Part shown: positions 1 to 64,000 of the stretch, in pieces
How the letters are laid out: every line of letters starts with the position of its first letter
How positions within the stretch are numbered: position 1 is the first letter of the stretch
Assembly (NCBI GenBank): GCA_002373935.1
Contig: DFKW01000003.1
Coordinates: 10,498-74,497 of the forward strand
Length of the DNA: 64,000 nt
Reading direction: 5' to 3'
Source: Alphaproteobacteria bacterium UBA3635
GTDB taxonomy: Bacteria; Pseudomonadota; Alphaproteobacteria; Rs-D84
Program-made: the position numbers and the translations under genes
The notes under the pieces: model-generated
The model's input: the letters and a program-made list of their open reading frames with translations, nothing else
Told to the model about the DNA's origin: nothing
Databases searched by the model: none

Positions 1-1173
1 CGTGTTCACGACACGTTGGCACGTGGTCTGTCGGCGGAAATAACCACAATGATGAATTTTATTGATTCTGATAATTTGCCGGCGGCAAAAACAATGGCGG
101 GCGACATTGGCATAAATGTTTCTATTAATAAAAAATTAAATCGTCCGGCAAAAAACGATAACAAATCCATGATTACCGGACCATTGGCGAAACATTTACA
201 ATCAAAACTGAAACGTCACGCCGATATTTATATCGATCGCGGCGAACGATTGGTTTTTGTTGATGTTCCAACCAAAAGCGGCCAAATAGCCACATTTGGA
301 ACGTCCCTTTATCGCATTTATTCCACCAGTACCGAGGTTTTTATCCTCTGGCTGATTGGGTCTATGTTGATTGTGTGTATTTTGATTTCACCGTTTATAA
401 TTCTGCACTCGCGCAGTATTCGACGCATTTCAAATGCCGCCAACCGTTTTGGCCGTGGTTTGGATGCACCCGGATTCAAACCCAGTGGTTCATTGGAAAT
501 CCGAAACGCGGCGGCATCTATGATAACGATGAAGGAACGTATCGACCGGTATAATCGCACAAAAACAGATATGCTGAACGCGGTCAGCCACGACCTGAAA
601 GCGCCATTGACGCGCATGCGTTTGGCAATTGAAACCGATGCTGCCGATAAAAAAACATTGTTGCAAGATATTGACCGTATGACCGAAATGGTGAACGGGT
701 ATTTGGCATTTGCACGTGGTGAAACACCCGAAATTGAACAGGCAACCGAATTACCGCCAACCTTAATCAGATTGGCACGTGATGCGGCACCGAACAAAAA
801 AATAGAACTGGATTTACCGGACACACCAACACAGTTTTATGCACGTCCAATGGCACTGACGCGTGCTTTTGCAAACATCATTGAAAACGCGGCACGATAT
901 GCAAATAAAAAAATAAAAATCACCGAACACGACGGTCCAGAATCTATCGAGGTTATAATCGAAGACGACGGCATCGGTATCCCTGACAATCGCAAAGATG
1001 ATGCACTGCGTCCGTTTGTGCGCCTGGACGATGCCCGGGGCAGCGCCACCGGCGGAACGGGATTGGGGCTGTCGATTGCAAAAACCGCAATTGAAAACCA
1101 TGGCGGACAATTATTTTTGGAAAACAGCGACCTGGGTGGTTTGCGTGTCCGCATTGTTTTGCCAATTGAATAA
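1..1173 (+). CDS. Sensor histidine kinase, EnvZ-like (5' end outside window)
   Basis: The frame is open from base 1. It has a TM segment (VFILWLIGSMLIVCILISPFIIL) and a HAMP-like stretch. The H-box is SHDLKAPLTRM and the G2 box is GTGLGLSIAKTAIENHGG. Confidence 0.85.
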   Translation, partial: RVHDTLARGLSAEITTMMNFIDSDNLPAAKTMAGDIGINVSINKKLNRPAKNDNKSMITGPLAKHLQSKLKRHADIYIDRGERLVFVDVPTKSGQIATFGTSLYRIYSTSTEVFILWLIGSMLIVCILISPFIILHSRSIRRISNAANRFGRGLDAPGFKPSGSLEIRNAAASMITMKERIDRYNRTKTDMLNAVSHDLKAPLTRMRLAIETDAADKKTLLQDIDRMTEMVNGYLAFARGETPEIEQATELPPTLIRLARDAAPNKKIELDLPDTPTQFYARPMALTRAFANIIENAARYANKKIKITEHDGPESIEVIIEDDGIGIPDNRKDDALRPFVRLDDARGSATGGTGLGLSIAKTAIENHGGQLFLENSDLGGLRVRIVLPIE

Positions 1174-1211
1174 ATTTTTATAATTGTTAAAAAAACCAAG
1201 AGAATCACACA

Positions 1212-2921
1212 ATGAATTTATATAAATATGTATCAGATGCAATAAACGAAAAATTGGGCTTTGCTGCAAACTTGGAAATACCGCGGAATCGTGAGTTTGG
1301 CGATTTTTCAACAAATGCCGCAATGGTTGGTGCAAAATTGGCACACAAAAACCCGCGCGAATTGGCGGGCGAAATATTGCCAAAAATCCAAGAATTGGAT
1401 TTTGTTGACGCCGCAACTATTGCAGGTCCTGGTTTTATCAATATAAAAATTCGCGATGATTTTATCTTGAAAAATGCAACCGCACCGGCACCATACAAAA
1501 ACGAAACTCCATTGGTGATTGATATGGATTACGGCGCATATAACGTCGCGAAATCATTGCATATTGGACATTTGCGCACATCTATTGTTGGCGACACATT
1601 AAACAGAATATTTCGCTTTATGGGGCATAAAACCATTTCTTATAACCACATGGGCGACTGGGGCAGGTCTATGGGCATGGTTATCGCATGGATAAAAAGA
1701 ATCCATCCCGATTGGCCATTTTTCCAAAATAATTTTGATGCAAATATGGATTTATCAAAATATACATTTAGCCCATCCGAATTAAATACTTTTTATCCCC
1801 AGGCATCGGCATTGGCAAAACAAGACGAAAAATTTATGGATGATGTCCATACTATCACCGCCGAATTGCAACGGGGACATCCGGGTTATAATGCATTGTA
1901 TAATATATTTATGCCAATATCGTTAAAGTCCATGCATGACACAATTCATAAATTAAATATTTTGCCTTTTGATAATGACTTGGGCGAAAAAAATGCAGCA
2001 CTTTATGAGGCGCCCGTTGAAAAATTATTACGCGAAAAAAACTTGTTGGTCGAAAGCGATGGTGCCGAAATCGTTGTTGTAAAACGCGATACCGACACCG
2101 CACCAATGCCGCCGGTAATGTTTCATAACTCTCGCGGTGCAACAACATACGACGCAACCGACATTATGGCGATATATTACAGAAAGTTAACAGACAACCC
2201 GAATAAAATAATATATCTTACTGATTCAAGACAATCTTTGCATTTTGAGCAACTGTTTCGTATCGCGGAACTTACCGGTCTTTTTGATACAAAAAACCTG
2301 GAACACATCGGGTACGGAACAATTAACGGCGCCGACGGCAAACCGTTCAAAACACGCAGTGGCAACGCCGCCGATTTGGATGATATTATCCAGATTGCAA
2401 CCGACGCGGTTCGTGCGCGCGCATCTGAAAACAACAAAGAATTAGACGACGACACAATCGACACAATCGCAATCGCGGCGTTAAAATTCAATGATTTGAT
2501 ACACGATTTGCGCTCTGACTACATATTCGATCCTGATTCTGTCACCAGTTTCGAAGGTAAAACAGGTCCATACGTTTTATATACGGCCGTGCGTTTGAAT
2601 TCTGTGTTAAAACGCGCCACAAACACGCCAAAATTAAACAACCACATATTGTTGCCAGACGAACGCAATTTGCTGATGACGATTATGGATTTTGACAGAA
2701 CAATACAATCGGCATACGAAAATCGTGCAACCGACATGATTGCAAATTATGCGTACAACTTGTGCCAGTTAATAAATGCATTTTATCACAGTTGCCCAAT
2801 TTTGCGCGACGACATCGATGATGATACAAAACAATCCCGGCTGTATATCACAAAAATCGCCCGGGATACATTGGTGACCACCACCGACTTAATGGGGTTA
2901 AAAATACCGGACAAAATGTAA
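1212..2921 (+). CDS. argS: Arginyl-tRNA synthetase
   Basis: 569 aa, a class I aaRS with the HIGH motif (SLHIGHLRTSIVGD). The C-terminal anticodon-binding region is typical of ArgRS. Confidence 0.92.
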   Translation: MNLYKYVSDAINEKLGFAANLEIPRNREFGDFSTNAAMVGAKLAHKNPRELAGEILPKIQELDFVDAATIAGPGFINIKIRDDFILKNATAPAPYKNETPLVIDMDYGAYNVAKSLHIGHLRTSIVGDTLNRIFRFMGHKTISYNHMGDWGRSMGMVIAWIKRIHPDWPFFQNNFDANMDLSKYTFSPSELNTFYPQASALAKQDEKFMDDVHTITAELQRGHPGYNALYNIFMPISLKSMHDTIHKLNILPFDNDLGEKNAALYEAPVEKLLREKNLLVESDGAEIVVVKRDTDTAPMPPVMFHNSRGATTYDATDIMAIYYRKLTDNPNKIIYLTDSRQSLHFEQLFRIAELTGLFDTKNLEHIGYGTINGADGKPFKTRSGNAADLDDIIQIATDAVRARASENNKELDDDTIDTIAIAALKFNDLIHDLRSDYIFDPDSVTSFEGKTGPYVLYTAVRLNSVLKRATNTPKLNNHILLPDERNLLMTIMDFDRTIQSAYENRATDMIANYAYNLCQLINAFYHSCPILRDDIDDDTKQSRLYITKIARDTLVTTTDLMGLKIPDKM

Positions 2922-2932
2922 AAATAAAATTT

Positions 2933-2959
2933 AAAAACCGCCACTTAGGCGGTTTTTTT
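2933..2959. terminator. Bidirectional rho-independent terminator between argS and corA
   Basis: AAAAACCGCC-ACTTA-GGCGGTTTTTTT: a GC stem flanked by an A-run and a T-run, between convergent genes. Confidence 0.7.
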
Positions 2960-3845
2960 AACGCAAATTCTTGGTTTTGAACCAACTTAAAAACGCAAAA
3001 CTAATCAGCAATAATATTATTACCACGAATATCCCGGTTGCCGCAAACGGGGATTCTGCAAAAGGCAACGCCACATTCATACCATAATATCCGACAATCA
3101 CGGTTGGAATCACCAATACAATATTCCACATTGTTAAACGATTGATGTACCGGTTTGATTCCATATTTATAATACTTTCAAAGGTTTCTTTGATGGATTT
3201 TAACATTTTACTATAACTTGTCACAACCTCGGTTGCCTGGCCCAACTCAATTCTAACATCTTCTGATAATTCTTGTGCTTCGTCCGTTTTTATAAAGCCA
3301 CGCATTTTTTCCAATTTATCCAGCACCGAAACATTACCCTTGATACCCGCCATATACAGAGTATAACTGTTTTCAACCTCTAACAACGCCATCAAGTCAT
3401 ATTTAGAAACATTTTTCTGCAAACCTTTCTTGGTTGCCAAAACGCGCTTGTTTAACTCTTTCAAAAACCGCAAATAAGATTCCGCAATATAATACAAAAT
3501 ATTCAAAATAAAATCTTCACGAGATGTCTTTTCATCTTTTTTAATTTTATCCAACAAATCGCACCGTTTTCTACATACAGTAATTACACGATTTGGCGAA
3601 TAAATAATTGACAATGGCTCGGTATGCCACAAAGTATCATTTTCACGATTTATAATTGGGAAACGAACAATTATAACCTTGTAATCATCTTCGATTTCTA
3701 ATCTTGGTTGTTCATCAGGGTCCAAAATATCGATAATATTGTCTTCATCAATTTTATATTCTGATTGCAATCTTTCAAAATCATCATGGTCCGGATTACC
3801 GACATTTACCCATGAAAATGTTTTTAATTTTTCGGTGACAAACAT
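2958..3845 (-). CDS. corA: CorA-family Mg2+/Co2+ transporter
   Basis: 295 aa with two C-terminal TM helices. The signature YGMN motif is present (VGYYGMNVALPF). Confidence 0.85.
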   Translation of the reverse strand: MFVTEKLKTFSWVNVGNPDHDDFERLQSEYKIDEDNIIDILDPDEQPRLEIEDDYKVIIVRFPIINRENDTLWHTEPLSIIYSPNRVITVCRKRCDLLDKIKKDEKTSREDFILNILYYIAESYLRFLKELNKRVLATKKGLQKNVSKYDLMALLEVENSYTLYMAGIKGNVSVLDKLEKMRGFIKTDEAQELSEDVRIELGQATEVVTSYSKMLKSIKETFESIINMESNRYINRLTMWNIVLVIPTVIVGYYGMNVALPFAESPFAATGIFVVIILLLISFAFLSWFKTKNLR

Positions 3846-4011
3846 TTCAAAACCCCTTTGATAATACAGTTATAATTTTTCGCAATGCGACCATATATTT
3901 TACACCAAAATTATCTAAAAATCAAATATTCAAATGAAAATAAACTTATACATTACACATCTCCAAAACGCATACCATATTCAACCGTATAGAACCAAGG
4001 GAGATTTTTTC

Positions 4012-4443
4012 ATGAACGACACACCATCTGCGTTTTCTGTGGCACATTATGTATTGTTATTTTTGGTATCATGTTTATGCACCATTGCCGTTGTGTGGGT
4101 TTTGATTTCCGCCAACAATCGCGAAGCATCCCTGAACGACAAAATGTTGACCCAACATACACAACAAAACAAAACATGCCAACGCGCCGCCGCAGACCAA
4201 ATAACATCTATTTGGGAAATGCGCCCACACGAAATACCAAAACAATACTTATTGATGGAAAAGAACTATGCTAACAGAATTGTTCCTGTGCGAACAACCG
4301 GTGTTTGCAACGGCAAAAAATTTGTTTGTAAAATGGGGGATATTCGTGCGACATGCGACCCATGCGCGAAAAATTCTGCCCGCAAAAGGGCGATGTTTCA
4401 GCATATTTCCGACACAATTGACCAATTATGTGGTGACAAATAA
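4012..4443 (+). CDS. Hypothetical membrane-anchored Cys-containing protein
   Basis: The ORF is trimmed to the ATG preceded by AAGGGAG. There is one N-terminal TM helix (VLLFLVSCLCTIAVVWVLI). No recognisable domain. Confidence 0.5.
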   Translation: MNDTPSAFSVAHYVLLFLVSCLCTIAVVWVLISANNREASLNDKMLTQHTQQNKTCQRAAADQITSIWEMRPHEIPKQYLLMEKNYANRIVPVRTTGVCNGKKFVCKMGDIRATCDPCAKNSARKRAMFQHISDTIDQLCGDK

Positions 4444-4450
4444 AAAAGTC

Positions 4451-4481
4451 CTTGCGTCAAAATTTTTATTTTTGCTAGCAT
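4451..4481 (+). promoter_or_regulatory. Candidate promoter of the 1313-aa surface protein gene
   Basis: CTTGCG-N17-GCTAGCAT. The same architecture and flanking sequence recur upstream of the paralog at 9020-9050. Confidence 0.4.
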
Positions 4482-4527
4482 TTCTAACAAGAAAGGATTT
4501 TTTTGAAAAAAGTCAGGAGGAACCATC

Positions 4528-7500
4528 ATGTTAAATCGCTTGCGTTTGTTTATTGCGTTTATTTGTGCCGCCGCATGTTCTGTGGCGAATGCGTTACAAC
4601 CATCGGTTCGCGCCGGTTCTATCAGTATGAACGCCGGTGTAAAACCCGCATCAACATCCGTCACATCAACAACATCGACGCCCGCTGCATCCGGTAATAT
4701 CCAATTAAACACAAATCGCGGTTCTGCAACAAAATTCACCCCAAAAACCGTGACGGTTGCCGGCAACACAAACAACAATCAATCAACGGGCAGTGGCGTT
4801 TCATCCCAAGATTTACAAGACCTGCAAAACCAAATCAACGAATTGATTGATGCCCAAAAAAACCAGGTCACACGCGAATATGTTGATGAAACCGTAGAAT
4901 CAAACATATCGAAATTAAATGTGCCTGCAATCAGAACAACCGTATCAGACATACAATCTACAACGCAAAACCTGTCTGAATCGGTGAACACAATACAACA
5001 ACGGACAAACAATTACGAAAATACTTTGAACCAAGATGTTGATAATCGTTTAAAGGTTCGCGGCCTGATTGATAGCAATAATCAAATTCCATTTGCTCGC
5101 AAATCAGATATCGAACCAACCGTATTGGCACAAAACATTGTTGCCGACACGGCTGCCACCGCAACATTGGCGGATAAAATTCAACCATCAGAAAACGACA
5201 TCCGTAACATTATCACCGATGAATTGACCGATGTTGGGGTGTTAAAAAATGATGGAACATTGGATGTCGAAAAGAAAGGCCAGGTTGTTGTATCCGAAGC
5301 CACCGTCACAAACGCATTGCGTGATTCACAAAACTTCAAAACCATGGTGTCTGACGAAATCGCAACCAAGGGTTATGTGACCGAAACCGCATTAGAAGAT
5401 CGTGATTTTGTGACAAACACCGCATTAAATGCAAAAAATTTTGTCACACCTGATTCAGATACAATAAAAAATTTGGCAACAAAATCTGAAATTGCACCAA
5501 CGGCAATCGCGACCGCCATCGCGGGCAGTGCAACCGCCACCGCCGCATTAACCGGCAAAGTTGGTCCGGATGCAACCACGGTTGATAATATGATTGTTCA
5601 AAAATTAAAAGACAATGACATCATAACAAACGCCGGCGTATTAAATGTTGCGAAACGCGATGATGTGACGCCTGAAAAAATCGCAACCGCCATCGCGGGC
5701 AGTGCCGCCGCCAAATCGACATTATCTGGGGAAATAGGGCCCGATGAAAAATCTGTAAAAAATTTAATTGATTCGGATTTGAAAAATCGCGGCATTGTTG
5801 ATACGAACGGCAACCTGGCCATTGCCACAGACGCGCGTGTTTCTGCAATTTCCGGGGATGTTTCCACATTATCTGAAAAAATGGACACATTGTTAAAAGA
5901 CGAAAACACACCGGGGTCTATTGCAAACAAATTACAATCCGCAACCAATGGTTTAGTCAAAGAATCCGAAATAACCGCCGAAGAACTTGGCAAAAAATTG
6001 GATTCGAAATACGCATCCAAAACTTTGGAATCAACCGTTGCAAACATGAACGGTGACATAACAAATCAAAACAGTTTGTTATACAAAATCAAAAACAATT
6101 CTGAAATCCGCACCGCATTAAAGGGCGACAAAGGTGACGCCGGCACATCCGCAAACGCAACCGATGTTGCAAGTGCCTTGAAAACCGACACAACTTTCTT
6201 GCAATCTGTCAAAGGCGAAAAGGGTGACGCCGGTTCCGGTTTCAGTTTCAAAGGAAATGTTTCGTCAACATCCGCCATGCCACAATGCACAACCGAAACA
6301 CAAAGTCACGCATACTATAACACCACCGATGAATTGTTATATATTTGCAGTTGCACCAACAACACGTGCAAATATAACGGCGTTCCGTTCCGTGGTGAAA
6401 AGGGCGAGAAAGGTGACAATGGTATATCTGCGAAATCTGTTCAACAACAGTATTGCGAAGAAAACCTGGAAATAGTCAAGGCATTGTATTCATCCGTCAC
6501 AAATTCATCTGATTGTGCCGACGCGACTAAATTCAGTTATGCACAATACAGCGCAATTATGGGTGGCGCAAAAGCATACTGTTTGTCATTGACACAAAAC
6601 ACATTGGATTTAACAGGCGGTATCGGTAAAAAATTGGTAAAAACATTTGGATCTGAAAAAATGACGGAATTTAACCGTGCATCTAATGCCCAATCCAGAA
6701 TAAAATTGACTGGATTCCGCGCCGCCAAAGACGCAAACACAACAACGGACTTTATGACCGCGTGCGAGGCACGTTATAATGAAATTATGTCGGGCGAAGA
6801 TGGTACGGATGCCGAAACCGCATGGCACGCATATTGCGAGGCCGATGCCGAAGGTTTATCCAACACCAAAAATTTAACCTTGATTAAAAAATTATACCCG
6901 AGCAAGGCATTTACCAACGGGTGTGACGATTTCACCCAGGCCGAATATGCCGCAATCATTGGTGGGGCAGAATCGTTCTGTATGTCATTGACCAAGAATT
7001 TCAGCACGGTATCTTTGGACGATGGCATCGGATTACGCATGGCGAAATTATATGCGACAAAAAATTCTGTCACATTGAATGCCGCCAAGACACACTTGAA
7101 CAACAATGTTAAAAACGCCGCCATTATTGACCGTTTTGATACATCTAAAAAATTATTTGGTACCACATCTCTGAACCAGGCATGCATTGACAATTACAAC
7201 GCAATTATGTCGGGCACTGATGGCGATGATGGCGAAACCGCGTGGTATGCATGGTGCAACGCCAAAAACGACAACGATTCTTCTGTCACAAATTTGACAG
7301 CAATCATACAACCCTTATACGGCAACAGTAAAACATGTGACAACTTTACATCGTCCGAATACAACGCAATCCAGGGCGGGGCACGCGCATACTGTTTGTC
7401 TGTGATTCAATCGCCGGCAAAATTGGTTTCAACCGAAGGCATCGGCAAAAAATTAGAATCATCATTGGGTCGCGGCACGGTTGACTCTTTGAAACAAACA

Positions 7501-8469
7501 ACAAAACTGACCGACAGAATGGCGTTAAAAACATTTGGTGCATCCAAAAATCTGGACTTTGTAACCGCGTGCGAAGAAAAATACAACGAAATTATGTCGG
7601 GCACAGATGGCGCCGCTGGTGCCGACGGAAAATCCGCGGCCGAAACCTGGTGCGAGGCACATATCATAAAAAACAGCACTGTAAATGTTCGTTTATCTCC
7701 GGCAAAAATGGCGCGTGCATACGACAAATTGTCCAAAATTTCTTCTACATACGCCGCTAAAATCACATTGGATACAAACGCCGGAAATGGATATTTCACG
7801 GATATGGATGCGTGCCTGGCCGCGGTTGCCGCCGACCCAGATTTGATGGGTGGCGAATCCGAGGCCGACACAAAATACAATGAATTACAGGTGTCTGAAA
7901 TCAAGGCCGGTAAATTCACATTGGCCAACGCGTTCAGTGGATTAAGCACCCACCGCAGCGGTTTTCGTGACAATTATCTAAAAGGTGCTGCTGGTGCCGA
8001 CGGCGCAACGTTCACACCATCGTTTAATGCCACAACCGGGCAATTATCGTGGACATCCAGTAAATCCGATGTATCGGCACCGGCCGCAATGAAAGTCGCC
8101 AAAACAGATTCAGAATTGAATACATTGGCATTGACCGCGGTAAAAACCGGCCTGGGCGGATCATCTACGGACAACCTGTCCGATTTGGTCCAAGACAAAG
8201 CGATAACTATGGATGACCTGGCAAATTATATCAATGCAGGATTGTTGGTAATGGATTCAAATAACAAATTAAAATTTGATACAACCAACACCATAACCGT
8301 CAACAGTGCCCAACGTGCCAGCTTTGAAAAGATTGCCGGAAAAACCAACGGGACAATATATATTGACGATGGTTTGGGACAATGTTCGGTCGGTCAAACG
8401 GGGACATTGACAACGAACATAACTACGGGCCTGGCCAGAAAAACATCTTGTGGTAGCAGAAATAATTAA
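4528..8469 (+). CDS. Giant secreted repeat protein with collagen-like G-X-Y triplets and three Cys-containing modules (1313 aa)
   Basis: An AGGAGG RBS and a signal peptide (MLNRLRLFIAFICAAACSVANA) are present. It has ~65-aa repeats (..RGIVD.N..L.VA.K..). Collagen-like triplets are KGDKGDAG, KGEKGDAG and GEKGEKGDNG. It is a paralog of 9096-14480. Confidence 0.85.
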   Translation: MLNRLRLFIAFICAAACSVANALQPSVRAGSISMNAGVKPASTSVTSTTSTPAASGNIQLNTNRGSATKFTPKTVTVAGNTNNNQSTGSGVSSQDLQDLQNQINELIDAQKNQVTREYVDETVESNISKLNVPAIRTTVSDIQSTTQNLSESVNTIQQRTNNYENTLNQDVDNRLKVRGLIDSNNQIPFARKSDIEPTVLAQNIVADTAATATLADKIQPSENDIRNIITDELTDVGVLKNDGTLDVEKKGQVVVSEATVTNALRDSQNFKTMVSDEIATKGYVTETALEDRDFVTNTALNAKNFVTPDSDTIKNLATKSEIAPTAIATAIAGSATATAALTGKVGPDATTVDNMIVQKLKDNDIITNAGVLNVAKRDDVTPEKIATAIAGSAAAKSTLSGEIGPDEKSVKNLIDSDLKNRGIVDTNGNLAIATDARVSAISGDVSTLSEKMDTLLKDENTPGSIANKLQSATNGLVKESEITAEELGKKLDSKYASKTLESTVANMNGDITNQNSLLYKIKNNSEIRTALKGDKGDAGTSANATDVASALKTDTTFLQSVKGEKGDAGSGFSFKGNVSSTSAMPQCTTETQSHAYYNTTDELLYICSCTNNTCKYNGVPFRGEKGEKGDNGISAKSVQQQYCEENLEIVKALYSSVTNSSDCADATKFSYAQYSAIMGGAKAYCLSLTQNTLDLTGGIGKKLVKTFGSEKMTEFNRASNAQSRIKLTGFRAAKDANTTTDFMTACEARYNEIMSGEDGTDAETAWHAYCEADAEGLSNTKNLTLIKKLYPSKAFTNGCDDFTQAEYAAIIGGAESFCMSLTKNFSTVSLDDGIGLRMAKLYATKNSVTLNAAKTHLNNNVKNAAIIDRFDTSKKLFGTTSLNQACIDNYNAIMSGTDGDDGETAWYAWCNAKNDNDSSVTNLTAIIQPLYGNSKTCDNFTSSEYNAIQGGARAYCLSVIQSPAKLVSTEGIGKKLESSLGRGTVDSLKQTTKLTDRMALKTFGASKNLDFVTACEEKYNEIMSGTDGAAGADGKSAAETWCEAHIIKNSTVNVRLSPAKMARAYDKLSKISSTYAAKITLDTNAGNGYFTDMDACLAAVAADPDLMGGESEADTKYNELQVSEIKAGKFTLANAFSGLSTHRSGFRDNYLKGAAGADGATFTPSFNATTGQLSWTSSKSDVSAPAAMKVAKTDSELNTLALTAVKTGLGGSSTDNLSDLVQDKAITMDDLANYINAGLLVMDSNNKLKFDTTNTITVNSAQRASFEKIAGKTNGTIYIDDGLGQCSVGQTGTLTTNITTGLARKTSCGSRNN

Positions 8470-8479
8470 TTTTTAATAA

Positions 8480-8507
8480 AACCCCGGGGCAACCCGGGAA
8501 TTTTTTA
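8480..8507 (+). terminator. Rho-independent terminator
   Basis: CCCGG-GGCAAC-CCGGG hairpin followed by AATTTTTT. Confidence 0.6.
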
Positions 8508-8515
8508 TTACGATA

Positions 8516-8580
8516 ACGAAAACCTATTCCAATCGTCACACAAACAAAAATTAAAACCGCAAAAATGCGGTTTGAATTTT
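8516..8580. repeat. 65-bp direct repeat, copy A (contains the tRNA-Pro downstream terminator hairpin)
   Basis: ACGAAAACCTATTCCAATCGTCACACAAACAAAAATTAAAACCGCAAAAATGCGGTTTGAATTTT is identical to 8808-8872. Confidence 0.95.
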
Positions 8581-8612
8581 ATGGCTTGCCCACACATAGT
8601 TTTAACGAAGTG

Positions 8613-8642
8613 TGGTCGGGGTGACAGGAATCGAACCTGCGA
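8613..8642 (-). pseudogene. Orphan 30-nt copy of the tRNA-Pro 3' end (T-arm + acceptor + CCA)
   Basis: TGGTCGGGGTGACAGGAATCGAACCTGCGA is identical to 8873-8902 and then diverges. A shorter 25-nt copy lies at 8685-8709. Confidence 0.9.
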
Positions 8643-8807
8643 GTGCGTTTGCAACCCATCAAGTTTCTGCCATATTTACTTCATTGAATTTTTGGTCGGG
8701 GTGACAGGATTCCCTCGGCATAAATGCCTGCGGGGAAACCGTAACGATTTGATTGCGCTATGCTTATCAAATCTACTTGTTTTCGAACCAGCCATTGCGT
8801 TGCAATG

Positions 8808-8872
8808 ACGAAAACCTATTCCAATCGTCACACAAACAAAAATTAAAACCGCAAAAATGCGGTTTGAATTTT
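8808..8872. repeat. 65-bp direct repeat, copy B (terminator immediately 3' of tRNA-Pro)
   Basis: Identical to 8516-8580. On the minus strand it reads AAACCGCA-TTTT-TGCGGTTT followed by TAATTTTT. Confidence 0.95.
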
Positions 8873-8949
8873 TGGTCGGGGTGACAGGAATCGAACCTGC
8901 GACCCCTTGCACCCCATGCAAGTACTCTACCAGGCTGAGCTACACCCCG
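8873..8949 (-). tRNA. tRNA-Pro (anticodon GGG)
   Basis: Cloverleaf by eye. The acceptor is CGGGGTG/CACCCCG, the anticodon arm is CTTGC-ATGGGGT-GCAAG and the T-loop is TTCGATT. CCA is encoded. Confidence 0.92.
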
Positions 8950-9019
8950 ACAAACAATCGCATATTAAATCACAACCCAACAAAAAGCAATAAAAAATCA
9001 TTTACAAAACAAAAATACA

Positions 9020-9050
9020 CTTGCGTTGATGTTTTGTTTTTTTCTAACAT
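9020..9050 (+). promoter_or_regulatory. Candidate promoter of the 1794-aa surface protein gene
   Basis: CTTGCG-N17-TCTAACAT, followed by a ..CAGAAAGGATTATTTTG leader homologous to 4482-4506. Confidence 0.4.
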
Positions 9051-9095
9051 TTATATCAGAAAGGATTATTTTGCGACAAGCACAGGGGGAAGGAT

Positions 9096-12000
9096 ATGAA
9101 AAAATTTGGATTCTTTGCGTTTTTCTGTGGATTATGTGGTGCGGCATGGGCGGCGGCCAGCATCCGCGCCAGTTCTGTTCCATTGGCCGGTGGCACAACC
9201 GTCAGCACACCAAAAGTCACGGTTTCCACAATATCAACAACCCCCGATTCGGATAATGCAAAACCGACATCCAACCCAACCAATGTTGACATCAACACAT
9301 CGCGCATTGCGTTCACATCACCATTGGCAAAAACAAATCGATATTATGTTCCAACATCTGGTTCCGGCGGCACAACAACACACACATCAAATACCGAACA
9401 AGAAATTGCGGCCATGCAACAACAAATTGATGATTTAGTTCGTAAACAAACCCAAATGCAGGATAATTTGCCAACAACCGTCCAAACTGCAATTAAAACT
9501 TCTGATTTAACCAAAAACGACAGTTTTAATGACGCGATTTCCGAATTGCAAGAATCTGTTGTTTCTGATTCTGCGATTGATTCTAAAATAAATGAGAAAT
9601 TGGTCGACAAAGGTATCGTTGATACCGGCGGAAATTTACAGGTCGCAACCAAAGACGAAATCCAACCAATCCCATTATCGCAAAAATTGGAAAGTACATT
9701 GGCGGTAAAATTTGCCAAAAAATCTGATTACACGCCATCAAAAATCGCAACCAATATTGCAAACGATACGGCGGCCGTGACAACATTATCAAACCGTATC
9801 GGTACAGACGAGAGCACCGTTAAAAACATAATAAAATCAGACCTGCAAAAACGCGGAATTGTTGACAACAACAATCAATTACAGGTCGCAACCAAGGACG
9901 AATTACCGGTGATTGATACCGAAACCGTGTCTGCGGCATTACAAAACACACCTGCATTTGACAATTTGGTCACGCAAAATTTAACCAATCGTGGAATTTA
10001 TGATGCGAACAATCAATTGCAATTGGTGAAAAAATCTGAAATCACACCGGATTTTTTGGCAACAAAATTGGATTCTAAATACGCAAAGACCGGTGATATT
10101 GCAACATTATCAAACAGATTATCAATTATCCAAGACGGTGACGAAAACACATCGGGATCTATTGCAAACAAATTAAAAACCGCGGGTTTTGCGCGCACAT
10201 CTGATATTACGGCGGAATCTTTGTCGCAAAAATTGGATAACATTTATGTCCGCCCCAGTGCGATTACCCCAACCGCATTATCCAATAAATTAGCCAATGT
10301 TTTTGTAACGCCAACTGAATTGAGCAACAAAAATTTTGCAACAAAATCTGAATTACCACAAATAAACGAAGAAACCGTATCTGCGGCATTACGTAATTCC
10401 AGTATTTTGGACGATTCCATCACACGAAATTTGAAATCTAAACGAATATTAAATGATAATGCCGAATTAAATGTTGCCACGAAATCCAGTGTTGATTCTT
10501 TATCAAACAATGTATCATCCGTAATCAACACATTGGCGACAAAAAACGAGGTTGCGGCATTGGATAACCGTTTTGCAAAAACAACCGATGTCACCGCCGA
10601 CGCAATCGCCGACAAAATCGCACGCAGTGATTCTGCGAAACAAACATTATCCGGACAAATTGGTCCAAACACCGACCAGGTGAACAATATCGTTACCAAC
10701 AAATTAAAAAGCACCGGTATTTTAAGTAATGACAACAACGAAACATTACAGGTTGCCACTAAAGATGAAATCAATACAACCAATGCCGCAATTTCATCTG
10801 TACAAAACGACATCACAACCCTGCAAACCCAGACCAACACAATCGCCAACAACCAATTAACGCGTACGGATGTTGAAAACGCCATAAAATCCGTTGATTT
10901 GACAACCCAAAACGACACATTAAAAACCAAATTGGCCGCAATGGATGCAATCGATGCCAAGGTTATCACAACCGATAACGCCGACGATGTATTAAAGGAT
11001 AAATACGCATCAAAAATGTTAGAAGACAGCGTCGCAAAATTGAACGCCGACGAAAACACCCCGGGATCTATTGCAAACAAATTACAGGTTGCAACCGCGG
11101 ATTTGGTCAAAACATCTGATATAACCACCGAAGAACTTGGCAAAAAATTAGATTCGAAATATGCGTCTAAAACATTGGAATCAACCGTTGAAAACATGAA
11201 CGGTGACATAACGAATCAAAACAGTTTGTTATACAAAATCAAAAACAATTCTGAAATCCGCACCGCATTAAAGGGCGACACTGGCGCGGCATACATACCA
11301 AACCTGGACGACGAGGGGAACCTGTCTTGGCGTGATGAAAAGGGCGCAATAATTACATCCCTGGGCACAAAAAACATCCGTGGACAACGGGGTGCCGCTG
11401 GTGCCGATGGCGCAACATTTATACCGGCATTGGCCGCCGACGGAACACTCAGTTGGACCAAAGGTTCCGCAAATTCAGAATTACCAACGGCCCGAAATAT
11501 CAAAGGTGCCGATGGCGCAACATTTATACCGGCATTTGATTCTGCAACCGGCAAAATCAGTTGGTCGCGCGGCACATCCGGGCAAACACCCGATGCCATA
11601 AAAATCGCGAAAACCGATTCCGAATTGGATACATTGGTTGCGGGCAAAATATCCGCCGACACAACAATCGCAAAAAAGACCGATTTGTCCGAATTTGCAA
11701 AAACAACTGATGTATTCGAAAATGGTAAATTGATTGCATCAAAATTGCCATCCGGTGTTATTACTGAATCTAATTTAGATACGAAATTATCTGCGAAAAA
11801 AATTGTCACAGATGATAACTTGGGTACAAAACTTGGCACTCTGAAAGTTGTCACCGACGATAACATTGATTCAAAATTACCAACAACCGTTCTCAGAACC
11901 GGCGCGTTGACGGGCTATGCAAAAACAACCGACATATTCGATACCGACAATAAATTGATTGCGGCAAAATTGCCATCCGGCGTTATTACTGACTCTAATT

Positions 12001-14480
12001 TAGATACGAAATTATCTGCGAAAAAAATTGTCACAGATGATAACTTGGGTACAAAACTTGGCACTCTGAAAGTTGTCACCGACGATAACATTGATTCAAA
12101 ATTACCAACAACCGTTCTCAGAACCGGCGCATTGACGGGCTATGCTAAAACATCAGATATATTTGATACAGACAATAAATTGATTGCATCAAAATTACCA
12201 TCCGGCGTTATTACTGACTCTAATTTAGATACGAAATTATCTGCGAAAAAAATTGTCACAGACGATAACTTGGGCACAAAACTTGGCACTCTGAAAGTTG
12301 TCACCGACGATAACATTGATTCAAAATTACCAACAACCGTTCTCAGAACCGGTGCATTGTCGGGCTATGCTAAAACATCAGATATATTCGATACCGACAA
12401 TAAATTGATTGCGGCAAAATTACCATCCGGTGTTATCACCAGTACCAATTTTGACGATGTAATGACTGCAAAAAAACTGGCAACCACCGATGATTTGCCG
12501 GTTGTTGACGAAACCACAATCAATAACGCATTGTCTAAATCTACAACACTCAGTGGTATTATTGATGACGCGGTAACCGGCAAAGGATTTTTAACCGACA
12601 GCGATTTAACCCAGGACAAATTGACCCAAAAATTAGGCAGTGCGTATTTAACCACATCAACATTACCGTCCGACATAGTTCGAACATCCAATGGTAAAAT
12701 CGACACTGATATTTTGCCATCTGATGTATTAAAAACCGGTGCATTGACGGGTTATGCAAAAACATCCGATTTATTAGATAACAACGGCATATTAAAAACC
12801 ACAACTATACCAACCAACCTGGTGACATCTGATGCGTTGACAACCCGATTGGGTGGCTATGCCACAACCAGCACGGTATCCGATTTAACGACACGCACGG
12901 CATCACTGGAATCAAACGCATTGACCGCCGACAATTTATCGGCAAAATTATCTGCGGAAAACAGTGCGGTAAAACAGGCATTATCAACCGCCGGATTTGC
13001 CCAAACGGGTGATATCACGACAACATTGAACAACACATTAAATGGCACAGGCGAGGGCAGTTTCGCCAGCCGCCTGAGCAGCGCGGGCGTGATAACAACC
13101 GGCAACATTGCGGAAAAATTGCCAACAAATGTGGTCACAACCACCGATGGCAAAATTGCCGAGGGTATATTGCCAACAACCGTTGCAAAAACGACAGATC
13201 TGAACGGTTTGGTTCGAACGACCGATATATTTGACAGCAACAATCAATTGGTTGCCTCGAAATTGCCGTCCAATGTTATAACAACATCAAATATCGCAAC
13301 CGATAATAATGTCAAGGCCGCGTTATCAAACGCAACAAACAATTCTTTGCGTGATTTGGGTTTGGTAAATGTCGATTCATCAACCGGTGCCGTCACATCC
13401 AAGGTTATCACATCGGACAACATCGCCACACAGGTTTCTAACAATTTACCGTCTAATGTTGTCAGAACAACGAACGACGGTAAAATTGCGGCGTCTGCAT
13501 TGCCTGATACAGTTGTTAAAACATCCGACATTTTGGACAGCAACAACAAATTAAAATTGGCGTTACCTGATACGGTTGTGACTACATCTAATATCGCAAC
13601 TGATAATAATATCAAATCTGCATTAACCAACGCCGGCTTTGCCCAAAGTTCCGATGTTTCCGCATTGGCAACCCGCACATCCACCCTGGAAACGGCCGCG
13701 GCCAAGGCAATCACGACGGACAATTTATCCGATACAACCGTAAAGACCGCACTGACCAATGCCGGATTTGCAAAAACATCCGATATCAATTCCCAGGTCA
13801 ACAACCAGGCCCTGACCATGTATGATTTAAGTAATATTTTAACCCAGGGCATTTTGATGGTTAAATCGGACGGCACATTGGGATTGGATCCAACAAAAAC
13901 ATCATCCGGTGTCGGAACAAAATTGAGTCGCGTTGGAAACATATCCAACATGACCGCATCAACCAGTATTGCAACATCGGTTGCGGCGGCGACATCTGCC
14001 GCGGTGGCTGCAGACGATATTAACGACGCGACGAAATGTAATTCTACGGACTATATGTATTGGGATACACGAAATACAAAATGTTTGAAATGCCCGGCCG
14101 ACGAACCAAACATCACAAAATTCATCGGGGGCAGTGCGCGTTGCCAATGCGCTGACCCAATGACAGAATTTTCTGTGGCGGGCGGTATTTGCACCAAGGT
14201 TTCCGAAAGCCAGGCGCGTTGCACGCAAACAGAAAATATGTATTGGAACACCAAAGAATCTGGCAGTTGTCAAAAATGCCCCGAAAATTCATACTACAAG
14301 GGCAATACATGTTTATGCCAAGACGATAACATGATGTTAAACACATACGAGGGACGTTGCATGGAATGCCCACCGGAATCTGAGTATGACCCAGAAACAC
14401 GGTTATGTACTTGCAAAAACGGTAATTCAATCAACCATGAAAAATGGATAACCGACCCGGCACAGGCGTGTGCGCGATAG
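9096..14480 (+). CDS. Giant secreted repeat protein with collagen-like triplets, 75-aa tandem repeats and a C-terminal CxxC cysteine-rich domain (1794 aa)
   Basis: A signal peptide (MKKFGFFAFFCGLCGAAWAAASIRA) is present. The repeat families match 4528-8469. Collagen-like motifs are RGQRGAAGADGATF and KGADGATF. The C-terminus has multiple CxxCP motifs. Confidence 0.85.
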   Translation: MKKFGFFAFFCGLCGAAWAAASIRASSVPLAGGTTVSTPKVTVSTISTTPDSDNAKPTSNPTNVDINTSRIAFTSPLAKTNRYYVPTSGSGGTTTHTSNTEQEIAAMQQQIDDLVRKQTQMQDNLPTTVQTAIKTSDLTKNDSFNDAISELQESVVSDSAIDSKINEKLVDKGIVDTGGNLQVATKDEIQPIPLSQKLESTLAVKFAKKSDYTPSKIATNIANDTAAVTTLSNRIGTDESTVKNIIKSDLQKRGIVDNNNQLQVATKDELPVIDTETVSAALQNTPAFDNLVTQNLTNRGIYDANNQLQLVKKSEITPDFLATKLDSKYAKTGDIATLSNRLSIIQDGDENTSGSIANKLKTAGFARTSDITAESLSQKLDNIYVRPSAITPTALSNKLANVFVTPTELSNKNFATKSELPQINEETVSAALRNSSILDDSITRNLKSKRILNDNAELNVATKSSVDSLSNNVSSVINTLATKNEVAALDNRFAKTTDVTADAIADKIARSDSAKQTLSGQIGPNTDQVNNIVTNKLKSTGILSNDNNETLQVATKDEINTTNAAISSVQNDITTLQTQTNTIANNQLTRTDVENAIKSVDLTTQNDTLKTKLAAMDAIDAKVITTDNADDVLKDKYASKMLEDSVAKLNADENTPGSIANKLQVATADLVKTSDITTEELGKKLDSKYASKTLESTVENMNGDITNQNSLLYKIKNNSEIRTALKGDTGAAYIPNLDDEGNLSWRDEKGAIITSLGTKNIRGQRGAAGADGATFIPALAADGTLSWTKGSANSELPTARNIKGADGATFIPAFDSATGKISWSRGTSGQTPDAIKIAKTDSELDTLVAGKISADTTIAKKTDLSEFAKTTDVFENGKLIASKLPSGVITESNLDTKLSAKKIVTDDNLGTKLGTLKVVTDDNIDSKLPTTVLRTGALTGYAKTTDIFDTDNKLIAAKLPSGVITDSNLDTKLSAKKIVTDDNLGTKLGTLKVVTDDNIDSKLPTTVLRTGALTGYAKTSDIFDTDNKLIASKLPSGVITDSNLDTKLSAKKIVTDDNLGTKLGTLKVVTDDNIDSKLPTTVLRTGALSGYAKTSDIFDTDNKLIAAKLPSGVITSTNFDDVMTAKKLATTDDLPVVDETTINNALSKSTTLSGIIDDAVTGKGFLTDSDLTQDKLTQKLGSAYLTTSTLPSDIVRTSNGKIDTDILPSDVLKTGALTGYAKTSDLLDNNGILKTTTIPTNLVTSDALTTRLGGYATTSTVSDLTTRTASLESNALTADNLSAKLSAENSAVKQALSTAGFAQTGDITTTLNNTLNGTGEGSFASRLSSAGVITTGNIAEKLPTNVVTTTDGKIAEGILPTTVAKTTDLNGLVRTTDIFDSNNQLVASKLPSNVITTSNIATDNNVKAALSNATNNSLRDLGLVNVDSSTGAVTSKVITSDNIATQVSNNLPSNVVRTTNDGKIAASALPDTVVKTSDILDSNNKLKLALPDTVVTTSNIATDNNIKSALTNAGFAQSSDVSALATRTSTLETAAAKAITTDNLSDTTVKTALTNAGFAKTSDINSQVNNQALTMYDLSNILTQGILMVKSDGTLGLDPTKTSSGVGTKLSRVGNISNMTASTSIATSVAAATSAAVAADDINDATKCNSTDYMYWDTRNTKCLKCPADEPNITKFIGGSARCQCADPMTEFSVAGGICTKVSESQARCTQTENMYWNTKESGSCQKCPENSYYKGNTCLCQDDNMMLNTYEGRCMECPPESEYDPETRLCTCKNGNSINHEKWITDPAQACAR
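11697..12441 (+). repeat. Tandem repeat, 225-bp unit, about 3.3 copies, inside the 1794-aa gene
   Basis: Units start at 11697 (222 bp), 11919, 12144 and 12369 (partial). They are nearly identical at the DNA level and encode AKT(T/S)DIFDTDNKLIA(A/S)KLPSGVITDSNLDTKLSAKKIVTDDNLGTKLGTLKVVTDDNIDSKLPTTVLRTGAL(T/S)GY. Confidence 0.95.
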
Positions 14481-14482
14481 AC

Positions 14483-14513
14483 AAAAAACCCCGGATTTTC
14501 CGGGGATTTTTTT
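14483..14513 (+). terminator. Rho-independent terminator
   Basis: CCCCGG-ATTTT-CCGGGG followed by a T7 run. Confidence 0.7.
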
Positions 14514-14602
14514 AGATTATTTTTTCGTATGATTATACTTGCACGAATCGTTTAAAATATACAATATACCCTTGTTATAAAAAACATAACAAGGGGGAAA
14601 AA

Positions 14603-14989
14603 GTGATTATTGGTATTGGAATTGATTTGGTTGAATGCAACCGTTTTTTGGATTGGTCTGCATTTAAAAAACAACGCATATTTACCAAAAACGAATTAGA
14701 ATATGCCGACAACGACAACGCAAATGCGGAAAAACATTTGGCAAACTTTTGGGCCGCACGCGAGGCATGTCTAAAGGCATTACATACCGGATTCGGCGAC
14801 GACATCAGTTTTTCTGACGTGTCCGTTATTCATAACGACATGGGCGCACCCGAATTATTATTAAACGGTGGTGCCAAGGTTGCATTAAAAGAATTGTGCA
14901 ACGGTGCAAACACAAAAATACATTTATCTATCACCGACCAATCGGATTATTCCGCCGCAATTGTCGTTATCGAAACAATCGAAAAATAA
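14603..14989 (+). CDS. acpS: Holo-[acyl-carrier-protein] synthase
   Basis: 128 aa with a GTG start after AAGGGGG. The N-terminus (IIGIGIDLVECNRF) is typical of AcpS 4'-phosphopantetheinyl transferases. Confidence 0.85.
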   Translation: MIIGIGIDLVECNRFLDWSAFKKQRIFTKNELEYADNDNANAEKHLANFWAAREACLKALHTGFGDDISFSDVSVIHNDMGAPELLLNGGAKVALKELCNGANTKIHLSITDQSDYSAAIVVIETIEK

Positions 14990-15003
14990 AAAAATATAAA
15001 TAT

Positions 15004-15037
15004 AAAAATCACCCGGGTAATTCCCGGGTGATTTTTA
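15004..15037. terminator. Bidirectional rho-independent terminator
   Basis: AAAAATCACCCGGG-TAATT-CCCGGGTGATTTTT between convergent genes. Confidence 0.7.
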
Positions 15038-15041
15038 TAAC

Positions 15042-17243
15042 TTAAAACATCGGTGGGAAACAATCCGTTCCGTCATCCGGACAGCAAACTTTTTGTCCGT
15101 TTACCGTTGAATACGTTTCACCCGGACAACAACCATTTGCATCGGGCGCCACATCACCCGCACACAAATTACCGCCACCATTATCAGAACTTGTAAAGAC
15201 ATTTTCTTGGGATACATTGTATTCCGGTTTATTTACAACCGGCGCAACACCCATATCCGACGCATCCGTCGCATCAATCATGGGTTCAACATCCGGCGCC
15301 ACAACCGTATCAATCACATCATTGTTCGTCGATACATCATCCGCCACATTTGATGTCACATCCGACGTTTTTGTTGTATCCGTCGCATTCGCAATTTTAT
15401 CCAAAGATGTTTCAACCGCCTGGGTCAATATTGGTTTCGCCGGCGATGTCACCTCATCACCACTGGCAATAAATGGATTCGTATCATCCGTCACATCAAC
15501 ATCCGCCGGTGTCGCAATTGGCGGCACATTTTCCGCAACAACGGTCGGCATTACATCATTGGACACATTTGACCGATGATACAGCCACAACGTGAACACC
15601 GACAACGCAATCAAGACCATCAACAACACATAATACAACAACCCAGGTTTATGCGTTGTGGTCGTTTGTTTGGGAATATCGTTCACAACTTGTGGCGCGG
15701 CACCAGGAACCGACGGGCGCACCCCCGCATCCACATTTGTTGCCGCAACAACCGGTGCGGGCGCCGCCACAACATCCGGTGTCACCGGTACAGGTGCCAC
15801 AACCGTTGGTTTTACAGAATCATCCGTTGCAACATCATCCGATGTGTTTTCATTATCCGCCCCCGGCGCAACAAAATTTATATTTTGCAAAGAATCCAAC
15901 ACCGGCGCATTATGCGTATCCTGTGCCACTACATCGTCCATATTCATCGCATCGTTTGTCGCGATTTGTTCTGTCGCCATATCCGTCGCCGGGGCCGTAT
16001 CCGACACATCATCATCCGCACTGTTCCAAAAAACATCGTCCAGTTTAACATCCGCGTTATTATATTCGTCCGGCAATTTCACCGCATCCATAATCGCACG
16101 CGGTGGTTCAAACGCAACGGCCGGCGCATTATCAGCGTCATCCGCATCGTTATCATCCACATCATCTGTTTTATTATCCGTATCGTCATCAGATTCATAA
16201 ATCTCTGGCAAATCCGGGCCCACATTGCCGCCCACGTTTACATCCGAACCGGATACATTTTCATCCACATCAAACGATGTTGATGCACCAAAATCAATTG
16301 GTTTGAACGCAATTTTATCATCCAGTATATTCGGGTCTTTATCAAACAGTGGTTTTATTCCCGTATTATCCACATCCATATCATAATCTGCATCCATCTC
16401 GGCATCGGCATCCGTGTCCAAATCCGATGCATCATCCACATCCGCCACCACATTGTCACGCGCCACCGCGTCATTATTGCGCACCGCCGCAACCGGTGCC
16501 ACCGACGCAATTCCGGTTTTCGATTGATGTTTTTTATCACCGCGTCCACGAGGCAACAAATCCAAAACAGATTGCGCCGCGGCCATATCTTCCTGGGCAG
16601 ACAGCAATCGTTTATTTGCGTTTTCCAACCGTTTTTGCGCACGTGCCAATTTATCATTTAACGCATCCAATGCGGCCTCGGCCTTTAATATTTTTGCCGC
16701 AGATTCCTTGGTCGGTTCGCGTCCAATACCACGACGCAGATTTGCGATTTTTGCACGCGCCGCCTTTATTTTGGCCTGTAGTTCAACAATAGAATCCGAT
16801 GTTTTATCAATTGTATCCTGCGCATTTTCCATAACCGCACGCGCCAAACCAATCCGTTCCGTTGCCGAATTTCGCACCGCCGCGACACGAAAATCCGCCA
16901 AATCGTTCAAATATTCATCCAGATTATCGCCATTTTCATACGCACGAATTAAATCATCATATACCGCCAATCCGTCGTATTCCACATCCAGTTTTTGATA
17001 TTTATTATCTTTTTTAGGCCGTACCAATTCCAAATTCATCCCATAATCATTTGCCAACACATCGTCCCACTTGCGATTTCCATGCGATGTCATAACCAAC
17101 AACACATTTGGTTTTATATCATTTGTTGTCAAATCCAAAACAAACACCAATTTGCCATTGGCGTCATAAAATGCACGAACAGAATTACCGCCGATTTCAT
17201 ATTCGGTTGATTTTAATGGAACATTTTTCTTCTCGCTTGGCAT
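15042..17243 (-). CDS. Bitopic membrane protein: N-terminal cytoplasmic coiled-coil domain, long acidic D/N/V-rich tract, one TM, Cys-rich exported C-terminus (733 aa)
   Basis: A GGGGGA RBS lies 22 nt downstream of the gcrA stop. The TM segment is LLYYVLLMVLIALSVFTLWLY. The C-terminus is CAGDVAPDANGCCPGETYSTVNGQKVCCPDDGTDC. No family recognised. Confidence 0.7.
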   Translation of the reverse strand: MPSEKKNVPLKSTEYEIGGNSVRAFYDANGKLVFVLDLTTNDIKPNVLLVMTSHGNRKWDDVLANDYGMNLELVRPKKDNKYQKLDVEYDGLAVYDDLIRAYENGDNLDEYLNDLADFRVAAVRNSATERIGLARAVMENAQDTIDKTSDSIVELQAKIKAARAKIANLRRGIGREPTKESAAKILKAEAALDALNDKLARAQKRLENANKRLLSAQEDMAAAQSVLDLLPRGRGDKKHQSKTGIASVAPVAAVRNNDAVARDNVVADVDDASDLDTDADAEMDADYDMDVDNTGIKPLFDKDPNILDDKIAFKPIDFGASTSFDVDENVSGSDVNVGGNVGPDLPEIYESDDDTDNKTDDVDDNDADDADNAPAVAFEPPRAIMDAVKLPDEYNNADVKLDDVFWNSADDDVSDTAPATDMATEQIATNDAMNMDDVVAQDTHNAPVLDSLQNINFVAPGADNENTSDDVATDDSVKPTVVAPVPVTPDVVAAPAPVVAATNVDAGVRPSVPGAAPQVVNDIPKQTTTTHKPGLLYYVLLMVLIALSVFTLWLYHRSNVSNDVMPTVVAENVPPIATPADVDVTDDTNPFIASGDEVTSPAKPILTQAVETSLDKIANATDTTKTSDVTSNVADDVSTNNDVIDTVVAPDVEPMIDATDASDMGVAPVVNKPEYNVSQENVFTSSDNGGGNLCAGDVAPDANGCCPGETYSTVNGQKVCCPDDGTDCFPPMF

Positions 17244-17265
17244 TTTTATCCCCCAAATGTTTTAA

Positions 17266-17892
17266 TTATTTTTTCTTAGGTGCCGTGAACTGGTACGCCT
17301 GGCGGCAGTGTTCATAACAATACGGTTTTCCGACAAATACCGTCTCGCCACAAAAATGGAAATTTTCCGAATCCGGATCCCCAATCGGCCAACGACACTG
17401 ATTTGGTTTCAACGCCGCCATTTCCAACGAGTGCTGAATAATACGTTGATGCATTGCCAAATTTGCGCCCGATTTTTTACCCACCTCGACCGCACGAGGC
17501 AAATGCTTTACAACCGGTTTTTCCGGCGCAACCGCACGCTTTGTATTCTTGGATTCTTTATCTGCTTTATCTGTGACCTTTTTCGGTGCAGATTTTTTTA
17601 CCGGTTTAACCTTGGGCATAACAACCGGTTTTACCGGCGCAATTTTTTTAGAAATTGGCAATTTAGATTTTTTTGCCGCGGGCTTTTTCGCCGCCGCCGC
17701 ACCCGTTGTCGCCGCCGGTTTACGCACGGCACTGCCGGTGGTGGCCTTTAAGTTCCAACCCAAACGATTTAATTTACCAACAACGGCGTTCTTACTCATT
17801 TCCAAACGTTTACCGATTTCCGATGTTGATAAACCCTTGCCAACCAGCACCTTTAATTTTTTTAATTTATTTGCGTCCCAACCTGTTGCCAT
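17266..17892 (-). CDS. gcrA: GcrA cell-cycle regulator
   Basis: The N-terminus (W..NKLKKLKVLVGKGLSTSEIGKRLEMSKNAVVGKLNRLGW) and the C-terminus (CRWPIGDPDSENFHFCGETVFVGKPYCYEHCRQAY) match the conserved GcrA ends. Confidence 0.9.
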   Translation of the reverse strand: MATGWDANKLKKLKVLVGKGLSTSEIGKRLEMSKNAVVGKLNRLGWNLKATTGSAVRKPAATTGAAAAKKPAAKKSKLPISKKIAPVKPVVMPKVKPVKKSAPKKVTDKADKESKNTKRAVAPEKPVVKHLPRAVEVGKKSGANLAMHQRIIQHSLEMAALKPNQCRWPIGDPDSENFHFCGETVFVGKPYCYEHCRQAYQFTAPKKK

Positions 17893-17965
17893 ATCACAAA
17901 AATCCTTGTTTTATATATATGTACCAGTGTATCATACAAACGAATCGCATTGCAAGGGGGAATTG

Positions 17966-18427
17966 ATGTTTTTTTACATTTTTTTTGGTGCGTTATTATT
18001 GGGTGCCGCGTTTTGTGCGTGGCGCATATCTGTGGCGGATTTCCGGCGCAGAATCATCCCTGACGCATATTTATTTCCATTGATGCTGATTGGATTGATT
18101 GTGACACATTTTTTCCCATGGATATGCAGTACCGCCGAATCGGTTGCAGGTGCCGTTTTAGGGTATGCCATGGCGGCAATTGTTGGAATTATTTTTGAAC
18201 ATTTTTCACGCGATAAAACAAACACACCAATTGGCATGGGCGACATAAAATTATTGGCGGTGGCTGGATTGTGGCTGGGAACATTTGGATTGGCCATTGC
18301 ATTGGTGTTTTCGTGCATATTTGGCATGATTTGGGGACATAAACGGCACCAAAAATTCATCCCGTTTGCACCTTTTTTATTTGCCGGCGGATTTTTGTCT
18401 TTCATTACAATTTTGTTTTTGTTATAA
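17966..18427 (+). CDS. A24-family prepilin-type aspartic peptidase (CpaA-like, peptidase-only)
   Basis: The ORF is trimmed to the ATG at 17966 because the upstream part is antisense to gcrA. It is 153 aa and polytopic. The two catalytic Asp motifs are ADFRRRIIPD and GMGDIKLLAVAGLWLG. Confidence 0.8.
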   Translation: MFFYIFFGALLLGAAFCAWRISVADFRRRIIPDAYLFPLMLIGLIVTHFFPWICSTAESVAGAVLGYAMAAIVGIIFEHFSRDKTNTPIGMGDIKLLAVAGLWLGTFGLAIALVFSCIFGMIWGHKRHQKFIPFAPFLFAGGFLSFITILFLL

Positions 18428-18451
18428 TCGCATCATAAGGGAGTAGGGGAA

Positions 18452-19549
18452 TTGTCATCAAACCATAAATTTTTACCGGTTTTCTGGACATTTGCGATAC
18501 TGTGCATGGCGACACAAACACACGCCGCACCGGCACCTTTTTCGCAATATGGCCTGATTCAAAACGCCCAAAACTATTCATCCAACCCATTTTATACACC
18601 CGGCACATATACCGCATCGTATCCAAAAATCGTATATAATTCTGGTCCGGCGCTGAAACCCGCCGATTGCCAGGTCACTGTTGCCGCACTGGTGCAAAAT
18701 ATATGTGCCACACATAACAATTGTCGAAATATGAATTTATCGGATGTTCGCCCGGAAATCATGGTCGCATTATCGAAATTACCGGTATATAATTACGCAT
18801 CCAGTTGCGCCGGCTATATTGATGGCGAATATCAAAAATATATAAATCCAAATTCAAATACAACGGCGGCGGAATCGGCGCGGCGTATTATGCCAACGAT
18901 AAATGCGACCCCAACCGCGACCGAAACCGCTTTTCCAACCGGCACACCAATTGCGACATCAACAAAAAAACAGACCGAATATGAAACCCGTGCGGCGGAA
19001 TTGAAATCTCTGCAATCTCAAACCCAAACATCGACCGACAATATCACGGCCGCGGCATTTCCGAAAACATTTGACGATTTATCTTTTGAACAAAAAAATG
19101 ATATTAAACGCGCCGGATATGAACCATATAAAAATGCCCAAACATATGTTCCATTGAAGGTCGAACGCGATGATAAATTATACCACAGTGCGACCGACGC
19201 CCTGTGTGACGAAATTGCATCCGTCCGCACATGTATTGCAAAATATGGTGCCGATGAAGAGGCCGCCGAAACAATGATGTTTAACGAGGCCGGACGTCAA
19301 ATCGACGGTTCCGGCAACCAAACCGCCGAAGAATTTATAAACACCAAAATGAGTACCTATGGCACCGCCCTGGGCGAGGCACTGGAATCCCCGTGCACAT
19401 GCACGCGCAATTCGCGTTTTCGTGATGAAATATTACACATCATGGGCATAAACGCATGCGACGAAGAATTCGAAAAACACAAAGACGAAATAAAAAACAG
19501 ATACTTTGAGGAATTAAAACAAACATTTCGCACAATGGGGATGAATTAA
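18452..19549 (+). CDS. Secreted hypothetical protein (365 aa)
   Basis: TTG start 7 nt after AAGGGAG. The signal peptide is FLPVFWTFAILCMATQTHA-AP. There are several Cys pairs. No family recognised. Confidence 0.6.
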   Translation: MSSNHKFLPVFWTFAILCMATQTHAAPAPFSQYGLIQNAQNYSSNPFYTPGTYTASYPKIVYNSGPALKPADCQVTVAALVQNICATHNNCRNMNLSDVRPEIMVALSKLPVYNYASSCAGYIDGEYQKYINPNSNTTAAESARRIMPTINATPTATETAFPTGTPIATSTKKQTEYETRAAELKSLQSQTQTSTDNITAAAFPKTFDDLSFEQKNDIKRAGYEPYKNAQTYVPLKVERDDKLYHSATDALCDEIASVRTCIAKYGADEEAAETMMFNEAGRQIDGSGNQTAEEFINTKMSTYGTALGEALESPCTCTRNSRFRDEILHIMGINACDEEFEKHKDEIKNRYFEELKQTFRTMGMN

Positions 19550-19551
19550 AA

Positions 19552-20346
19552 ATGAAAAAAATATTTATGATTTTTTGTTGTGTTTGCATACTTGAAATAG
19601 TGCCTCGCACATGTTTTTCGATTGACTTATCAATGTCTGACCTTTTAACTTTAAGCGATGATGGTTATCACAATCGTGGCAGATGTACCATTCAAACAAA
19701 ATGCGAATCAGATGAAGAATATATACATACAAATGGCAAATGTTACATATCAGACGACGATGGTGGTGACACCTTTTGTGAAGATCAAGCTGTATGTATC
19801 CTAGGACGCACAGAAGAAAAAGAACACAGTAAAATCGATATAAACAGATGCTGGTATGCGATTACCGACGGCGACGATTATTGGTTGCTTATTGACAACA
19901 AGATACCTGACTGCCAAAAATATCCAAAAGCTCCAAATAAATATCCTGTTTTTTTAACAAATGATAATAAAATATTAAGTGATAACACCGGCAAAATAGC
20001 AAAATCTATTGTATCATCACAAAATTCTCGTTTGTGGCTGTTCGAGCAAAGGATTTCAAAGGAAGGATTTGAAAACCTAATGAACGAATACAATATTAAA
20101 TGCATTGCATATATTTCTGATAGCGATTTACCAAACAATGTATCCAGCGACGACGGTTCCGGTAACGGTCCCGGTGATGAACCTGATGATGGTGATAATT
20201 CTGGCGGCAGTGGTTCTGGGGATGAAACATCCGGTGGGGGCACCGCGCAACCCACACAACCCGACGATAAAAAAATCCATCGGCACACGGTTCAAACGTG
20301 GCTGGACGCATTGGATGCATATCGCGCCACATGTAAAAAACAATGA
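19552..20346 (+). CDS. Secreted Cys-rich hypothetical protein with G/D/S-rich tail (264 aa)
   Basis: The start lies 2 nt after the upstream stop. The signal peptide is MKKIFMIFCCVCILEIVPRTCFS. The first ~500 nt are visibly CpG-poor relative to neighbours. Confidence 0.65.
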   Translation: MKKIFMIFCCVCILEIVPRTCFSIDLSMSDLLTLSDDGYHNRGRCTIQTKCESDEEYIHTNGKCYISDDDGGDTFCEDQAVCILGRTEEKEHSKIDINRCWYAITDGDDYWLLIDNKIPDCQKYPKAPNKYPVFLTNDNKILSDNTGKIAKSIVSSQNSRLWLFEQRISKEGFENLMNEYNIKCIAYISDSDLPNNVSSDDGSGNGPGDEPDDGDNSGGSGSGDETSGGGTAQPTQPDDKKIHRHTVQTWLDALDAYRATCKKQ

Positions 20347-23291
20347 TAAAAAAAATTGTATGTGTTTTAATAATTTTATTTGCGCCATTTGTGGCACATG
20401 CCGCCGACACATATTCGGTTGACGAATTATTACAACGCAACCCCGATAACACAAAATGCGCAACCGCGGTTTTTGCCGATGCATTACGCGCAACAGTTGA
20501 CACACTAAAAAACACCGGCAGCCCCGATGAACAGGCACCACAAGATGCCGACGGTTCCGAAATCGATACATGGATTCATTTGGCGTTTTCTATGCCGGCA
20601 ACATTAAACAAAATCTTGGAATGCCCCGAGGTTAAAAATGCCGCCGACAATGATACTATTGTTTTTGAAACGGTATCTTATACATTTCCAAATGGCCGCA
20701 CAATTGATATAAATTACGAAACACAAAAATCTGTATTAAAACAAAAATTATTATTGGCAACGAAACCAAAACTGGCAACCGACGACATCAGTCCCAATAT
20801 CGTGGCGGATGCCGAAAAAGGCACGGTGTGGGTAAATGTTGACCCGGCATGGTATGCGATTTTGGTGACCGAACATGGGGCGCTATCCGACTATGTTGGA
20901 CCGGACAAAACAAATATTGTTGCATTGCGTTATTTGACGGATAACATAAAATCATTATATCCTCGCAACCGCCGATGCACATCGCGTTCTGCGATTGCCG
21001 GCGATGGCGACATGATAAATCGCGCGGTCACACGCACGGTTGGCGGCGGACTGCCACGCGACGAAAACCAAACAGATGCCGAACGCGAACAGGCCGACAT
21101 CGCCGAAAGCAACGATTATTACGTCTATGGCGATGCAGATTTACGATGGATTACCGCACTGGAGGTTGCCGCCGATGTTGTTTTAACCGTCGTAACATTT
21201 GGCGGTTATGAAATTGTGAACGGCACATTAAAATTCGCCCGTGCAACACGCGCATTTAACAAATCGCGAACTGCATTAAAAACACTGCGCACATCAAACG
21301 ATGTTATGCGTTGGATAAAATCATCCGCACGTGCCGACGATGTTGCACGTGCCATAAAATACGCCGAACGCGCCGACGATGCATATTCCACAATTGCTGG
21401 CATCAATCGCACGGCGCAACAAACATTAAAACAAACATCGCGTAAATTGGAACTGTTACGGGCGCGCAATGCCGATAAAAAAACAATTCGCACCGTGGAA
21501 TCTGAATTGGAAAGTGTCACAAAACAGGCCGCCGCCGCCGAACGCGCCGCTGCCACGGCTGAAAAAATTAAATCCGCAGAAACAGCAATCAAAAACGTGT
21601 CCAACACGGAAAAAACCATCGCAAATATGGAAAAAGAAATCAAAAATATTGAAAACAATATGAAAACATTGAAAAAAAACAGTCAACTGTATCGTAATCA
21701 ACAATCACAATTGACAAAAATAAAAAACAATTTGAACGGGGCAAAATCACAATTAAAAAACGTCCAAAAAACGGCAGAACAAGCAAAAACAGAAATCGCA
21801 GATTTGAAACAAACATACATCACAGAATTGACAGAATTACAAAAAACACACGCGTCTGAATTGACTGCACTGGAAAAATTGGACGATGTCAAAGATTACC
21901 GTGATTTATTAAACGCAAAACGCGAATTGGCACATACCGCATATTTATTACGCCAGGGCAAGGTTGCATGGCGCGCCAATCGTGGATTATTACCGGTACG
22001 CGCGTATCGTGCGGCACGCGCCACACGCGCGGGATTAAAAAGTGCAAAAAATATGGACCGCGCCGTAAAAACCGTTCGTGCCAACACCAGTGGCGCCGCC
22101 GCCAAGGTCAACGATTGGTTGTTCCACAGTACCATGAAAAACATCACCGCAATTTCCAAGGTTCCCGCCGCAATCAGTGGATTGAACATCGCAGTAAAAG
22201 TTGTGGGCGATATGTATGATGTCACCGATGTTTCAACCGGCGATTACACTAACAATATTGATATAGAACCATTTTTATTACTGGCCGCGGATAATTTACC
22301 GGGATTTGAAAACATTGTCAATCACGGTATGTGGTTATTCTGGGCCGGGTCATCAACATCCGCCAACGATGATGATGCCGCATTTTTACAGGCCATGAGT
22401 TTTGCCGAAAAATTTCACCAAGACCTGGTCGATGTCCAAGACGAGGCCGGCATTGCCGCATGCAATGTTGATATATATGTTGTGCGCCCAATTATCCGAA
22501 ATCCCGGCACAGACAACCAAGAATTATATTACCTGTTCATGAACGATGTTCCATGGACAACAAATGGATATAATGAAACAACAGCAAACAAACAATTGAA
22601 CACAAACGAAATCGAAAACAATGGCAATGTGACATCCTATATAAACATTGATGCCACCGGTGGCATATCCGGTACATCAAAAAACCTGAAATGGACCGAA
22701 CCACCATATGATGGGTCAAGAATAGGCATGGCTTGCACAAAACCATCGTCATCCGGCGGAACATTTAAATCTGATATTTTAACCACGGGGCGTTATGCGT
22801 CCGTATCGCCCGCATTTGAAAAGGCAATGATTACAAAATTTCGAACCGAGGGCGGGTGTGGGGCACACCCCGAAGATCCCGGCGGATACACATGTTTTGG
22901 CGTATCATCCCGATTTTTTCCTGCGGCAAAGCGTCCCGGTTTTTCCCGTGCCAATGCCGAAGACATTGCGTATAACAGTTTCTGGAAAAAGCACAACATC
23001 GACAAATTACCCGACGCAATCAGTGGCGATGTTTTTATGGCATTATGGGGCACCGGCAGCAAGAAAAACTCCATCGGTTTACTGCAAGATTTGTTAGGTG
23101 TGAAAAAAACAGGCATCGTTGACAATGCCACCATCACCGCCGCAAAAAATTATACCGGTTCGGATTTGCGCACACGATTTTTGGACCGGCGCGAGGCACA
23201 ATTTCGCCAAGGCAAAAAAACATTTCGTCGCGGTTGGTTAAACGGATTAAACCTGTATCGCGCCAATGGTTGCCACACAATCGCCGAATAA
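20343..23291 (+). CDS. Large secreted coiled-coil protein with C-terminal GH108-like muramidase and PG_binding_3-like module (982 aa)
   Basis: ATGA start/stop overlap with the upstream gene. The signal peptide is MIKKIVCVLIILFAPFVAHA. The central region is K/A/E/T-rich coiled coil. The C-terminus (TEGGCGAHPEDPGGYTCFGV...LQDLLGVKKTGIVDNATITA) matches the GH108 EGG..D.GG.T..G pattern plus the PG-binding pattern. Confidence 0.75.
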   Translation: MIKKIVCVLIILFAPFVAHAADTYSVDELLQRNPDNTKCATAVFADALRATVDTLKNTGSPDEQAPQDADGSEIDTWIHLAFSMPATLNKILECPEVKNAADNDTIVFETVSYTFPNGRTIDINYETQKSVLKQKLLLATKPKLATDDISPNIVADAEKGTVWVNVDPAWYAILVTEHGALSDYVGPDKTNIVALRYLTDNIKSLYPRNRRCTSRSAIAGDGDMINRAVTRTVGGGLPRDENQTDAEREQADIAESNDYYVYGDADLRWITALEVAADVVLTVVTFGGYEIVNGTLKFARATRAFNKSRTALKTLRTSNDVMRWIKSSARADDVARAIKYAERADDAYSTIAGINRTAQQTLKQTSRKLELLRARNADKKTIRTVESELESVTKQAAAAERAAATAEKIKSAETAIKNVSNTEKTIANMEKEIKNIENNMKTLKKNSQLYRNQQSQLTKIKNNLNGAKSQLKNVQKTAEQAKTEIADLKQTYITELTELQKTHASELTALEKLDDVKDYRDLLNAKRELAHTAYLLRQGKVAWRANRGLLPVRAYRAARATRAGLKSAKNMDRAVKTVRANTSGAAAKVNDWLFHSTMKNITAISKVPAAISGLNIAVKVVGDMYDVTDVSTGDYTNNIDIEPFLLLAADNLPGFENIVNHGMWLFWAGSSTSANDDDAAFLQAMSFAEKFHQDLVDVQDEAGIAACNVDIYVVRPIIRNPGTDNQELYYLFMNDVPWTTNGYNETTANKQLNTNEIENNGNVTSYINIDATGGISGTSKNLKWTEPPYDGSRIGMACTKPSSSGGTFKSDILTTGRYASVSPAFEKAMITKFRTEGGCGAHPEDPGGYTCFGVSSRFFPAAKRPGFSRANAEDIAYNSFWKKHNIDKLPDAISGDVFMALWGTGSKKNSIGLLQDLLGVKKTGIVDNATITAAKNYTGSDLRTRFLDRREAQFRQGKKTFRRGWLNGLNLYRANGCHTIAE

Positions 23292-23354
23292 AAACCTTGT
23301 TGATTTAATATGCAAATTTGTTTTATAATAAACCCAAGAGGTCAGGGGAAATTT

Positions 23355-23657
23355 ATGAAAAAAATATTTGTTTTTTTATTTGCGCTTTTAATATGTCGCA
23401 ACACATTTGCGTATCAAAAAATATCATCGAACGAATTTGGTGTGGGCGATGCCCGTAACCAAAACATTGTCGTAAAATGCACAACCCCGACGGGCGGGAT
23501 ATCTGACGAAAAATGCGCATTACGTCGATATGCAAAATGCATAAATAATAATTGCACAACATGGGGTGCGTGGCGTGATTTGCGCAACACCACATCCAAC
23601 TATCAAACATGGCAAGATGCGGCAAACGCATGCTGTCGCAAAAAGGGATTAAGATAA
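23355..23657 (+). CDS. Small secreted Cys-rich protein (100 aa)
   Basis: The ORF is trimmed to the ATG after AGAGGTCAGGGG. The signal peptide is MKKIFVFLFALLICRNTFA. The mature part has 7 Cys. Confidence 0.6.
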   Translation: MKKIFVFLFALLICRNTFAYQKISSNEFGVGDARNQNIVVKCTTPTGGISDEKCALRRYAKCINNNCTTWGAWRDLRNTTSNYQTWQDAANACCRKKGLR

Positions 23658-23668
23658 AAAACAAAAAA

Positions 23669-23695
23669 ACACCGCCCAATTGCGGTATTTTTTTT
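23669..23695 (+). terminator. Rho-independent terminator
   Basis: ACCGC-CCAATT-GCGGT followed by ATTTTTTTT. Confidence 0.6.
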
Positions 23696-23781
23696 AATTC
23701 ATAAAATCTCACAAAAAATACGGTTCTGCCACCCGAAGCTTTAGCGAAATGTGGCCTGCCACCCAAAGATTTAGCGAAGGG

Positions 23782-23858
23782 TGGTGGATGAGAGCGGACT
23801 CGAACCGCTGACCTCTTCGATGTGAACGAAGCGCTCTAACCAACTGAGCTACACATCC
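23782..23858 (-). tRNA. tRNA-Val (anticodon CAC)
   Basis: The anticodon arm is CTTCG-TTCACAT-CGAAG and the T-loop is TTCGAGT. CCA is encoded. There is one U-U mismatch in the acceptor stem. Confidence 0.82.
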
Positions 23859-23935
23859 AAATAAACGACCTGCCATCAGAAATCTACAAGGCGAAGATTT
23901 TGTGGCCTGCCACCCGAAACCCACAGGGCGAAGGG

Positions 23936-24022
23936 TGGTGGGGATAGTGGGACTTGAACCCACACGATCGCAATGATCAAAGGATTTTAAGTCCTCAGCG
24001 TCTACCATTCCGCCATATCCCC
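23936..24022 (-). tRNA. tRNA-Leu (anticodon UAA)
   Basis: Type II tRNA with a long variable arm. The anticodon arm is GAGGA-CTTAAAA-TCCTT and the acceptor is GGGGATA/TATCCCC. CCA is encoded. Confidence 0.88.
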
Positions 24023-24108
24023 AGGACTTTTTGTATTATTTTTGCCACGCTTTTGATGACCCGCTACCAATAAATTGGTGGCCTGCCACCCGAAGCTTTA
24101 GCGAAGGG

Positions 24109-24184
24109 TGGTGGAGCTGATGGGACTCAAACCCACGACCTCTACGATGCGAACGTAGCGCTCTATCAACTGAGCTACAACCCC
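24109..24184 (-). tRNA. tRNA-Ala (anticodon CGC)
   Basis: The anticodon arm is CTACG-TTCGCAT-CGTAG. The G3:U70 identity pair is present in the acceptor stem GGGGTTG/CAGCTCC. CCA is encoded. Confidence 0.9.
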
Positions 24185-24289
24185 AGAACTTTTTTTCAAC
24201 TATCGCGGCTTTGCCTGACGCAAAGACACATGCTTGCCAGCCGAAGCATTGGCGAAATGTGGCCTGCCACCCGAAGCATTGGCGAAGGG

Positions 24290-24374
24290 TGGTGGGCATA
24301 AGAAGACTCGAACTTCCATGGGTTGCCCCACCAGTACCTGAAACTGGCGCGTCTACCAATTCCGCCATATGCCC
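24290..24374 (-). tRNA. tRNA-Leu (anticodon CAG)
   Basis: Type II tRNA. The anticodon arm is CCAGT-TTCAGGT-ACTGG and the acceptor is GGGCATA/TATGCCC. CCA is encoded. Confidence 0.9.
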
Positions 24375-24557
24375 ATAAAACTCGTATGCTGCCATATGCC
24401 CCGCGCATACAAATGCGTTGCACATAATAACCTATTGCAACAAAAAAATCAACACTTTTTTATAATTTTTTTTATAAAACTTGGCAACTTATTATGAAAA
24501 AACAATGATAATTTGCTTGCCACGGTTTTCTGAAATTTGCTAAAATTTTTATCAGAT

Positions 24558-27335
24558 ATGAGAAGGATTGGAATAACACTGGTTTTCTGCTTGGTTTTCG
24601 TAACGGGCGGCATCGCCGCATCGCGCGTGCAGAACACGTCCCCAACAATGCGGGCGGCAACCACCACACAACGTGTAAAAACAAAAACTGTCGCATCACG
24701 TCCATCTGTGCGTGTTGCAACACAAAAAACAACCGGACGCGCCACATTACCTCAAACAAACACCACCGCCACACGCGCAACATCCCAACGGGGAACCAGC
24801 ACTGCACGCGCGGCAAATATTGCACGCGCCACGACCGACACACGCACGGGTGCCGAATACGAACAATGCAAAACCGCATATTTCGCGTGTATGGACCAAT
24901 TTTGCCAATTAAAGAACGACGAATATCGCCGCTGTTCATGCAGTGACCGCATAACATCATTGCAATCCGCGCGCGACAATCTGATACGCGCGGGCGAACA
25001 ATTGACGGCATTTAATGAAAACCTGGACATTGTGGGCAAAACCGCGGCCCAGGCCACGGCCATGAACACCGCATCCGACGGCGAATTGGCACTGATGCGC
25101 GACAAATCTGCATCCGCCGCATTATTGACCGCAATTATGAATTCCATCCGTGGTGACAACAGTCGCGTTGAAAACAACCAACTGTCTGATTTGAACAGTA
25201 TTGATTTATCTTTCGATGTCGCCAATTCTTTTGGCACCGCGGGCATCGGTCAAACCGTTGCGGCATATAACGGGCGCGCATTATATTCGGCGGTGTATCC
25301 ACAATGTCGCACGGCGGTCGCCACAAATTGTAATAACGCATCATTACAACGTGCGGTGAACGCATATTTAATGGCAATTGAACAAGATTGCAACACGGTT
25401 CAAACCGCCATCAACACAAAACAAAAGGAAACACACGCGGCAATCCGTGAAAGTGGTGCAATGCTGGATATGGCGCGCGCCGACAATCATCGCGCACATA
25501 ACTCTGACGATATCGCGACATGTATTGCAAACATTGAATCCGCCATACTCAGTGAAGAAGTTTGTGGCGCAAATTATCATAAATGCCTGGACAATGGTGA
25601 ATACATTGATGTTTCAACCGGCGCACCAATTGCTGGCGTGGTGGACTTCTATAAATTGGGAACAATGCTGACGTTCAGTGCGGGTCGCAACAACGCCGAA
25701 CAAAAATTGGCACAAAACCCAAACAACCGAACATTCGTCACGAACTTTGAAAAACGCGTCAAACAATTTGCCGAACCTGCATTGAACAAATGTTATGACG
25801 ACGCGGACACTGCATGGACCGATTATTTGAACAAGGCATTATTGGACATTTATTACGCCCAACAATCCAAGGTTGATGAAATAAAGCAGGGATGTTTTGA
25901 TTTTGTATCCGCGTGTTATATGAATGGATCAACCGCAATGACCAATGCAATGCAGGGCCTGGTTGCCGCACAAACAACCGTATTAAATCCAAATATATTA
26001 AATTTAAATCGCAGTTTATGTTCTGATTATATTGCGTCTTGCAATAATATGTTTGACGGCAATATTGTCCAAGATTACATTGCACATCGTCACGACACGG
26101 ATTCTTTGACCGCATGTCGCGCCGTTGTCCAACAATGCTTTGACAATTATGGCGGTCAAAATTACGAAAACTTTTACAACCCATCCAGTGGCCTGTTCGC
26201 ATCGGGCGATGCCCCAAAATGGTTTTCGTTATATGAATACGACGATGCTGGCAATAAAAAATCCGGATATGTATCCGAATGCGCAAAACAGTTGGCACAA
26301 ATCGACGCGTGCGCGGACAATATAGAAAAAGTTTTCGGTGGGTTTGATTATTACCCGACGGCCGGCATTTATGATAAATACAAATATAACGAACAACCAC
26401 GTGTATTACGTTCAACCGGTATCGCGACCGAGGTTTATAACCAAATCATCGACATATTACAAACCGGATGTGGCAACCTGGACGGAACATTTATGAATGT
26501 CCAAAACCTTGGACTATACAGTGCAAATTACAACAGCAATTCTTTTTGCACCGCAACATTTAACAACGAATCCAGTCGGTATTACCACCTGTACACAGAT
26601 TACAGTATTGGCAAAGAAGTAACATCTGTTGCCACCATCGGTCGCAAGTTATCTTTGGCAAGTGGACCAGGTCTGCAACCCGTAATATCATCCGGAACAA
26701 ATACAGGCGCCAATTTATCAATATGGCCCATTGAACAAACAACAAATACATACCCAGAAAACATGTGCCCACGTGATTATAATGCAAATGTTGATGTTCA
26801 ATCATGGGGCGCGTGCCTGTGTTGGGAAAACGGTGGCCGCCGCAGCAACAACGGCACCACAACGCGTTGTGTTGCAACGTTCCCGGCACAACCGTTGGTA
26901 AATTATCTGATTTCCAATACCATTGAACAAATAACAACCCCCGGATTAAACAACGAATGTTCTATTTCCGATACAAACACAAATAATTGGTATGTGACAA
27001 ATGCCAGCAACCCACAAAACCTGACACGAACAAACATGTTTATCAAATGGCCATACAGTGGAAATATTGCATCACCAACCGAACAAGATTGGTGCAACGC
27101 AAACATCAACAACAAAAACCAGGTCTGTCCATTTGGTGTCCATGTTGATACGAACGGCAATTGCAAGGAATGTCCCGAAAACTGGTTGGAATCAAATGGT
27201 ATCTGTTGTCCATCCGATTACACATACGATGGCAGCACACAAAAATGCACCAAAACAGAAAATGGCACCACATTGACCGTACCGGCACAAAAAACATCAT
27301 CTGAACTTATGGGCAATAATTTTCCTGATGGCTAA
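24558..27335 (+). CDS. Large secreted Cys-rich protein (925 aa) with T/R-rich N-terminal tract and C-terminal CxxCPEN module
   Basis: The ATG at 24558 gives the signal peptide MRRIGITLVFCLVFVTGGIAAS. There are many conserved Cys. The C-terminus is CPFGVHVDTNGNCKECPENWLESNGICCPSDY. No family recognised. Confidence 0.75.
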   Translation: MRRIGITLVFCLVFVTGGIAASRVQNTSPTMRAATTTQRVKTKTVASRPSVRVATQKTTGRATLPQTNTTATRATSQRGTSTARAANIARATTDTRTGAEYEQCKTAYFACMDQFCQLKNDEYRRCSCSDRITSLQSARDNLIRAGEQLTAFNENLDIVGKTAAQATAMNTASDGELALMRDKSASAALLTAIMNSIRGDNSRVENNQLSDLNSIDLSFDVANSFGTAGIGQTVAAYNGRALYSAVYPQCRTAVATNCNNASLQRAVNAYLMAIEQDCNTVQTAINTKQKETHAAIRESGAMLDMARADNHRAHNSDDIATCIANIESAILSEEVCGANYHKCLDNGEYIDVSTGAPIAGVVDFYKLGTMLTFSAGRNNAEQKLAQNPNNRTFVTNFEKRVKQFAEPALNKCYDDADTAWTDYLNKALLDIYYAQQSKVDEIKQGCFDFVSACYMNGSTAMTNAMQGLVAAQTTVLNPNILNLNRSLCSDYIASCNNMFDGNIVQDYIAHRHDTDSLTACRAVVQQCFDNYGGQNYENFYNPSSGLFASGDAPKWFSLYEYDDAGNKKSGYVSECAKQLAQIDACADNIEKVFGGFDYYPTAGIYDKYKYNEQPRVLRSTGIATEVYNQIIDILQTGCGNLDGTFMNVQNLGLYSANYNSNSFCTATFNNESSRYYHLYTDYSIGKEVTSVATIGRKLSLASGPGLQPVISSGTNTGANLSIWPIEQTTNTYPENMCPRDYNANVDVQSWGACLCWENGGRRSNNGTTTRCVATFPAQPLVNYLISNTIEQITTPGLNNECSISDTNTNNWYVTNASNPQNLTRTNMFIKWPYSGNIASPTEQDWCNANINNKNQVCPFGVHVDTNGNCKECPENWLESNGICCPSDYTYDGSTQKCTKTENGTTLTVPAQKTSSELMGNNFPDG

Positions 27336-27364
27336 ACGGGCGGGGCATATTTATAAAAAAAACA

Positions 27365-27388
27365 ACGGCGATTTTCTCGCCGTTTTTT
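27365..27388. terminator. Bidirectional terminator between the 925-aa gene and lpxB
   Basis: ACGGCGA-TTTTC-TCGCCGT followed by TTTTT and preceded by an A-run. Confidence 0.65.
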
Positions 27389-28535
27389 ATACAGATTTTT
27401 TTATATCCATCGCAATTCGCGCACCCACAGATTTATTATCCGGCCGCCATAATTTATCCGCAGATTTTAATTCATGTATCATATGTTCACGCGCCGCTTC
27501 ATCCGACGCGATACGATTAAATTCGTGAAAAATATTTTTTGCCGATGCCGCCGAACCCAACAATTCCGGATATACCGTGCGATTTAACAAAATATTTACC
27601 AACGATACCCATTTAACATGAACCAAAATTTTTCCAATTATCGTCGTCAGCCAGTTCATCCGATACACAATTATCGCCGGCACATGCACCATCGCCAATT
27701 CCGCCGACACGGTTCCACTGGCCGCGATGGCGATATATGTTTTTTCATATAATTTATATCGGTCACTTGATGGTATAATTTCGGGCCGTATTGTCCAATC
27801 GGCAACCATATCACGCACCATACTATCGGTTGTTTCAACCGTCGGTATAACAAATTTATATTTGTCCCCAACCAATTCAACAAATTCGCGAAATACCGGC
27901 ATTAACTTTTTAACCTCGGACCGGCGACTGCCCGGCATCAGTGCGACAATTTTTTTTCCTCTGCTTTTTTTCGCCGCATATTTTCCAATTATATTATCTG
28001 CAATCGGATGTCCCACGGCAATCGTTTCCAACCCATGTTGGGTGAAATAGGGCACCTCGAAATCAAAAAAAGCATATAATTTATCAAATGTTTTTGCGTA
28101 TTTTTTTGCGCGTCCCGGCCGCCATGCCCAAACCTGGGGCGCAACAACATGATAAAACCGCAAACCGTCACGAATTAAATCACGACCCGCGCGCGATTTT
28201 TTTAATCCCGCTATAACCGAACGCGCAAAACCCGGCGAATCAATAGTCAATACCAAACCTGGTTTAACATCCAAGATTTTTTGAATTGTATCGTGTATTC
28301 GACGTTTTAATGTGCGAGCGTTTGCCAAAACCTCGACAATTCCCATTACCGCCAAATCAGACATTGGAAAAATCGGTGTCAATCCGGCGTCGCGCATATT
28401 TTGCCCACCAATACCGACAAAATTAAACCCGGGCAATTCGCGCATAATATTTGCGCCCAAAATGTCGCCTGACACTTCACCGGCGATAATAAATACAGTT
28501 TTTTTATTCGGCATGTTTGGATGTTCCAATTCCAC
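27387..28535 (-). CDS. lpxB: Lipid-A-disaccharide synthase
   Basis: 382 aa. The N-terminus (VFIIAGEVSGDILGANIMREL..FVGIGGQNM) is typical of LpxB. It overlaps the lpxA 3' end by 32 nt. Confidence 0.9.
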   Translation of the reverse strand: MELEHPNMPNKKTVFIIAGEVSGDILGANIMRELPGFNFVGIGGQNMRDAGLTPIFPMSDLAVMGIVEVLANARTLKRRIHDTIQKILDVKPGLVLTIDSPGFARSVIAGLKKSRAGRDLIRDGLRFYHVVAPQVWAWRPGRAKKYAKTFDKLYAFFDFEVPYFTQHGLETIAVGHPIADNIIGKYAAKKSRGKKIVALMPGSRRSEVKKLMPVFREFVELVGDKYKFVIPTVETTDSMVRDMVADWTIRPEIIPSSDRYKLYEKTYIAIAASGTVSAELAMVHVPAIIVYRMNWLTTIIGKILVHVKWVSLVNILLNRTVYPELLGSAASAKNIFHEFNRIASDEAAREHMIHELKSADKLWRPDNKSVGARIAMDIKKSV

Positions 28536-29310
28536 GTTTTGAACGGTTTTCTATAAAATCAATTGCATCCATCGCATATTTGTTATTTTTTACTTCCTTG
28601 CGAACACGATTCAATCTTTCCTCGACCGTGCCATCCGTATCGCGAAATACCGCAGAATACACCGAATGAATCGCGTGCATATCTTCGTTGGTAAACCCAT
28701 GCCGCATCAATCCCACACGATTGATTGTGCGATACACCGCACGTCCACCCATGCCCTCGTAAATAGCATATGGCAACACATCATTTCCAACCCCCGACAT
28801 ACCGGCAATAAACGCATTACGACCAATACGCACAAATTGCAGTACCATCGACCCACCAGACAAAATCACAAAATCTTCGATTTCGACATGACCGGCAACC
28901 TGGACCAGGTTAGACATCACCACGCTGTTTCCAACCTTGCAATCGTGACCCACATGGGCATTTACCATAATTTGACAATCATCACCAATTTCGGTGCCAT
29001 CCGACGCCGGTGTTCCCGAATGAATTGTCACATATTCGCGAATTTTACAACGTTTTCCAATACGCAACCCCGTCATTGTGGATTCATCTTGCCATTTTAA
29101 ATCCTGGCTCATTACACCCAATACCGCGAACGGATACACAATCGAATCGTCGCCGATACTGGTTTTTCCATCGATAATAACATTTGCAACCAATTCAACC
29201 CGATCGCCCAAAACAACATTTGGACCAATTACACAGCCCGGGCCAATTTTGCAATCCGCACCAATAACCGCGCCATCTTTGATAATTGCCGTTGGATGAA
29301 TATCAGACAT
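28504..29310 (-). CDS. lpxA: Acyl-ACP--UDP-N-acetylglucosamine O-acyltransferase
   Basis: 268 aa with left-handed beta-helix hexapeptide repeats (IHPTAIIKDGAVIGADCKIGPGCVIGPNVVLGD). The LpxA C-terminal helical domain is present (NRVGLMRHGF..EDMHAIHSVY). Confidence 0.92.
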   Translation of the reverse strand: MSDIHPTAIIKDGAVIGADCKIGPGCVIGPNVVLGDRVELVANVIIDGKTSIGDDSIVYPFAVLGVMSQDLKWQDESTMTGLRIGKRCKIREYVTIHSGTPASDGTEIGDDCQIMVNAHVGHDCKVGNSVVMSNLVQVAGHVEIEDFVILSGGSMVLQFVRIGRNAFIAGMSGVGNDVLPYAIYEGMGGRAVYRTINRVGLMRHGFTNEDMHAIHSVYSAVFRDTDGTVEERLNRVRKEVKNNKYAMDAIDFIENRSKRGIGTSKHAE

Positions 29311-29392
29311 ATTTTTACCCTTGAACCTTTATATTAAACACGCAAATATTACATCACATTGGCGCAAATTGGTATTCAAGAAATATAACAAA

Positions 29393-30406
29393 TTATAACA
29401 AGAACCGAACCTCGCGCACAAAATCACCACGCGGTATGGCGCACCATCCTAAAATTGCCAACACAGACACCACCGGCATAACCGTAATCACGCCAAAGCA
29501 AAACAATGCCAGCATCAATAACCGATTTGCCAAATGTTCCGGCACATCACCATTATGCGCATGCACAATTTTTAACCACGCCAAACATCCAACCAAACAC
29601 AATAGCCCAACAAACACCGGCACAGATTCCGTCATAACAAACAAAACCCCAGACAACGCAATCAAACAACGCACCATCCATTTCAATTTAACAAATGCAC
29701 TGTTGTAAATTTTGCCGCGTGCCCGCGTATTACGCAAAACCACCATATCAACAATCGGCAATCCAACAGACAACACACCCACCAAGTGCAAAATCGTTAA
29801 ATTTCCCAACTGGCCATATCTGAAAAATTCAGGTTGCATCAAAATCATTGTCACAAACAAAAATAAAAACGCCGCAACAAAAGGCACAATCCGCAAATTA
29901 TATTTCATGCGCCGCCCAAACCATGCACCGCCAACGAACGCCACGATTTGCAAAATCGGCCCCCACCATGTATGCGTATCGGTCAATCCAATAATTCCCA
30001 ACACCACCGCACACAAAAATATAAATTTGAATTTATCACGACGGGACATATCTTGAAATTTTGGCAATTTCATATCACGCGTCACGAAACCAATAAAGCA
30101 CATCCCCATAAACGCAACCGCCGCGGTCACAAATGGCAACACAGATGCAGCATCACGCAAAACCCCATAATTTCCACCAAACAAAACCAACCAAACCAAC
30201 GACAAACAAATCGTCCATTTTATAATACGCGTTTGCAATGTATCGCGCCGCCACCCAATCATATCCAAGATTCTGTTGCCGTATTTATATACAACAAAAA
30301 ACAACGGCACCATCAATATAGCCCACCAAAAAAATGCCGGGGCCGCCAACGCCGCATTGTTAAACGCACTGATTGCACTTTGCACGATTAAAGATTCTTC
30401 AAACAT
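29393..30406 (-). CDS. Polytopic inner-membrane protein, unknown function (338 aa)
   Basis: About 9 hydrophobic helices. The start is trimmed to MFEESLIV to avoid overlap with the divergent gene. No family recognised. Confidence 0.55.
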   Translation of the reverse strand: MFEESLIVQSAISAFNNAALAAPAFFWWAILMVPLFFVVYKYGNRILDMIGWRRDTLQTRIIKWTICLSLVWLVLFGGNYGVLRDAASVLPFVTAAVAFMGMCFIGFVTRDMKLPKFQDMSRRDKFKFIFLCAVVLGIIGLTDTHTWWGPILQIVAFVGGAWFGRRMKYNLRIVPFVAAFLFLFVTMILMQPEFFRYGQLGNLTILHLVGVLSVGLPIVDMVVLRNTRARGKIYNSAFVKLKWMVRCLIALSGVLFVMTESVPVFVGLLCLVGCLAWLKIVHAHNGDVPEHLANRLLMLALFCFGVITVMPVVSVLAILGWCAIPRGDFVREVRFLL

Positions 30407-30445
30407 ATACTTGCCTTTTTTATTTTTTATTATTATGATACAGGC

Positions 30446-31132
30446 ATGATTGAAAAACAAGAAATATTTACTTTATTGAACGGCGCAATAAAAATGCGCA
30501 CATCATGTTATAATCCAACATCTGATGCCGTATGGTTGGCGGCATTGCCATGTGCGGAACCCGAAACGGTTTTGGATGTCGGCATTGGGTCGGGCGGGGT
30601 ATCTTTGTGCCTGCAACACCATTTTCCAAACGCGAAAATTACGGGAATTGATTTATCCCCGGCAATGTTGAACGCGTGTTCGGACAATATGAAATTGAAC
30701 AAGTATCAATTTGATTTAATAAATGAAGATATTTTTACATGGTCCACCGAACAAACATTTGACCTGGTTATAACAAATCCACCATATTTTGTCGGCACGC
30801 CATCGCGTTCAAATCCGGACGCACACCATAACGCCGATTTAACCCGTTGGATACGGCGATCTTTGGCGCGCGTAAAACCACGCGGATATATTTGCGTTGT
30901 CATTGATGCCGCCCGCATGGCCGAGGTTGTCCGTATCATCGCAAAAAGTTGCGGTCACGTCACAATCATCCCGCTGTTTGGCACAAAACAGGTTGCCGAA
31001 CGCGTTCTGGTTCGTGGCCGATTGGGAACAAACGGTGCATCGGTGGTGCATTTGGGTTACCCAATGAATTATGATCCAATTTTGCGTGATGGCTTGACTA
31101 TCGAGAAAATTTTGTCTAACATACGGGCATAA
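30446..31132 (+). CDS. SAM-dependent methyltransferase with NPPY motif (TrmN6/YfiC-like)
   Basis: Motif I is VLDVGIGSGGVSL and motif IV is VITNPPYF. At 228 aa, the size and layout resemble tRNA (adenine37-N6) methyltransferases. Confidence 0.7.
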   Translation: MIEKQEIFTLLNGAIKMRTSCYNPTSDAVWLAALPCAEPETVLDVGIGSGGVSLCLQHHFPNAKITGIDLSPAMLNACSDNMKLNKYQFDLINEDIFTWSTEQTFDLVITNPPYFVGTPSRSNPDAHHNADLTRWIRRSLARVKPRGYICVVIDAARMAEVVRIIAKSCGHVTIIPLFGTKQVAERVLVRGRLGTNGASVVHLGYPMNYDPILRDGLTIEKILSNIRA

Positions 31133-32409
31133 TGTTAAACTTTATCGCCAGATATTTTACATCCCTGTGGTCATTTATAACATGGCCATTTCGCGCATGC
31201 TGGAAAATCATTGTGCGAATATTTCCACCGCGCGAATTTACGGTCATGGACACGCCCCGTGGCAACGTGTACAGTTTTAATCAAAGCAGTTTTTGGCGCT
31301 TTACAAAATTCGTTGGTAAAATTGGATTGATTGTGTGGGCATCTTGGTCAACATATGTTTTTGTGTATCATCGCCCAATGCTGCAAAAAAGAACAATGCA
31401 ATTACAACAAGAACGGGAACGCCACGACAGACAACTGATTGATTTACAGGTATATTTATCAAAGTTTAATGATTTAACACACAATCTAAATGTAATTGAC
31501 GACAAAATATTAAATTCTAAAAAATTATCTGATGCCGAACGCGAACAACTGACCAATTCACGGGTTAAAATTTGGGGCGAATTGGACTTTCTGAAAACAC
31601 GCGTTTCCGAATTATTTGCCGACCGTGATTATTCCCCAGAATATACAAAAATGGCGGATTTATCGGTTGCATACGATATGGTGCGTGCCGAAAACGACAC
31701 AATAAAACAACAAAACGAACAAATTATTGAAACCATGGCCATGATATCCGAGGCCGACACCGAAATCGTCAATGCTGTCACGACATTAACATCTGAACGC
31801 ATCCAAGAATTACGCAAACAATTAAATAAAATCAGTTCTACATTATTATCATTAGGCATCCAAGAACAAACATTGATACAAAACGCAAACAAATATTCTA
31901 ATCCAATTGTGAACACAATATTTACACCAATAAAGTTTGATGCAAAAATCGACAATAAATATAAAAAATTGGCAAACGATTTGGAAATGTGGGCGGGATT
32001 GTCCAAACTGTCCCAGGTTTTACCCTTGGGGGCACCGGTCAAAAACACCCGCGTCACATCCAGCTTTGGCATACGCAAAGACCCATTTACAAAAAAACCA
32101 AAACAACACAAGGGCATTGATTTTGCCGGCAAAATCGGTACAGAACTGACCGCCGTGGCACCGGGCCGCGTAGTATCTGTGGGTGAAAGAAATGGATATG
32201 GCCTGACGGTCGAGGTTGATCACGGTCTGGGATTTTCAACATTATACGCCCACCTGTCTAAAATTTTGGTTTCCCGTGGCGATTGGGTGCGTCCTGGCTC
32301 GGTGGTTGGCCTGGGGGGCTCATCGGGACGTTCAACCGGCGCACATTTACACTATGAAATAAAATACAAAGGCAATCAGTTTAACCCATCAAAATTTGTT
32401 CAAGAATAA
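31132..32409 (+). CDS. M23 (LytM-domain) peptidoglycan endopeptidase with N-terminal TM and coiled coil
   Basis: The C-terminus is HKGIDFAG...GYGLTVEVDHG.GFSTLYAHLS...GSSGRSTGAHLHYEI. It also has a TM segment and a coiled-coil region. Confidence 0.88.
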   Translation: MLNFIARYFTSLWSFITWPFRACWKIIVRIFPPREFTVMDTPRGNVYSFNQSSFWRFTKFVGKIGLIVWASWSTYVFVYHRPMLQKRTMQLQQERERHDRQLIDLQVYLSKFNDLTHNLNVIDDKILNSKKLSDAEREQLTNSRVKIWGELDFLKTRVSELFADRDYSPEYTKMADLSVAYDMVRAENDTIKQQNEQIIETMAMISEADTEIVNAVTTLTSERIQELRKQLNKISSTLLSLGIQEQTLIQNANKYSNPIVNTIFTPIKFDAKIDNKYKKLANDLEMWAGLSKLSQVLPLGAPVKNTRVTSSFGIRKDPFTKKPKQHKGIDFAGKIGTELTAVAPGRVVSVGERNGYGLTVEVDHGLGFSTLYAHLSKILVSRGDWVRPGSVVGLGGSSGRSTGAHLHYEIKYKGNQFNPSKFVQE

Positions 32410-32439
32410 AAAAAGAAAATCAAGGAAAGGAAGGAAACA

Positions 32440-32796
32440 ATGCTGGCATTTACAAACGCGGACGAAAAACAATCACCAACCGTCATCGGGGCGGGGTGCA
32501 AAATTGATGGCGACATCAATTCTGATTTAACCGTTCAAATCCACGGCACCGTCCGCGGCAATGTGAACGCGTCTATCGTTGTAATCGGGCGGGGCGGACA
32601 TGTTATTGGCGACATAACAACCGATGCGTTATTTTTGCACGGTGAACTGTCTGGTTCGGCATTGACATATACCGCAAATATATTCAGCAACGCAAAAATG
32701 GACGGCACACTGACATATCGGACATTAAACATAACCGCGAACACTGAATTAGAATGCAAATTAAAAAAACGCAAAGGGGATAAATATGACAAATAA
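32440..32796 (+). CDS. Bactofilin (CcmA-like polymer-forming cytoskeletal protein)
   Basis: 118 aa with a beta-helical repeat pattern (IGAGCKIDGDINSDLTVQIHGTVRGNVNAS.VVIGRGGHVIGDITTDALFLHGELSG). Confidence 0.8.
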   Translation: MLAFTNADEKQSPTVIGAGCKIDGDINSDLTVQIHGTVRGNVNASIVVIGRGGHVIGDITTDALFLHGELSGSALTYTANIFSNAKMDGTLTYRTLNITANTELECKLKKRKGDKYDK

Positions 32797-33232
32797 AATA
32801 TCCAAGGTTTTTCTGGCGGCGGACCATCGTGGTGTGGGACTGAAACTGTATTTAATTGAAATGTTAAATGCGGCCGGATATCAAACCGTTGATTTGGGTG
32901 CATCCGACCCAACAACCCCGGTTGATTTTCCCGATGTTGCCGCCGATTTGGCAAATGCGATGATGGGCGACAATGCCGCCCGCGGCATTTTAATTTGTGG
33001 CACGGGGGCGGGTATGGAAATCGCCGCAAATCGTTATCGCCACATCCGCGCATCACGATGCGACCACCCCGAGCAAGCCCGTGATGACCGTTTTCACGAC
33101 GACATAAATGTTTTGGCATTGGCCGCCGACGATATAGATATCGAGGTTGCATACCTGTGCGCCCAGGCATTTTTGGAAAGCCCATTTGACGACATCGAAC
33201 GTCGCCGTCGCAGATTAGAAAAAATATCATAA
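32786..33232 (+). CDS. rpiB: Ribose-5-phosphate isomerase B
   Basis: 148 aa with LAADHRG.. and ILICGTGAGMEIAANR motifs of the RpiB/LacAB family. Confidence 0.87.
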   Translation: MTNKISKVFLAADHRGVGLKLYLIEMLNAAGYQTVDLGASDPTTPVDFPDVAADLANAMMGDNAARGILICGTGAGMEIAANRYRHIRASRCDHPEQARDDRFHDDINVLALAADDIDIEVAYLCAQAFLESPFDDIERRRRRLEKIS

Positions 33233-33245
33233 CAAAGCAATATCT

Positions 33246-34130
33246 ATGCCCTACACAATAACATTATCACGGCAATTATACAGTCCAATCCAAGAACTGA
33301 ATTATGCCTGTTATAAAAACAAAAATTACGCATTTCGGTTTGACAAAGTGCGGGTCAGATACGATTTTTTGCTTTCCAATAACCTTGTCAGCCACGAACA
33401 ATGCACCCCGTCATTTATGATAAATTGTATTGATTTGCTTAATTCTAATTGGTGTATGAAACATTTTCTGGATATCCTTGGCGAAGATAAAATCCCAGAA
33501 TATATTAAAATTTATGCCGCCAAAAAAGATTATGACGGAGACATATTATCACTCTTAAAACAACCATCCGCCCGGGTTATAACCACCGCACTGACAACCG
33601 CAGGACAAAATTTAATTCATTTATCAAACCCAACCACAAAACAAATATTATTGGGGCTGTCACACGAAACAGAGACACCGTGGCTGATAACAAAAATAAA
33701 ACACCCAACGGTCAAAATGCAAATTACCGCGGTGACACACGACATACAGGCGTACAAATATATAACAAACCCTTGTGAATCTGTAAAATTGGCTGCGGCC
33801 CGGGCACACGGCATAGAAATATTACGTTATATAAAATCCCCCAGTGAACAGGTAATATTAACCGCAATCCGTCACACACTTGATACAACGGGCGAATTAT
33901 TATTCTATTTTTTACCACACCCAAACCATAAAATTTATAATGCAATTAAACAACAAATAAATTCAAGCAAACACTTAATCAGCACAAAACCACAGGAACA
34001 AATTTCCGCAAAAACATTACAAATTAATTCATGGCAAAATGCGGATGTCCAACATTGTCCAAAATTGGCAAAAATAAAACAAGAAATGACAAATTTTTCT
34101 GCGGATATGTTTTTAATTCCAACGCGATAA
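33246..34130 (+). CDS. Hypothetical cytoplasmic repeat protein (~24-aa helical repeats, DUF4116-like pattern)
   Basis: Five consecutive ~24-aa units of the form ..P...V.L.A......L.YI. (aa 110-215). No signal peptide. Confidence 0.45.
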   Translation: MPYTITLSRQLYSPIQELNYACYKNKNYAFRFDKVRVRYDFLLSNNLVSHEQCTPSFMINCIDLLNSNWCMKHFLDILGEDKIPEYIKIYAAKKDYDGDILSLLKQPSARVITTALTTAGQNLIHLSNPTTKQILLGLSHETETPWLITKIKHPTVKMQITAVTHDIQAYKYITNPCESVKLAAARAHGIEILRYIKSPSEQVILTAIRHTLDTTGELLFYFLPHPNHKIYNAIKQQINSSKHLISTKPQEQISAKTLQINSWQNADVQHCPKLAKIKQEMTNFSADMFLIPTR

Positions 34131-34133
34131 AAT

Positions 34134-34601
34134 TTATTTTGTATATAAATCCTGCAATTTTTTAGATAACGCCGGATTATATTTGAAATACTTTGCCGTT
34201 CCCGGGATAACATAGTCCGTCAATTTTTCACCCGCCGCCAATTCGTCTTCGGAAATTGTATTTTCAAAATCGATGTTGGGGCGCGTCAATTTATTCGGAC
34301 CAACAAACTTTTTAACATACGGACAAAATCCCGGCACCACATAATCATGGTGCAGGGTATCAAAATTCACCGGACTGCCGTTGCTTTTGAAACAACTGTC
34401 GCAATTTTCATCCGCGCGCGCCGAAAAATCCATATTATAACAATCACACAAACGATTTTTACCCAAATGCCGACAACGAACGCGGGTCAAACATATACGA
34501 CCGTATTCATCCGGGGTTTTCAGCAAACAACACAACCCGCATTGTTCACAAATGCGTTCCCACGCGTCGGTTCCTGGTAAAATTTGATTTTCTTTCTTCA
34601 T
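34134..34601 (-). CDS. YcgN/UPF0260-like CxxCxxCC zinc/iron-chelating domain protein
   Basis: 155 aa. The CEQCGLCCLLK...C..RCRHL....CDCY arrangement resembles YcgN family proteins. Confidence 0.5.
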   Translation of the reverse strand: MKKENQILPGTDAWERICEQCGLCCLLKTPDEYGRICLTRVRCRHLGKNRLCDCYNMDFSARADENCDSCFKSNGSPVNFDTLHHDYVVPGFCPYVKKFVGPNKLTRPNIDFENTISEDELAAGEKLTDYVIPGTAKYFKYNPALSKKLQDLYTK

Positions 34602-34692
34602 ACTATAAATATAGTATAAAAATATTTTTTGTCAAGTTTAAATAAAAATCAATAAATCATAAATTGAACTTTGAACTCTGTACTTTGAACTT

Positions 34693-34722
34693 TAAAAAAT
34701 CGCCATTTGAGGCGATTTTTTA
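34693..34722. terminator. Bidirectional terminator downstream of leuS
   Basis: AAAAAATCGCC-ATTTGA-GGCGATTTTTT. Confidence 0.65.
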
Positions 34723-34724
34723 TA

Positions 34725-37124
34725 TTATTTTTTTACAACAAAGTTAACCAATTTTTTTGGCACCACAATTGTTTTGATAATTGTTGCGCCATCCAATTGT
34801 TTGGTTGCGTTTTGTTTTGCCTGTTCCACCAAATCAGATTCGGCAATATCTACCGGGACAACAAAGTCACGCACGCGTTTGCCATTGACCGACACAACAA
34901 TTGTCATATCAAAATCCACCAATTTAGACGCGTCCGCCACCGGCCACGGTTCAAACACCAACATACCGGTATGCCCCATGCGTTCCCACATTTCTTCGGT
35001 TAAATGTGGTGCAAACGGATTCAACAATTGAATCAATACGGAATAGGCCGCCCGTGGCATTTTACCCCCAGGGAACGCATTGATAAATTCCATCATACCC
35101 GAAATTGCGGTATTAAATTTCATATTATCCAGCCGTTCCGTCACATCGGCAATCAAACGATTGACCAATTTTTCTTGGGATTCTGTCAACGCATCATCGG
35201 TCAAATTATCGGCAAATGCCTCGACACGCGATAAAAACCGTTGCACGCCGGCCAATGCACCATCCGTCCAAACGACATTGTTTTCCCACGGCCCCAGTGA
35301 CAAAACCGCAACACGTCCCGCATCGGCGCCGACACGTTCCAACAAATCAACAACCATAAATCCATTGCCGCGGGATTTAGACATCTTGTACCCATCCGAC
35401 CCCATCAGCAACCCTTGGGCGGTGCGTTTGGCATACGGTTCTGGGGTATTTACCAATCCCAAATCAAACAATGCGTGATGCCAAAAACGCGAATAAATCA
35501 AATGGCGAGTGTTATGTTCGTGCCCACCATTATAATGCGTGACCGGCATCCAATTTTTCATCTGTTCGCGAGAGCAAAATTCTTTATCGTTCTTTGGATC
35601 CAAATACCGCAAATAATACCACGAAGAACCCGCCCATCCCGGCATAGTATCCGTCTCACGTTGTGCGGCACCACCGCATTTTGGACATGTTGTATTTACC
35701 CAATCGGTGGCACGTGCCAACGGACTTTCGCCATCATCGGTTGGGCGATAATCTGTCATATACGGTTGCATCACCGGCAATTGATTATCCGGCACCGGTA
35801 CCCAACCGCATTTTTCACAATGCACCAGTGGTATAGGTTCGCCCCAATACATTTGACGTGAAAAACCCCAATCTTTTAATTTGTATTTTGTTGTGCCGCG
35901 CGCAAATCCGCGTTCGGTTCCATATTTAATCGCCGCCGCAATTGCATCCGCCTTGCCCATACCATCCAAGAACGATGAATTTATATGCGGTCCGTCGCCT
36001 TCCCAAACTTTATCGGGTTCACCACCCGCCAACACCGGGATAATTTCCAAACCAAATTTTTTTGCAAAATCCCAGTCACGCGAATCATGCGCCGGCACCG
36101 CCATAATTGTTCCAAACGCATAATCCACCAAAACATAGTCCGATGTAAAGATTGGAATTTCACGCCCCGTATACGGATTTATCGCGGTAACGCCTTCCAG
36201 TTTTATACCGGTTTTTTCACGCGTTGCGTCCGTTCTTTCAATTTCAGATTTTGCCGCAGATTGTTTGATATAATATTCCACCGCCGCCGCATTTGTGATG
36301 CGTCCATCGTTCAACCATTTGCGCAACAATTTATGCTCCGGCGCAATTACGCAAAATGTCACACCAAATATAGTATCAACACGCGTTGTATAAACCGTCA
36401 TAATATCGTCGCCAACACGAAAATCAACATCCGCGCCATACGATTTTCCAATCAGGTTTATTTCATCTTTTTTAATACGTTCATCAAAATCGACATCATT
36501 TAACCCATCTAACAATTTATCCGCATATTTCGACAGTGCCAAATTCCATTGTAATTTTTCTTTTTTTTCTATCAATCCGTGACAGCGCGGACATTTGTTA
36601 TCTTCCAATTCTTCGTTTGTAAATGTCGTTCTGCAATTCGGGCACCAATTCATGGGCAGGGCGGATTTATACGCCAACCCCGCATTAAAGAATTGAATAA
36701 ACATCCATTGTGTCCATTTGATATATTCCGGATCCGATGTCGCAACCCGTGTGTCCGGCGACACAGACCAACCAACCCGATCGATAACTTCTGAATAAGA
36801 TTTCACCAAATCACGCGCCACATCCGCCGGGTGCCGACCGATTTTTGTTGCATAATGTTCACCGGCAATTCCCATCGCATCAAAACCCATTGGGAATAAA
36901 ACATCATACCCCAAATGACGACGATAGCGCGCCAACACATCCATACCCGAATAATTCAACATATGCCCCGCATGCATACCCGCACCAGACAAGAAAGGAA
37001 ATTCAACCAAATTATAATAACGCGGGCGTGACCCGTCATTTTTTGGTACAAACGCGCGTGCATCGCGCCAACGGCGTTGCCATTTTGCCTCGCGTTCCAA
37101 AACTTTTTTCATATTGTCTGTCAT
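34725..37124 (-). CDS. leuS: Leucyl-tRNA synthetase
   Basis: 799 aa, class I. It has a HIGH-type motif (GMHAGHMLNY), a KMSKS motif (YKMSKSRGNG) and a CP1 editing insertion. Confidence 0.95.
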   Translation of the reverse strand: MTDNMKKVLEREAKWQRRWRDARAFVPKNDGSRPRYYNLVEFPFLSGAGMHAGHMLNYSGMDVLARYRRHLGYDVLFPMGFDAMGIAGEHYATKIGRHPADVARDLVKSYSEVIDRVGWSVSPDTRVATSDPEYIKWTQWMFIQFFNAGLAYKSALPMNWCPNCRTTFTNEELEDNKCPRCHGLIEKKEKLQWNLALSKYADKLLDGLNDVDFDERIKKDEINLIGKSYGADVDFRVGDDIMTVYTTRVDTIFGVTFCVIAPEHKLLRKWLNDGRITNAAAVEYYIKQSAAKSEIERTDATREKTGIKLEGVTAINPYTGREIPIFTSDYVLVDYAFGTIMAVPAHDSRDWDFAKKFGLEIIPVLAGGEPDKVWEGDGPHINSSFLDGMGKADAIAAAIKYGTERGFARGTTKYKLKDWGFSRQMYWGEPIPLVHCEKCGWVPVPDNQLPVMQPYMTDYRPTDDGESPLARATDWVNTTCPKCGGAAQRETDTMPGWAGSSWYYLRYLDPKNDKEFCSREQMKNWMPVTHYNGGHEHNTRHLIYSRFWHHALFDLGLVNTPEPYAKRTAQGLLMGSDGYKMSKSRGNGFMVVDLLERVGADAGRVAVLSLGPWENNVVWTDGALAGVQRFLSRVEAFADNLTDDALTESQEKLVNRLIADVTERLDNMKFNTAISGMMEFINAFPGGKMPRAAYSVLIQLLNPFAPHLTEEMWERMGHTGMLVFEPWPVADASKLVDFDMTIVVSVNGKRVRDFVVPVDIAESDLVEQAKQNATKQLDGATIIKTIVVPKKLVNFVVKK

Positions 37125-37234
37125 GATACATATCCTTTGTAAAAATTAAATCACAACCAATTTTATACAACAAACCCGCAAAATTCAAGCAAAAGAATAG
37201 GGCGCATCGCGCCCCACAAAACAATTTTTCAACA

Positions 37235-38086
37235 TCAGTTCACCCCGACCGTGAAATCGTCACCGTATGTTGCGACATCTTGACCGGCAATTGTGCATTT
37301 CAAACTTTCAAATCCACTTTTTATCTGATTCTTTTTAACAATTTTACTGGTAATAACACCACCGGTGGTTCCCAACACAACACCCGCAATTGAATCAGAT
37401 GCCAAACGCGCGGTATTAAAATTACCATCACTGTTTTTCCAAACATCACTGTAACGCGACACAAAATGTTTATCTAACATTTTATCCAATTCTGAAAAAT
37501 CAAACGCCGATTTTTGTGCCTCATCCCCATCAGTCGATTTAACAAGTTTGTCTTGATCTGGATTCCCCGGCACAATGACTCCATCTGCCACATCGCCATT
37601 TACGGCTTGACCTTGTTCACCTTGTCCGGCACCACCCGTTGACACTTTTGCTGCAGCCGACCGTTCTGTTTTTTTCTGACACCAGCCCCGGGAATTACCA
37701 TTTTTATCACGCGCCAGTTCATAACCATCCTCGCATTCGGTCGCAACACAGCGCAACATGTATTTGCCATCAATAAGTTCAGGCAATTTTATAACACTAT
37801 CAGGCCACTCATCACCACCAGTCATACCTGTATTGTCTTTATATTTCTTATAATATGCATCCGCAACAAACCTTTTACAAACCGCCTTGGTTGAATGATA
37901 ATTATGCGACCACCAATAATCTCTGGCCGAACAATCAGTATTATCATCATCCCAATAACCATCTGTACCAACACAATCCAAAATACCAACTGCATTTGGG
38001 TCATTTTTCATTACATCAGCCGCCCACGAATTTGTTGCGCATACAGCAACCATAATCATCACTGCAATTTTGTTAAATACCGACAT
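37235..38086 (-). CDS. Secreted Cys-containing hypothetical protein (283 aa)
   Basis: The ATG at 38086 follows GAGAGGGA. The signal peptide is MSVFNKIAVMIMVAVCATNSWA. The C-terminal Gly-rich hydrophobic module is shared with the 62716-64000 product. Confidence 0.6.
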   Translation of the reverse strand: MSVFNKIAVMIMVAVCATNSWAADVMKNDPNAVGILDCVGTDGYWDDDNTDCSARDYWWSHNYHSTKAVCKRFVADAYYKKYKDNTGMTGGDEWPDSVIKLPELIDGKYMLRCVATECEDGYELARDKNGNSRGWCQKKTERSAAAKVSTGGAGQGEQGQAVNGDVADGVIVPGNPDQDKLVKSTDGDEAQKSAFDFSELDKMLDKHFVSRYSDVWKNSDGNFNTARLASDSIAGVVLGTTGGVITSKIVKKNQIKSGFESLKCTIAGQDVATYGDDFTVGVN

Positions 38087-38693
38087 TTTATTCCCTCTCA
38101 CTTTTTGTTAATTTTATCACAAATCACGATTTTACACAAATGTTTTATACAAAAAACACGCCATTTTTGGGGCAGGAAAGGGCAAACACACAAAAAAATA
38201 CATCAAAAACCGCCACAAACCCGCAGAAATCCGCCATTTTTTGCAAATTTTACCGGCAAAGCAGGGCGATTTTTGCTTTTTTTGGACTTTTGGCACAAAT
38301 TCGACTATTTTTTATAAACACCAATATTTTACAATAAAACACATCCACATATTGCCGCGGCAAAAATTTCCCACACACATCAAAAAAATTAAAAAAATTC
38401 TAAAAAAATATAAAAATTTTTATTTATAAAATTCACACAACAAAAAATAATTTACACAGCAGCAAACCACGCCAACAACGCAGAATTCCGCCAAAATTAT
38501 GGGGACGGGTCAAACTTTCAAAAATCACAAAACTCGCCCTGCGCCCAGATTTCCGCGAAAAATTTGCAAATTCAAACAATCACAAAGCCACCAACAACCA
38601 CACACAAAAAAAATCACACAAAACACCAATCGATTCTGAGCGCGATAAATATCACAAACCATATAATTGGACGTTCAGGTCGCTGAAAAACCG

Positions 38694-38834
38694 TCAATAA
38701 ACTATATTATATGTTTGACCATTCCAAGTTAAATACCTTATCAGAGACGACAAACCGCCACCAAACAAAAACCAGAACACAAAACAGACAATAAGCAAAA
38801 TAACAAACAATCGCATAGTTGATATTCTTTTCAT
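38694..38834 (-). CDS. Possible 46-aa single-TM peptide (below the ORF-track cutoff)
   Basis: The translation is MKRISTMRLFVILLIVCFVFWFLFGGGLSSLIRYLTWNGQTYNIVY. AAGGA lies 8 nt upstream of the ATG. It is the only ORF with an RBS in the 1.25-kb gap. Confidence 0.3.
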   Translation of the reverse strand: MKRISTMRLFVILLIVCFVFWFLFGGGLSSLIRYLTWNGQTYNIVY

Positions 38835-38894
38835 CAAAAACATCCTTTTTATTAATTATACCACAAACAACAACCCCCATCAACTTTTTAGTCC

Positions 38895-39148
38895 GGTTAT
38901 ATTATGCCAGTCAGCAGGTACCGCAACCAACCGTGTTCGATTATATCCGGTTATATTATGTATAATTTCGTTGGCGTGAACACAAAACTCCTTGCAGTTA
39001 TATTATGTATAGTTTGCCCAAACGAGCATCAGCGAGTATGACAAATTATCTGGTTATATTATATATAGTTTCGTCGGTGTGAGCGTAGCGAATTTGTTGT
39101 TTTATATAAAACACAAAACTCCGTTCGGTTATATTATGTATAGTTTGC
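38895..39148 (+). repeat. Array of five direct ~20-nt half-dif repeats (GGTTATATTATGTATAGTTT)
   Basis: Copies start at 38895, 38949, 38997, 39052 and 39127. The units alternate between two sequence types (38949/39052 and 38997/39127). Each contains TTATGTATAGT, which is the putative XerD arm of the full site at 39176-39203, in the opposite orientation. Confidence 0.85.
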
Positions 39149-39175
39149 CCAAACGAGCATTAGCGAGTGTAGCAA

Positions 39176-39203
39176 ACTATACATAATATACATTATGCGC
39201 CTT
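39176..39203 (-). other. dif: Candidate dif site (XerC/XerD chromosome dimer resolution site)
   Basis: The minus strand reads AAGGCGCATAA-TGTATA-TTATGTATAGT. E. coli dif is GGTGCGCATAA-TGTATA-TTATGTTAAAT. That gives 8/11, 6/6 and 8/11 matches. Confidence 0.7.
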
Positions 39204-39350
39204 TTGTAAATCCAAATTACGCCACTATATTTATGACGACAACTTTATGACGGCAACCGCTCCCCCGGTTGCCCGTCACCCTATCACAAAAACACAAAAA
39301 AATCGCACGGCAAAAACGCCGCGCGACATAAAATATTTTCACTGCAAAAA

Positions 39351-39854
39351 TTATTTTTTAATTTTTGCAACTTTTTTAATCTTGCTGACGCCAACGCCCG
39401 CCAACTTGGTCAGATTTTTAACACCCTTTTCCAAATCACTCTCTTCCCCCGCGACATTTTCCACAGGTTTCACCGCAGAACAGCAATATGGGCATTTTGT
39501 TGCCGCATTACTGATTGTCGATTGGCAATACGGACACGCATGTGTCGTGACGGGCTGTTTTGATTTGGCCTTGGCCGCGATACGCACAACCAAGAACACC
39601 GCAAACATCGTAATCAAGAAACTGATAATCGAATTCAAAAATGCGCCAATACCAATCGCCGAATCCGCCCCCAGAACGATTTTCCAATCCGAAAAATCAA
39701 TTCCACCAATCAACAACCCAATCGGCGGCATCATAACATCTTTGACCAACGAATTGACAACCGCAGTCATCACCGACCCAACGATGATACCGACCGCCAT
39801 ATCAATCGCATTACCACGATTTATAAACGACTTAAAGTCCTTGATCATACCCAT
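39351..39854 (-). CDS. mscL: Large-conductance mechanosensitive channel with C-terminal CPYC..CPYC extension
   Basis: The N-terminus (IKDFKSFINRGNAIDMAVGIIVGSVMTAVVNSLVKDVMMPPIG) is canonical MscL. The protein is 167 aa because of the extra tail. Confidence 0.9.
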   Translation of the reverse strand: MGMIKDFKSFINRGNAIDMAVGIIVGSVMTAVVNSLVKDVMMPPIGLLIGGIDFSDWKIVLGADSAIGIGAFLNSIISFLITMFAVFLVVRIAAKAKSKQPVTTHACPYCQSTISNAATKCPYCCSAVKPVENVAGEESDLEKGVKNLTKLAGVGVSKIKKVAKIKK

Positions 39855-39857
39855 TTT

Positions 39858-40445
39858 TTACTCCTTTTTTGTTTTGTTTTGTTTATTTTCGCGCACCGCC
39901 GCCTTTTGATATTGCGCGACCGCACGCAGAACCGCATTTAATGTTTTACGCAAACTTTCGTCATGCGTTTCGACCATAATATTTGCCATCGCGTATGTAT
40001 CATACCGTTCTTTTATCAGTTGCGATAAAATCACCCTGCTGTCGTTATTTAACAACTGGGGGCGTGTATTTCTGTGATTTGTGCGTTTAACCAACAAATC
40101 CAAATCCGCCTTGAGCCAAATACTGATTGCATTTTTCAGCACCATATCGCGCACCGCCGGTGTAATAAACGCGCCCTCGCCCGTGGAAATCACCTTTATC
40201 CGGGGCTTTGCATCCAACAACCGTTCAATCACAGATGTTTCCGCACGACGAAATTCTTGTTCACCATACATTGAAAAAATATCAACCACGGACGCACCGG
40301 CGGCGGCCTCAATCTCGGAATCAGAATCAACAAAATCAACACCCAACGCGCGCGCCAACGCACGCCCAACGGACGTTTTGCCCGCCCCCATCAAACCAAC
40401 CATAACAATTGGTTTATCTAAAATAATTTTCGGTGTCCGTACCAT
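39858..40445 (-). CDS. aroK: Shikimate kinase
   Basis: P-loop VGLMGAGKTSVGRALA plus a FVDSDSEIE motif. 195 aa. Confidence 0.87.
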   Translation of the reverse strand: MVRTPKIILDKPIVMVGLMGAGKTSVGRALARALGVDFVDSDSEIEAAAGASVVDIFSMYGEQEFRRAETSVIERLLDAKPRIKVISTGEGAFITPAVRDMVLKNAISIWLKADLDLLVKRTNHRNTRPQLLNNDSRVILSQLIKERYDTYAMANIMVETHDESLRKTLNAVLRAVAQYQKAAVRENKQNKTKKE

Positions 40446-40486
40446 GAATCAAATCATATCATAATTTGAAAATTACCACAATAAAA

Positions 40487-41551
40487 TTATTCCATCGCCG
40501 CCAAACGTTCTAATTGATCGGCACTGATTAATGCATCAATCATTTCATCCAACGCCGCACCCCCAGCCAAAATATCATCCAGTTTGTATAATGTCAGTTT
40601 TATCCTGTGGTCGGTAACCCTTTGTTCAGGAAAATTATATGTTCTGATTTTCTCGCTGCGGTCACCCGACCCAACCATAGACCGTCTTGAAGAATTACTG
40701 GCATTTTGTTGCTCAAGTCGTTGTTTTTCGTATAATTTTGACCGTAACACCGCCATCGCCGATGCCTTGTTTTGAAACTGACTGCGTTCATTTTGACATG
40801 TCACAACAATACCGGATGGAAAGTGCGTTATACGAATTGCACTGTCGGTTTTATTCACATGCTGACCCCCGGCACCAGACGCACGAAACACATCGATACG
40901 AATATCCTTATCTTCGATAACAACATCGATTTCTTTGGCCTCGGGCATAACGGCAACCGATGCCGCAGACGTATGAATCCGTCCCCCTGCCTCGGTCTCG
41001 GGCACACGCTGAACACGATGAATCCCCGATTCAAATTTCATACGCGCATACGCCCCAACCCCATCAATTTTGAACACAATTTCTTTATATCCATGTAATG
41101 ATGTTGGGTTTTCTTCGATGACTTCTACCTTCCATCCCTTGCGCAAGGCATAAGATTTATATTGGTTATACAAATCGCCCGCAAACAACGCAGATTCTTC
41201 GCCACCCACACCCGCGCGAATTTCCATAATTACACTGTTATCATCCGCCGCATCGCGTGGCAACAGTGCAATTTGCAATTTGCGTTCAACGTCCGGCAGC
41301 CGATGATTTAACTCAACCAACTGTTCGGTTGCAATATCACGCAACTCGGCATCATTTTGCATCTCTTTCGCGTCCGCGATACCCTGGACCGTTTGAAAAT
41401 ATTCATCTATTAAAGGCAACAATTCATTTAACCTGGAATATTCACGCGCCAACTTTGACAATTCATCGCCCGTAACCGTCCCAGAATTCATTTGTTCTGC
41501 AATTTCGGCGGCCCTGCGTTGAATATCGCGTAATTTACTTTCAATAATCAT
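40487..41551 (-). CDS. prfA: Peptide chain release factor 1
   Basis: 354 aa. The GGQ motif is SGAGGQHVNKTDSAIRITH. The RF1-type tripeptide region is QRVPETE (P-x-T). Confidence 0.92.
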   Translation of the reverse strand: MIIESKLRDIQRRAAEIAEQMNSGTVTGDELSKLAREYSRLNELLPLIDEYFQTVQGIADAKEMQNDAELRDIATEQLVELNHRLPDVERKLQIALLPRDAADDNSVIMEIRAGVGGEESALFAGDLYNQYKSYALRKGWKVEVIEENPTSLHGYKEIVFKIDGVGAYARMKFESGIHRVQRVPETEAGGRIHTSAASVAVMPEAKEIDVVIEDKDIRIDVFRASGAGGQHVNKTDSAIRITHFPSGIVVTCQNERSQFQNKASAMAVLRSKLYEKQRLEQQNASNSSRRSMVGSGDRSEKIRTYNFPEQRVTDHRIKLTLYKLDDILAGGAALDEMIDALISADQLERLAAME

Positions 41552-41554
41552 AAC

Positions 41555-42847
41555 TTATGCCGCCTTTATCTGTTTTATTGCATCCAAAATCGTCAAAGTT
41601 TCCTGGTTTCCGGATGCCATATTTTTCAATGCGACAACTTGATTTTTTGATTCATCATCACCAATTATTATACTGAATTTAGCACGAATTTTATCGGCGT
41701 ATTCAATTTGATTTTTGAATTTTTTATCCGTGTCCAGATACGATACCGTCGCGATGTTTTCATCCCTCAACGCACGCACCACGCGCGACGCATAACCAAC
41801 ATTGTTATTACCCATAACCAGCACCGCCACATCGATTGGGGTTTCAAATTTCGATACATCTATTTGCCCAGATTCCATTAATGCGACCAACAAACGCGAA
41901 ACACCGATTGATGCCCCAACACCAACTATCTTGGTCTTGGAAAATTTGGATGCCAAATTTTCATAACGACCGCCACCACCCACGGCCGGCAAGTCCGGAT
42001 GATCGACACTGAAAAATTCAAACACAATACCCGTATAATACGAATGCCCACGCATAATAGAAACATCAATTTCGGCATTTTTTATACCCATATCAGACAA
42101 CAAATTCATAAAATTATCCATTTCACATATCGCATCGTCTAACTTGTCAGTTTTGTTTAAAAATGACCGATAACCATTTGTGAACACAGAATTTATTTCA
42201 TTTGCCACATTTGTCCCAACCGTTTCTTCCATTGCGCCAACAAAGTCATTTAACTTGTCTTTTTTATCTATTAACACAAACGCTTCGCGTGATTGTTTTT
42301 CATCCAATTCAAGATATTCAAACATAGCATTCCAAAAACGCCTGTTGCCAACTTTGACCTTTACACGTCCAACAATATCAGAAATAGATTCATACATACG
42401 CGACATAGTGGCAACGATTTCCGCATCGTAATTTACAGATAATGTTTGAACACCTAATATATCAACATCCAATTGATAAAACTCACGATACCGACCACGC
42501 TGTGGACGTTCACCACGATAATTTCTGGCAAACTGGTAAACATGGAACGGAAAAGTCAATTCATTCAGATGCCCCGCAACAAAACGCGACAAACCAACAG
42601 TTCCGTCATAACGCAACCCCATTTTTGTATCGCCCTTTTGGAACAAGAACATCTGGGTTTCAATTTCGTCCCAGTTATCTTTATCGGTCAAAACCTCGGC
42701 CCGTTCAATTGCAGGCAAATCCAAACGCGCATATCCAGAAACGCGTAACACATCGCGCATACGCGAAATACATTCATCAAATAATCTTTGTTGCGCCGGC
42801 AACAGTTCTATAAATCCTGACAATGGTTTTGTTGGTTTCAAATCCAT
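41555..42847 (-). CDS. hisS: Histidyl-tRNA synthetase
   Basis: 430 aa, class II. Motif 2 is YQFARNYRGERPQRGRYREFYQLDVD and motif 3 is GGGGRYENL. Confidence 0.88.
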   Translation of the reverse strand: MDLKPTKPLSGFIELLPAQQRLFDECISRMRDVLRVSGYARLDLPAIERAEVLTDKDNWDEIETQMFLFQKGDTKMGLRYDGTVGLSRFVAGHLNELTFPFHVYQFARNYRGERPQRGRYREFYQLDVDILGVQTLSVNYDAEIVATMSRMYESISDIVGRVKVKVGNRRFWNAMFEYLELDEKQSREAFVLIDKKDKLNDFVGAMEETVGTNVANEINSVFTNGYRSFLNKTDKLDDAICEMDNFMNLLSDMGIKNAEIDVSIMRGHSYYTGIVFEFFSVDHPDLPAVGGGGRYENLASKFSKTKIVGVGASIGVSRLLVALMESGQIDVSKFETPIDVAVLVMGNNNVGYASRVVRALRDENIATVSYLDTDKKFKNQIEYADKIRAKFSIIIGDDESKNQVVALKNMASGNQETLTILDAIKQIKAA

Positions 42848-43059
42848 AATAAAATTCCTTTGGTTAAAAAATTAAAACAAACACAGAACGATAAAATATT
42901 TAATACAACGCTAATAACACACACCCGCACGGGCGTGATGCAAAACATGATTAAAAGTCGCATTTTGAAATCTCATACCCTAACCATACCAACAACACAC
43001 AGAAATTTCAACAAAAAATAACACCACTAAAACCAGTGGTGTTATTCGCAACTACGAAA

Positions 43060-43668
43060 CTATCTACATTTGCCCCACACTCTTTCGCAAAATTTTATAT
43101 GTTTAATTCTCCAATCTGTCATTTCTTGAATACTTTCCTTGAATTCTGCAAAAGAAGCAAATACCTTTTCATTAACAAAACAGAACGATTCCAAAGATTT
43201 GTTATCATAATACAAATCCTCTAAATACGCTACAGCAACTTTGTGTTCCTTGCAGTTTAAAAAACACAAAAGGAAATAATTCGTGGTCAGTCGAAGCAGA
43301 ATAGCTGAATCAAATTTCCCTGTATTACCCTTAGTATCCACTGGGGTAAAAAAGCTGTTTTTCAACATTTCTCTTGACTTACAAAAACCAGTTTTCTGTA
43401 CCATACCAATTACTTTACATTCAAATCCCTTGGACGGTTTTTTTGGGGTACCGCTGATTTCTACATAAGGTTTTTTTACAATTTTACCACCCAGAACATT
43501 ATAAACCCTGACCTTTTTATCTGCGATTTGTGGTTCAGCAACAAGTGTATTGGAAATATAATAGGAATTATCCGTCGGGAGTTGCACAGAATTATTCATC
43601 TTTCTTACCTTTATGTATATAACTCTCGGCTCCCTATCACGTGTATTATATTTGCATATATATTTCAA
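43060..43668 (-). CDS. Hypothetical protein in a CpG-poor, low-GC gene (202 aa; alternative start 43599 gives 180 aa)
   Basis: The ORF has clearly different composition from both flanks and no recognisable motif. The 43668 start lies 8 nt after the upstream stop. Confidence 0.5.
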   Translation of the reverse strand: MKYICKYNTRDREPRVIYIKVRKMNNSVQLPTDNSYYISNTLVAEPQIADKKVRVYNVLGGKIVKKPYVEISGTPKKPSKGFECKVIGMVQKTGFCKSREMLKNSFFTPVDTKGNTGKFDSAILLRLTTNYFLLCFLNCKEHKVAVAYLEDLYYDNKSLESFCFVNEKVFASFAEFKESIQEMTDWRIKHIKFCERVWGKCR

Positions 43669-43675
43669 AAATCAA

Positions 43676-44383
43676 CTAAAAATACCGGTGCAGCGATGTT
43701 CCATTTTGATTCAGCCACCGTTTTGCCCGCTCCACACCAAAACCATATAACTCTGAAACCTGGTGCCAAAATTCCGGCGAATGATCCATATACTTTTTAT
43801 GTGCCAATTCATGCATCACAACATATCGCATTACATCCCGCGGTGCAAAAGCCAACCTCCATGAAAAAGACATTGTTCCCGTCGATGAACACGACCCCCA
43901 ACGTGTTGTTGTATCCCGCAAAGCAATACGCGCCGGCCAAAATTCCCGTGGTGTTGTGCGAATAATATTTTTTACTTCTTTTAAAAATTCATCCTTGATA
44001 ACATCACGCACGCGCCGTGCGAATACATCCGCGCCGCCCCCGACATACAGTGTCCACGTTCCGTCATTATTTTTCACCAAATCATTAGACACCAAATCCG
44101 GCACACGCACCAAATTCACATTTCGCCCCAAAAATTCGATTTTTTCGCAATTACTAACATCCGTTTTTTTTGGCGCCTTGGCAAAGACACTTTCAACCCA
44201 CTTGCGCTTGGTTTCCAAAAAATGTAACGCACGAATATCGGCAACCAAAGTGGGCTTGGAAATATGGATTTCTTGTTTTCCAACGACATGAGGCCGAATA
44301 ACGATATTACGCGCCCCGCGCCGCGACTCAATCACGACAGGAATTTTTTGTCCCGACCAACTTTCAAAAATATATTCAGACAT
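43676..44383 (-). CDS. YgjP-like metal-dependent hydrolase (DUF45 / M48-like, HExxH)
   Basis: 235 aa. The C-terminal motif (MRYVVMHELAHKKYMDHSPEFW) is typical of DUF45 proteins. Confidence 0.78.
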   Translation of the reverse strand: MSEYIFESWSGQKIPVVIESRRGARNIVIRPHVVGKQEIHISKPTLVADIRALHFLETKRKWVESVFAKAPKKTDVSNCEKIEFLGRNVNLVRVPDLVSNDLVKNNDGTWTLYVGGGADVFARRVRDVIKDEFLKEVKNIIRTTPREFWPARIALRDTTTRWGSCSSTGTMSFSWRLAFAPRDVMRYVVMHELAHKKYMDHSPEFWHQVSELYGFGVERAKRWLNQNGTSLHRYF

Positions 44384-44393
44384 CGATACAAAA

Positions 44394-46178
44394 TTATTTC
44401 ATCTTTTTGCAAATGTCAACTGCAATTGCATCGGCATCCATACCCAACGCGTGATACACTGCCGCACCATCGCCCGACATACCGAACCGGTCAATGCCAC
44501 AAACTGCATCGGCAAATTCGAACCACGCGGCCGTTGCGCCGGCCTCTATCGCGACGACATAGCCGCGCAGCAAATCGCGTTGAAACCGCATTGGCGATTT
44601 ACGGAACAATTCCACACATGGCATCGACACCACACGCACAGATGCCCCAATTTTATCCGCCACCGCAATCGCCAACGGCACATCCGCCCCCGTTGCAATA
44701 ATCGTCAAACGCACGCGCCGGGCGGTGGCATCCCGAATAATATACGCGCCATGCGTCAAATCGGCATGTGCCGGGGTTGGAATCTGTAAAAACTTTTGAC
44801 GCGATAAAATAATTGCGCTGGGGCGGGCAATATCATTTAACGCCGTTTGCCATGCCCAGGCAACCTCGCGCGCATTACATGGGCGCAGCACATTTATATT
44901 CGGCATTAAACGCAAAGACGCCAACTGTTCAATTGGTTGATGTGTGGGGCCATCCTGGCCGACGGCGACACTGTCATGACTGAATAAATAAATCACCGGC
45001 ATCCCCGACAATGCCGCAATCCGTATTGCCGGCCGCATATAGTCAGAAAACACCAAAAAAGTCGAACCATACGCACGCACACCTCCCGCGACCAACCCGT
45101 TCATAATCGCCGCCATGGCATGTTCGCGCACACCATAATTTATATAGTTCCCATTAAAATCACCCGGCACAATATCATGCGAATTTTGAACCTTTGCGCC
45201 GGTATTTTTTCCTAAATCCGCACTGCCCCCGACTAAATTTGCACCCGCACCAATCAATAAATTCAAATATTTCGCCGACAATTCACGAGTTGCGACATCG
45301 GTATCCGACACATCAAATTTTGGATTTGGCACAATAGTATATGATTTTTCAATTTTCTTTTTAACCGTGCCGGCCGCAACCTGGGCCCAGGCGGCCTCGC
45401 CCCGCCCCGACACACATTGCCGCATCAGTTTTAACAATTCGTCGTCATTTAATGCCAAACCATGCGCCGCCGCATCGCCCGCCAAACGTGTTCCCATACC
45501 AATCACAGATTTCACCTGGATAAATACGGGGTTTCGGGACCGTTTTGCATCAACCAACGCACGATTTAATCTATCGAAATCATCCCCTGCAATATCGTTC
45601 ACCACGCGCCATCCACACGCACGCACAACACCCGGCACATCAACCGGCGTTTGCGCCACACCATCAATTGTAATCCCATTGTCATCCCATAATAACACCA
45701 GGTTTTCCAACCCCATCCGTCCGGCAAAAGCAATCGCCTCATACGCGATGCCCTCGCTTAAATCACCATCAGAACACAAACAATAAACCCGCGCGCCCGT
45801 GCCGCGAATTTTTGCTGCCAACGCCAAACCAACGGCATTTGCCACCCCCTGGCCCAGGGGCCCCGTTGTTGCATCAACCCCGGGAATGCCAATTTCCGGA
45901 TGTCCCGGCAACCCGCCAATTTTACGAAAAGAATCCAAATCCCCAATTTCATACCCCGCCAATTTTAATACCGCATACAGCATCGCCGACCCATGCCCCG
46001 CCGACAGAACGAACCGGTCAACACCCGGGCGCAAAAAATTTGCAAACACGGTGGTAATAACGCCCGACGCACCCATCACAATACCGACATGCCCACTGTG
46101 CGCCGCGTGTATCGCATACAACGCATTTGCGCGCACGGCATTTGACATATCTGTTAAATCTCTCGCATTAAACCTCAT
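44394..46178 (-). CDS. tkt: Transketolase
   Basis: 594 aa. Motifs are SGHVG...DRFVLSAGHGSAMLYAVLKLAGY, GPLGQGVANAVGLALA and the ThDP-binding CSDGDLSEGIAYEA. Confidence 0.9.
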   Translation of the reverse strand: MRFNARDLTDMSNAVRANALYAIHAAHSGHVGIVMGASGVITTVFANFLRPGVDRFVLSAGHGSAMLYAVLKLAGYEIGDLDSFRKIGGLPGHPEIGIPGVDATTGPLGQGVANAVGLALAAKIRGTGARVYCLCSDGDLSEGIAYEAIAFAGRMGLENLVLLWDDNGITIDGVAQTPVDVPGVVRACGWRVVNDIAGDDFDRLNRALVDAKRSRNPVFIQVKSVIGMGTRLAGDAAAHGLALNDDELLKLMRQCVSGRGEAAWAQVAAGTVKKKIEKSYTIVPNPKFDVSDTDVATRELSAKYLNLLIGAGANLVGGSADLGKNTGAKVQNSHDIVPGDFNGNYINYGVREHAMAAIMNGLVAGGVRAYGSTFLVFSDYMRPAIRIAALSGMPVIYLFSHDSVAVGQDGPTHQPIEQLASLRLMPNINVLRPCNAREVAWAWQTALNDIARPSAIILSRQKFLQIPTPAHADLTHGAYIIRDATARRVRLTIIATGADVPLAIAVADKIGASVRVVSMPCVELFRKSPMRFQRDLLRGYVVAIEAGATAAWFEFADAVCGIDRFGMSGDGAAVYHALGMDADAIAVDICKKMK

Positions 46179-46214
46179 AATGTGATATTATAACATAAAA
46201 CCAAGGATAATAAA

Positions 46215-46643
46215 ATGATAAAAATTTGGACAGACGGTTCATGCCTGGGCAATCCGGGTCCGGGCGGATGGGCATTTGTTGCGACCGACGGGACAAACAC
46301 CGCGGAACGCAGTGGTGGCGAACGCAACACAACAAACAATCGTATGGAATTGATGGCGGTGATATCTGCCCTAACGGCGGCACGCAAACACAAGGCGATT
46401 GAAATCCACACCGACAGTCAGTATGTCAAAAACGGCATGCAATCATGGATGAAAAATTGGAAGAAAAACAATTGGCGCACTGCGGATAAAAAGCCGGTAA
46501 AAAATCAAGACCTGTGGATAAAATTGGACGAACTGTCCCAAAACATTGAATTGCATTGGGTATGGGTCCGCGGCCACAACGGCGAAGAATACAACGAACG
46601 TTGTGACGAATTGGCGCGCACATACGCCGAGAAATTAAAATAA
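46215..46643 (+). CDS. rnhA: Ribonuclease HI
   Basis: 142 aa. Motifs are IWTDGSCLGNPGPGGWA, TNNRMELMAVISAL, HTDSQYV and VRGHNGEEYNERCDELA. Confidence 0.92.
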   Translation: MIKIWTDGSCLGNPGPGGWAFVATDGTNTAERSGGERNTTNNRMELMAVISALTAARKHKAIEIHTDSQYVKNGMQSWMKNWKKNNWRTADKKPVKNQDLWIKLDELSQNIELHWVWVRGHNGEEYNERCDELARTYAEKLK

Positions 46644-46651
46644 ACAATCAC

Positions 46652-46686
46652 AAAAAAAATCCCCGAAATCGGGGATTTTTTATTTT
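46652..46686. terminator. Bidirectional terminator
   Basis: AAAAAAAATCCCCGA-AA-TCGGGGATTTTTTATTTT. Confidence 0.7.
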
Positions 46687-47333
46687 GAATTATACCGCAC
46701 TTTACGGACATACAAATCCATAAATTTTTTCATTTGATACATTTTACTTTTATTCATCAGGTTTTCTGGATGTTGAAAATCAAAATTATAGTTGTCAAGA
46801 ACATCCATCCACACTGAATCGTTTTTGTGTTCGACCACGGACATTTGTCTCAGCAACGCATCACCCTGGGCCTGATGTTGTTTTGATTTTTTGATTAAAT
46901 CTTGTTTTTTTGCGGCATATTCGGTGGTATCCGACGCATTTACCGTATCATTTTGTATTGCCGCCAACACCGAATCTATATCACGAATTTGGTGATTATA
47001 TTGCACCGCGGCACGGTAATGTTTGTCTGCACGCACGGAAATCTCGGTCTCGGCCATACGATGTGCCACACGCATAGAATCCAATTTTTCGTTTTTCATT
47101 TTATAAAAATCGGCACACTCTTGATCTTGCAACGCGTAAAATTGTTCAGAATACGCATCCCGTATACGCCATTGTTGCCGCATTTGTGCCATATTTTTTT
47201 CACGTATTTTGCGTGTAGGGTCAATTTTTTCCCAATCCCCCGTCACAATAACATACCCTGATATTCCCAAAACAATCATCGCAATTAAAAAAACGATAAT
47301 GTGTTGCGCCTTGTAAAAACTGTCTTTTTTCAT
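46680..47333 (-). CDS. Hypothetical membrane-anchored coiled-coil protein (217 aa)
   Basis: The ATG at 47333 follows GAGGGA. There is one N-terminal TM helix (IIVFLIAMIVLGISGYVIV). No family recognised. Confidence 0.55.
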   Translation of the reverse strand: MKKDSFYKAQHIIVFLIAMIVLGISGYVIVTGDWEKIDPTRKIREKNMAQMRQQWRIRDAYSEQFYALQDQECADFYKMKNEKLDSMRVAHRMAETEISVRADKHYRAAVQYNHQIRDIDSVLAAIQNDTVNASDTTEYAAKKQDLIKKSKQHQAQGDALLRQMSVVEHKNDSVWMDVLDNYNFDFQHPENLMNKSKMYQMKKFMDLYVRKVRYNSK

Positions 47334-47459
47334 ATTTTTCCCTCTGTTTACAGATAATATAGACAAAAAACACAAAAAGTCAAGCAGTAATACAAATTTT
47401 TATTTGAAACCGAGTCAAAAATCCGCTATAAATACCCCGCATAAAAAAAAGGAAAATGG

Positions 47460-48038
47460 ATGAATAAATTAGTATTGATGATGGGTGGCCAAGGTTCCGG
47501 CAAGGGAACAATGTCCAAAAAATTACTGGAAACAAACAAAAACTTTACATATATCGAAACCGGTGCGATGTTGCGCGCTCTGCCTGAAAATTCACCGTTG
47601 CGTGCGATGATTGCGCGTGGTGAAATGGTGCCTGATTCAGAAGTGTGCAAATTGCTGGAATCTAAAATCACATCGGCACCACGGGACGTATTATTGGATG
47701 GTTTTCCCCGCAAATTGACCCAGGCCCAGTGGTTGATAAACACATTTGGCGACAAATTTGCGACCATTGCGGTGTATTTGAACATCCCAGAAACCCTGAT
47801 GTTAAAACGAATTCAAAATCGCATAACCGAGGGCGCCGGCCGTGCCGATGACGCGGACAGCGCGGCGGTTCGTCGCAGGTTAGATACATTTATGCACGAA
47901 ACAATTCCGGCGATAAATTGGTTGCGAACTGCAAAAAATGTTAAATTTTTAGAAATCCCGATTGCGGACACAACAATTGATGCGAATTACGCAACATTGA
48001 CAAACATATTGACCGCAAATAACGTATTATCACGATAA
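47460..48038 (+). CDS. adk: Adenylate kinase (short-lid type)
   Basis: P-loop GGQGSGKGT and an LLDGFPR motif. At 192 aa it lacks a Cys4 lid. Confidence 0.87.
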   Translation: MNKLVLMMGGQGSGKGTMSKKLLETNKNFTYIETGAMLRALPENSPLRAMIARGEMVPDSEVCKLLESKITSAPRDVLLDGFPRKLTQAQWLINTFGDKFATIAVYLNIPETLMLKRIQNRITEGAGRADDADSAAVRRRLDTFMHETIPAINWLRTAKNVKFLEIPIADTTIDANYATLTNILTANNVLSR

Positions 48039-48165
48039 GTCGTCATCCCGGCGCAGGCCGGGATCCAGTTTTGCGGAACGCAAAACTTGCGTCATAAAAG
48101 CAAAAATTACACAAGTTTGCGCCAACGGCGCAAACTGGATACCGCCCTGCGGCGGTATGACGGCG
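48039..48165. repeat. MITE/REP-like palindromic element (~127 bp)
   Basis: The terminal inverted modules are GTCATCCCGGCGCAGGCCGGGATCCAGTTTTGCG and CGCAAACTGGATACCGCCCTGCGGCGGTATGAC. There are also internal hairpins. Confidence 0.6.
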
Positions 48166-48181
48166 CGGCACGCCGTTGTAC

Positions 48182-48214
48182 AAAAAACACCCCGAGTTAT
48201 CGGGGTGTTTTTTT
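48182..48214. terminator. Bidirectional terminator (adk / tail-fibre-like gene)
   Basis: AAAAAACACCCCGA-GTTA-TCGGGGTGTTTTTTT. Confidence 0.75.
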
Positions 48215-48295
48215 GATTTTATCTGGCAAGGCCTTTTTCTGATTGGGAGTTGGTTTCGGGGCCACCAAATAAAATCAAAAGGCATTAATCGAATA

Positions 48296-50068
48296 TTATT
48301 CCGATAATCCAAACACCGCAGAGCGGAACGACGCGCGAGCACGGACGTAGAGCACGCAGCTGTACGCACAGTTGTACGCACAATCGGCGGCCGGACTGCT
48401 CGCGCCGTTGAAGACCCACGCAGAGGACGACGGATTTACAGGGTATACATCCCCGTTTGCAGCCGTTCCATCCGCACCCGGAACACCAACCGCCGTCATC
48501 TTGCACCAGCAGTTTTTAAAGTTTTCCCGCGGATAGTTTGCATTATCCGTTTGACCCACCGGTGCCGGCAATTCATAGAACGCGGCCTCTTGCACCGATG
48601 TCAATTTTGTGGCAAATGTCCCCGCCACAGACGTGCATTTTGCAATGCCATATACCGCGCCCGCATCGATATCGCCCTCGGTGCCATCCCACTCAACCGC
48701 CCAAGAACCCGCGTTTTCTAAATCACCCGCGGGCAGTGTTTGATACATGCCGCCAACCGTGCGGGCGGGCGATGCCACCGTCCATTGACGCGAATAGACA
48801 TCCATGCTGCCGTCGATGTATGTTTTGCGGAAATCCGGGTTACCCTGCCACCGGCGGAAATCGACGCCACCATCGACAAGTTGTCCGTTTGGGTTTGTTT
48901 TGAAAAATGCCTCCATCCAGCGGTTTATTGGGTCGAATATTTCGTACCAATGGGGTTTGCCGTCGGTCCCCTCGACCAGCAGGCATTTTTTGCCGGCGGG
49001 GCATTTTTCATTGTCGTCCGCAATGTCGTTTGGGCGGGTTTGCTTGCCCGATTGCAATGTCGCAATGCTCGCCGCCTGGGTAATCGTTTGGGTCACGACA
49101 GAATCCACCACAGAAATTGCATTGGACAACATTAAATCCAATGGTTCAAATTGTGTATTTGTATATTTTGTTGTTGCAACATTAATGCCTGTGCACGCAG
49201 GCGTAAATTCTGTGGCGGTGTTGCCTTTTTCTAATTGCATATGGGAATAAATAATACCGTTTGCAATGGTCGGGTTTGCCGATATAACATCCATAGAAAA
49301 TGTATATTGCGTGTTTGGCTCGCATGGGAAAACGGATGTTCCAGAGTTTATGCGTTCCCCGTTGTTGTAAAAACGACAAGATGTTGTATTTTCTGGGGTT
49401 GTAAATGTGCATTTAACATTATTTTCTGGTCCAGAAAAATTGCGTGCACAACCACTATGTACAGGTGTATCGCTACCTGATTTTATGATTTGTATTATAA
49501 ATTGTGCATACCTTCTGGTATCTGGGTCGGTGCTGACAATTGTTCCGGTTGATTCATACCATTTTGAACCCTCTAAAATCATTGGTGTGGACAACAAATT
49601 TCGACATGGGTCTACGCAATTCGCATCGTATGGTGTGTATGCGGTTACGGTCGTGCCACGTTCGATTTGAATATAAGACAATTGAATACTACCACTATTA
49701 CTATTTCCGAAATTCACATAACCAATGGTTTTTCCGGCACTACTTGTGTGTAAAAAATCTCCATCAATACCAAATGGCAGCATTTCGGAAGTACCATCAG
49801 TATAACCAATTGTAAATCTTGCATTGGCAGAATTTGCCCCAACATGACCACTGAACGTGTATTGGGTGTTTGCGGCGAACGTTAACGGAAAATGCTTACC
49901 GCCACTGGCGTATGTTGACCACATTGAGTCAGCAGGGCCGCTGTAAACATCGCCGTTTTTCGTCCAATTGGGCGCATTTAATAACCAATCCATATCGAAT
50001 AAATTGCAAGCCGCATTGGCCGATATACTGAACAACAGACCCAACAACCCAAACAATATTTTTCTCAT
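48296..50068 (-). CDS. Secreted protein with two beta-sandwich modules resembling phage receptor-binding/tail-fibre proteins (590 aa)
   Basis: The ATG at 50068 follows GGGGAGAAAG. The signal peptide is MRKILFGLLGLLFSISANA. Two modules end in IQIERGTTVTAYTPY and MQLEKGNTATEFTP. The C-terminal domain is Cys-rich. Confidence 0.7.
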   Translation of the reverse strand: MRKILFGLLGLLFSISANAACNLFDMDWLLNAPNWTKNGDVYSGPADSMWSTYASGGKHFPLTFAANTQYTFSGHVGANSANARFTIGYTDGTSEMLPFGIDGDFLHTSSAGKTIGYVNFGNSNSGSIQLSYIQIERGTTVTAYTPYDANCVDPCRNLLSTPMILEGSKWYESTGTIVSTDPDTRRYAQFIIQIIKSGSDTPVHSGCARNFSGPENNVKCTFTTPENTTSCRFYNNGERINSGTSVFPCEPNTQYTFSMDVISANPTIANGIIYSHMQLEKGNTATEFTPACTGINVATTKYTNTQFEPLDLMLSNAISVVDSVVTQTITQAASIATLQSGKQTRPNDIADDNEKCPAGKKCLLVEGTDGKPHWYEIFDPINRWMEAFFKTNPNGQLVDGGVDFRRWQGNPDFRKTYIDGSMDVYSRQWTVASPARTVGGMYQTLPAGDLENAGSWAVEWDGTEGDIDAGAVYGIAKCTSVAGTFATKLTSVQEAAFYELPAPVGQTDNANYPRENFKNCWCKMTAVGVPGADGTAANGDVYPVNPSSSAWVFNGASSPAADCAYNCAYSCVLYVRARASFRSAVFGLSE

Positions 50069-50123
50069 GTTCTTTCTCCCCGTTCTTTTGGTTCTGCGTT
50101 TTTCTATTTTCGCGATTGCAAAA

Positions 50124-50150
50124 ATAAAAAAACCGCTGGGAATCCAACGG
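50124..50150 (-). terminator. Terminator-like hairpin in the 5' region of the tail-fibre-like gene
   Basis: The minus strand reads CCGTTGG-ATTC-CCAGCGG followed by TTTTTTT. It lies 55 nt upstream of the ATG at 50068. Confidence 0.5.
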
Positions 50151-50289
50151 GAATACGGCCGGGGTGTTAGCAAATCAATTGAACGATGATTCCACGGGCG
50201 TTTCTATCCGACACCGCGGCACCCCGACGAAACATAATTTCGTTTCAGGGTTTATCACATGGGAAAAATCCACATTTATAAATCCGGGT

Positions 50290-50456
50290 AATTTTTTACC
50301 GACGATAAATAAATGTCGGTGCAAAAAATGAAATGCAACAAACACAACCCCACCGAATCGAATCGGTTATGGGTCGGGAGAGTTACGATGCAAATCTTGC
50401 ACCGGTTCAATAAGGCCTGCTAAAGCCACCGGAATCCAACTCCCTTAGTTTTTTTT
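50290..50456 (+). ncRNA. Candidate structured small RNA (5' end uncertain)
   Basis: Two hairpins lie at 50304-50326 and 50361-50376. A three-way junction at 50376-50444 has closing stem GGGAG(A)GTT/AACTCCC and arms TGCAA-ATC-TTGCA and CCGGT...ACCGG. A T8 run follows at 50449-50456. No plus-strand gene lies upstream. Confidence 0.3.
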
Positions 50457-50536
50457 GGATTCACATTTGCATTATAGAAAAAAATTTTTTGCGTGTGCAA
50501 TATTTTTTTGCACTGCCCCACCGCAACCCTCTCGGA

Positions 50537-50885
50537 TATTCCCCTTCTTTATGAAAGAAGGGGGGGACCACCGAAGGTGGTGGGGTAGTTGTGAAAATAA
50601 TTTAACTGCCCCGTCACTCAACCACTATCGTGGTTTCGTGCCACCCCTTCTTTTCCGCTGGCGCGGTAAAAGACGGGGAATGTCCAGCGGGTTTTCCCGC
50701 CGTCTCCTTCTTTATGAAAGAAGGAGTACCCGAGCAAGCATTAGCGCGCGAGGGGGAGGTAATTGTGATTCAAAACCTTTTTATGGCGATTTCGTTTCAC
50801 TACATCGCCGGGCACAATTACCCCGTCTGGCTTCGCCATCCACCCCTTCTTTCATAAAGAAGGGGACGGACCACCGGTCCCCCTC
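50537..50885. repeat. Cluster of nested palindromic (REP-like) repeats
   Basis: CCCCTTCTTT-ATGA-AAGAAGGGG occurs at ~50541, a variant CTCCTTCTTTATGAAAGAAGGAG at ~50705 and CCCCTTCTTTCATAAAGAAGGGG at ~50833. There are also GGACCACC..GGTGG modules and a 10-bp inverted repeat GGTAATTGTG/CACAATTACC at 50758-50821. Confidence 0.75.
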
Positions 50886-50995
50886 CCCAATGGGGCGGAA
50901 TCAAAAAACCGGGGGATGCCTGGTTTTTTGTTGCAAACCCTTGCATTTCGGGAAAAAATATGATAAAATCACACAGATATATAAAGGGTTATTTG

Positions 50996-51988
50996 ATGTC
51001 TGAAAAAATTATTTTAACCGGTATTAAACCAACCGGTATGCCGCATATTGGAAACTATATCGGTGCATTAAAACCGTTGATTGAAAATTCCCGGCACAAT
51101 AAAACTGTTGTTTTTATTGCGGATTTGCACGCATTGAACTCTATCCACGATGCAAAAACAATTAAACAGCATACCTATGAAATCGCGGCGCTGTTGATTT
51201 CGATGGGTTTGGATATGAACAATGCGATTTTGTTTCGGCAATCTGATATTGATGCGGTGTATAAATTAAATACCCTGTTAATGAACATCACGCCCAAGGG
51301 ATTGATGAATCGCGCCCATTCTTACAAGGCCATGTTGGAAAAAAATGCCGCCGCGGGTGATGATATGGATGCGGGTGTAAATATGGGTTTATATACATAT
51401 CCAATTTTGATGTCTGCCGATATTTTGTTATACAATACCGACATTGTTCCCGTTGGTGCCGACCAAAAACAACATGTCGAATTTGCACGCGACATCGCGG
51501 AATATTTTAATCGGACATACGGCAACCTGTTCCGGTTGCCCGAACCCCAGATTGGCGCGGACGCCGGTTTGGTCCCCGGTTTGGACGGTCGTAAAATGAG
51601 TAAATCTTATGACAACACAATTCCATTATTTGCCGATGCACCAACATTAAAAAAACTTGTTATGCGCATCATCACCGACAGTAAATTACCGAACGAGCCA
51701 AAAAATCCGGATGAATCTACGATATTTTTGTTGTATAAACATTTTGCAAATGACGCGGATGTTGCAAATTTGCGCCGACTGTTTGAAAACGGCGAAATCG
51801 GTTATGGCGATGCGAAAAAAATGCTGTTCAATGCGATAGATGCGCAACTTGCCGCGCCACGCGAAAAATATAAATCTTTAATGTCGCACACGGACGAATT
51901 GGATGAAATTTTGGCAACGGGTGCCGCGCGCGCACGCAAAATTGCCAACAATACAATCGAACGCGTCATGCGTGCAATGCTGGGGTAA
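50996..51988 (+). CDS. trpS: Tryptophanyl-tRNA synthetase
   Basis: 330 aa. The HIGH-type motif is GMPHIGNYIGA and the KMSKS motif is GRKMSKSY. The ORF is trimmed to the ATG at 50996. Confidence 0.92.
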   Translation: MSEKIILTGIKPTGMPHIGNYIGALKPLIENSRHNKTVVFIADLHALNSIHDAKTIKQHTYEIAALLISMGLDMNNAILFRQSDIDAVYKLNTLLMNITPKGLMNRAHSYKAMLEKNAAAGDDMDAGVNMGLYTYPILMSADILLYNTDIVPVGADQKQHVEFARDIAEYFNRTYGNLFRLPEPQIGADAGLVPGLDGRKMSKSYDNTIPLFADAPTLKKLVMRIITDSKLPNEPKNPDESTIFLLYKHFANDADVANLRRLFENGEIGYGDAKKMLFNAIDAQLAAPREKYKSLMSHTDELDEILATGAARARKIANNTIERVMRAMLG

Positions 51989-52012
51989 AAAAAAGAACAA
52001 GGGAGAGAGAAT

Positions 52013-52738
52013 ATGAAACAATCAACACTGTGGATTATCGGAATTATTTTGGCTTTATTGGGTTATAATTTTATAACCCCGGTGACGCCACGCACAATTA
52101 CAACAACGGGTGAATGCCTGACCACGGCGCCACGCGACCGGACGGCGATTACCCTGCGTGTCACAACGTTGGATAAAAACGCATTGAAATCTATGCGTGA
52201 TGCAACGGCGCGGGTTGCCGAAATAAATGCGTATTTGGAAAACCTGGATGTGAAAACGCAAACCACTGAATTTAATTCGTATGAAAAGACCGAGTGGAAT
52301 CATGCCACACAAAAATCAATAAATTTGGGCACTGAAACCACCATCGCGATTGAGGTTTCGTCCGACAATATGGATATAATCGAACAGATTTTGAACCAAT
52401 TCGCCGGCCAGGAAAATATCTATGTTGGAAACCTGCAAATGTTCACATCGGCCGAAACATTGCAACCAATTGTCCAAGATTGTATGTCTGCGGCGGTTGA
52501 AAATGCACGCGCACGCGCGACCGCATTGGCGGCGGGTGACAATTCGTATGTTGGAAAAATGTTGTCTGTGTCGTATGGTGCGGGCGGTAATGTTGTGGCG
52601 CCAACCGCAAACTATCGATTGATGGCATCAATGGCCAAGGCCGAAACGATGGATGCCGGTGCCGGCGCGTTTGGAACGTTGTCTGCACGAGACACAAATG
52701 TTTCGGTGTCTGTTTCTGCCACATTTGAAATAAAGTAA
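52013..52738 (+). CDS. SIMPL-domain (DUF541) periplasmic protein
   Basis: 241 aa with an N-terminal anchor or signal. The layout and the A.ENARARATALAA..G..VGK motif are typical of SIMPL/26-kDa periplasmic immunogenic proteins. Confidence 0.55.
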   Translation: MKQSTLWIIGIILALLGYNFITPVTPRTITTTGECLTTAPRDRTAITLRVTTLDKNALKSMRDATARVAEINAYLENLDVKTQTTEFNSYEKTEWNHATQKSINLGTETTIAIEVSSDNMDIIEQILNQFAGQENIYVGNLQMFTSAETLQPIVQDCMSAAVENARARATALAAGDNSYVGKMLSVSYGAGGNVVAPTANYRLMASMAKAETMDAGAGAFGTLSARDTNVSVSVSATFEIK

Positions 52739-52739
52739 A

Positions 52740-53663
52740 ATGAACGAAATTATTGCGGATTTTATAAATTATTTATTAAACACAAAAAATTATTCGACGC
52801 ATACGGCGACGGCGTATGAATCTGATTTGCACGATTTTGCGTCGTTTTATGCACGATGGTCGGGAACAACACCCATGGCGAACGATTTGTCGCGCATTGA
52901 CACAATCGCGTTTCGCGCATGGTTGGCGGATCGCGCACGGCGCAAAATGGAACATAAATCAACCGCACGCGCACTGTCCGCCGTTCGCAGTTTTTACAAA
53001 TACATCGCAAAAAAATACGATATTCAAAATGACGCAATCGGACTGATATCGGCACCACGCGTTCCGCGCAAATTATCCAAGGCCATTGATGCACATGATG
53101 TATCCGATATGCACGGCGCGATTAATGTGATTGACAATAAAAATCCATGGATTGCCGCACGCGATTGGGCATTGGTGGTATTACTGTTTGGATGCGGTCT
53201 GCGCATATCCGAGGCATTGGCCCTGCGTCAACGGGATTTTGCATCGCGCCCCGACACACTGCGCATCATGGGCAAGGGTCAAAAAGAACGGATTGTGCCC
53301 GTCCTGGCGGCGGTGAACGATGCGGTTGCAAAATACATTGCCACCTGCCCTTATGCCGGCGATGAAACAAAACCATTGTTCCGCAGTGTTCGCGGTTTGC
53401 CAATGACGGCGCGTATGGCGGAAAAAGTTGTTGAAAACCTGCGCACATATTTACAGTTGCCCGATTACGTGACACCACACGCTCTGCGACACTCTTTTGC
53501 GACGGCATTATTGGCGGGCGGCGCTGATTTACGCAGTTTGCAAGAATTATTGGGCCACGCATCATTGTCCACGACCCAAATTTATACCCGTGTCAATATG
53601 GCGGAAATAAACGATATTTACACCCACGCCCACCCTTTTGCACACACCGATAACAACAAATAA
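52740..53663 (+). CDS. Tyrosine recombinase, XerC/XerD family
   Basis: 307 aa. Motifs are ARDWALVVLLFGCGLRISEAL and HALRHSFATALLAGGADLRSLQELLGHASLSTTQIYT (R..HxxR..Y catalytic set). Confidence 0.85.
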   Translation: MNEIIADFINYLLNTKNYSTHTATAYESDLHDFASFYARWSGTTPMANDLSRIDTIAFRAWLADRARRKMEHKSTARALSAVRSFYKYIAKKYDIQNDAIGLISAPRVPRKLSKAIDAHDVSDMHGAINVIDNKNPWIAARDWALVVLLFGCGLRISEALALRQRDFASRPDTLRIMGKGQKERIVPVLAAVNDAVAKYIATCPYAGDETKPLFRSVRGLPMTARMAEKVVENLRTYLQLPDYVTPHALRHSFATALLAGGADLRSLQELLGHASLSTTQIYTRVNMAEINDIYTHAHPFAHTDNNK

Positions 53664-53688
53664 AAACCGCCAAAATGGCGGTTTTTGT
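53662..53688. terminator. Bidirectional terminator (xer / rpsD)
   Basis: AAAAACCGCC-AAAAT-GGCGGTTTTTG. Confidence 0.7.
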
Positions 53689-53705
53689 TTCGAATATATT
53701 CCCGA

Positions 53706-54338
53706 TTACCGAGAATAAAATTCGACGACCAATTCCGGTGACATTTGCACGGGGTACGGAACATCTGCGAACGCAGGCACGCGAACAAATGTCGCGGTAA
53801 AGTTCGCACTGTCAACATTAACATAGTCACAGAAATTGCGTTCACCCGATTCCAATGCCAACACAACCAACGGCATTTGTTTTGCTTTCTCGCTGACGGT
53901 GATGACATCACCCGGATTGACACGATATGATGGAATTTTCACGCGTTTGCCGTTCACCATAATGTGACCGTGGTTAATCAATTGACGCGATGAAAATACG
54001 GTTGGCGCCAATTTTGCACGATACACAACGGCATCCAAACGACGTTCCAACAAACCAATCAAATTATCCGGAGTATCGCCGCGCATATTGTCGGCCTCGG
54101 CATAATATTTGTGGAATTTCTTTTCGCCAATATTGCCGTAATAACCCTTTAATGTTTGTTTTGCGCGCATCTGTTGTGCGTATGCAGAATTGTTTCCACC
54201 GCGGGATGTTGGTCCATGTTGACCCGGTTTATATTTGCGTTTGTTAAACGGGGATTTTGCCTGGCCCCACAGGTTCACACCCAAAGAACGGGCGATTTTT
54301 AATTTACGTGTGCTACGTTTTGCACCGGCTCTTGCCAT
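53706..54338 (-). CDS. rpsD: 30S ribosomal protein S4
   Basis: 210 aa with an S4 N-terminal region. The S4 RNA-binding domain is LERRLDAVVYRAKLAPTVFSSRQLINHGHIMVNGKRV. Confidence 0.93.
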   Translation of the reverse strand: MARAGAKRSTRKLKIARSLGVNLWGQAKSPFNKRKYKPGQHGPTSRGGNNSAYAQQMRAKQTLKGYYGNIGEKKFHKYYAEADNMRGDTPDNLIGLLERRLDAVVYRAKLAPTVFSSRQLINHGHIMVNGKRVKIPSYRVNPGDVITVSEKAKQMPLVVLALESGERNFCDYVNVDSANFTATFVRVPAFADVPYPVQMSPELVVEFYSR

Positions 54339-54402
54339 AATTAATCCTTTTATTTTTTGGTTTTTATTGTGCCGGATGTTTCACAGAATCCTTATCGCGG
54401 AC

Positions 54403-54451
54403 GGGACCAAAAAGCACCGCCGTTTAATCAGTTCTGATTACCCAGCGGTGC
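54403..54451 (-). terminator. Rho-independent terminator downstream of the 141-aa gene
   Basis: The minus strand reads GCACCGCTGGGTAATCAGAACTGATTAAACGGCGGTGC followed by TTTTTGG. Confidence 0.6.
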
Positions 54452-54496
54452 ATATATTAAAGCAAAATTACCCGAAAATCAAGTTTTTTTATGATT

Positions 54497-54922
54497 TTAT
54501 TTATCATTTTCTTGGTCAAAAACGAATTTCGCCAACGCGTCACGCATTTTTTGAACCTTTTTCGCACGATTTTGCGCCCGCACTTGCTTTTTTGCGGCTT
54601 TTGCATTGGTTTTTTCTTGGGATTTTATTTTGTTATCCAACGCACGACGCACCAGTCCCATTTTCCATTTCATATACCCTGTTGCATCAAACACACGCAC
54701 AAAACCGTTCTCTGTGATTTTACCAACATAACCATTAAATTCAATTATTGTGCGATATCCATGACCATCTTCGCACCAATCCATTATATATTGTTTATAC
54801 ACAACGGTTTCGTGCACCAATTTAACACGCGTATCTTCGTAATCCAGACCCGTTAAAATACGGTTCGTAAAATCAATATCTGACTTTAACCGTTTTGCAT
54901 TATCAATAAATTTACCTGTCAT
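54497..54922 (-). CDS. Hypothetical protein with K/A/Q-rich basic tail (141 aa)
   Basis: Consistent ORF, possibly starting at 54943. No recognisable motif. Confidence 0.5.
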   Translation of the reverse strand: MTGKFIDNAKRLKSDIDFTNRILTGLDYEDTRVKLVHETVVYKQYIMDWCEDGHGYRTIIEFNGYVGKITENGFVRVFDATGYMKWKMGLVRRALDNKIKSQEKTNAKAAKKQVRAQNRAKKVQKMRDALAKFVFDQENDK

Positions 54923-54986
54923 TATAAATCCTTTATTCAACAATGTTATTGTAGCCCCATTATCCTTTTTGTCAATACCGGTTCAT

Positions 54987-55020
54987 TAAAAAAATCCCCG
55001 AACAAAAATTCGGGGCAAAA
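54987..55020 (-). terminator. Rho-independent terminator downstream of lemA
   Basis: The minus strand reads CCCCGAA-TTTTTG-TTCGGGG followed by ATTTTTTT. Confidence 0.65.
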
Positions 55021-55023
55021 ATA

Positions 55024-55566
55024 TTAAAATTGAACTTTTGGTGCGCGCCGTTCGGCATCATCAATTTCAAACAATTTTTCAGATTTAATACCAAACATAT
55101 TTGCAATCAGATTTGTTGGAAATTGTTCTATCGCGGTATTTAATCCCATCACGACCGTATTGTAAAATTGACGAGTTGCCTGGATTTTATTTTCCGTATC
55201 CGTCAATTCCCGTTGCAATTCCAAGAAATTTTCATTGGCCTTTAAATTTGGATAACTTTCCGCCAACGCAAAAATATTTTTCAATGCCCCCGACAAAGCA
55301 TTTTCCGCCACGCCGCGTTCCGCCGCACCGGTTGCCGTCATCGCCGCATTACGCGCCGCAATCACCGCATTCAGGGTTTCTTTTTCGTGTTTTGCGGCAC
55401 CCTTGACACTTTCCAGTAAATTTGGAATCAAATCATACCGACGTTTTAATTGGGTATCAATTGTTGCCCACGCCTCGCGACATTGGTTCCGACGGGCAAT
55501 CAAACCATTATAAACGAACACAACATATAAAATCAAAACACCCAATATAATTAAAACCGTGGTCAT
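55024..55566 (-). CDS. lemA: LemA-family membrane protein
   Basis: The ATG at 55566 follows AAAGGAG. It has an N-terminal TM helix and a YNGLIARRNQCREAWATIDTQLKRRYDLIPNL motif. Confidence 0.85.
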   Translation of the reverse strand: MTTVLIILGVLILYVVFVYNGLIARRNQCREAWATIDTQLKRRYDLIPNLLESVKGAAKHEKETLNAVIAARNAAMTATGAAERGVAENALSGALKNIFALAESYPNLKANENFLELQRELTDTENKIQATRQFYNTVVMGLNTAIEQFPTNLIANMFGIKSEKLFEIDDAERRAPKVQF

Positions 55567-55633
55567 AAAAAACTCCTTTGTTATCATGAATAAATATAAT
55601 ATACGCCACATAAAAAATCAAGACATAGAAAAA

Positions 55634-55672
55634 CAAAAACCGTCCAATCCCCAAATTTTGGACGGTTTGTTT
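55634..55672. terminator. Bidirectional terminator downstream of the csp gene
   Basis: AAAAACCGTCCAA-TCCCCAAATT-TTGGACGGTTTGTTTTTT. Confidence 0.65.
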
Positions 55673-55690
55673 TTTAACGAATTTTTTGTT

Positions 55691-56044
55691 TTATTTTTTC
55701 CAAAACGCAAATCCGCGCTTTTTTTCCGTGTGTTCTTCGCGCGCCTCGCGATTTTTGCGTTCTTCGCGGGCACGACGGCGTTCGGCCTTGCGTTCTTGGA
55801 AACGCGCCGCCGATTCTTCATCGCGTTGCACGACCCGTATTGTTGTGACCGACAATTTACCATTACGTGGTTCCTCATCAAATTCGACAATATCATTTTC
55901 GTTCAAAAATTTAATTCCGGCATCTTTTAATGCAGAAGAATGAACAAAAACATCATCCGTATTTCCATCCGCGTTCGGCACATCCGGTGCAATAAAACCG
56001 AAACATTTTTTACCGTTATACCATTTAACCTTTCCTTGACGCAT
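55691..56044 (-). CDS. Cold-shock-domain protein with basic/acidic C-terminal tail
   Basis: The CSD is [15 protein letters not shown]...DVFVHSSAL. It is followed by an [24 protein letters not shown] tail. The ATG at 56044 follows AAAGGA. Confidence 0.85.
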
Positions 56045-56154
56045 AACCAATCCTTTCTTATGCTTGTTATGGTTTCGACGAAAACTAAAACGAAACCTTT
56101 ATTTTCATGTTAAAAAAATTTTACCTGGAACGCAAGCAAATATCCCCCGGGTTT

Positions 56155-57552
56155 TTATTCCACCACACGGTTATTTTTGTAATAACGTTGAACTTCCTTC
56201 ATAACAAAGTTAAACAAACGTCGGGGCATTGTATCATCCGGCACATTCCATTCAGATTGCGAATACGGCATTGCGGCAACCAATACAAAACGCGCCATAT
56301 ACAAGAAAATCTGATTTTCTTGTTCGCGGGTCAGTTTTGCCGGCACATGTGTCATATGGAAAATTTCGTTTTCCACGGCCAAAAACAATTTTGCACGAAT
56401 ATGCTCCATCAAACGCGCCGGATAATATAAATTACAATCTTTTGGGAAACCTTCGAACATGGAAATATCCCTGCCGCGCGAGTATAAAATATTCCACCCC
56501 ACCCGTTCGAATAAATCCGACAAACAATCCACAATCATCAGATTATATTGGCGCACCCCTTGTTCCATAAAATCACAAGATTCTTGCTGTTTATCCAAAT
56601 TTCCATCCGATTTACGAATTACCTCGTAATTTTCATGGGTGTGAATTTCGGCCTCGAAAAACTTGCGCACCTGGCAAATAATTTCCATCGGGACAACATT
56701 ACCATTTTTGCCAATATTCAAAATAATTTTCGCATCACGATAATTACGCGGATTTGTTATATCATAAAATTTATCACGAACCTCGATAATTCTGTCCGGC
56801 ATAACTTCTTGGATTCTTTCGATAAATGTGCGTGCCTGGGGGATTAAATCGAACAAGCATTTTATGCGCCACACATCCGCCAAACACCGATGCGGTGGTG
56901 TAATTTCATCCAAACGACGCACCAATTCCACCGCCAGTTTTTTATCCAAAGAATCCGCCAAATCCAACACAGTCGCCGCCGCATCGGTCACATATCGCGC
57001 GGCAAATTGTTCCCGGATACGCACTTCCAGATTATTCAACATTTGCGAATCAACATTTGTATTTAACACATCCCACACGACGGTCAAAACCGAATCTAAA
57101 AAACGCGTGTAATATTTACCGGTAATTTTATCAATCGCACGATTGACATCTTTTTGCGCACCAACAATAACCGTCACAATAGATGACACCGATAAATCAA
57201 TCTGGTATTTTTCAGGTGATGTAAAAAATTGGTTTCTCATTGGGTCCATATCTAAACGATGTTGCACCAAATAAGATTCCAGCGGATTAATATCCGCAAT
57301 TTTCATTTTTACATTTTTCCCAGAATTTGTTTTTTTATCATACGGCACAACCGCGGCCTTGGGCGCACCCAGGCATTTTCCCAAAACATGAAAAACCTCG
57401 CGCAACCAATCCATCCCATTGGAATACGCCAATTTCAAATAATCTGCCGCGTCCGCATTAATACGCCCCGACGCACGCGCCGCATCAATCACCGCCAAAT
57501 TTTCCGCATCCCGGGCGCGTGTCCGCGCCCACGCATCCATATTATCTGACAT
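56155..57552 (-). CDS. Hypothetical protein with a divergent RelA/SpoT-like nucleotidyltransferase-fold core (465 aa)
   Basis: The ATG at 57552 follows GGGGAAAG; a GTG at 57564 is an alternative start. Residues ~229-318 (LADVWRIKCLFDLI ... NYRDAKIILNI ... MEIICQVRKFFEAEIHTHENYEVIRK) parallel the DIAGIRI.C.F..DI / GYRS.H / EIQIRT......EH...YK motifs. Confidence 0.45.
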   Translation of the reverse strand: MSDNMDAWARTRARDAENLAVIDAARASGRINADAADYLKLAYSNGMDWLREVFHVLGKCLGAPKAAVVPYDKKTNSGKNVKMKIADINPLESYLVQHRLDMDPMRNQFFTSPEKYQIDLSVSSIVTVIVGAQKDVNRAIDKITGKYYTRFLDSVLTVVWDVLNTNVDSQMLNNLEVRIREQFAARYVTDAAATVLDLADSLDKKLAVELVRRLDEITPPHRCLADVWRIKCLFDLIPQARTFIERIQEVMPDRIIEVRDKFYDITNPRNYRDAKIILNIGKNGNVVPMEIICQVRKFFEAEIHTHENYEVIRKSDGNLDKQQESCDFMEQGVRQYNLMIVDCLSDLFERVGWNILYSRGRDISMFEGFPKDCNLYYPARLMEHIRAKLFLAVENEIFHMTHVPAKLTREQENQIFLYMARFVLVAAMPYSQSEWNVPDDTMPRRLFNFVMKEVQRYYKNNRVVE

Positions 57553-57571
57553 ATCTTTCCCCACGCATAAA

Positions 57572-59041
57572 TTATTTCATGATTGGGAACAAAACAACAT
57601 CACGTGCAGTTGGTTGATTAAATACAATCATTGCCAATCTGTCGATACCCATACCAACGCCTGAAATTGGTGGAAAACCATGTTCCATTGCGCGCACAAA
57701 ATCATTATCCGGATTAAACGCCTCTTCTTCGCCATTGGCGATATCTTTGGCCTGGTCTTCAAATGCCTTGGCTTGTTGGATTGGATTTACCAATTCAGAA
57801 TACCCCTTGCACAATTCGCCGCCACAAACCAACAACTGATACATATCCAAACTGCGAACATCTGCATCGCTGCGACGTGCCAAAGGCACCATATATGTTG
57901 GATAGTTATACAAAAATGTTGGTTGAATAATATTCACACGAATCTTGCGTTTATAAACATAATCCACCAAAGTCGCCAAAGAATTCAAATCTTCCAATTC
58001 GCTCATTGGGAACATACCCATATCAACCAATTTTTGACGCAACACATTAACATCATCAAAATCCAAAATATTGCATCCAAACAATTCGTTCATCTTGGCG
58101 GTATAGTCAATCATTTCATACGACGAGAAATCCAATTTTGTTCCTTGGTATTCAATCTGCAATGTGCCACGCGCATTAAGTATCAATTCTTGAACCAATT
58201 CCCAAGTAAATTGAATATTTTTTTTGTAATCCCAGTACGCCGCATACCATTCAATCATGGTAAATTCCTGCAAATGCATAGCATCCATACCCTCGTTACG
58301 GAAATCCTTGGCGACCTCGTACACTCTGTCAAAACCTGCGCCTATGGCCTGCTTCAAGAATAATTCTGGGGAAATACGCAACTGAAAATCTGCATTTAAT
58401 GCATTATGGTGTGTTGTGAACGGACGTGCCGCGGCACCGGACGCAATATTCTGCATAATCGGTGTTTCAATTTCCAAAAAGCCGTGTTTATTCATAAAAT
58501 CACGCAGGTTTTGCGTCATTTTGAATCGTCCAAACAAAGCCGCACGCGCATCAGGATTTGAAATAACATCCAAATAACGCTGACGATAGCGTGTTTCCAT
58601 ATCAGTCAAACCATGGTATTTTTCAGGCAACGGACGCAATGCCTTGGCCAAAATTTCATATTTTTCCACTTTGACGGTCAACTCACCCGCAGTTGTATGA
58701 TATAGTGTCCCCTCGATACCGATAAAATCGCCCATATCAACATTGGCCTTCATAAATTTATAATCTTCTTCGCCAACATCAGAACGCGACATAGAAAACT
58801 GAATTTCACCTTCAATATCATAGATACGACCAAACATCAATTTACCCAGCCACCGCAATGCCGTAATGCGTCCACACAATTTCACAGGTGTATCATCCGC
58901 CAATTCGCGAGCCTCGGCAATTCTGTGTGAACGTTCATATTTATCTTTCCACACAACACCGTCACGCATACGAATATTTTCCGCCTTTTGCAGACGCGCC
59001 TCTAATTCATTGGTAGATATGGTTGTATTATTTTCCGCCAT
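57572..59041 (-). CDS. lysS: Lysyl-tRNA synthetase (class II)
   Basis: 489 aa with an OB anticodon-binding N-domain. Class II motifs are FLEIETPIMQ and GAAARPF. Motif 3 is near GMGIDRLAM. Confidence 0.95.
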   Translation of the reverse strand: MAENNTTISTNELEARLQKAENIRMRDGVVWKDKYERSHRIAEARELADDTPVKLCGRITALRWLGKLMFGRIYDIEGEIQFSMSRSDVGEEDYKFMKANVDMGDFIGIEGTLYHTTAGELTVKVEKYEILAKALRPLPEKYHGLTDMETRYRQRYLDVISNPDARAALFGRFKMTQNLRDFMNKHGFLEIETPIMQNIASGAAARPFTTHHNALNADFQLRISPELFLKQAIGAGFDRVYEVAKDFRNEGMDAMHLQEFTMIEWYAAYWDYKKNIQFTWELVQELILNARGTLQIEYQGTKLDFSSYEMIDYTAKMNELFGCNILDFDDVNVLRQKLVDMGMFPMSELEDLNSLATLVDYVYKRKIRVNIIQPTFLYNYPTYMVPLARRSDADVRSLDMYQLLVCGGELCKGYSELVNPIQQAKAFEDQAKDIANGEEEAFNPDNDFVRAMEHGFPPISGVGMGIDRLAMIVFNQPTARDVVLFPIMK

Positions 59042-59073
59042 TTTGTTTTTCCCTTGGTTTTTTTTCAGTTACT

Positions 59074-59102
59074 AAAAACGGACGCCGAAAAAGTGCGTCC
59101 GT
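59074..59102 (-). terminator. Terminator-like hairpin inside the lysS leader (possible attenuator)
   Basis: The minus strand reads ACGGACGC-ACTTTTTCG-GCGTCCGT followed by TTTTT. It lies ~30 nt upstream of the lysS ATG. Confidence 0.5.
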
Positions 59103-59187
59103 TTCGAATTTTGGATCGCACCCGTTACAGTAAAAATTTTTTTATATTCAAAATCATATAAATTACTCTATCTCAGGTATCAACCCC

Positions 59188-59217
59188 ATTATTACCATCA
59201 AACACCCCATTTGTCAA
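59188..59217 (-). promoter_or_regulatory. Candidate sigma70-type promoter of lysS
   Basis: The minus strand reads TTGACA-N17-TAATAAT, about 145 nt upstream of the ATG. Confidence 0.5.
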
Positions 59218-59312
59218 AGGATAATTTGAAAATCTGCAACATTTATACAAAAAATCAGGACGCCATACTAATGACGTCCCAGCGATTAACAAAAACAAGA
59301 ATCAAATTATTT

Positions 59313-61256
59313 TTAGAACAATTTGAACTTATAATTTGTTCCGGCACGGAAAGACACTTGGTTTTTGTCACCCGTGGCAACACCGGCACCGGCATTAACG
59401 GACCAATTATCCGTCAATCCTAACGCGGCCCCAAACGCCATTGCAGATTGGTTGTTATAATATCCATAACCACCACCCACAGACATTTCGCCTTTCTTGA
59501 CATTTGATACTTCAACCGCGGATAACGCCGTCGCGGCAGCAACGCCACCAGACACATTTTTCTCCAACGAATCAACCTTGTTGTTCAAACCTGAAATCGC
59601 ATATGTGTTTGCATCAACTCGTTCACTCAAACCTTCGACCGCCGCCACAGACGCCGTATTGATATTATCAATCGCCGCTTGTAATGCGTTTTCGGCATTG
59701 GTTGCACGTTGAACCTCTGATTCAATACCATCGTTCAAAGATTGCAAGTTTGTTGCAACATCCGCATTTGATACATAATCGCCACTCAAATTACGTTTAT
59801 CACCAATTGCCGCATCCAACGCCAACAGATGATCTTCAACGGTTGTTCCGACAGCCAAGTTTCCATTATATGCCCGACCATTTGTTGTCTGCGTCGCATT
59901 TGCATCAGCTACCAACCCATGAATTGTTCCCATATTGTTCACCGTGGCATCATACCCAGAAACTTTATCAGCAGTAATACCAGAATCAATTGCCGCCAGT
60001 TGACCAGATGTCAAAACATTTTGTTTTGTATCCAACGCAGTATCAACCTCTGTTTTGGTGTATGTTGTTGCCGCATCTGCTTTATCATCCAACGCGGTTT
60101 TGATTGTTCCGCTGGCTACCGATGTATCAATTGCATCATTTGCGGCGGTTATCGCATCTGCCAACACTGCAGCATCTTTTTCATCTATACTTTTACCCAA
60201 AGAATTTTCGTAGTTATTATATTTAGCTACTTCCTGAGTATATATTGCTAAATCTGCAGCATAGGCACCTTGTGCTTCCGATAAGCTTCCAGCAGCAGCA
60301 GCTTGATTTGTCTGTGCTTCTGCAAAGCTTGTTTTATAATTACCATAATTAGTATTTAATGTGCTTTGAGTACTTGTATCAGATTCATAAACACCATGAA
60401 CGTTATTATAATGACCAAGGGCACTGTTATAATTAGTCGTATTTGTTGCGACAGCAGTATTGAACAATGTTGTGTCAGCAATCAAATCGGCAGATTTTGA
60501 TGAAACTTGTGCATCTGCGGCCGCAATATCCGTTGCATCCAACACAACATCGCCATCGTAATTATAAGAATACAAATGTGTAGATTCATTATAAACCAAA
60601 TCAAAGTTTCCTGTGCTACCATCATGTAAATCAACAGTAAAACCGTATTGGTCGATACTTGGTTTGTTTACTTCGTCGTTTCCGTTAACAGTGATTGCAC
60701 CTGTTGTTAAAGTAATATCATTATGGAAAGAACTCAATTCTGGTGCATCCGCTGTCAAAGCTGTTAATGCATCACCAGAGTTATCAAAGTTAGCCATATA
60801 TTGATAATTTCCTAAACCAACGGTTGTTGTGTTAGCTTCTAATGTTGTCAAATCAGTTGTACCATCAGCAACATCTATTGTTCCGGCTGCACCTGTAAAA
60901 TCGCTTGTTGTAAATCCAGTTGCATTATCACCTAAGTTAGTTGTTGCACCAGTATTGTCTGTATATGTGAATACTGTATTATCTAATGTTTCAGTACCAT
61001 CGTTTGTAGTTAATGCAATTTCAGCTGTTTCTGGATTATTATCATGGTCATATGTATATAACCCATATCCAGCTTCGGTGCTATAATCTGTTGTTCCTGC
61101 ATTAAAATCACCCATGCTGGTTGTATAATTCCCAGACGATTGCGCCATGTTAATACTTTCATTAATATCATTGATATCACTGGCAGAAATTGCGTTTGCA
61201 TTACCCGCCGTCGCAATCAATGCAACCAAAGAAGTTAAAACTAAATGTTTTTTCAT
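59313..61256 (-). CDS. Trimeric autotransporter adhesin (YadA-like C-terminal anchor)
   Basis: The ATG at 61256 follows AGGA. The signal peptide is MKKHLVLTSLVALIATAGNANA. The C-terminus (GGVAAATALSAVEV...GEMSVGGGYGYYNNQSAMAFGAALGLTDNWSVNAGAGV...FRAGTNYKFKLF) matches the YadA anchor pattern. Confidence 0.85.
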   Translation of the reverse strand: MKKHLVLTSLVALIATAGNANAISASDINDINESINMAQSSGNYTTSMGDFNAGTTDYSTEAGYGLYTYDHDNNPETAEIALTTNDGTETLDNTVFTYTDNTGATTNLGDNATGFTTSDFTGAAGTIDVADGTTDLTTLEANTTTVGLGNYQYMANFDNSGDALTALTADAPELSSFHNDITLTTGAITVNGNDEVNKPSIDQYGFTVDLHDGSTGNFDLVYNESTHLYSYNYDGDVVLDATDIAAADAQVSSKSADLIADTTLFNTAVATNTTNYNSALGHYNNVHGVYESDTSTQSTLNTNYGNYKTSFAEAQTNQAAAAGSLSEAQGAYAADLAIYTQEVAKYNNYENSLGKSIDEKDAAVLADAITAANDAIDTSVASGTIKTALDDKADAATTYTKTEVDTALDTKQNVLTSGQLAAIDSGITADKVSGYDATVNNMGTIHGLVADANATQTTNGRAYNGNLAVGTTVEDHLLALDAAIGDKRNLSGDYVSNADVATNLQSLNDGIESEVQRATNAENALQAAIDNINTASVAAVEGLSERVDANTYAISGLNNKVDSLEKNVSGGVAAATALSAVEVSNVKKGEMSVGGGYGYYNNQSAMAFGAALGLTDNWSVNAGAGVATGDKNQVSFRAGTNYKFKLF

Positions 61257-61321
61257 TTTTTTTCCTTTTTTATTCAACGTTAAATCGTAAAAAGGCCTTC
61301 CTTTTTAGGCACTGATATCAG

Positions 61322-61347
61322 TATAAAAAAACCTAGGTTTTGCGACC
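61322..61347. promoter_or_regulatory. hix/gix-like recombination site 1
   Basis: TATAAAAAAACC-TA-GGTTTTGCGACC. The core AAACC-NN-GGTTT is as in hixL (TTCTTGAAAACCAAGGTTTTTGATAA) and gix. Confidence 0.5.
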
Positions 61348-61432
61348 GGGTCTTTTGGACACCACAGGAATCATGAGTTGTTTATTGTTTTTACGAAAAA
61401 ATCATGGTTTGAAAAAAATTAAAAAAACTGGT

Positions 61433-61458
61433 TGATTTTTAACCTAGGTTTTTTTTCG
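61433..61458. promoter_or_regulatory. hix/gix-like recombination site 2
   Basis: TGATTTTTAACC-TA-GGTTTTTTTTCG, 111 bp from site 1. It abuts the -35 of the recombinase promoter. Confidence 0.5.
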
Positions 61459-61463
61459 ACCAC

Positions 61464-61492
61464 TTGACACAAGGAAAAAAACTACTATATAT
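61464..61492 (+). promoter_or_regulatory. Candidate promoter of the serine recombinase gene
   Basis: TTGACA-N17-ATATAT, about 70 nt upstream of the ATG at 61560. Confidence 0.5.
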
Positions 61493-61559
61493 CAGATAAT
61501 ATCAGGCATGGGCATAATTTTTGCACGGCCTGTTTTTTTATAAACACAAAGGAGATTTT

Positions 61560-62162
61560 ATGATTTATGGTTATTGCCGTGTTTCAACACAACATCAACA
61601 TGAAGAAAACCAACATTTTGTAATTGAAAATTTTGCCCAGGCAAACAATATACACATCGATACATGGGTCGAAGAAAAAATTTCCAGCAATAAAAAATTA
61701 TCTGAACGCAAATTAGGCACATTATTAAAAAAATTAAAAACCGGTGATATTTTAATCACAACTGAAATCTCCCGTCTGGGACGCAGTTTATTGGAAGTAA
61801 TGGGAATTTTACAAATGTGCCTGGAACAAGGATGCCAAGTTTGGACACTAAAAGAAAATTTCCGCCTGGGTGCCGATATTCAATCCAAGGTTTTGGCATT
61901 TGCATTTGGTTTGTCTGCGGAATTATCAAAACAACTGTTACAAGAACGCGTTCGCGAAAGTTTGGCCCGATTAAAAGCAAACGGAAAAAAACTGGGGCGA
62001 CCATGTGGCGCACAATCAAAAAAATTAAAACTATCTCGCAATAAAAAACGATTAAACAATTTGATAACTCGCGGAATCAGTAAAAATGAAATTGCTCGCA
62101 TAATGGGGGTTCATAAAACAACATTGTACAAATATCTGAACACATACGAACAAATATTATAA
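61560..62162 (+). CDS. Serine recombinase (Hin/Gin-type invertase/resolvase family)
   Basis: The ATG follows AAAGGAG. The catalytic motif is IYGYCRVSTQHQ. A further motif is ITTEISRLGRS. The C-terminal HTH is ISKNEIARIMGVHKTTLYKYL. 200 aa. Confidence 0.9.
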   Translation: MIYGYCRVSTQHQHEENQHFVIENFAQANNIHIDTWVEEKISSNKKLSERKLGTLLKKLKTGDILITTEISRLGRSLLEVMGILQMCLEQGCQVWTLKENFRLGADIQSKVLAFAFGLSAELSKQLLQERVRESLARLKANGKKLGRPCGAQSKKLKLSRNKKRLNNLITRGISKNEIARIMGVHKTTLYKYLNTYEQIL

Positions 62163-62189
62163 AAAAACGCCAATGAAAATTGGCGTTTT
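62161..62189. terminator. Bidirectional terminator
   Basis: AAAAAAACGCCAAT-GAAA-ATTGGCGTTTTGTTT. Confidence 0.7.
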
Positions 62190-62191
62190 GT

Positions 62192-62644
62192 TTATATTGC
62201 CGAATTCAGTGTATTTTTCTGATACGCGCCTAAAACATAATTTTCCAACGGCATGGCAACCAAGACCTGTAATACCAATGCCAACATGTAATTTCGCGGC
62301 AACGCGGTTAAATACTGCGCCCCCGACACAATGTTTGCACCAAAACTTTCCACAATTGGCGCAACAAAAGTCAAAATACCCGCCATCATCAAAACGCGAT
62401 ATAACGGTTGATATTTCCATGTATTATATTTTTGTGAAATCGCCATCGCAATTTTACCAATAATAAAGAAATCCAAACAAAACGCCGTCATAAAAATAAA
62501 CGGCAATGTCACCACCCATTTTTCCATTGTCAACGCACCATAAATCCATAAATTTATTGTCATCATCCCCATCGCCATAGTCAACCCGTTTGGCAATGAC
62601 ATAATCAGTTCTTCTTTGAAATTGCGTGGTGTATTAAATTTCAT
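62192..62644 (-). CDS. Hypothetical polytopic membrane protein (150 aa)
   Basis: Four predicted hydrophobic helices. No confident family assignment. Confidence 0.55.
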   Translation of the reverse strand: MKFNTPRNFKEELIMSLPNGLTMAMGMMTINLWIYGALTMEKWVVTLPFIFMTAFCLDFFIIGKIAMAISQKYNTWKYQPLYRVLMMAGILTFVAPIVESFGANIVSGAQYLTALPRNYMLALVLQVLVAMPLENYVLGAYQKNTLNSAI

Positions 62645-62662
62645 GCGTCCTCCGTTTTATAT

Positions 62663-62691
62663 AAAAATCCCGTTTCAACCAGTGAAACGGG
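62663..62691 (-). terminator. Rho-independent terminator downstream of the 62716 gene
   Basis: The minus strand reads CCCGTTTCA-CTGGT-TGAAACGGG followed by ATTTTT. Confidence 0.65.
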
Positions 62692-62715
62692 CAACATTTT
62701 AAATCAAAAAATTTT

Positions 62716-64000
62716 TTATTTTCCCAAAAACAATCCGGCGGCCTGATTCAGAACACCTGAATCTGAATCAACACTGTCTTTATTTATTTTTATATTTTTA
62801 TACGCACCACCAACGGCACCCACACCGGCCACCACACCACCGCCCCAAACGCGCCGTGTGGATGCATCGGATTGGGTGTCTAACTTTTGTTTGTCGGCCT
62901 CGCTGCCCATTTCCGCACGATACAGTGATGCGTATGTTCCATTTTGAACGCCGTTTCCTTTGTCGTCATATAACCCCACCACCGATTTATCCAACACAAC
63001 CTCTGCCTCGATTCCAGGCTGCAACCCCAAATCCGCCTTGCGTTGTTTTAAACTCGCCGCCAAATCAACATACGATTGATACAGGTTTATCAACTGGTTC
63101 GCACCGGGTGTCGTGATATTTTTTGTTTGTCCTAAAATATTTTTATCATTTCCAACCTCGCACCGGAAATTTTCCATATACGCCTCCATGTCCGCCTCGG
63201 CATCTTTATCGGCTTTTTTCTCGGCCAATCCCCGCGCCAGTTCCATACCGCCCAATCCCGTCGCCGCCATAGCCCCCGCAGACCACAAACGATTTTCCAA
63301 GGATGTTTCATTATCCCGTGCGCGTTTGTAATCATCTTCGACACCCTTGATACCATCATCAACGCATTTACCATTTTCTAACTTATATTCCGCCTCGCAT
63401 GCCGTCGGCAAACATTTATCATCCGCGAATTTAAATTCGGTTGCATGTGGAAATTGTGCCTTTTCTTCATCCAAACACTCTGTGCGTTGCGGCACAACCG
63501 GCGATTGCACGGCCGTCCATTTTGCATACATGGTTATTTTATTAGTATCAGCATCCGTCGGTTTAACCGTAAATTCCCCACCATTTTCGCAATCTGTGCG
63601 CCCCGCATCATAACACCAACCATCAAAATTAAATCCATCCCGTTTTGGCACACAATCAATCGTATCATCGGCATAACCGTATGCAGTATCGCACCCCGCC
63701 CCACCATCAAGATTATAACGAATTTGATAAACATCTTCTTCCGCCTCTTCCTCCTCGGTCGGAATTTCAACATTCGGCATTGGTGTTTCAACCGGCACAT
63801 TGTCATCATCTGGGACATCTAAATCAATTTTGGGTTCTTCGACATCGGCATATTTAATTTCAGAACAAATAGGATTATATTTACTCATATTTTGAATATC
63901 ACCATAACCATCAATACATCTTGTGTTATAATCGCACCGCGATATTCCATCGCCCCCGGTCAATTCACACGTCGCGTTTGTTGGTTGACATGATTTACAC
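62716..64000 (-). CDS. Cys-rich surface protein with an InlB B-repeat (Listeria-Bacteroides repeat)-like domain; N-terminus outside window
   Basis: The frame stays open to base 64000. The YQIRYNLDGGAGC....P.RDGFNFDGWCYD......ITMYAKW pattern is present. The C-terminal Gly-rich hydrophobic module is shared with 37235-38086. Confidence 0.7.
   Translation of the reverse strand, partial: CKSCQPTNATCELTGGDGISRCDYNTRCIDGYGDIQNMSKYNPICSEIKYADVEEPKIDLDVPDDDNVPVETPMPNVEIPTEEEEAEEDVYQIRYNLDGGAGCDTAYGYADDTIDCVPKRDGFNFDGWCYDAGRTDCENGGEFTVKPTDADTNKITMYAKWTAVQSPVVPQRTECLDEEKAQFPHATEFKFADDKCLPTACEAEYKLENGKCVDDGIKGVEDDYKRARDNETSLENRLWSAGAMAATGLGGMELARGLAEKKADKDAEADMEAYMENFRCEVGNDKNILGQTKNITTPGANQLINLYQSYVDLAASLKQRKADLGLQPGIEAEVVLDKSVVGLYDDKGNGVQNGTYASLYRAEMGSEADKQKLDTQSDASTRRVWGGGVVAGVGAVGGAYKNIKINKDSVDSDSGVLNQAAGLFLGK

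Follow-up and report, generated by a model that had tools for sequence, protein, structure and literature searches.

To our knowledge, all of the A24 proteases that have been studied well cut pilin-like proteins. The GH108 muramidase SagA of Brucella is a membrane-anchored autolysin that makes openings in peptidoglycan for a secretion system, and GH108 enzymes digest DAP-type peptidoglycan efficiently; PhiA has been proposed as the inhibitor of SagA in Brucella, and purified PhiA did not inhibit it (PMC8334348). The cell-cycle cofactor GcrA has a preference for YGAKTCK sites (PMC4647560). Here we describe a tightly packed operon of gut bacteria with tiny genomes that brings together a prepilin-type protease, new protein families and a predicted tethered muramidase limited to certain clades.

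The bacteria belong to the order Rs-D84, which is common in the guts of ruminants, horse, pig, chicken, rodents and termites; we know of no member that has been cultured. Rs-D84 genomes are smaller than 1 Mb and lack respiration, standard transporters and steps of glycolysis; these organisms have been proposed to depend on a partner (PMC12306168). The genes of the cluster are all kept, and because the five-gene block persists in nearly every species with a genome below 1 Mb, it is likely to be important for the envelope or for life with a partner.

The cluster spans positions 17966-23657 of the 64-kb window (the whole stretch of DNA that was analysed), with its genes running in one direction and separated by gaps of 24, 2, -4 and 63 nt (Table 1). 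A preliminary description had reported five open reading frames, these gaps, an ATGA overlap and a terminator, and our ORF calls together with a stem-loop followed by a T-run matched all of them exactly.

Table 1 Features of the five-gene cluster, its upstream flank and the scaffold protein (nucleotide positions in the window; aa, residues of the 982-aa scaffold)
Feature	Position	Strand	Description
gcrA	17266-17892	-	PF07750, E=1.8e-30; cell-cycle sigma-70 cofactor; divergent neighbour with common control region
gcrA/A24 divergent control region	17893-17965	.	73 nt; near-invariant across 62 loci
Promoter-like element TTGTTT	17906-17911		18-nt spacer to the next element
Promoter-like element TATCAT	17930-17935		preceded by TG
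GANTC site	17942-17946		within CGAATCG
Gene 1, A24 peptidase	17966-18427	+	153 aa
Gene 2, secreted protein	18452-19549	+	365 aa; TTG start, GGGAGTAGGGG ribosome-binding site upstream
Gene 3, variable slot	19552-20346	+	264 aa
Gene 4, scaffold	20343-23291	+	982 aa; ATGA overlap with gene 3
GH108 module of gene 4 product	22758-23267	+	PF05838, PHROG and fold matches
Promoter of gene 5	23300-23329	+	TTGATT, 18-nt spacer, TATAAT; scan match
Gene 5, small 6-Cys protein	23355-23657	+	100 aa
Intrinsic terminator-like stem-loop	23671-23696	+	ACCGC...GCGGT, then T-run
Scaffold N-domain	aa ~30-262		acidic; after signal peptide
Scaffold hydrophobic segment	aa 267-288		invariant E274, near-invariant D278
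Scaffold coiled-coil hairpin	aa 289-590		basic
Scaffold second segment	aa 598-622		weakly hydrophobic, Lys-containing
Scaffold C-domain	aa 626-745		acidic, ~120 aa; GMWLxWxG, DDDAA, VVRPIIR, MNDxPWTT; then linker
Scaffold GH108 muramidase	aa ~806-975

The earlier suggestion that this is an undescribed gene set is supported. The genes are co-conserved, and the cluster adjoins gcrA in the same gene order in 64 of the 67 species-level Rs-D84 genomes with sufficient flank; the gaps are operon-like, with medians of 24 nt between the A24 gene and the next (54 loci), 1-6.5 nt within the block and 63 nt ahead of gene 5; and the scaffold family has no Pfam or PDB relatives, accessory GH108 aside. Loci with the common gene order encode proteins of 31-60% identity. 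Gene-order conservation alone is weak evidence here, since Rs-D84 genomes are generally syntenic, the ACPS, LpxB and tRNA neighbours being conserved too. In three divergent loci (L024, L064 and L067) an inversion or transposition parts the A24 gene, which stays beside gcrA, from the remaining genes, so co-transcription with A24 is not universal; after the rearrangement the genes still lie no more than 1-2 kb apart. Homologous loci also contain gene fusions, joining the N-module of the second protein either to a slot protein or to a scaffold-like paralogue. The conserved core comprises the A24 peptidase, the N-module protein, a hypervariable Cys-rich slot, the scaffold and the 100-aa protein, and is operon-like in most loci. 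As judged from sequence comparison, the cluster is specific to the order Rs-D84/Candidatus Enterousia and its composition matches no described system. It is in this composition that the apparent novelty lies, the fold comparison having covered the full-length scaffold and 365-aa models.

The start of the block is conserved to an unusual degree relative to its products. Wherever flank is available, the three rearranged loci included, gcrA is divergent from the A24 gene, and the control region between them is near-invariant in 62 loci, as against only ~55% identity of the proteins from those loci. Besides the promoter-like elements, it contains an invariant CGAATCG, the A24 ribosome-binding site AAGGGGG and a TCCTTG that reads, on the opposite strand, as the gcrA ribosome-binding site. 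The GANTC within it is found at a fixed position in 61 of the 62 loci, compared with 18% expected, and fits the sequence preference of GcrA. This near-invariant promoter suggests that GcrA/CcrM control persists in an extremely reduced alphaproteobacterium, and the site could act in gcrA autoregulation instead of in control of the A24 operon.

The 982-aa scaffold belongs to a family defined by its N-domain and C-domain, with 141 representatives among 1.84 billion proteins. The preliminary description had passed over the conserved C-domain, which fills the interval between coiled coil and GH108, and the second segment before it. Family-mean net charge is -16 for the N-domain, +25 for the hairpin and -17 for the C-domain. 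The second segment has a family-mean hydropathy below 1.0, and with a segment so weakly hydrophobic the entire scaffold could be periplasmic; AF2 confidence is low at both hydrophobic segments. Foldseek searches with the full-length scaffold model (PDB, viral) returned only GH108 and generic helical bundles, and a likeness of the model to alpha-pore-forming toxins was rejected at a Foldseek rmsd above 30 Å.

The 365-aa protein carries an N-module composed of SQYGLIQNxQNYSSNPF, a 4-Cys helical domain (aa 70-131), FPxGT and FPxTxxDLSF...GYEPY, together with a C-terminal helical bundle specific to its clade. The part shared by its 85 homologues has no Pfam domain in any of them, a PDB profile search gave no match, and Foldseek of the model against PDB gave nothing significant; AF2 gives a pLDDT of ~90 at aa 70-131 and 247-361 and models the N-terminal motif as disordered. 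We rejected SQYGxIQNxQNYSSNPF as a general sorting signal because it is found about once per locus. The 264-aa slot protein is secreted, with 13 Cys and a Gly/Asp/Ser-rich linker, and has homologues confined to the 8 closest loci. Elsewhere the slot holds at least four other families without homology to it detectable by hhalign, making at least five unrelated families overall, and in some lineages a scaffold paralogue. Ten slot proteins searched against Pfam showed no recurrent family, no toxin domains and one weak, sub-threshold SseC translocon match; Pfam on these and 20 short-form scaffold homologues turned up two sub-threshold matches and a CPL1-like Cys repeat, and nothing else. A DDDAA-like string common to both had raised the idea that slot proteins are distant copies of the scaffold C-domain, which was unsupported (hhalign probability 0.3%); a comparison of the slot protein with the scaffold N-domain gave a weak hint (E=0.002, probability 13%).

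Searches of Pfam, NCBIfam, PHROG and PADLOC found no family for the uncharacterised parts of the four non-A24 products, the GH108 module aside, and otherwise returned only coiled-coil noise (SMC, Rad50, JetC and tape-measure proteins). All four had been called secreted and without family; the latter part stands, and hydropathy shows a signal-like N-terminal hydrophobic segment in three. The 365-aa product failed the hydropathy scan, and its signal peptide was read from the sequence as a hydrophobic N-terminal stretch ending HA|AP.

The proposed GH108 muramidase at the end of the scaffold was recovered by profile and fold searches. PF05838 matches aa 834-905 (E=1.9e-12, 48 bits against a threshold of 21.2), the PHROG endolysin match reaches 1.4e-20 and the PDB profile match to Brucella SagA (7dnp) 1.6e-9, and Foldseek aligns the module to 2ikb (TM 0.68) and to the phage ZliS lysozyme (TM 0.73, rmsd 2.8). 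The putative catalytic residues E836, D845 and T850 in TEGGCGAHPEDPGGYTCFG align to E17, D26 and T31 of SagA. PF09374 (PG_binding_3) gave no HMM match at E<=0.1; NMB1012 and residues 5-160 of SagA both align across that half. GH108 is found in 15 of 80 loci only, about 80% of orthologous clusters having a scaffold without it, so the core activity may be something other than wall cutting. Where present, it is joined in three ways, to the scaffold, to the GYEPY module or to the full N-module, and these independent attachments link it to the complex. Its distribution makes GH108 an accessory to the system and not its centre.

Our best guess, which we hold tentatively, is an envelope complex that is wired to the cell cycle and holds a muramidase in position; the broader reading of an envelope-spanning or wall-remodelling apparatus is plausible. 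The cluster is best explained neither as a pilus, Tad or T2SS locus nor as an effector-immunity pair. Transcription of the block would start from the near-invariant promoter region common with gcrA, with the 6-Cys gene adding a conserved promoter of its own. The scaffold would be an inner-membrane protein with its acidic N- and C-domains on the periplasmic face and its basic coiled-coil hairpin, of variable length, in the cytoplasm, a topology for which the charge of its flanks counts (basic inside, acidic outside), and the acidic helix with E274 and D278 would pair in the membrane with the Lys-bearing second segment. GH108 would be tethered periplasmically, like Brucella SagA, either by the scaffold or by the FPxT...GYEPY module of the second protein. 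Given this tethering and the gcrA-linked control region, we propose that the sacculus is cut locally, at a cell-cycle set point. The N-module protein and an abundant 6-Cys protein would be fixed periplasmic partners, with the fast-evolving Cys-rich slot protein as the exposed part, passing or contacting the wall or cell surface.

Gene 1 does encode the peptidase-only A24 protease of the preliminary description: it matches PF01478 with 58.7 bits (gathering cut-off 26.5, E=9e-16), D25 (ADFRRRIIPD) and D93 (GMGD) are invariant in an alignment of 24 orthologues, and the product has five hydrophobic segments, no methyltransferase domain and the size of TadV/CpaA. The nearest plasmid-borne A24 peptidases share 33% identity at most. 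The enzyme is predicted to be catalytically intact and would either mature a component of the complex or serve substrates encoded elsewhere. Among the Pfam families annotated in the window and the flanking loci there is no secretion ATPase (PF00437), platform protein (PF00482), secretin (PF00263), pilin or pseudopilin, which upholds the earlier observation that no pilin, Tad or T2SS genes are nearby. One strict and one relaxed pilin-like pattern gave no credible candidate substrate in the window and 82 related loci (L001-L082; 1.4 Mb); the class III signal peptide of such a substrate would combine a basic leader and a hydrophobic helix with Gly at -1 and usually Glu at +5. A KPG|LLYY string in a conserved membrane helix of an upstream 733-aa protein was rejected as an A24 site because its -1 residue is T, S, G or N among orthologues.

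It is possible, though on balance unlikely, that the A24 peptidase has no functional tie to the genes downstream of it. It would then mature Flp, type IV or pseudopilins encoded elsewhere and would have its promoter region and surroundings in common with those genes only because reduced genomes seldom rearrange. The high general synteny agrees with this, and L024, L064 and L067 moved or inverted other genes while keeping A24 beside gcrA; even there, however, the rearranged genes remain close by, and 53 of 54 loci keep the 24-nt spacing between A24 and the gene after it. No fusion joins A24 to another cluster product, and these products begin, as read from their sequences, with a Sec-type hydrophobic stretch, not a class III signal peptide. 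A pilin substrate would nevertheless have to come from genomes in which 1.4 Mb of related loci contain no pilin-like motif and the window and annotated flanks no T2SS, T4P or Tad Pfam family, and a published survey reports type IV pili for another lineage only, not for Rs-D84 (PMC12306168).

The hypervariable slot bears on a second alternative, a contact-dependent apparatus in which the muramidase and the Cys-rich proteins reach or bind a partner or prey bacterium, which we consider quite unlikely. Unrelated slot families swap between clades, as recognition or effector parts would, and one of them gave the weak SseC match, but the ten slot proteins carry no toxin domains and the locus encodes no secretion ATPase, secretin or outer-membrane channel. 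The activity of GH108 enzymes on DAP-type peptidoglycan would be apt for such a task; here, however, GH108 is attached to a protein that has membrane-like segments, is missing from most clusters and has no immunity-like gene co-varying with it. If true, a contact apparatus would fit the partner dependence proposed for Rs-D84 alongside its metabolic gaps.

We regard as improbable a non-pilin A24 substrate inside the operon, namely a scaffold cut at the cytoplasmic face of its second membrane segment. Such a cut would free a pilin-like fragment consisting of an N-terminal membrane helix, a globular domain and the muramidase; on this reading the operon would encode a new kind of envelope or surface machine that depends on A24 and is built at a cell-cycle set point, with which partner-dependent minimal Alphaproteobacteria would breach a cell wall and display fast-evolving surface proteins.

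The 100-aa protein is secreted, is ~81 aa long in its mature form and has a C-terminal GLR and 6 invariant Cys; few products of the locus are as conserved (mean column identity 73%). Its family has no Pfam match, no PDB match by profile search and no MliC/PliC (PhiA-like) HMM match. The promoter-like element previously assigned to this last gene is upheld by a layout conserved across loci, CCTGTTGT, ~17 nt, TATAAT and AAGGAG, as read in 40 of ~50 extracted upstream regions. The preliminary description had offered a secreted PG-hydrolase effector (the 982-aa protein) paired with an inhibitor or immunity protein (the 100-aa protein), and although the analogy with SagA and its proposed inhibitor PhiA is apparent in a small Cys-rich periplasmic protein with its own promoter directly 3' of a GH108 fusion, this reading is highly improbable and fails because the 100-aa gene comes after the scaffold gene in 74 of 80 loci whether GH108 is there or not, GH108 being present in only 15, while the protein itself is not co-diversifying and matches neither MliC/PliC nor a PDB sequence, and PhiA failed to inhibit SagA when purified.

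An envelope complex positioning a muramidase, as we favour, would add a new mode of tethering for GH108 enzymes, with one complex and three ways of attachment. The three new protein families are fresh targets for structural biology, and an A24 protease that appears catalytically intact and has no pilin nearby poses a testable question about the whole A24 class.

Compared with known systems, the A24 peptidase resembles TadV/CpaA of Tad/Flp loci in its 153-aa size, its five hydrophobic segments and its DxxxxIPD and GxGD Asp motifs. Unlike those loci, this one has no Flp pilin, pseudopilin, TadA/CpaF ATPase, TadB/C platform or secretin in the locus, window or flanks, and its A24 gene is always divergent to gcrA and usually first in an operon of non-pilin secreted proteins. 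The control region resembles GcrA/CcrM promoters of Caulobacter in having a YGAKTCK-matching GANTC a few bases 3' of a -10-like element, near sigma-70 elements; the Caulobacter sites are methylated. The muramidase shares its GH108 fold and Glu/Asp/Thr residues with SagA of Brucella abortus (VirB type IV secretion system; 7DNP), Salmonella TtsA and Neisseria NMB1012. As in SagA, a helical C-terminal half follows the catalytic part, although PF09374 is not detected by HMM here, and tethering to the inner membrane, not release, is predicted for the scaffold GH108. SagA, however, is 245 aa long and is anchored in the membrane once, at its C terminus, whereas here the module makes up the C-terminal 18% of a 982-aa scaffold; no secretion-system genes lie near the cluster, and sister clades hang GH108 on a different protein of the same operon.

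The five co-directional genes of the cluster lie exactly where a preliminary description had placed them, with intergenic gaps of 24, 2, −4 and 63 nt, and the terminator it proposed is present as a stem-loop with a T-run. As it also held, the first product is an A24 peptidase (PF01478; 58.7 bits, E=9e-16). At this position the public ENA annotation shows an antisense 143-aa open reading frame (7632-8063 (−) of locus L001, equivalent to window ~17974-18405 (−)); the PF01478 match and 563 homologous clusters show that the predicted plus-strand peptidase gene, and not the antisense frame, is the real gene. The peptidase gene has therefore been overlooked by automated annotation in some of these bins.

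Features of the cluster, its control region and its surroundings in the window
Feature	Position	Strand	Size	Remarks
Cys-rich protein gene	4528-8469	+	1313 aa	very large, secreted
Cys-rich protein gene	9096-14480	+	1794 aa	very large, secreted
733-aa protein gene	15042-17243	−	733 aa	beyond gcrA; kept in 65 loci
gcrA/A24 intergenic region	17893-17965		73 nt	almost invariant in 62 species-level loci
GANTC site	17942-17946			within gcrA/A24 region
A24 peptidase gene	17966-18427	+	153 aa	
365-aa gene	18452-19549	+	365 aa	TTG start, GGGAGTAGGGG ribosome-binding site ahead of start
Slot gene	19552-20346	+	264 aa	
Scaffold gene	20343-23291	+	982 aa	ATGA overlap with slot gene
100-aa gene	23355-23657	+	100 aa	
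Stem-loop with T-run	23671-23686			3′ of 100-aa gene
Four tRNA genes	23700-24400	−		Val, Leu, Ala, Leu
Cys-rich protein gene	24537-27335	+	932 aa	very large, secreted; kept downstream of cluster in many loci
M23 peptidase gene	31132-32409	+		
Bactofilin gene	32440-32796	+		directly after M23 gene
Tyrosine recombinase gene	52740-53663	+		XerC/D-like; further upstream of YadA-like gene
YadA-like gene	59313-61277	−	654 aa	trimeric autotransporter anchor
Serine resolvase gene	61521-62162	+		adjoins YadA-like gene

Scanning one genome per species with the 982-aa protein gave relatives in 253 species, and 80 loci were kept. A check of gene-neighbourhood conservation, suggested in the preliminary description, found the order gcrA (minus strand), then A24, 365-aa family, slot, scaffold and 100-aa family, in 64 of the 67 loci whose upstream flank was long enough, with median identities over the best aligned segment of 56% for A24, 39% for the 365-aa family, 36% for the scaffold and 52% for the 100-aa family. 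Median gaps within the block are 1-6.5 nt, with 63 nt ahead of the last gene. Three divergent loci, L024, L064 and L067, are rearranged; A24 is still divergent to gcrA and all genes lie within a few kilobases, a single inversion from the second gene through the last explaining the order in L067. Since their breakpoints fall exactly downstream of A24 and upstream of the scaffold gene, the block behaves as modules: A24; the second gene and slot; and the scaffold and 100-aa genes. L064 and L067 come from termite-gut bins, and L024 from a bin titled Muribaculaceae that is probably mis-binned.

The gcrA/A24 region contains TTGTTT-N18-TATCAT and a fixed CGAWTCG. Its GANTC occurs in 61 of 62 loci, where 18% would be expected, and fits YGAKTCK, the motif preferred by GcrA (PMC4647560); this match suggests that gcrA, the operon or both may be under cell-cycle control. 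The −10-like element TGTATCATACA, which is close to a palindrome, could be used by gcrA or the A24 gene.

Because both catalytic aspartates are invariant among orthologues, the A24 protein, 33% identical to its nearest plasmid-borne relatives, is a predicted active enzyme under selection. Consistent with the earlier remark that pilin, Tad and T2SS genes were not visible nearby, no T2SS, T4P or Tad family occurs in the window, pattern-based searching of related loci, 1.4 Mb in all, turned up no pilin-like gene, and a class III signal is absent from every cluster product. That the A24 gene is an unrelated neighbour of the other cluster genes is a reading we consider unlikely; the gap after it has a median of 24 nt and is at most 30 nt in 53 of 54 loci.

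Profile searching of 1.84 billion representative proteins gave 141 scaffold-family members, of which the three weakest checked share the same gene context. In alignments, a signal peptide precedes a conserved N-domain with three conserved cysteines, a hydrophobic helix (E274 invariant, D278 near-invariant), a coiled coil of variable length (about 130-300 residues), a Lys-containing segment of weak hydrophobicity and a strongly conserved C-domain (GMWLxWxG, DDDAA, VVRPIIR, MNDxPWTT). Most members end there, at about 580-700 aa; a linker and GH108 are added only in the window's clade. From the family-mean net charges (N-domain −16, coil +25, C-domain −17) and the basic coil-side flanks of both hydrophobic segments we infer that the scaffold crosses the membrane twice, its hairpin lying in the cytoplasm, the second segment being too weak for certainty. 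The AF2 model has pLDDT <50 at 249-296 and 601-634, and Foldseek matched the whole model only to the GH108 fold and to helical bundles of a generic kind.

Apart from A24 and GH108, the cluster products gave only coiled-coil noise against Pfam, NCBIfam, PHROGs and PADLOC, in keeping with their first description as lacking a recognised family. The 365-aa family, with no PDB relative by structure or by sequence, has a confidently predicted four-Cys helical domain, then a GYEPY module, and a C-terminus that differs by clade; its motif SQYGLIQNxQNYSSNPF is nearly invariant though disordered. The slot is hypervariable, with at least five families lacking detectable mutual homology, either as separate genes or fused to the second protein, and in some lineages it is a diverged scaffold paralogue; ten slot proteins yielded no recognised domain.

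Exact and near matches are gut or rumen metagenome bins labelled Alphaproteobacteria or Candidatus Enterousia; the order is Rs-D84. The rest of the window holds housekeeping genes together with genes for some very large, secreted Cys-rich proteins (no Pfam family in the 1313-aa and 932-aa products, scanned directly) and a YadA-type adhesin. The encoded LpxA/LpxB and YadA-type outer-membrane anchor show that the predicted envelope is two-membrane. The M23-bactofilin gene pair is known from cell-shape systems of other bacteria. At the N-terminus of the 733-aa protein is a coiled coil; the protein also carries long acidic stretches of low complexity, a membrane helix whose sequence is strikingly conserved (YYxLLxxLIxLSxFTLWLYQ) and a variable tail, with a Cys-rich CCPGE...CCP...CFPP end in many lineages. 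Each tRNA gene is followed by a ~30-45-nt repeat, GGCCTGCCACCCGAAGCxTTAGCGAAGGGTGGTGG, whose CCACCC/GGGTGG can pair into a hairpin that may serve in processing or as a terminator; a break in one public assembly falls right at this stretch. Rs-D84 genomes are smaller than about 1 Mb, without flagella or respiration and with incomplete glycolysis; a partner-dependent life has been proposed, and type IV pili are reported only for another lineage (PMC12306168). A contact-dependent apparatus directed at partner cells is, in our estimate, improbable.

For the proposed C-terminal GH108 plus PG_binding_3 module, Glyco_hydro_108 (PF05838) matched aa 834-905 (E=1.9e-12), the module aligning with Brucella SagA (7dnp, 1.6e-9) and NMB1012; PF09374 was not detected by HMM search. 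Among loci with parsed clusters, GH108 occurs in 15, fused to the scaffold C-terminus in nine; in five it is encoded by a separate gene, where it follows a copy of the second protein's FPxT...GYEPY module, and in two cases, L080 and P0130, it follows the full conserved N-terminal module of the 365-aa family. These three independent, varying attachments argue that the muramidase would work with the complex, as an accessory part. The 100-aa protein (six invariant cysteines, C-terminal GLR) has the promoter ascribed to it, the layout being kept upstream of orthologues. It occurs whether or not GH108 does, which rules out the dedicated immunity role once proposed for it and makes an effector and immunity pair very improbable.

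The original interpretation is supported in part, including its view of an undescribed gene set, here found co-conserved. We tentatively favour an envelope complex specific to this lineage and probably timed by the cell cycle, which would tether the muramidase and carry a fast-evolving exposed subunit. Because no known system shares its composition, the cluster, judged with the whole-model fold comparison, is new in make-up. Its GH108 module resembles SagA, whose E17, D26 and T31 match E836, D845 and T850 of the 982-aa protein; SagA is anchored in the membrane and acts as an autolysin, opening peptidoglycan for a type IV secretion system (PMC8334348).

Follow-up and report, generated by a model that had tools for sequence, protein, structure and literature searches.

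A dif-like Xer site accompanied by polar copies of its XerD arm in a Candidatus Enterousia-clade alphaproteobacterium

Introduction

What is a dif-like recombination site doing beside a row of copies of one of its own arms? This arrangement occurs in a 64,000-nt stretch of DNA, here called the window, from an uncultured rumen alphaproteobacterium of the Candidatus Enterousia clade, with a genome of less than 1 Mb. The original prediction placed the replication terminus at this locus and read the repeated half-sites as scars or modules of Xer-exploiting elements (IMEX or pdif-module-like) or, alternatively, as a XerD-titrating array. Here we ask which of these readings agrees with the window, with related loci, and with a phage that carries the same site.

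Results and Discussion

The full site and its conservation

The full 28-bp site (positions 39176 to 39203, minus strand) reads AAGGCGCATAATGTATATTATGTATAGT and consists of a XerC-type arm, AAGGCGCATAA, the centre TGTATA, and a XerD-type arm, TTATGTATAGT. Comparison with E. coli dif, GGTGCGCATAATGTATATTATGTTAAAT, gave 22 identical bases of 28, 20 consecutive bases among them. On recounting, the arms and centre matched at 8/11, 6/6, and 8/11 positions, exactly as first claimed. The site therefore has the homology used to recognize dif, a XerC and a XerD arm around a 6-bp centre (Carnoy & Roten 2009, PMC2731167), and, like proteobacterial chromosomal dif, it has the 11-6-11 layout and lies in non-coding, AT-rich DNA, in this case between mscL and leuS. 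Position 13, published as the most variable position of dif, was also the most variable position of the 28-mer among relatives, whereas position 25, in the XerD arm, is a T where dif usually has a conserved A (PMC2731167).

The full site occurs once in the window. Exact matching in 119 metagenome stretches likewise gave a single copy on each contig, even on those of 851, 595, and 558 kb. The 851-kb contig, OIXQ01000001.1, is 851,330 bp long and has the site near 421.85 kb; the 595-kb contig is Ga0265301_10000004. It was present upstream of leuS, in intergenic DNA, in 53 of about 74 species loci, consistent with the expectation that dif is shared between related species and is non-coding (PMC2731167). 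In 50 species loci, among which LeuS is only 67 to 91% identical, all but two positions of the 28-mer were kept at a level of at least 90%. The flank on the XerC side (39204 to 39212, minus strand; consensus GATATACAA) was conserved at 50 to 70%. Conservation at the genus to family level, a non-coding location, and one copy per contig support the view that the 28-mer behaves as a real Xer-type site.

The window also encodes a member of the Xer family, a XerC-like tyrosine recombinase of 307 aa (52740 to 53663, plus strand), 13.5 kb from the full site. This protein scored 291 bits against the TIGR02224 XerC model, below the cut-off of 335, and 234 bits against the XerD model; in a tblastn search, an E. 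coli XerD query matched it with 33% identity (E = 1e-36). No second Xer gene was found in the 64-kb window and, in a departure from what accompanies proteobacterial chromosomal dif, neither XerD nor the FtsK gamma domain was seen here. A plasmid or pdif origin was rejected, as PLSDB yielded no match and the neighbours are housekeeping genes. Acinetobacter pdif modules are likewise short and bounded by Xer-type sites, some of them inverted, but theirs are complete XerC/D and XerD/C sites on plasmids, whereas here XerD arms occur alone on a chromosome, with one complete site per locus.

GC skew around the site

The claim that the locus is the replication terminus was to be given up if the skew switch lay elsewhere. 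Cumulative GC skew was monotonic across the window. In order to see farther, the window was extended by 9 kb using argS-bearing contigs, and long metagenome contigs were inspected. Orientation-corrected (replication-related) skew did not change sign between about -48 kb and +25 kb relative to the site, and no flip was seen at the locus on the 851-kb contig. Within ±10 kb, skew in related species likewise had the same sign on both sides, at +0.116 to the left of the site (31 species) and +0.120 to the right (43 species). The terminus reading is therefore not supported in the visible DNA, where it fails the refutation test that the original prediction had set for itself. Proximity to a skew switch is one of the hallmarks of dif (Carnoy & Roten 2009, PMC2731167), with a published median distance of 7.3 kb and a third quartile of 21 kb, and it was not observed at this site. 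The off-switch location sits uneasily with an FtsK-guided chromosomal dif and with a role of any kind tied to the terminus. For dif prediction, it is a warning not to assume that a dif-like site coincides with a skew switch, even when the site is perfectly conserved and single copy.

The half-site array in the window

The array adjoins the XerD arm of the full site, and all of its half-sites are inverted relative to that site. We scored the half-sites, all on the plus strand, against the 20-nt reference GGTTATATTATGTATAGTTT. Half-site 5 (39127 to 39146), which comprises the XerD arm and the central TATA, matched at 20/20 positions, and half-sites 4 (39052 to 39071), 3 (38997 to 39016), and 2 (38949 to 38968) each matched at 19/20. 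Half-site 1 (38895 to 38914) is decayed, matching at 12/20 positions with GGTTATATTATG alone kept. Thus, the five direct copies first described proved to be four good copies, inverted relative to the full site, and a fifth that is not their equal. Their spacings are 54, 47 to 48, 55 to 56, and 75 nt, leaving gaps of 30 to 55 nt that contain no element genes. The 15-mer TATATTATGTATAGT, allowing up to two mismatches, matched five times in the window, always in this locus; 0.08 matches were expected from shuffled sequence, and none of 100 shuffles reached five.

The alternation of two unit types was also confirmed. The 71-nt pair, type A (38979 to 39049 and 39110 to 39180), is 89% identical and the 36-nt pair, type B (38944 to 38979 and 39047 to 39082), is 86% identical, so that a two-unit block has been duplicated within positions 38944 to 39180 of the plus strand. 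The half-site is the sole sequence shared by type A and type B. A CRISPR-like array was rejected because the spacers are homologous to one another, and Tandem Repeats Finder made no call on the array because its units are heterogeneous. A promoter reading of the AT-rich half-sites was likewise rejected, since they gave weak consensus matches only.

Half-site 5 is also the partner of the full site in a perfect 19-bp inverted repeat (39130 to 39148 and 39172 to 39190, with a 23-nt spacer), which stood up to re-examination. The corresponding hairpin or cruciform (39130 to 39190), closed by the 23-nt loop, would hold in its stem the XerD arm together with 4 nt from the centre and 4 nt from the flank. 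It was the only stable element when the region was folded. Folding of the array beyond this hairpin was no better than that of shuffles (z = -2.2 and -1.6), and a search of Rfam gave sub-threshold matches alone, at 39289 to 39379, with none in the array.

The hairpin may itself be the functional unit, with the XerD arm and its inverted copy, folded as single-stranded DNA, serving as a substrate like the CTX-phage attP or an integron attC and the full site serving as attI. The succession of site, short loop, and inverted XerD arm corresponds to the XerD-proximal half of a CTX-type folded attP. Equivalent hairpins were found in 22 of 60 related loci, with a stem extension that co-varies between species, and locus L214 contains a complete inverted site-like copy with both arms. 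However, L214 is 1 of 170 loci; in the others the XerC arm is unpaired, and the stem in the window covers only TATA, the XerD arm, and flank. Furthermore, units past the first make weak stems only, and there are no cassette genes. We consider this explanation highly improbable.

Satellite arms in related loci

Across 170 related loci we counted 158 extra XerD arms, versus 9 XerC-arm-like matches (2 direct and 7 inverted) that are mostly chance occurrences with one mismatch each. Inverted XerD arms numbered 126 on the XerD side of the full site and 0 on the XerC side; the 32 direct arms were divided into 28 on the XerC side and 4 on the XerD side. As a result, 154 of the 158 copies turn their outer (TAGT) end toward the full site, on whichever side they lie, a pattern that also emerged when the one-genome-per-species set and the metagenome set were taken separately. 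Within 600 nt of the site on its XerD side, the density of the inverted core was 2.1 per kb, compared to 0.03 for the direct core and a background of 0.12. These data show that it is specifically the XerD arm that is present in extra copies and that nearly every copy obeys a strict polarity. Shufflon-type inversion was rejected, as the orientation pattern was equal in every locus and no inverted states were seen.

The number of units varies among relatives, as anticipated, from 0 to 5 copies, and differs even between relatives that are 80 to 91% identical. About 45% of the loci have no satellite at all, indicating that satellites are dispensable, and tandem-repeat arrays are lineage specific (for example, in L014, L022, and L076). 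Arrays such as the five copies in the window are thus shown to grow and shrink quickly.

The first inverted copy lies nearly always 32 to 46 nt from the XerD arm, with which it makes a perfect hairpin. Distal inverted arms occur 380 to 660 nt away, across unrelated sequence, and direct copies without a XerC arm occur on the XerC side in 12 species, at 235 to 600 nt. Modules of 250 to 600 bp, some with an ORF of about 60 aa, lie between pairs of XerD arms that point the same way. The spacers of the units are unrelated between species, as they are between the two unit types of the window, while the arm is retained. With satellites detected through the 8-nt core only, conservation was 70 to 90% at the four arm positions that follow. 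Two relaxed positions come next, then a set of three T's in the flank that were again conserved at 70 to 90%, and farther flanks fell to 30 to 40%. This conservation suggests constraint on the arm, but it could also come from recent origin or from gene conversion between repeats.

That point leads to the possibility that the satellites are functionless mutational by-products. A quasi-palindromic, AT-rich site would undergo template switching to give a fold-back copy of its XerD arm, and hairpin-promoted slippage would then cause tandem duplication, the arms being either young or gene converted. The rapid turnover of copies between close relatives, the lineage-specific arrays, and the simple block duplication in the window are all in keeping with such an origin, as is the perfect hairpin made by the first inverted copy, whose extension matches by descent. 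It leaves unexplained why the XerD arm alone is copied and the XerC arm never, how distal inverted arms came to lie across unrelated sequence, and how direct copies arose on the XerC side in 12 species. Nor does it readily account for two unit types with unrelated spacers that have yet retained an identical 15 to 20 nt. This by-product origin is the chief alternative to the reading favoured below; it is, in our judgement, somewhat unlikely.

The phage copy of the site and the IMEX reading

An identical 28-mer is present in non-coding DNA of the tailed phage IMGVR_UViG_3300028832_000331, a complete circular genome of 37.8 kb. Phage and host site have about 40 nt in common, including the flank on the XerC side. 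No integrase was found in the scanned part of the phage, positions 7,013 to 37,789, or beside the phage site. In a sister phage, a different dif-like 28-mer has been swapped in at the equivalent spot. A search of 190 loci gave no lysogen of the phage. When viral contigs were scanned for half-sites, 21 of 22 matches were due to chance, in unrelated AT-rich viruses, and a scan of viral contigs for the full site returned mostly other taxa carrying GCGYATAATATATATTATGTATAAY. The shared sequence shows the phage to be an apparent mimic of the host site. It points to tailed phages with host-matched, swappable dif-like sites and no integrase found; to our knowledge, the Xer-exploiting elements on record are for the most part filamentous phages, microviruses, or double jelly-roll (DJR) phages.

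The phage lends some weight to an IMEX-like origin of the array, akin to the one first suggested, in which the units would be junction scars or mini-cassettes of elements with a one-armed XerD-arm attP, each unit or module of about 450 bp being a remnant between direct XerD arms. At IMEX junctions, the sites have the same orientation as dif and stand on either side of an element. Since the XerD-side copies here are inverted, in 126 of 126 cases, the IMEX-scar reading does not fit; in the window these copies are 30 to 55 nt apart, in units of 47 to 75 bp with no element genes between them. Standard Xer integration would also retain, at its left junction, the XerC arm of the chromosome, and the XerC-side copies have no XerC arm. 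There are nevertheless likenesses to the sites and arrays of IMEX (the CTX, VGJ, and TLC phages, gokushoviruses, and Vibrio DJR phages), which also place a half-dif beside a full dif. Vibrio phages have 17-bp one-armed attP sites, and tandem IMEX arrays are on record (PMC12715192). The modules between same-orientation XerD arms would be compatible with such elements, and the DNA beside the site is variable, the site-leuS interval ranging from 0.45 to 8 kb among species. However, this variable DNA holds tig, rpsI, rplM, a tlyA-like gene, glycosyltransferases, a methylase, and hypothetical ORFs; phage or plasmid hallmark genes were not found between the site and leuS in relatives. The phage here also differs in being tailed. 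With no lysogen found in the 190 loci, an IMEX-like origin is quite unlikely.

A further question is whether the host Xer system uses the 28-mer at all. It may instead be the attachment core of a phage recombinase, or the operator of some other DNA-binding protein, its likeness to dif being inherited or coincidental. The site does lie off the skew switch, the phage shares more of it than the 28-mer, and the 3.8 kb at phage positions 3,197 to 7,012 could hold a recombinase gene. We think this very unlikely, given the two-arm architecture with 20 consecutive bases of E. coli dif, the Xer-family gene in the window, the failure to see an integrase in the scanned part of the phage or adjoining its site, and the presence of the site in most species whether or not a prophage is present.

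A proposed polar XerD-binding array

The reading that we favour is a modified form of the XerD-binding array. Under this reading, the 28-mer would be a genuine dif-type XerC/XerD site of the Candidatus Enterousia-clade chromosome, and the satellite XerD-arm copies would act as polar stops; we put this forward tentatively, as plausible though short of probable. The first inverted copy would most likely have arisen when the XerD arm and its flank were duplicated by fold-back, in inverted orientation, and later copies would have arisen by tandem duplication, which in the window took the form of the duplicated two-unit block. XerD is predicted to bind the satellites without XerC. A XerD molecule bound to a dif half-site is about 5-fold better at stopping FtsK that arrives from the outer face (PMC2800217), and because the block acts mainly at that face, satellites turned toward the full site would permit entry and hinder exit. 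A DNA translocase (FtsK, possibly SMC) may thus be admitted into the site region and held there, giving a small one-way trap, or a reservoir of XerD, around the recombination site.

Several observations count against the polar-stop reading. The XerC-like gene is alone in the window and scores below its cut-off, position 25 is a T, no skew switch was found, and about 45% of related loci do without satellites. In addition, fold-back and tandem duplication alone would yield inverted XerD-side copies without function.

The statement in the original prediction that a one-armed dif array has no described equivalent was too strong. One-armed attP sites of 17 bp (PMC12715192) and the XDS of Bacillus subtilis are precedents. 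XDS are XerD-only dif-like sites of the terminus region that unload SMC, and an artificial XDS array blocks SMC (Karaboja et al. 2021, as cited in PMC11840125). The satellites resemble XDS in being XerD-arm sites that lack a working XerC-type arm and occur in several copies in association with dif. XDS are reportedly spread over hundreds of kb, whereas the copies described here lie within about 0.7 kb of the site, are strictly oriented toward it, number 0 to 5, and are often in tandem. A tight polar cluster of half-sites around dif was not described in the literature searched.

The arrangement also recalls the Tus-Ter fork trap and the polar stoppage of FtsK (PMC2800217), in that two opposed groups of polar binding sites flank a centre. 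This is an analogy only, and the distances are hundreds of bp here versus hundreds of kb. A more ambitious proposal, which we judge possible but rather unlikely, would follow Tus/Ter-like logic and make the locus a miniature polar trap of XerD-only half-sites, outer faces inward, that holds FtsK or SMC, or concentrates XerD, at an off-switch dimer-resolution site; with the co-located motif described below, it would constitute an undescribed dif-region organiser. If the satellites do bind XerD, they would be a natural case of one dif arm multiplied and oriented around its site. If true, this would bear on the control of Xer, FtsK, and SMC in settings where the usual signals of the terminus may be faint, such as a genome of less than 1 Mb whose site is off the switch. 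The polarity rule (154/158) offers a clear in vitro handle.

Neighbouring motifs and genes

The co-located motif, GGCGGATTTCTGCGG, is found at positions 38221 to 38235 (minus strand), with a second, weaker copy at 38478 to 38492. Of 174 occurrences on the same strand in related loci, 171 fell within -500 to +1000 nt of the full site. On the XerC side of the full site lies the intrinsic terminator (39302 to 39327, minus strand) of mscL (39351 to 39854, minus strand). Just past the array there is an ORF for a hydrophobic protein of 49 aa (38694 to 38843, minus strand), preceded by a strong promoter-like site with a TG-extended -10 element (38883 to 38855). Among related loci, this ORF was absent from L002, L004, L005, and L006 and present in L001 and L003.

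The window carries a dif-like site and an array of XerD half-sites

The full site lies on the minus strand at 39176-39203 and reads AAGGCGCATAA-TGTATA-TTATGTATAGT. E. coli dif is GGTGCGCATAA-TGTATA-TTATGTTAAAT, and alignment of the two reproduced the resemblance reported in the original prediction, with 8/11, 6/6 and 8/11 matches in the XerC arm, centre and XerD arm and 20 identical bases in succession. The half-sites are on the plus strand and flank the full site on the side of its XerD arm. When scored against GGTTATATTATGTATAGTTT, the copies at 38949-38968, 38997-39016 and 39052-39071 each match at 19 of 20 positions and the copy at 39127-39146 matches at all 20. Five copies had been proposed; these four are good, but the fifth (38895-38914, plus strand) is badly decayed, matching at 12 of 20 positions. 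The 15-mer core of the half-site occurs five times in the window, always within the array locus, against a chance expectation of 0.08. The array observation is confirmed, far beyond chance.

Two further features of the array were borne out. Two alternating unit types share nothing but the half-site, and a block of two units has been duplicated, its copies being 89% identical over a 71-nt stretch and 86% identical over one of 36 nt. The nearest half-site forms a perfect 19-bp inverted repeat with the XerD arm of the full site, 23 nt apart, and this repeat was the only robust structure in single-strand folds of the region. On the XerC side, 21 nt from the full site and in direct orientation, there is a weak XerD-arm-like sequence, ATAAATATAGT (39224-39234, minus strand; 8/11). 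Its polarity is that of the XerC-side satellites (extra XerD arms) of other species, and it may be a chance match.

The 28-mer behaves as a conserved Xer-type site, found once per contig

The site locus sits between mscL (39351-39854; terminator at 39302-39327) and leuS (34725-37124), all on the minus strand, with aroK, prfA, hisS, lpxA/B and gcrA as further neighbors. No plasmid match was found. In data with one genome per species, the LeuS relatives are uncultured Alphaproteobacteria from rumen and gut, many of them Candidatus Enterousia; genomes of such relatives are below about 1 Mb (PMC12306168). Over the part of the window that was compared (37001-39900), the sheep-rumen scaffold L001 has the identical sequence.

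A 25-mer core of the site, allowing up to two mismatches, was detected in 53 of about 74 loci of the clade, nearly always upstream of leuS and in the same orientation, down to a LeuS identity of 67%. Across 50 loci, conservation reaches at least 90% at every one of the 28 positions except 7 (C/T) and 13; in the flanks it drops to 30-40% over about 10 nt. Among proteobacterial dif sites, too, position 13 varies the most (PMC2731167). The exact 28-mer pattern was found in at least 119 metagenome stretches and occurs once per contig among the matches listed, including contigs of 851, 595 and 558 kb. A gene for an XerC-like tyrosine recombinase of 307 aa (52740-53663, plus strand) lies 13.5 kb from the full site; its product scored 291 bits with the XerC model, short of the curated cut-off of 335, and 234 bits with the XerD model. 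The 28-mer is best classed as an Xer recombination site of the dif type.

GC skew does not support a replication terminus at the site

The identity of the 28-mer as an Xer site is independent of the proposal that it marks the replication terminus, which the GC skew does not support. Cumulative skew is monotonic across the window. Replication and transcription skew were separated by comparing genes on both strands, which gave a strand-asymmetric component of -0.15 to the left of the site and -0.09 to the right, still negative across 9 kb past the left window end. In relatives, with all loci turned to the same site orientation, the component was +0.116 to the left of the site in 31 loci and +0.120 to its right in 43. 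The sign did not flip at the site in any of these loci, nor around the site on the 851-kb contig. The constant sign puts any switch at least 25 kb from the site on one side and 48 kb on the other, within a genome of less than 1 Mb; published distances of dif from the skew maximum have a median of 7.3 kb, a third quartile of 21 kb and a maximum of 200 kb (PMC2731167). A replication terminus at this site is therefore not supported.

On the 851,330-bp contig (L153; OIXQ01000001.1), which is near genome length, the site lies at about 421.85 kb, or 49.6%. A terminus would be expected about there in a contig broken at the origin, but the local skew argues against it. The segment at about 47400-54400 (adk, a 625-aa ORF, trpS, the xerC-like gene and rpsD) is without the strand asymmetry seen elsewhere in the window and may have been locally rearranged or acquired.

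Satellites are specific to the XerD arm and polar

Extra arms were counted within 1.5 kb of the full site in 170 loci, allowing up to one mismatch in 11 nt. All 126 inverted XerD arms lie on the XerD side and none on the XerC side, and 28 of the 32 direct XerD arms lie on the XerC side (4 on the XerD side). Matches to the XerC arm were few, two direct (one on each side) and seven inverted (six on the XerD side, one on the XerC side), and are mostly one-mismatch chance matches. The outer (TAGT) end faces the full site in 154 of 158 satellites. The pattern was seen independently in the species set and the metagenome set. On the XerD side, the inverted 8-nt core reaches 2.1/kb within 600 nt of the site, compared with 0.03/kb for the direct core and a background of 0.12/kb. 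As the original prediction had suggested checking, unit number varies among relatives: inverted copies per locus number 0 (42 loci), 1 (27), 2 (16), 3 (2), 4 (1) or 5 (3), with the window locus at the high end. With the 8-nt core as the only search criterion for satellites, the four arm positions that follow were 70-90% conserved; then come two relaxed positions and three flank T's, the latter again at 70-90%, and flanks further out were at 30-40%. The window array exemplifies a satellite system that is clade-wide, polar and specific to the XerD arm.

We tentatively read the satellites as XerD-bound polar stops around the site, because there is a precedent in XerD-only sites and because XerD half-sites block FtsK in a polar manner. 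XerD-only dif-like sites (XDS) exist and unload SMC in Bacillus subtilis (cited in PMC11840125), and the FtsK block by XerD on a dif half-site is about 5-fold better at the outer face (PMC2800217). With their outer faces inward, the satellites would let a motor arriving at the site pass and would hinder one leaving it. XDS sites and one-armed IMEX (Xer-exploiting mobile element) attP sites are the nearest described relatives of this system, yet neither fits it.

It is possible, if somewhat less likely, that the satellites are by-products of fold-back and tandem duplication, with a purely mutational origin. In 22 of 60 loci, the site and the first inverted copy pair in a perfect stem of 12 bp or more; this stem starts at the central TATA, and its extension past the arm is species specific yet complementary (TTTGC/GCAAA in the window, TTTGGG/CCCAAA in the related locus L008); further stems include one of 23 bp with a 5-nt loop (L060) and a perfect one of 21 bp (L073). 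Several lineages, including L014, L022, L034 and L076, have their own tandem arrays with unrelated spacers. Such an origin accounts for the nearest hairpin and for the tandem arrays, including the block duplication in the window, but leaves the restriction to the XerD arm unexplained. Nor does it explain the distal inverted arms that lie 380-660 nt off in some loci, beyond an AT-rich module of unrelated sequence, or why direct copies occur on the XerC side. In 12 species, such a direct XerD arm directly follows the mscL terminator, with a left junction that has no XerC arm, and 235-600 bp separate it from the full site, encoding a membrane ORF of roughly 60 aa in two cases.

That the satellites are cassettes or IMEX junction scars, the latter having been proposed originally, is improbable. 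IMEX integration predicts sites that point the same way as dif, with the XerC arm of the chromosome at the left junction and genes of the element in between; none of these was seen.

A folded CTX-type or attC-type substrate is very unlikely, since both arms must pair in such a substrate and, with 1 exception among 170 loci, pairing is confined to the XerD arm. Just after the full site, locus L214 has an inverted copy that includes an XerC-like arm (AAGGCGTATAA-CAGTAT-CTTATGTATTGT, about 18 nt away). It is the only such locus in 170, and its geometry is like that of a CTX-phage attP1/attP2 pair.

Other features of the site locus

The motif GGCGGATTTCTGCGG, usually with GCCCTATTCTG about 35 nt upstream and a preceding A-run, had 174 same-strand occurrences relative to the site (loci L011-L084 and L138-L256). 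All but three (171/174) fall in the interval from -500 to +1000 nt around the site, and the motif is almost absent in the remaining flanks. Two copies are in the window (38221-38235 and 38478-38492, minus strand), and no Rfam match to the motif was found. It marks the site locus as a specialized region.

Hydrophobic ORFs of only 49 to about 60 aa that have strong promoter-like sites are repeatedly found beside the Xer site, on a side that differs by species; the window has one of 49 aa (38694-38843, minus strand), and in L024 and L076 the ORF lies on the XerC side, with a satellite XerD arm at one end and the full site at the other. A 288-aa ORF without family match (37235-38101, minus strand) and about 1 kb of DNA form an accessory indel beside leuS, present in the window and L001 and missing in the related loci L002 to L006, where about 66 bp sit instead. 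Elsewhere in the window, four very large ORFs without Pfam match (4528-8469, 9096-14480, 15042-17243 and 24537-27335; 1313, 1794, 733 and 932 aa) are unusual for a genome under 1 Mb, and a 982-aa ORF (20343-23291) has only a C-terminal GH108 lysozyme-like domain.

Tailed phages carry host-type and exchanged sites

The viral contig IMGVR_UViG_3300028832_000331 carries AAGGCGCATAATTTATATTATGTATAGT and the moderately conserved left flank, with the host-type 28-mer in non-coding DNA (9201-9228 of stretch L131). A 41-mer from the end of this 37,789-bp contig recurs at 87-127, which implies a 142-bp terminal overlap and thus a complete circular tailed-phage genome of 37.8 kb. The site occupies a non-coding gap between leftward early genes (VapE-like, AAA_24, YopX and ERCC4) and rightward late genes, including those for the large terminase subunit and major head protein; no integrase was found in positions 7,013-37,789 of the 37,789 bp. 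In a sister phage (L132), with a 99% identical large terminase subunit and about 97% DNA identity over 8.6 kb, another dif-like 28-mer, AGAGCGCACAACCATAGGTTGAATAGTT, has been swapped in at this position (about 3380-3410). In a more distant relative (L135, 8616-8663), the full site AAGGCGCATAACATGTATTATGTATACT is followed by a second XerD arm in direct orientation. Dif motifs in phage non-coding DNA are a signature of passive XerCD-mediated lysogeny (PMC7062461; PMC12715192). These sequence comparisons suggest tailed phages with swappable, host-matched putative Xer attachment sites. Because no lysogen of the 37.8-kb phage was found among 190 loci, we infer, rather than observe, its integration at the chromosomal site.

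Three viral contigs from a different, AT-rich host group (L118, L128 and L129; GC about 0.35) carry paired dif-like sites 6 nt apart, GCGCATAATATATATTATGTATAAT and then GCGCATAATAAACGTTATGTATAAT, an arrangement that resembles classical IMEX junctions or double attP sites.
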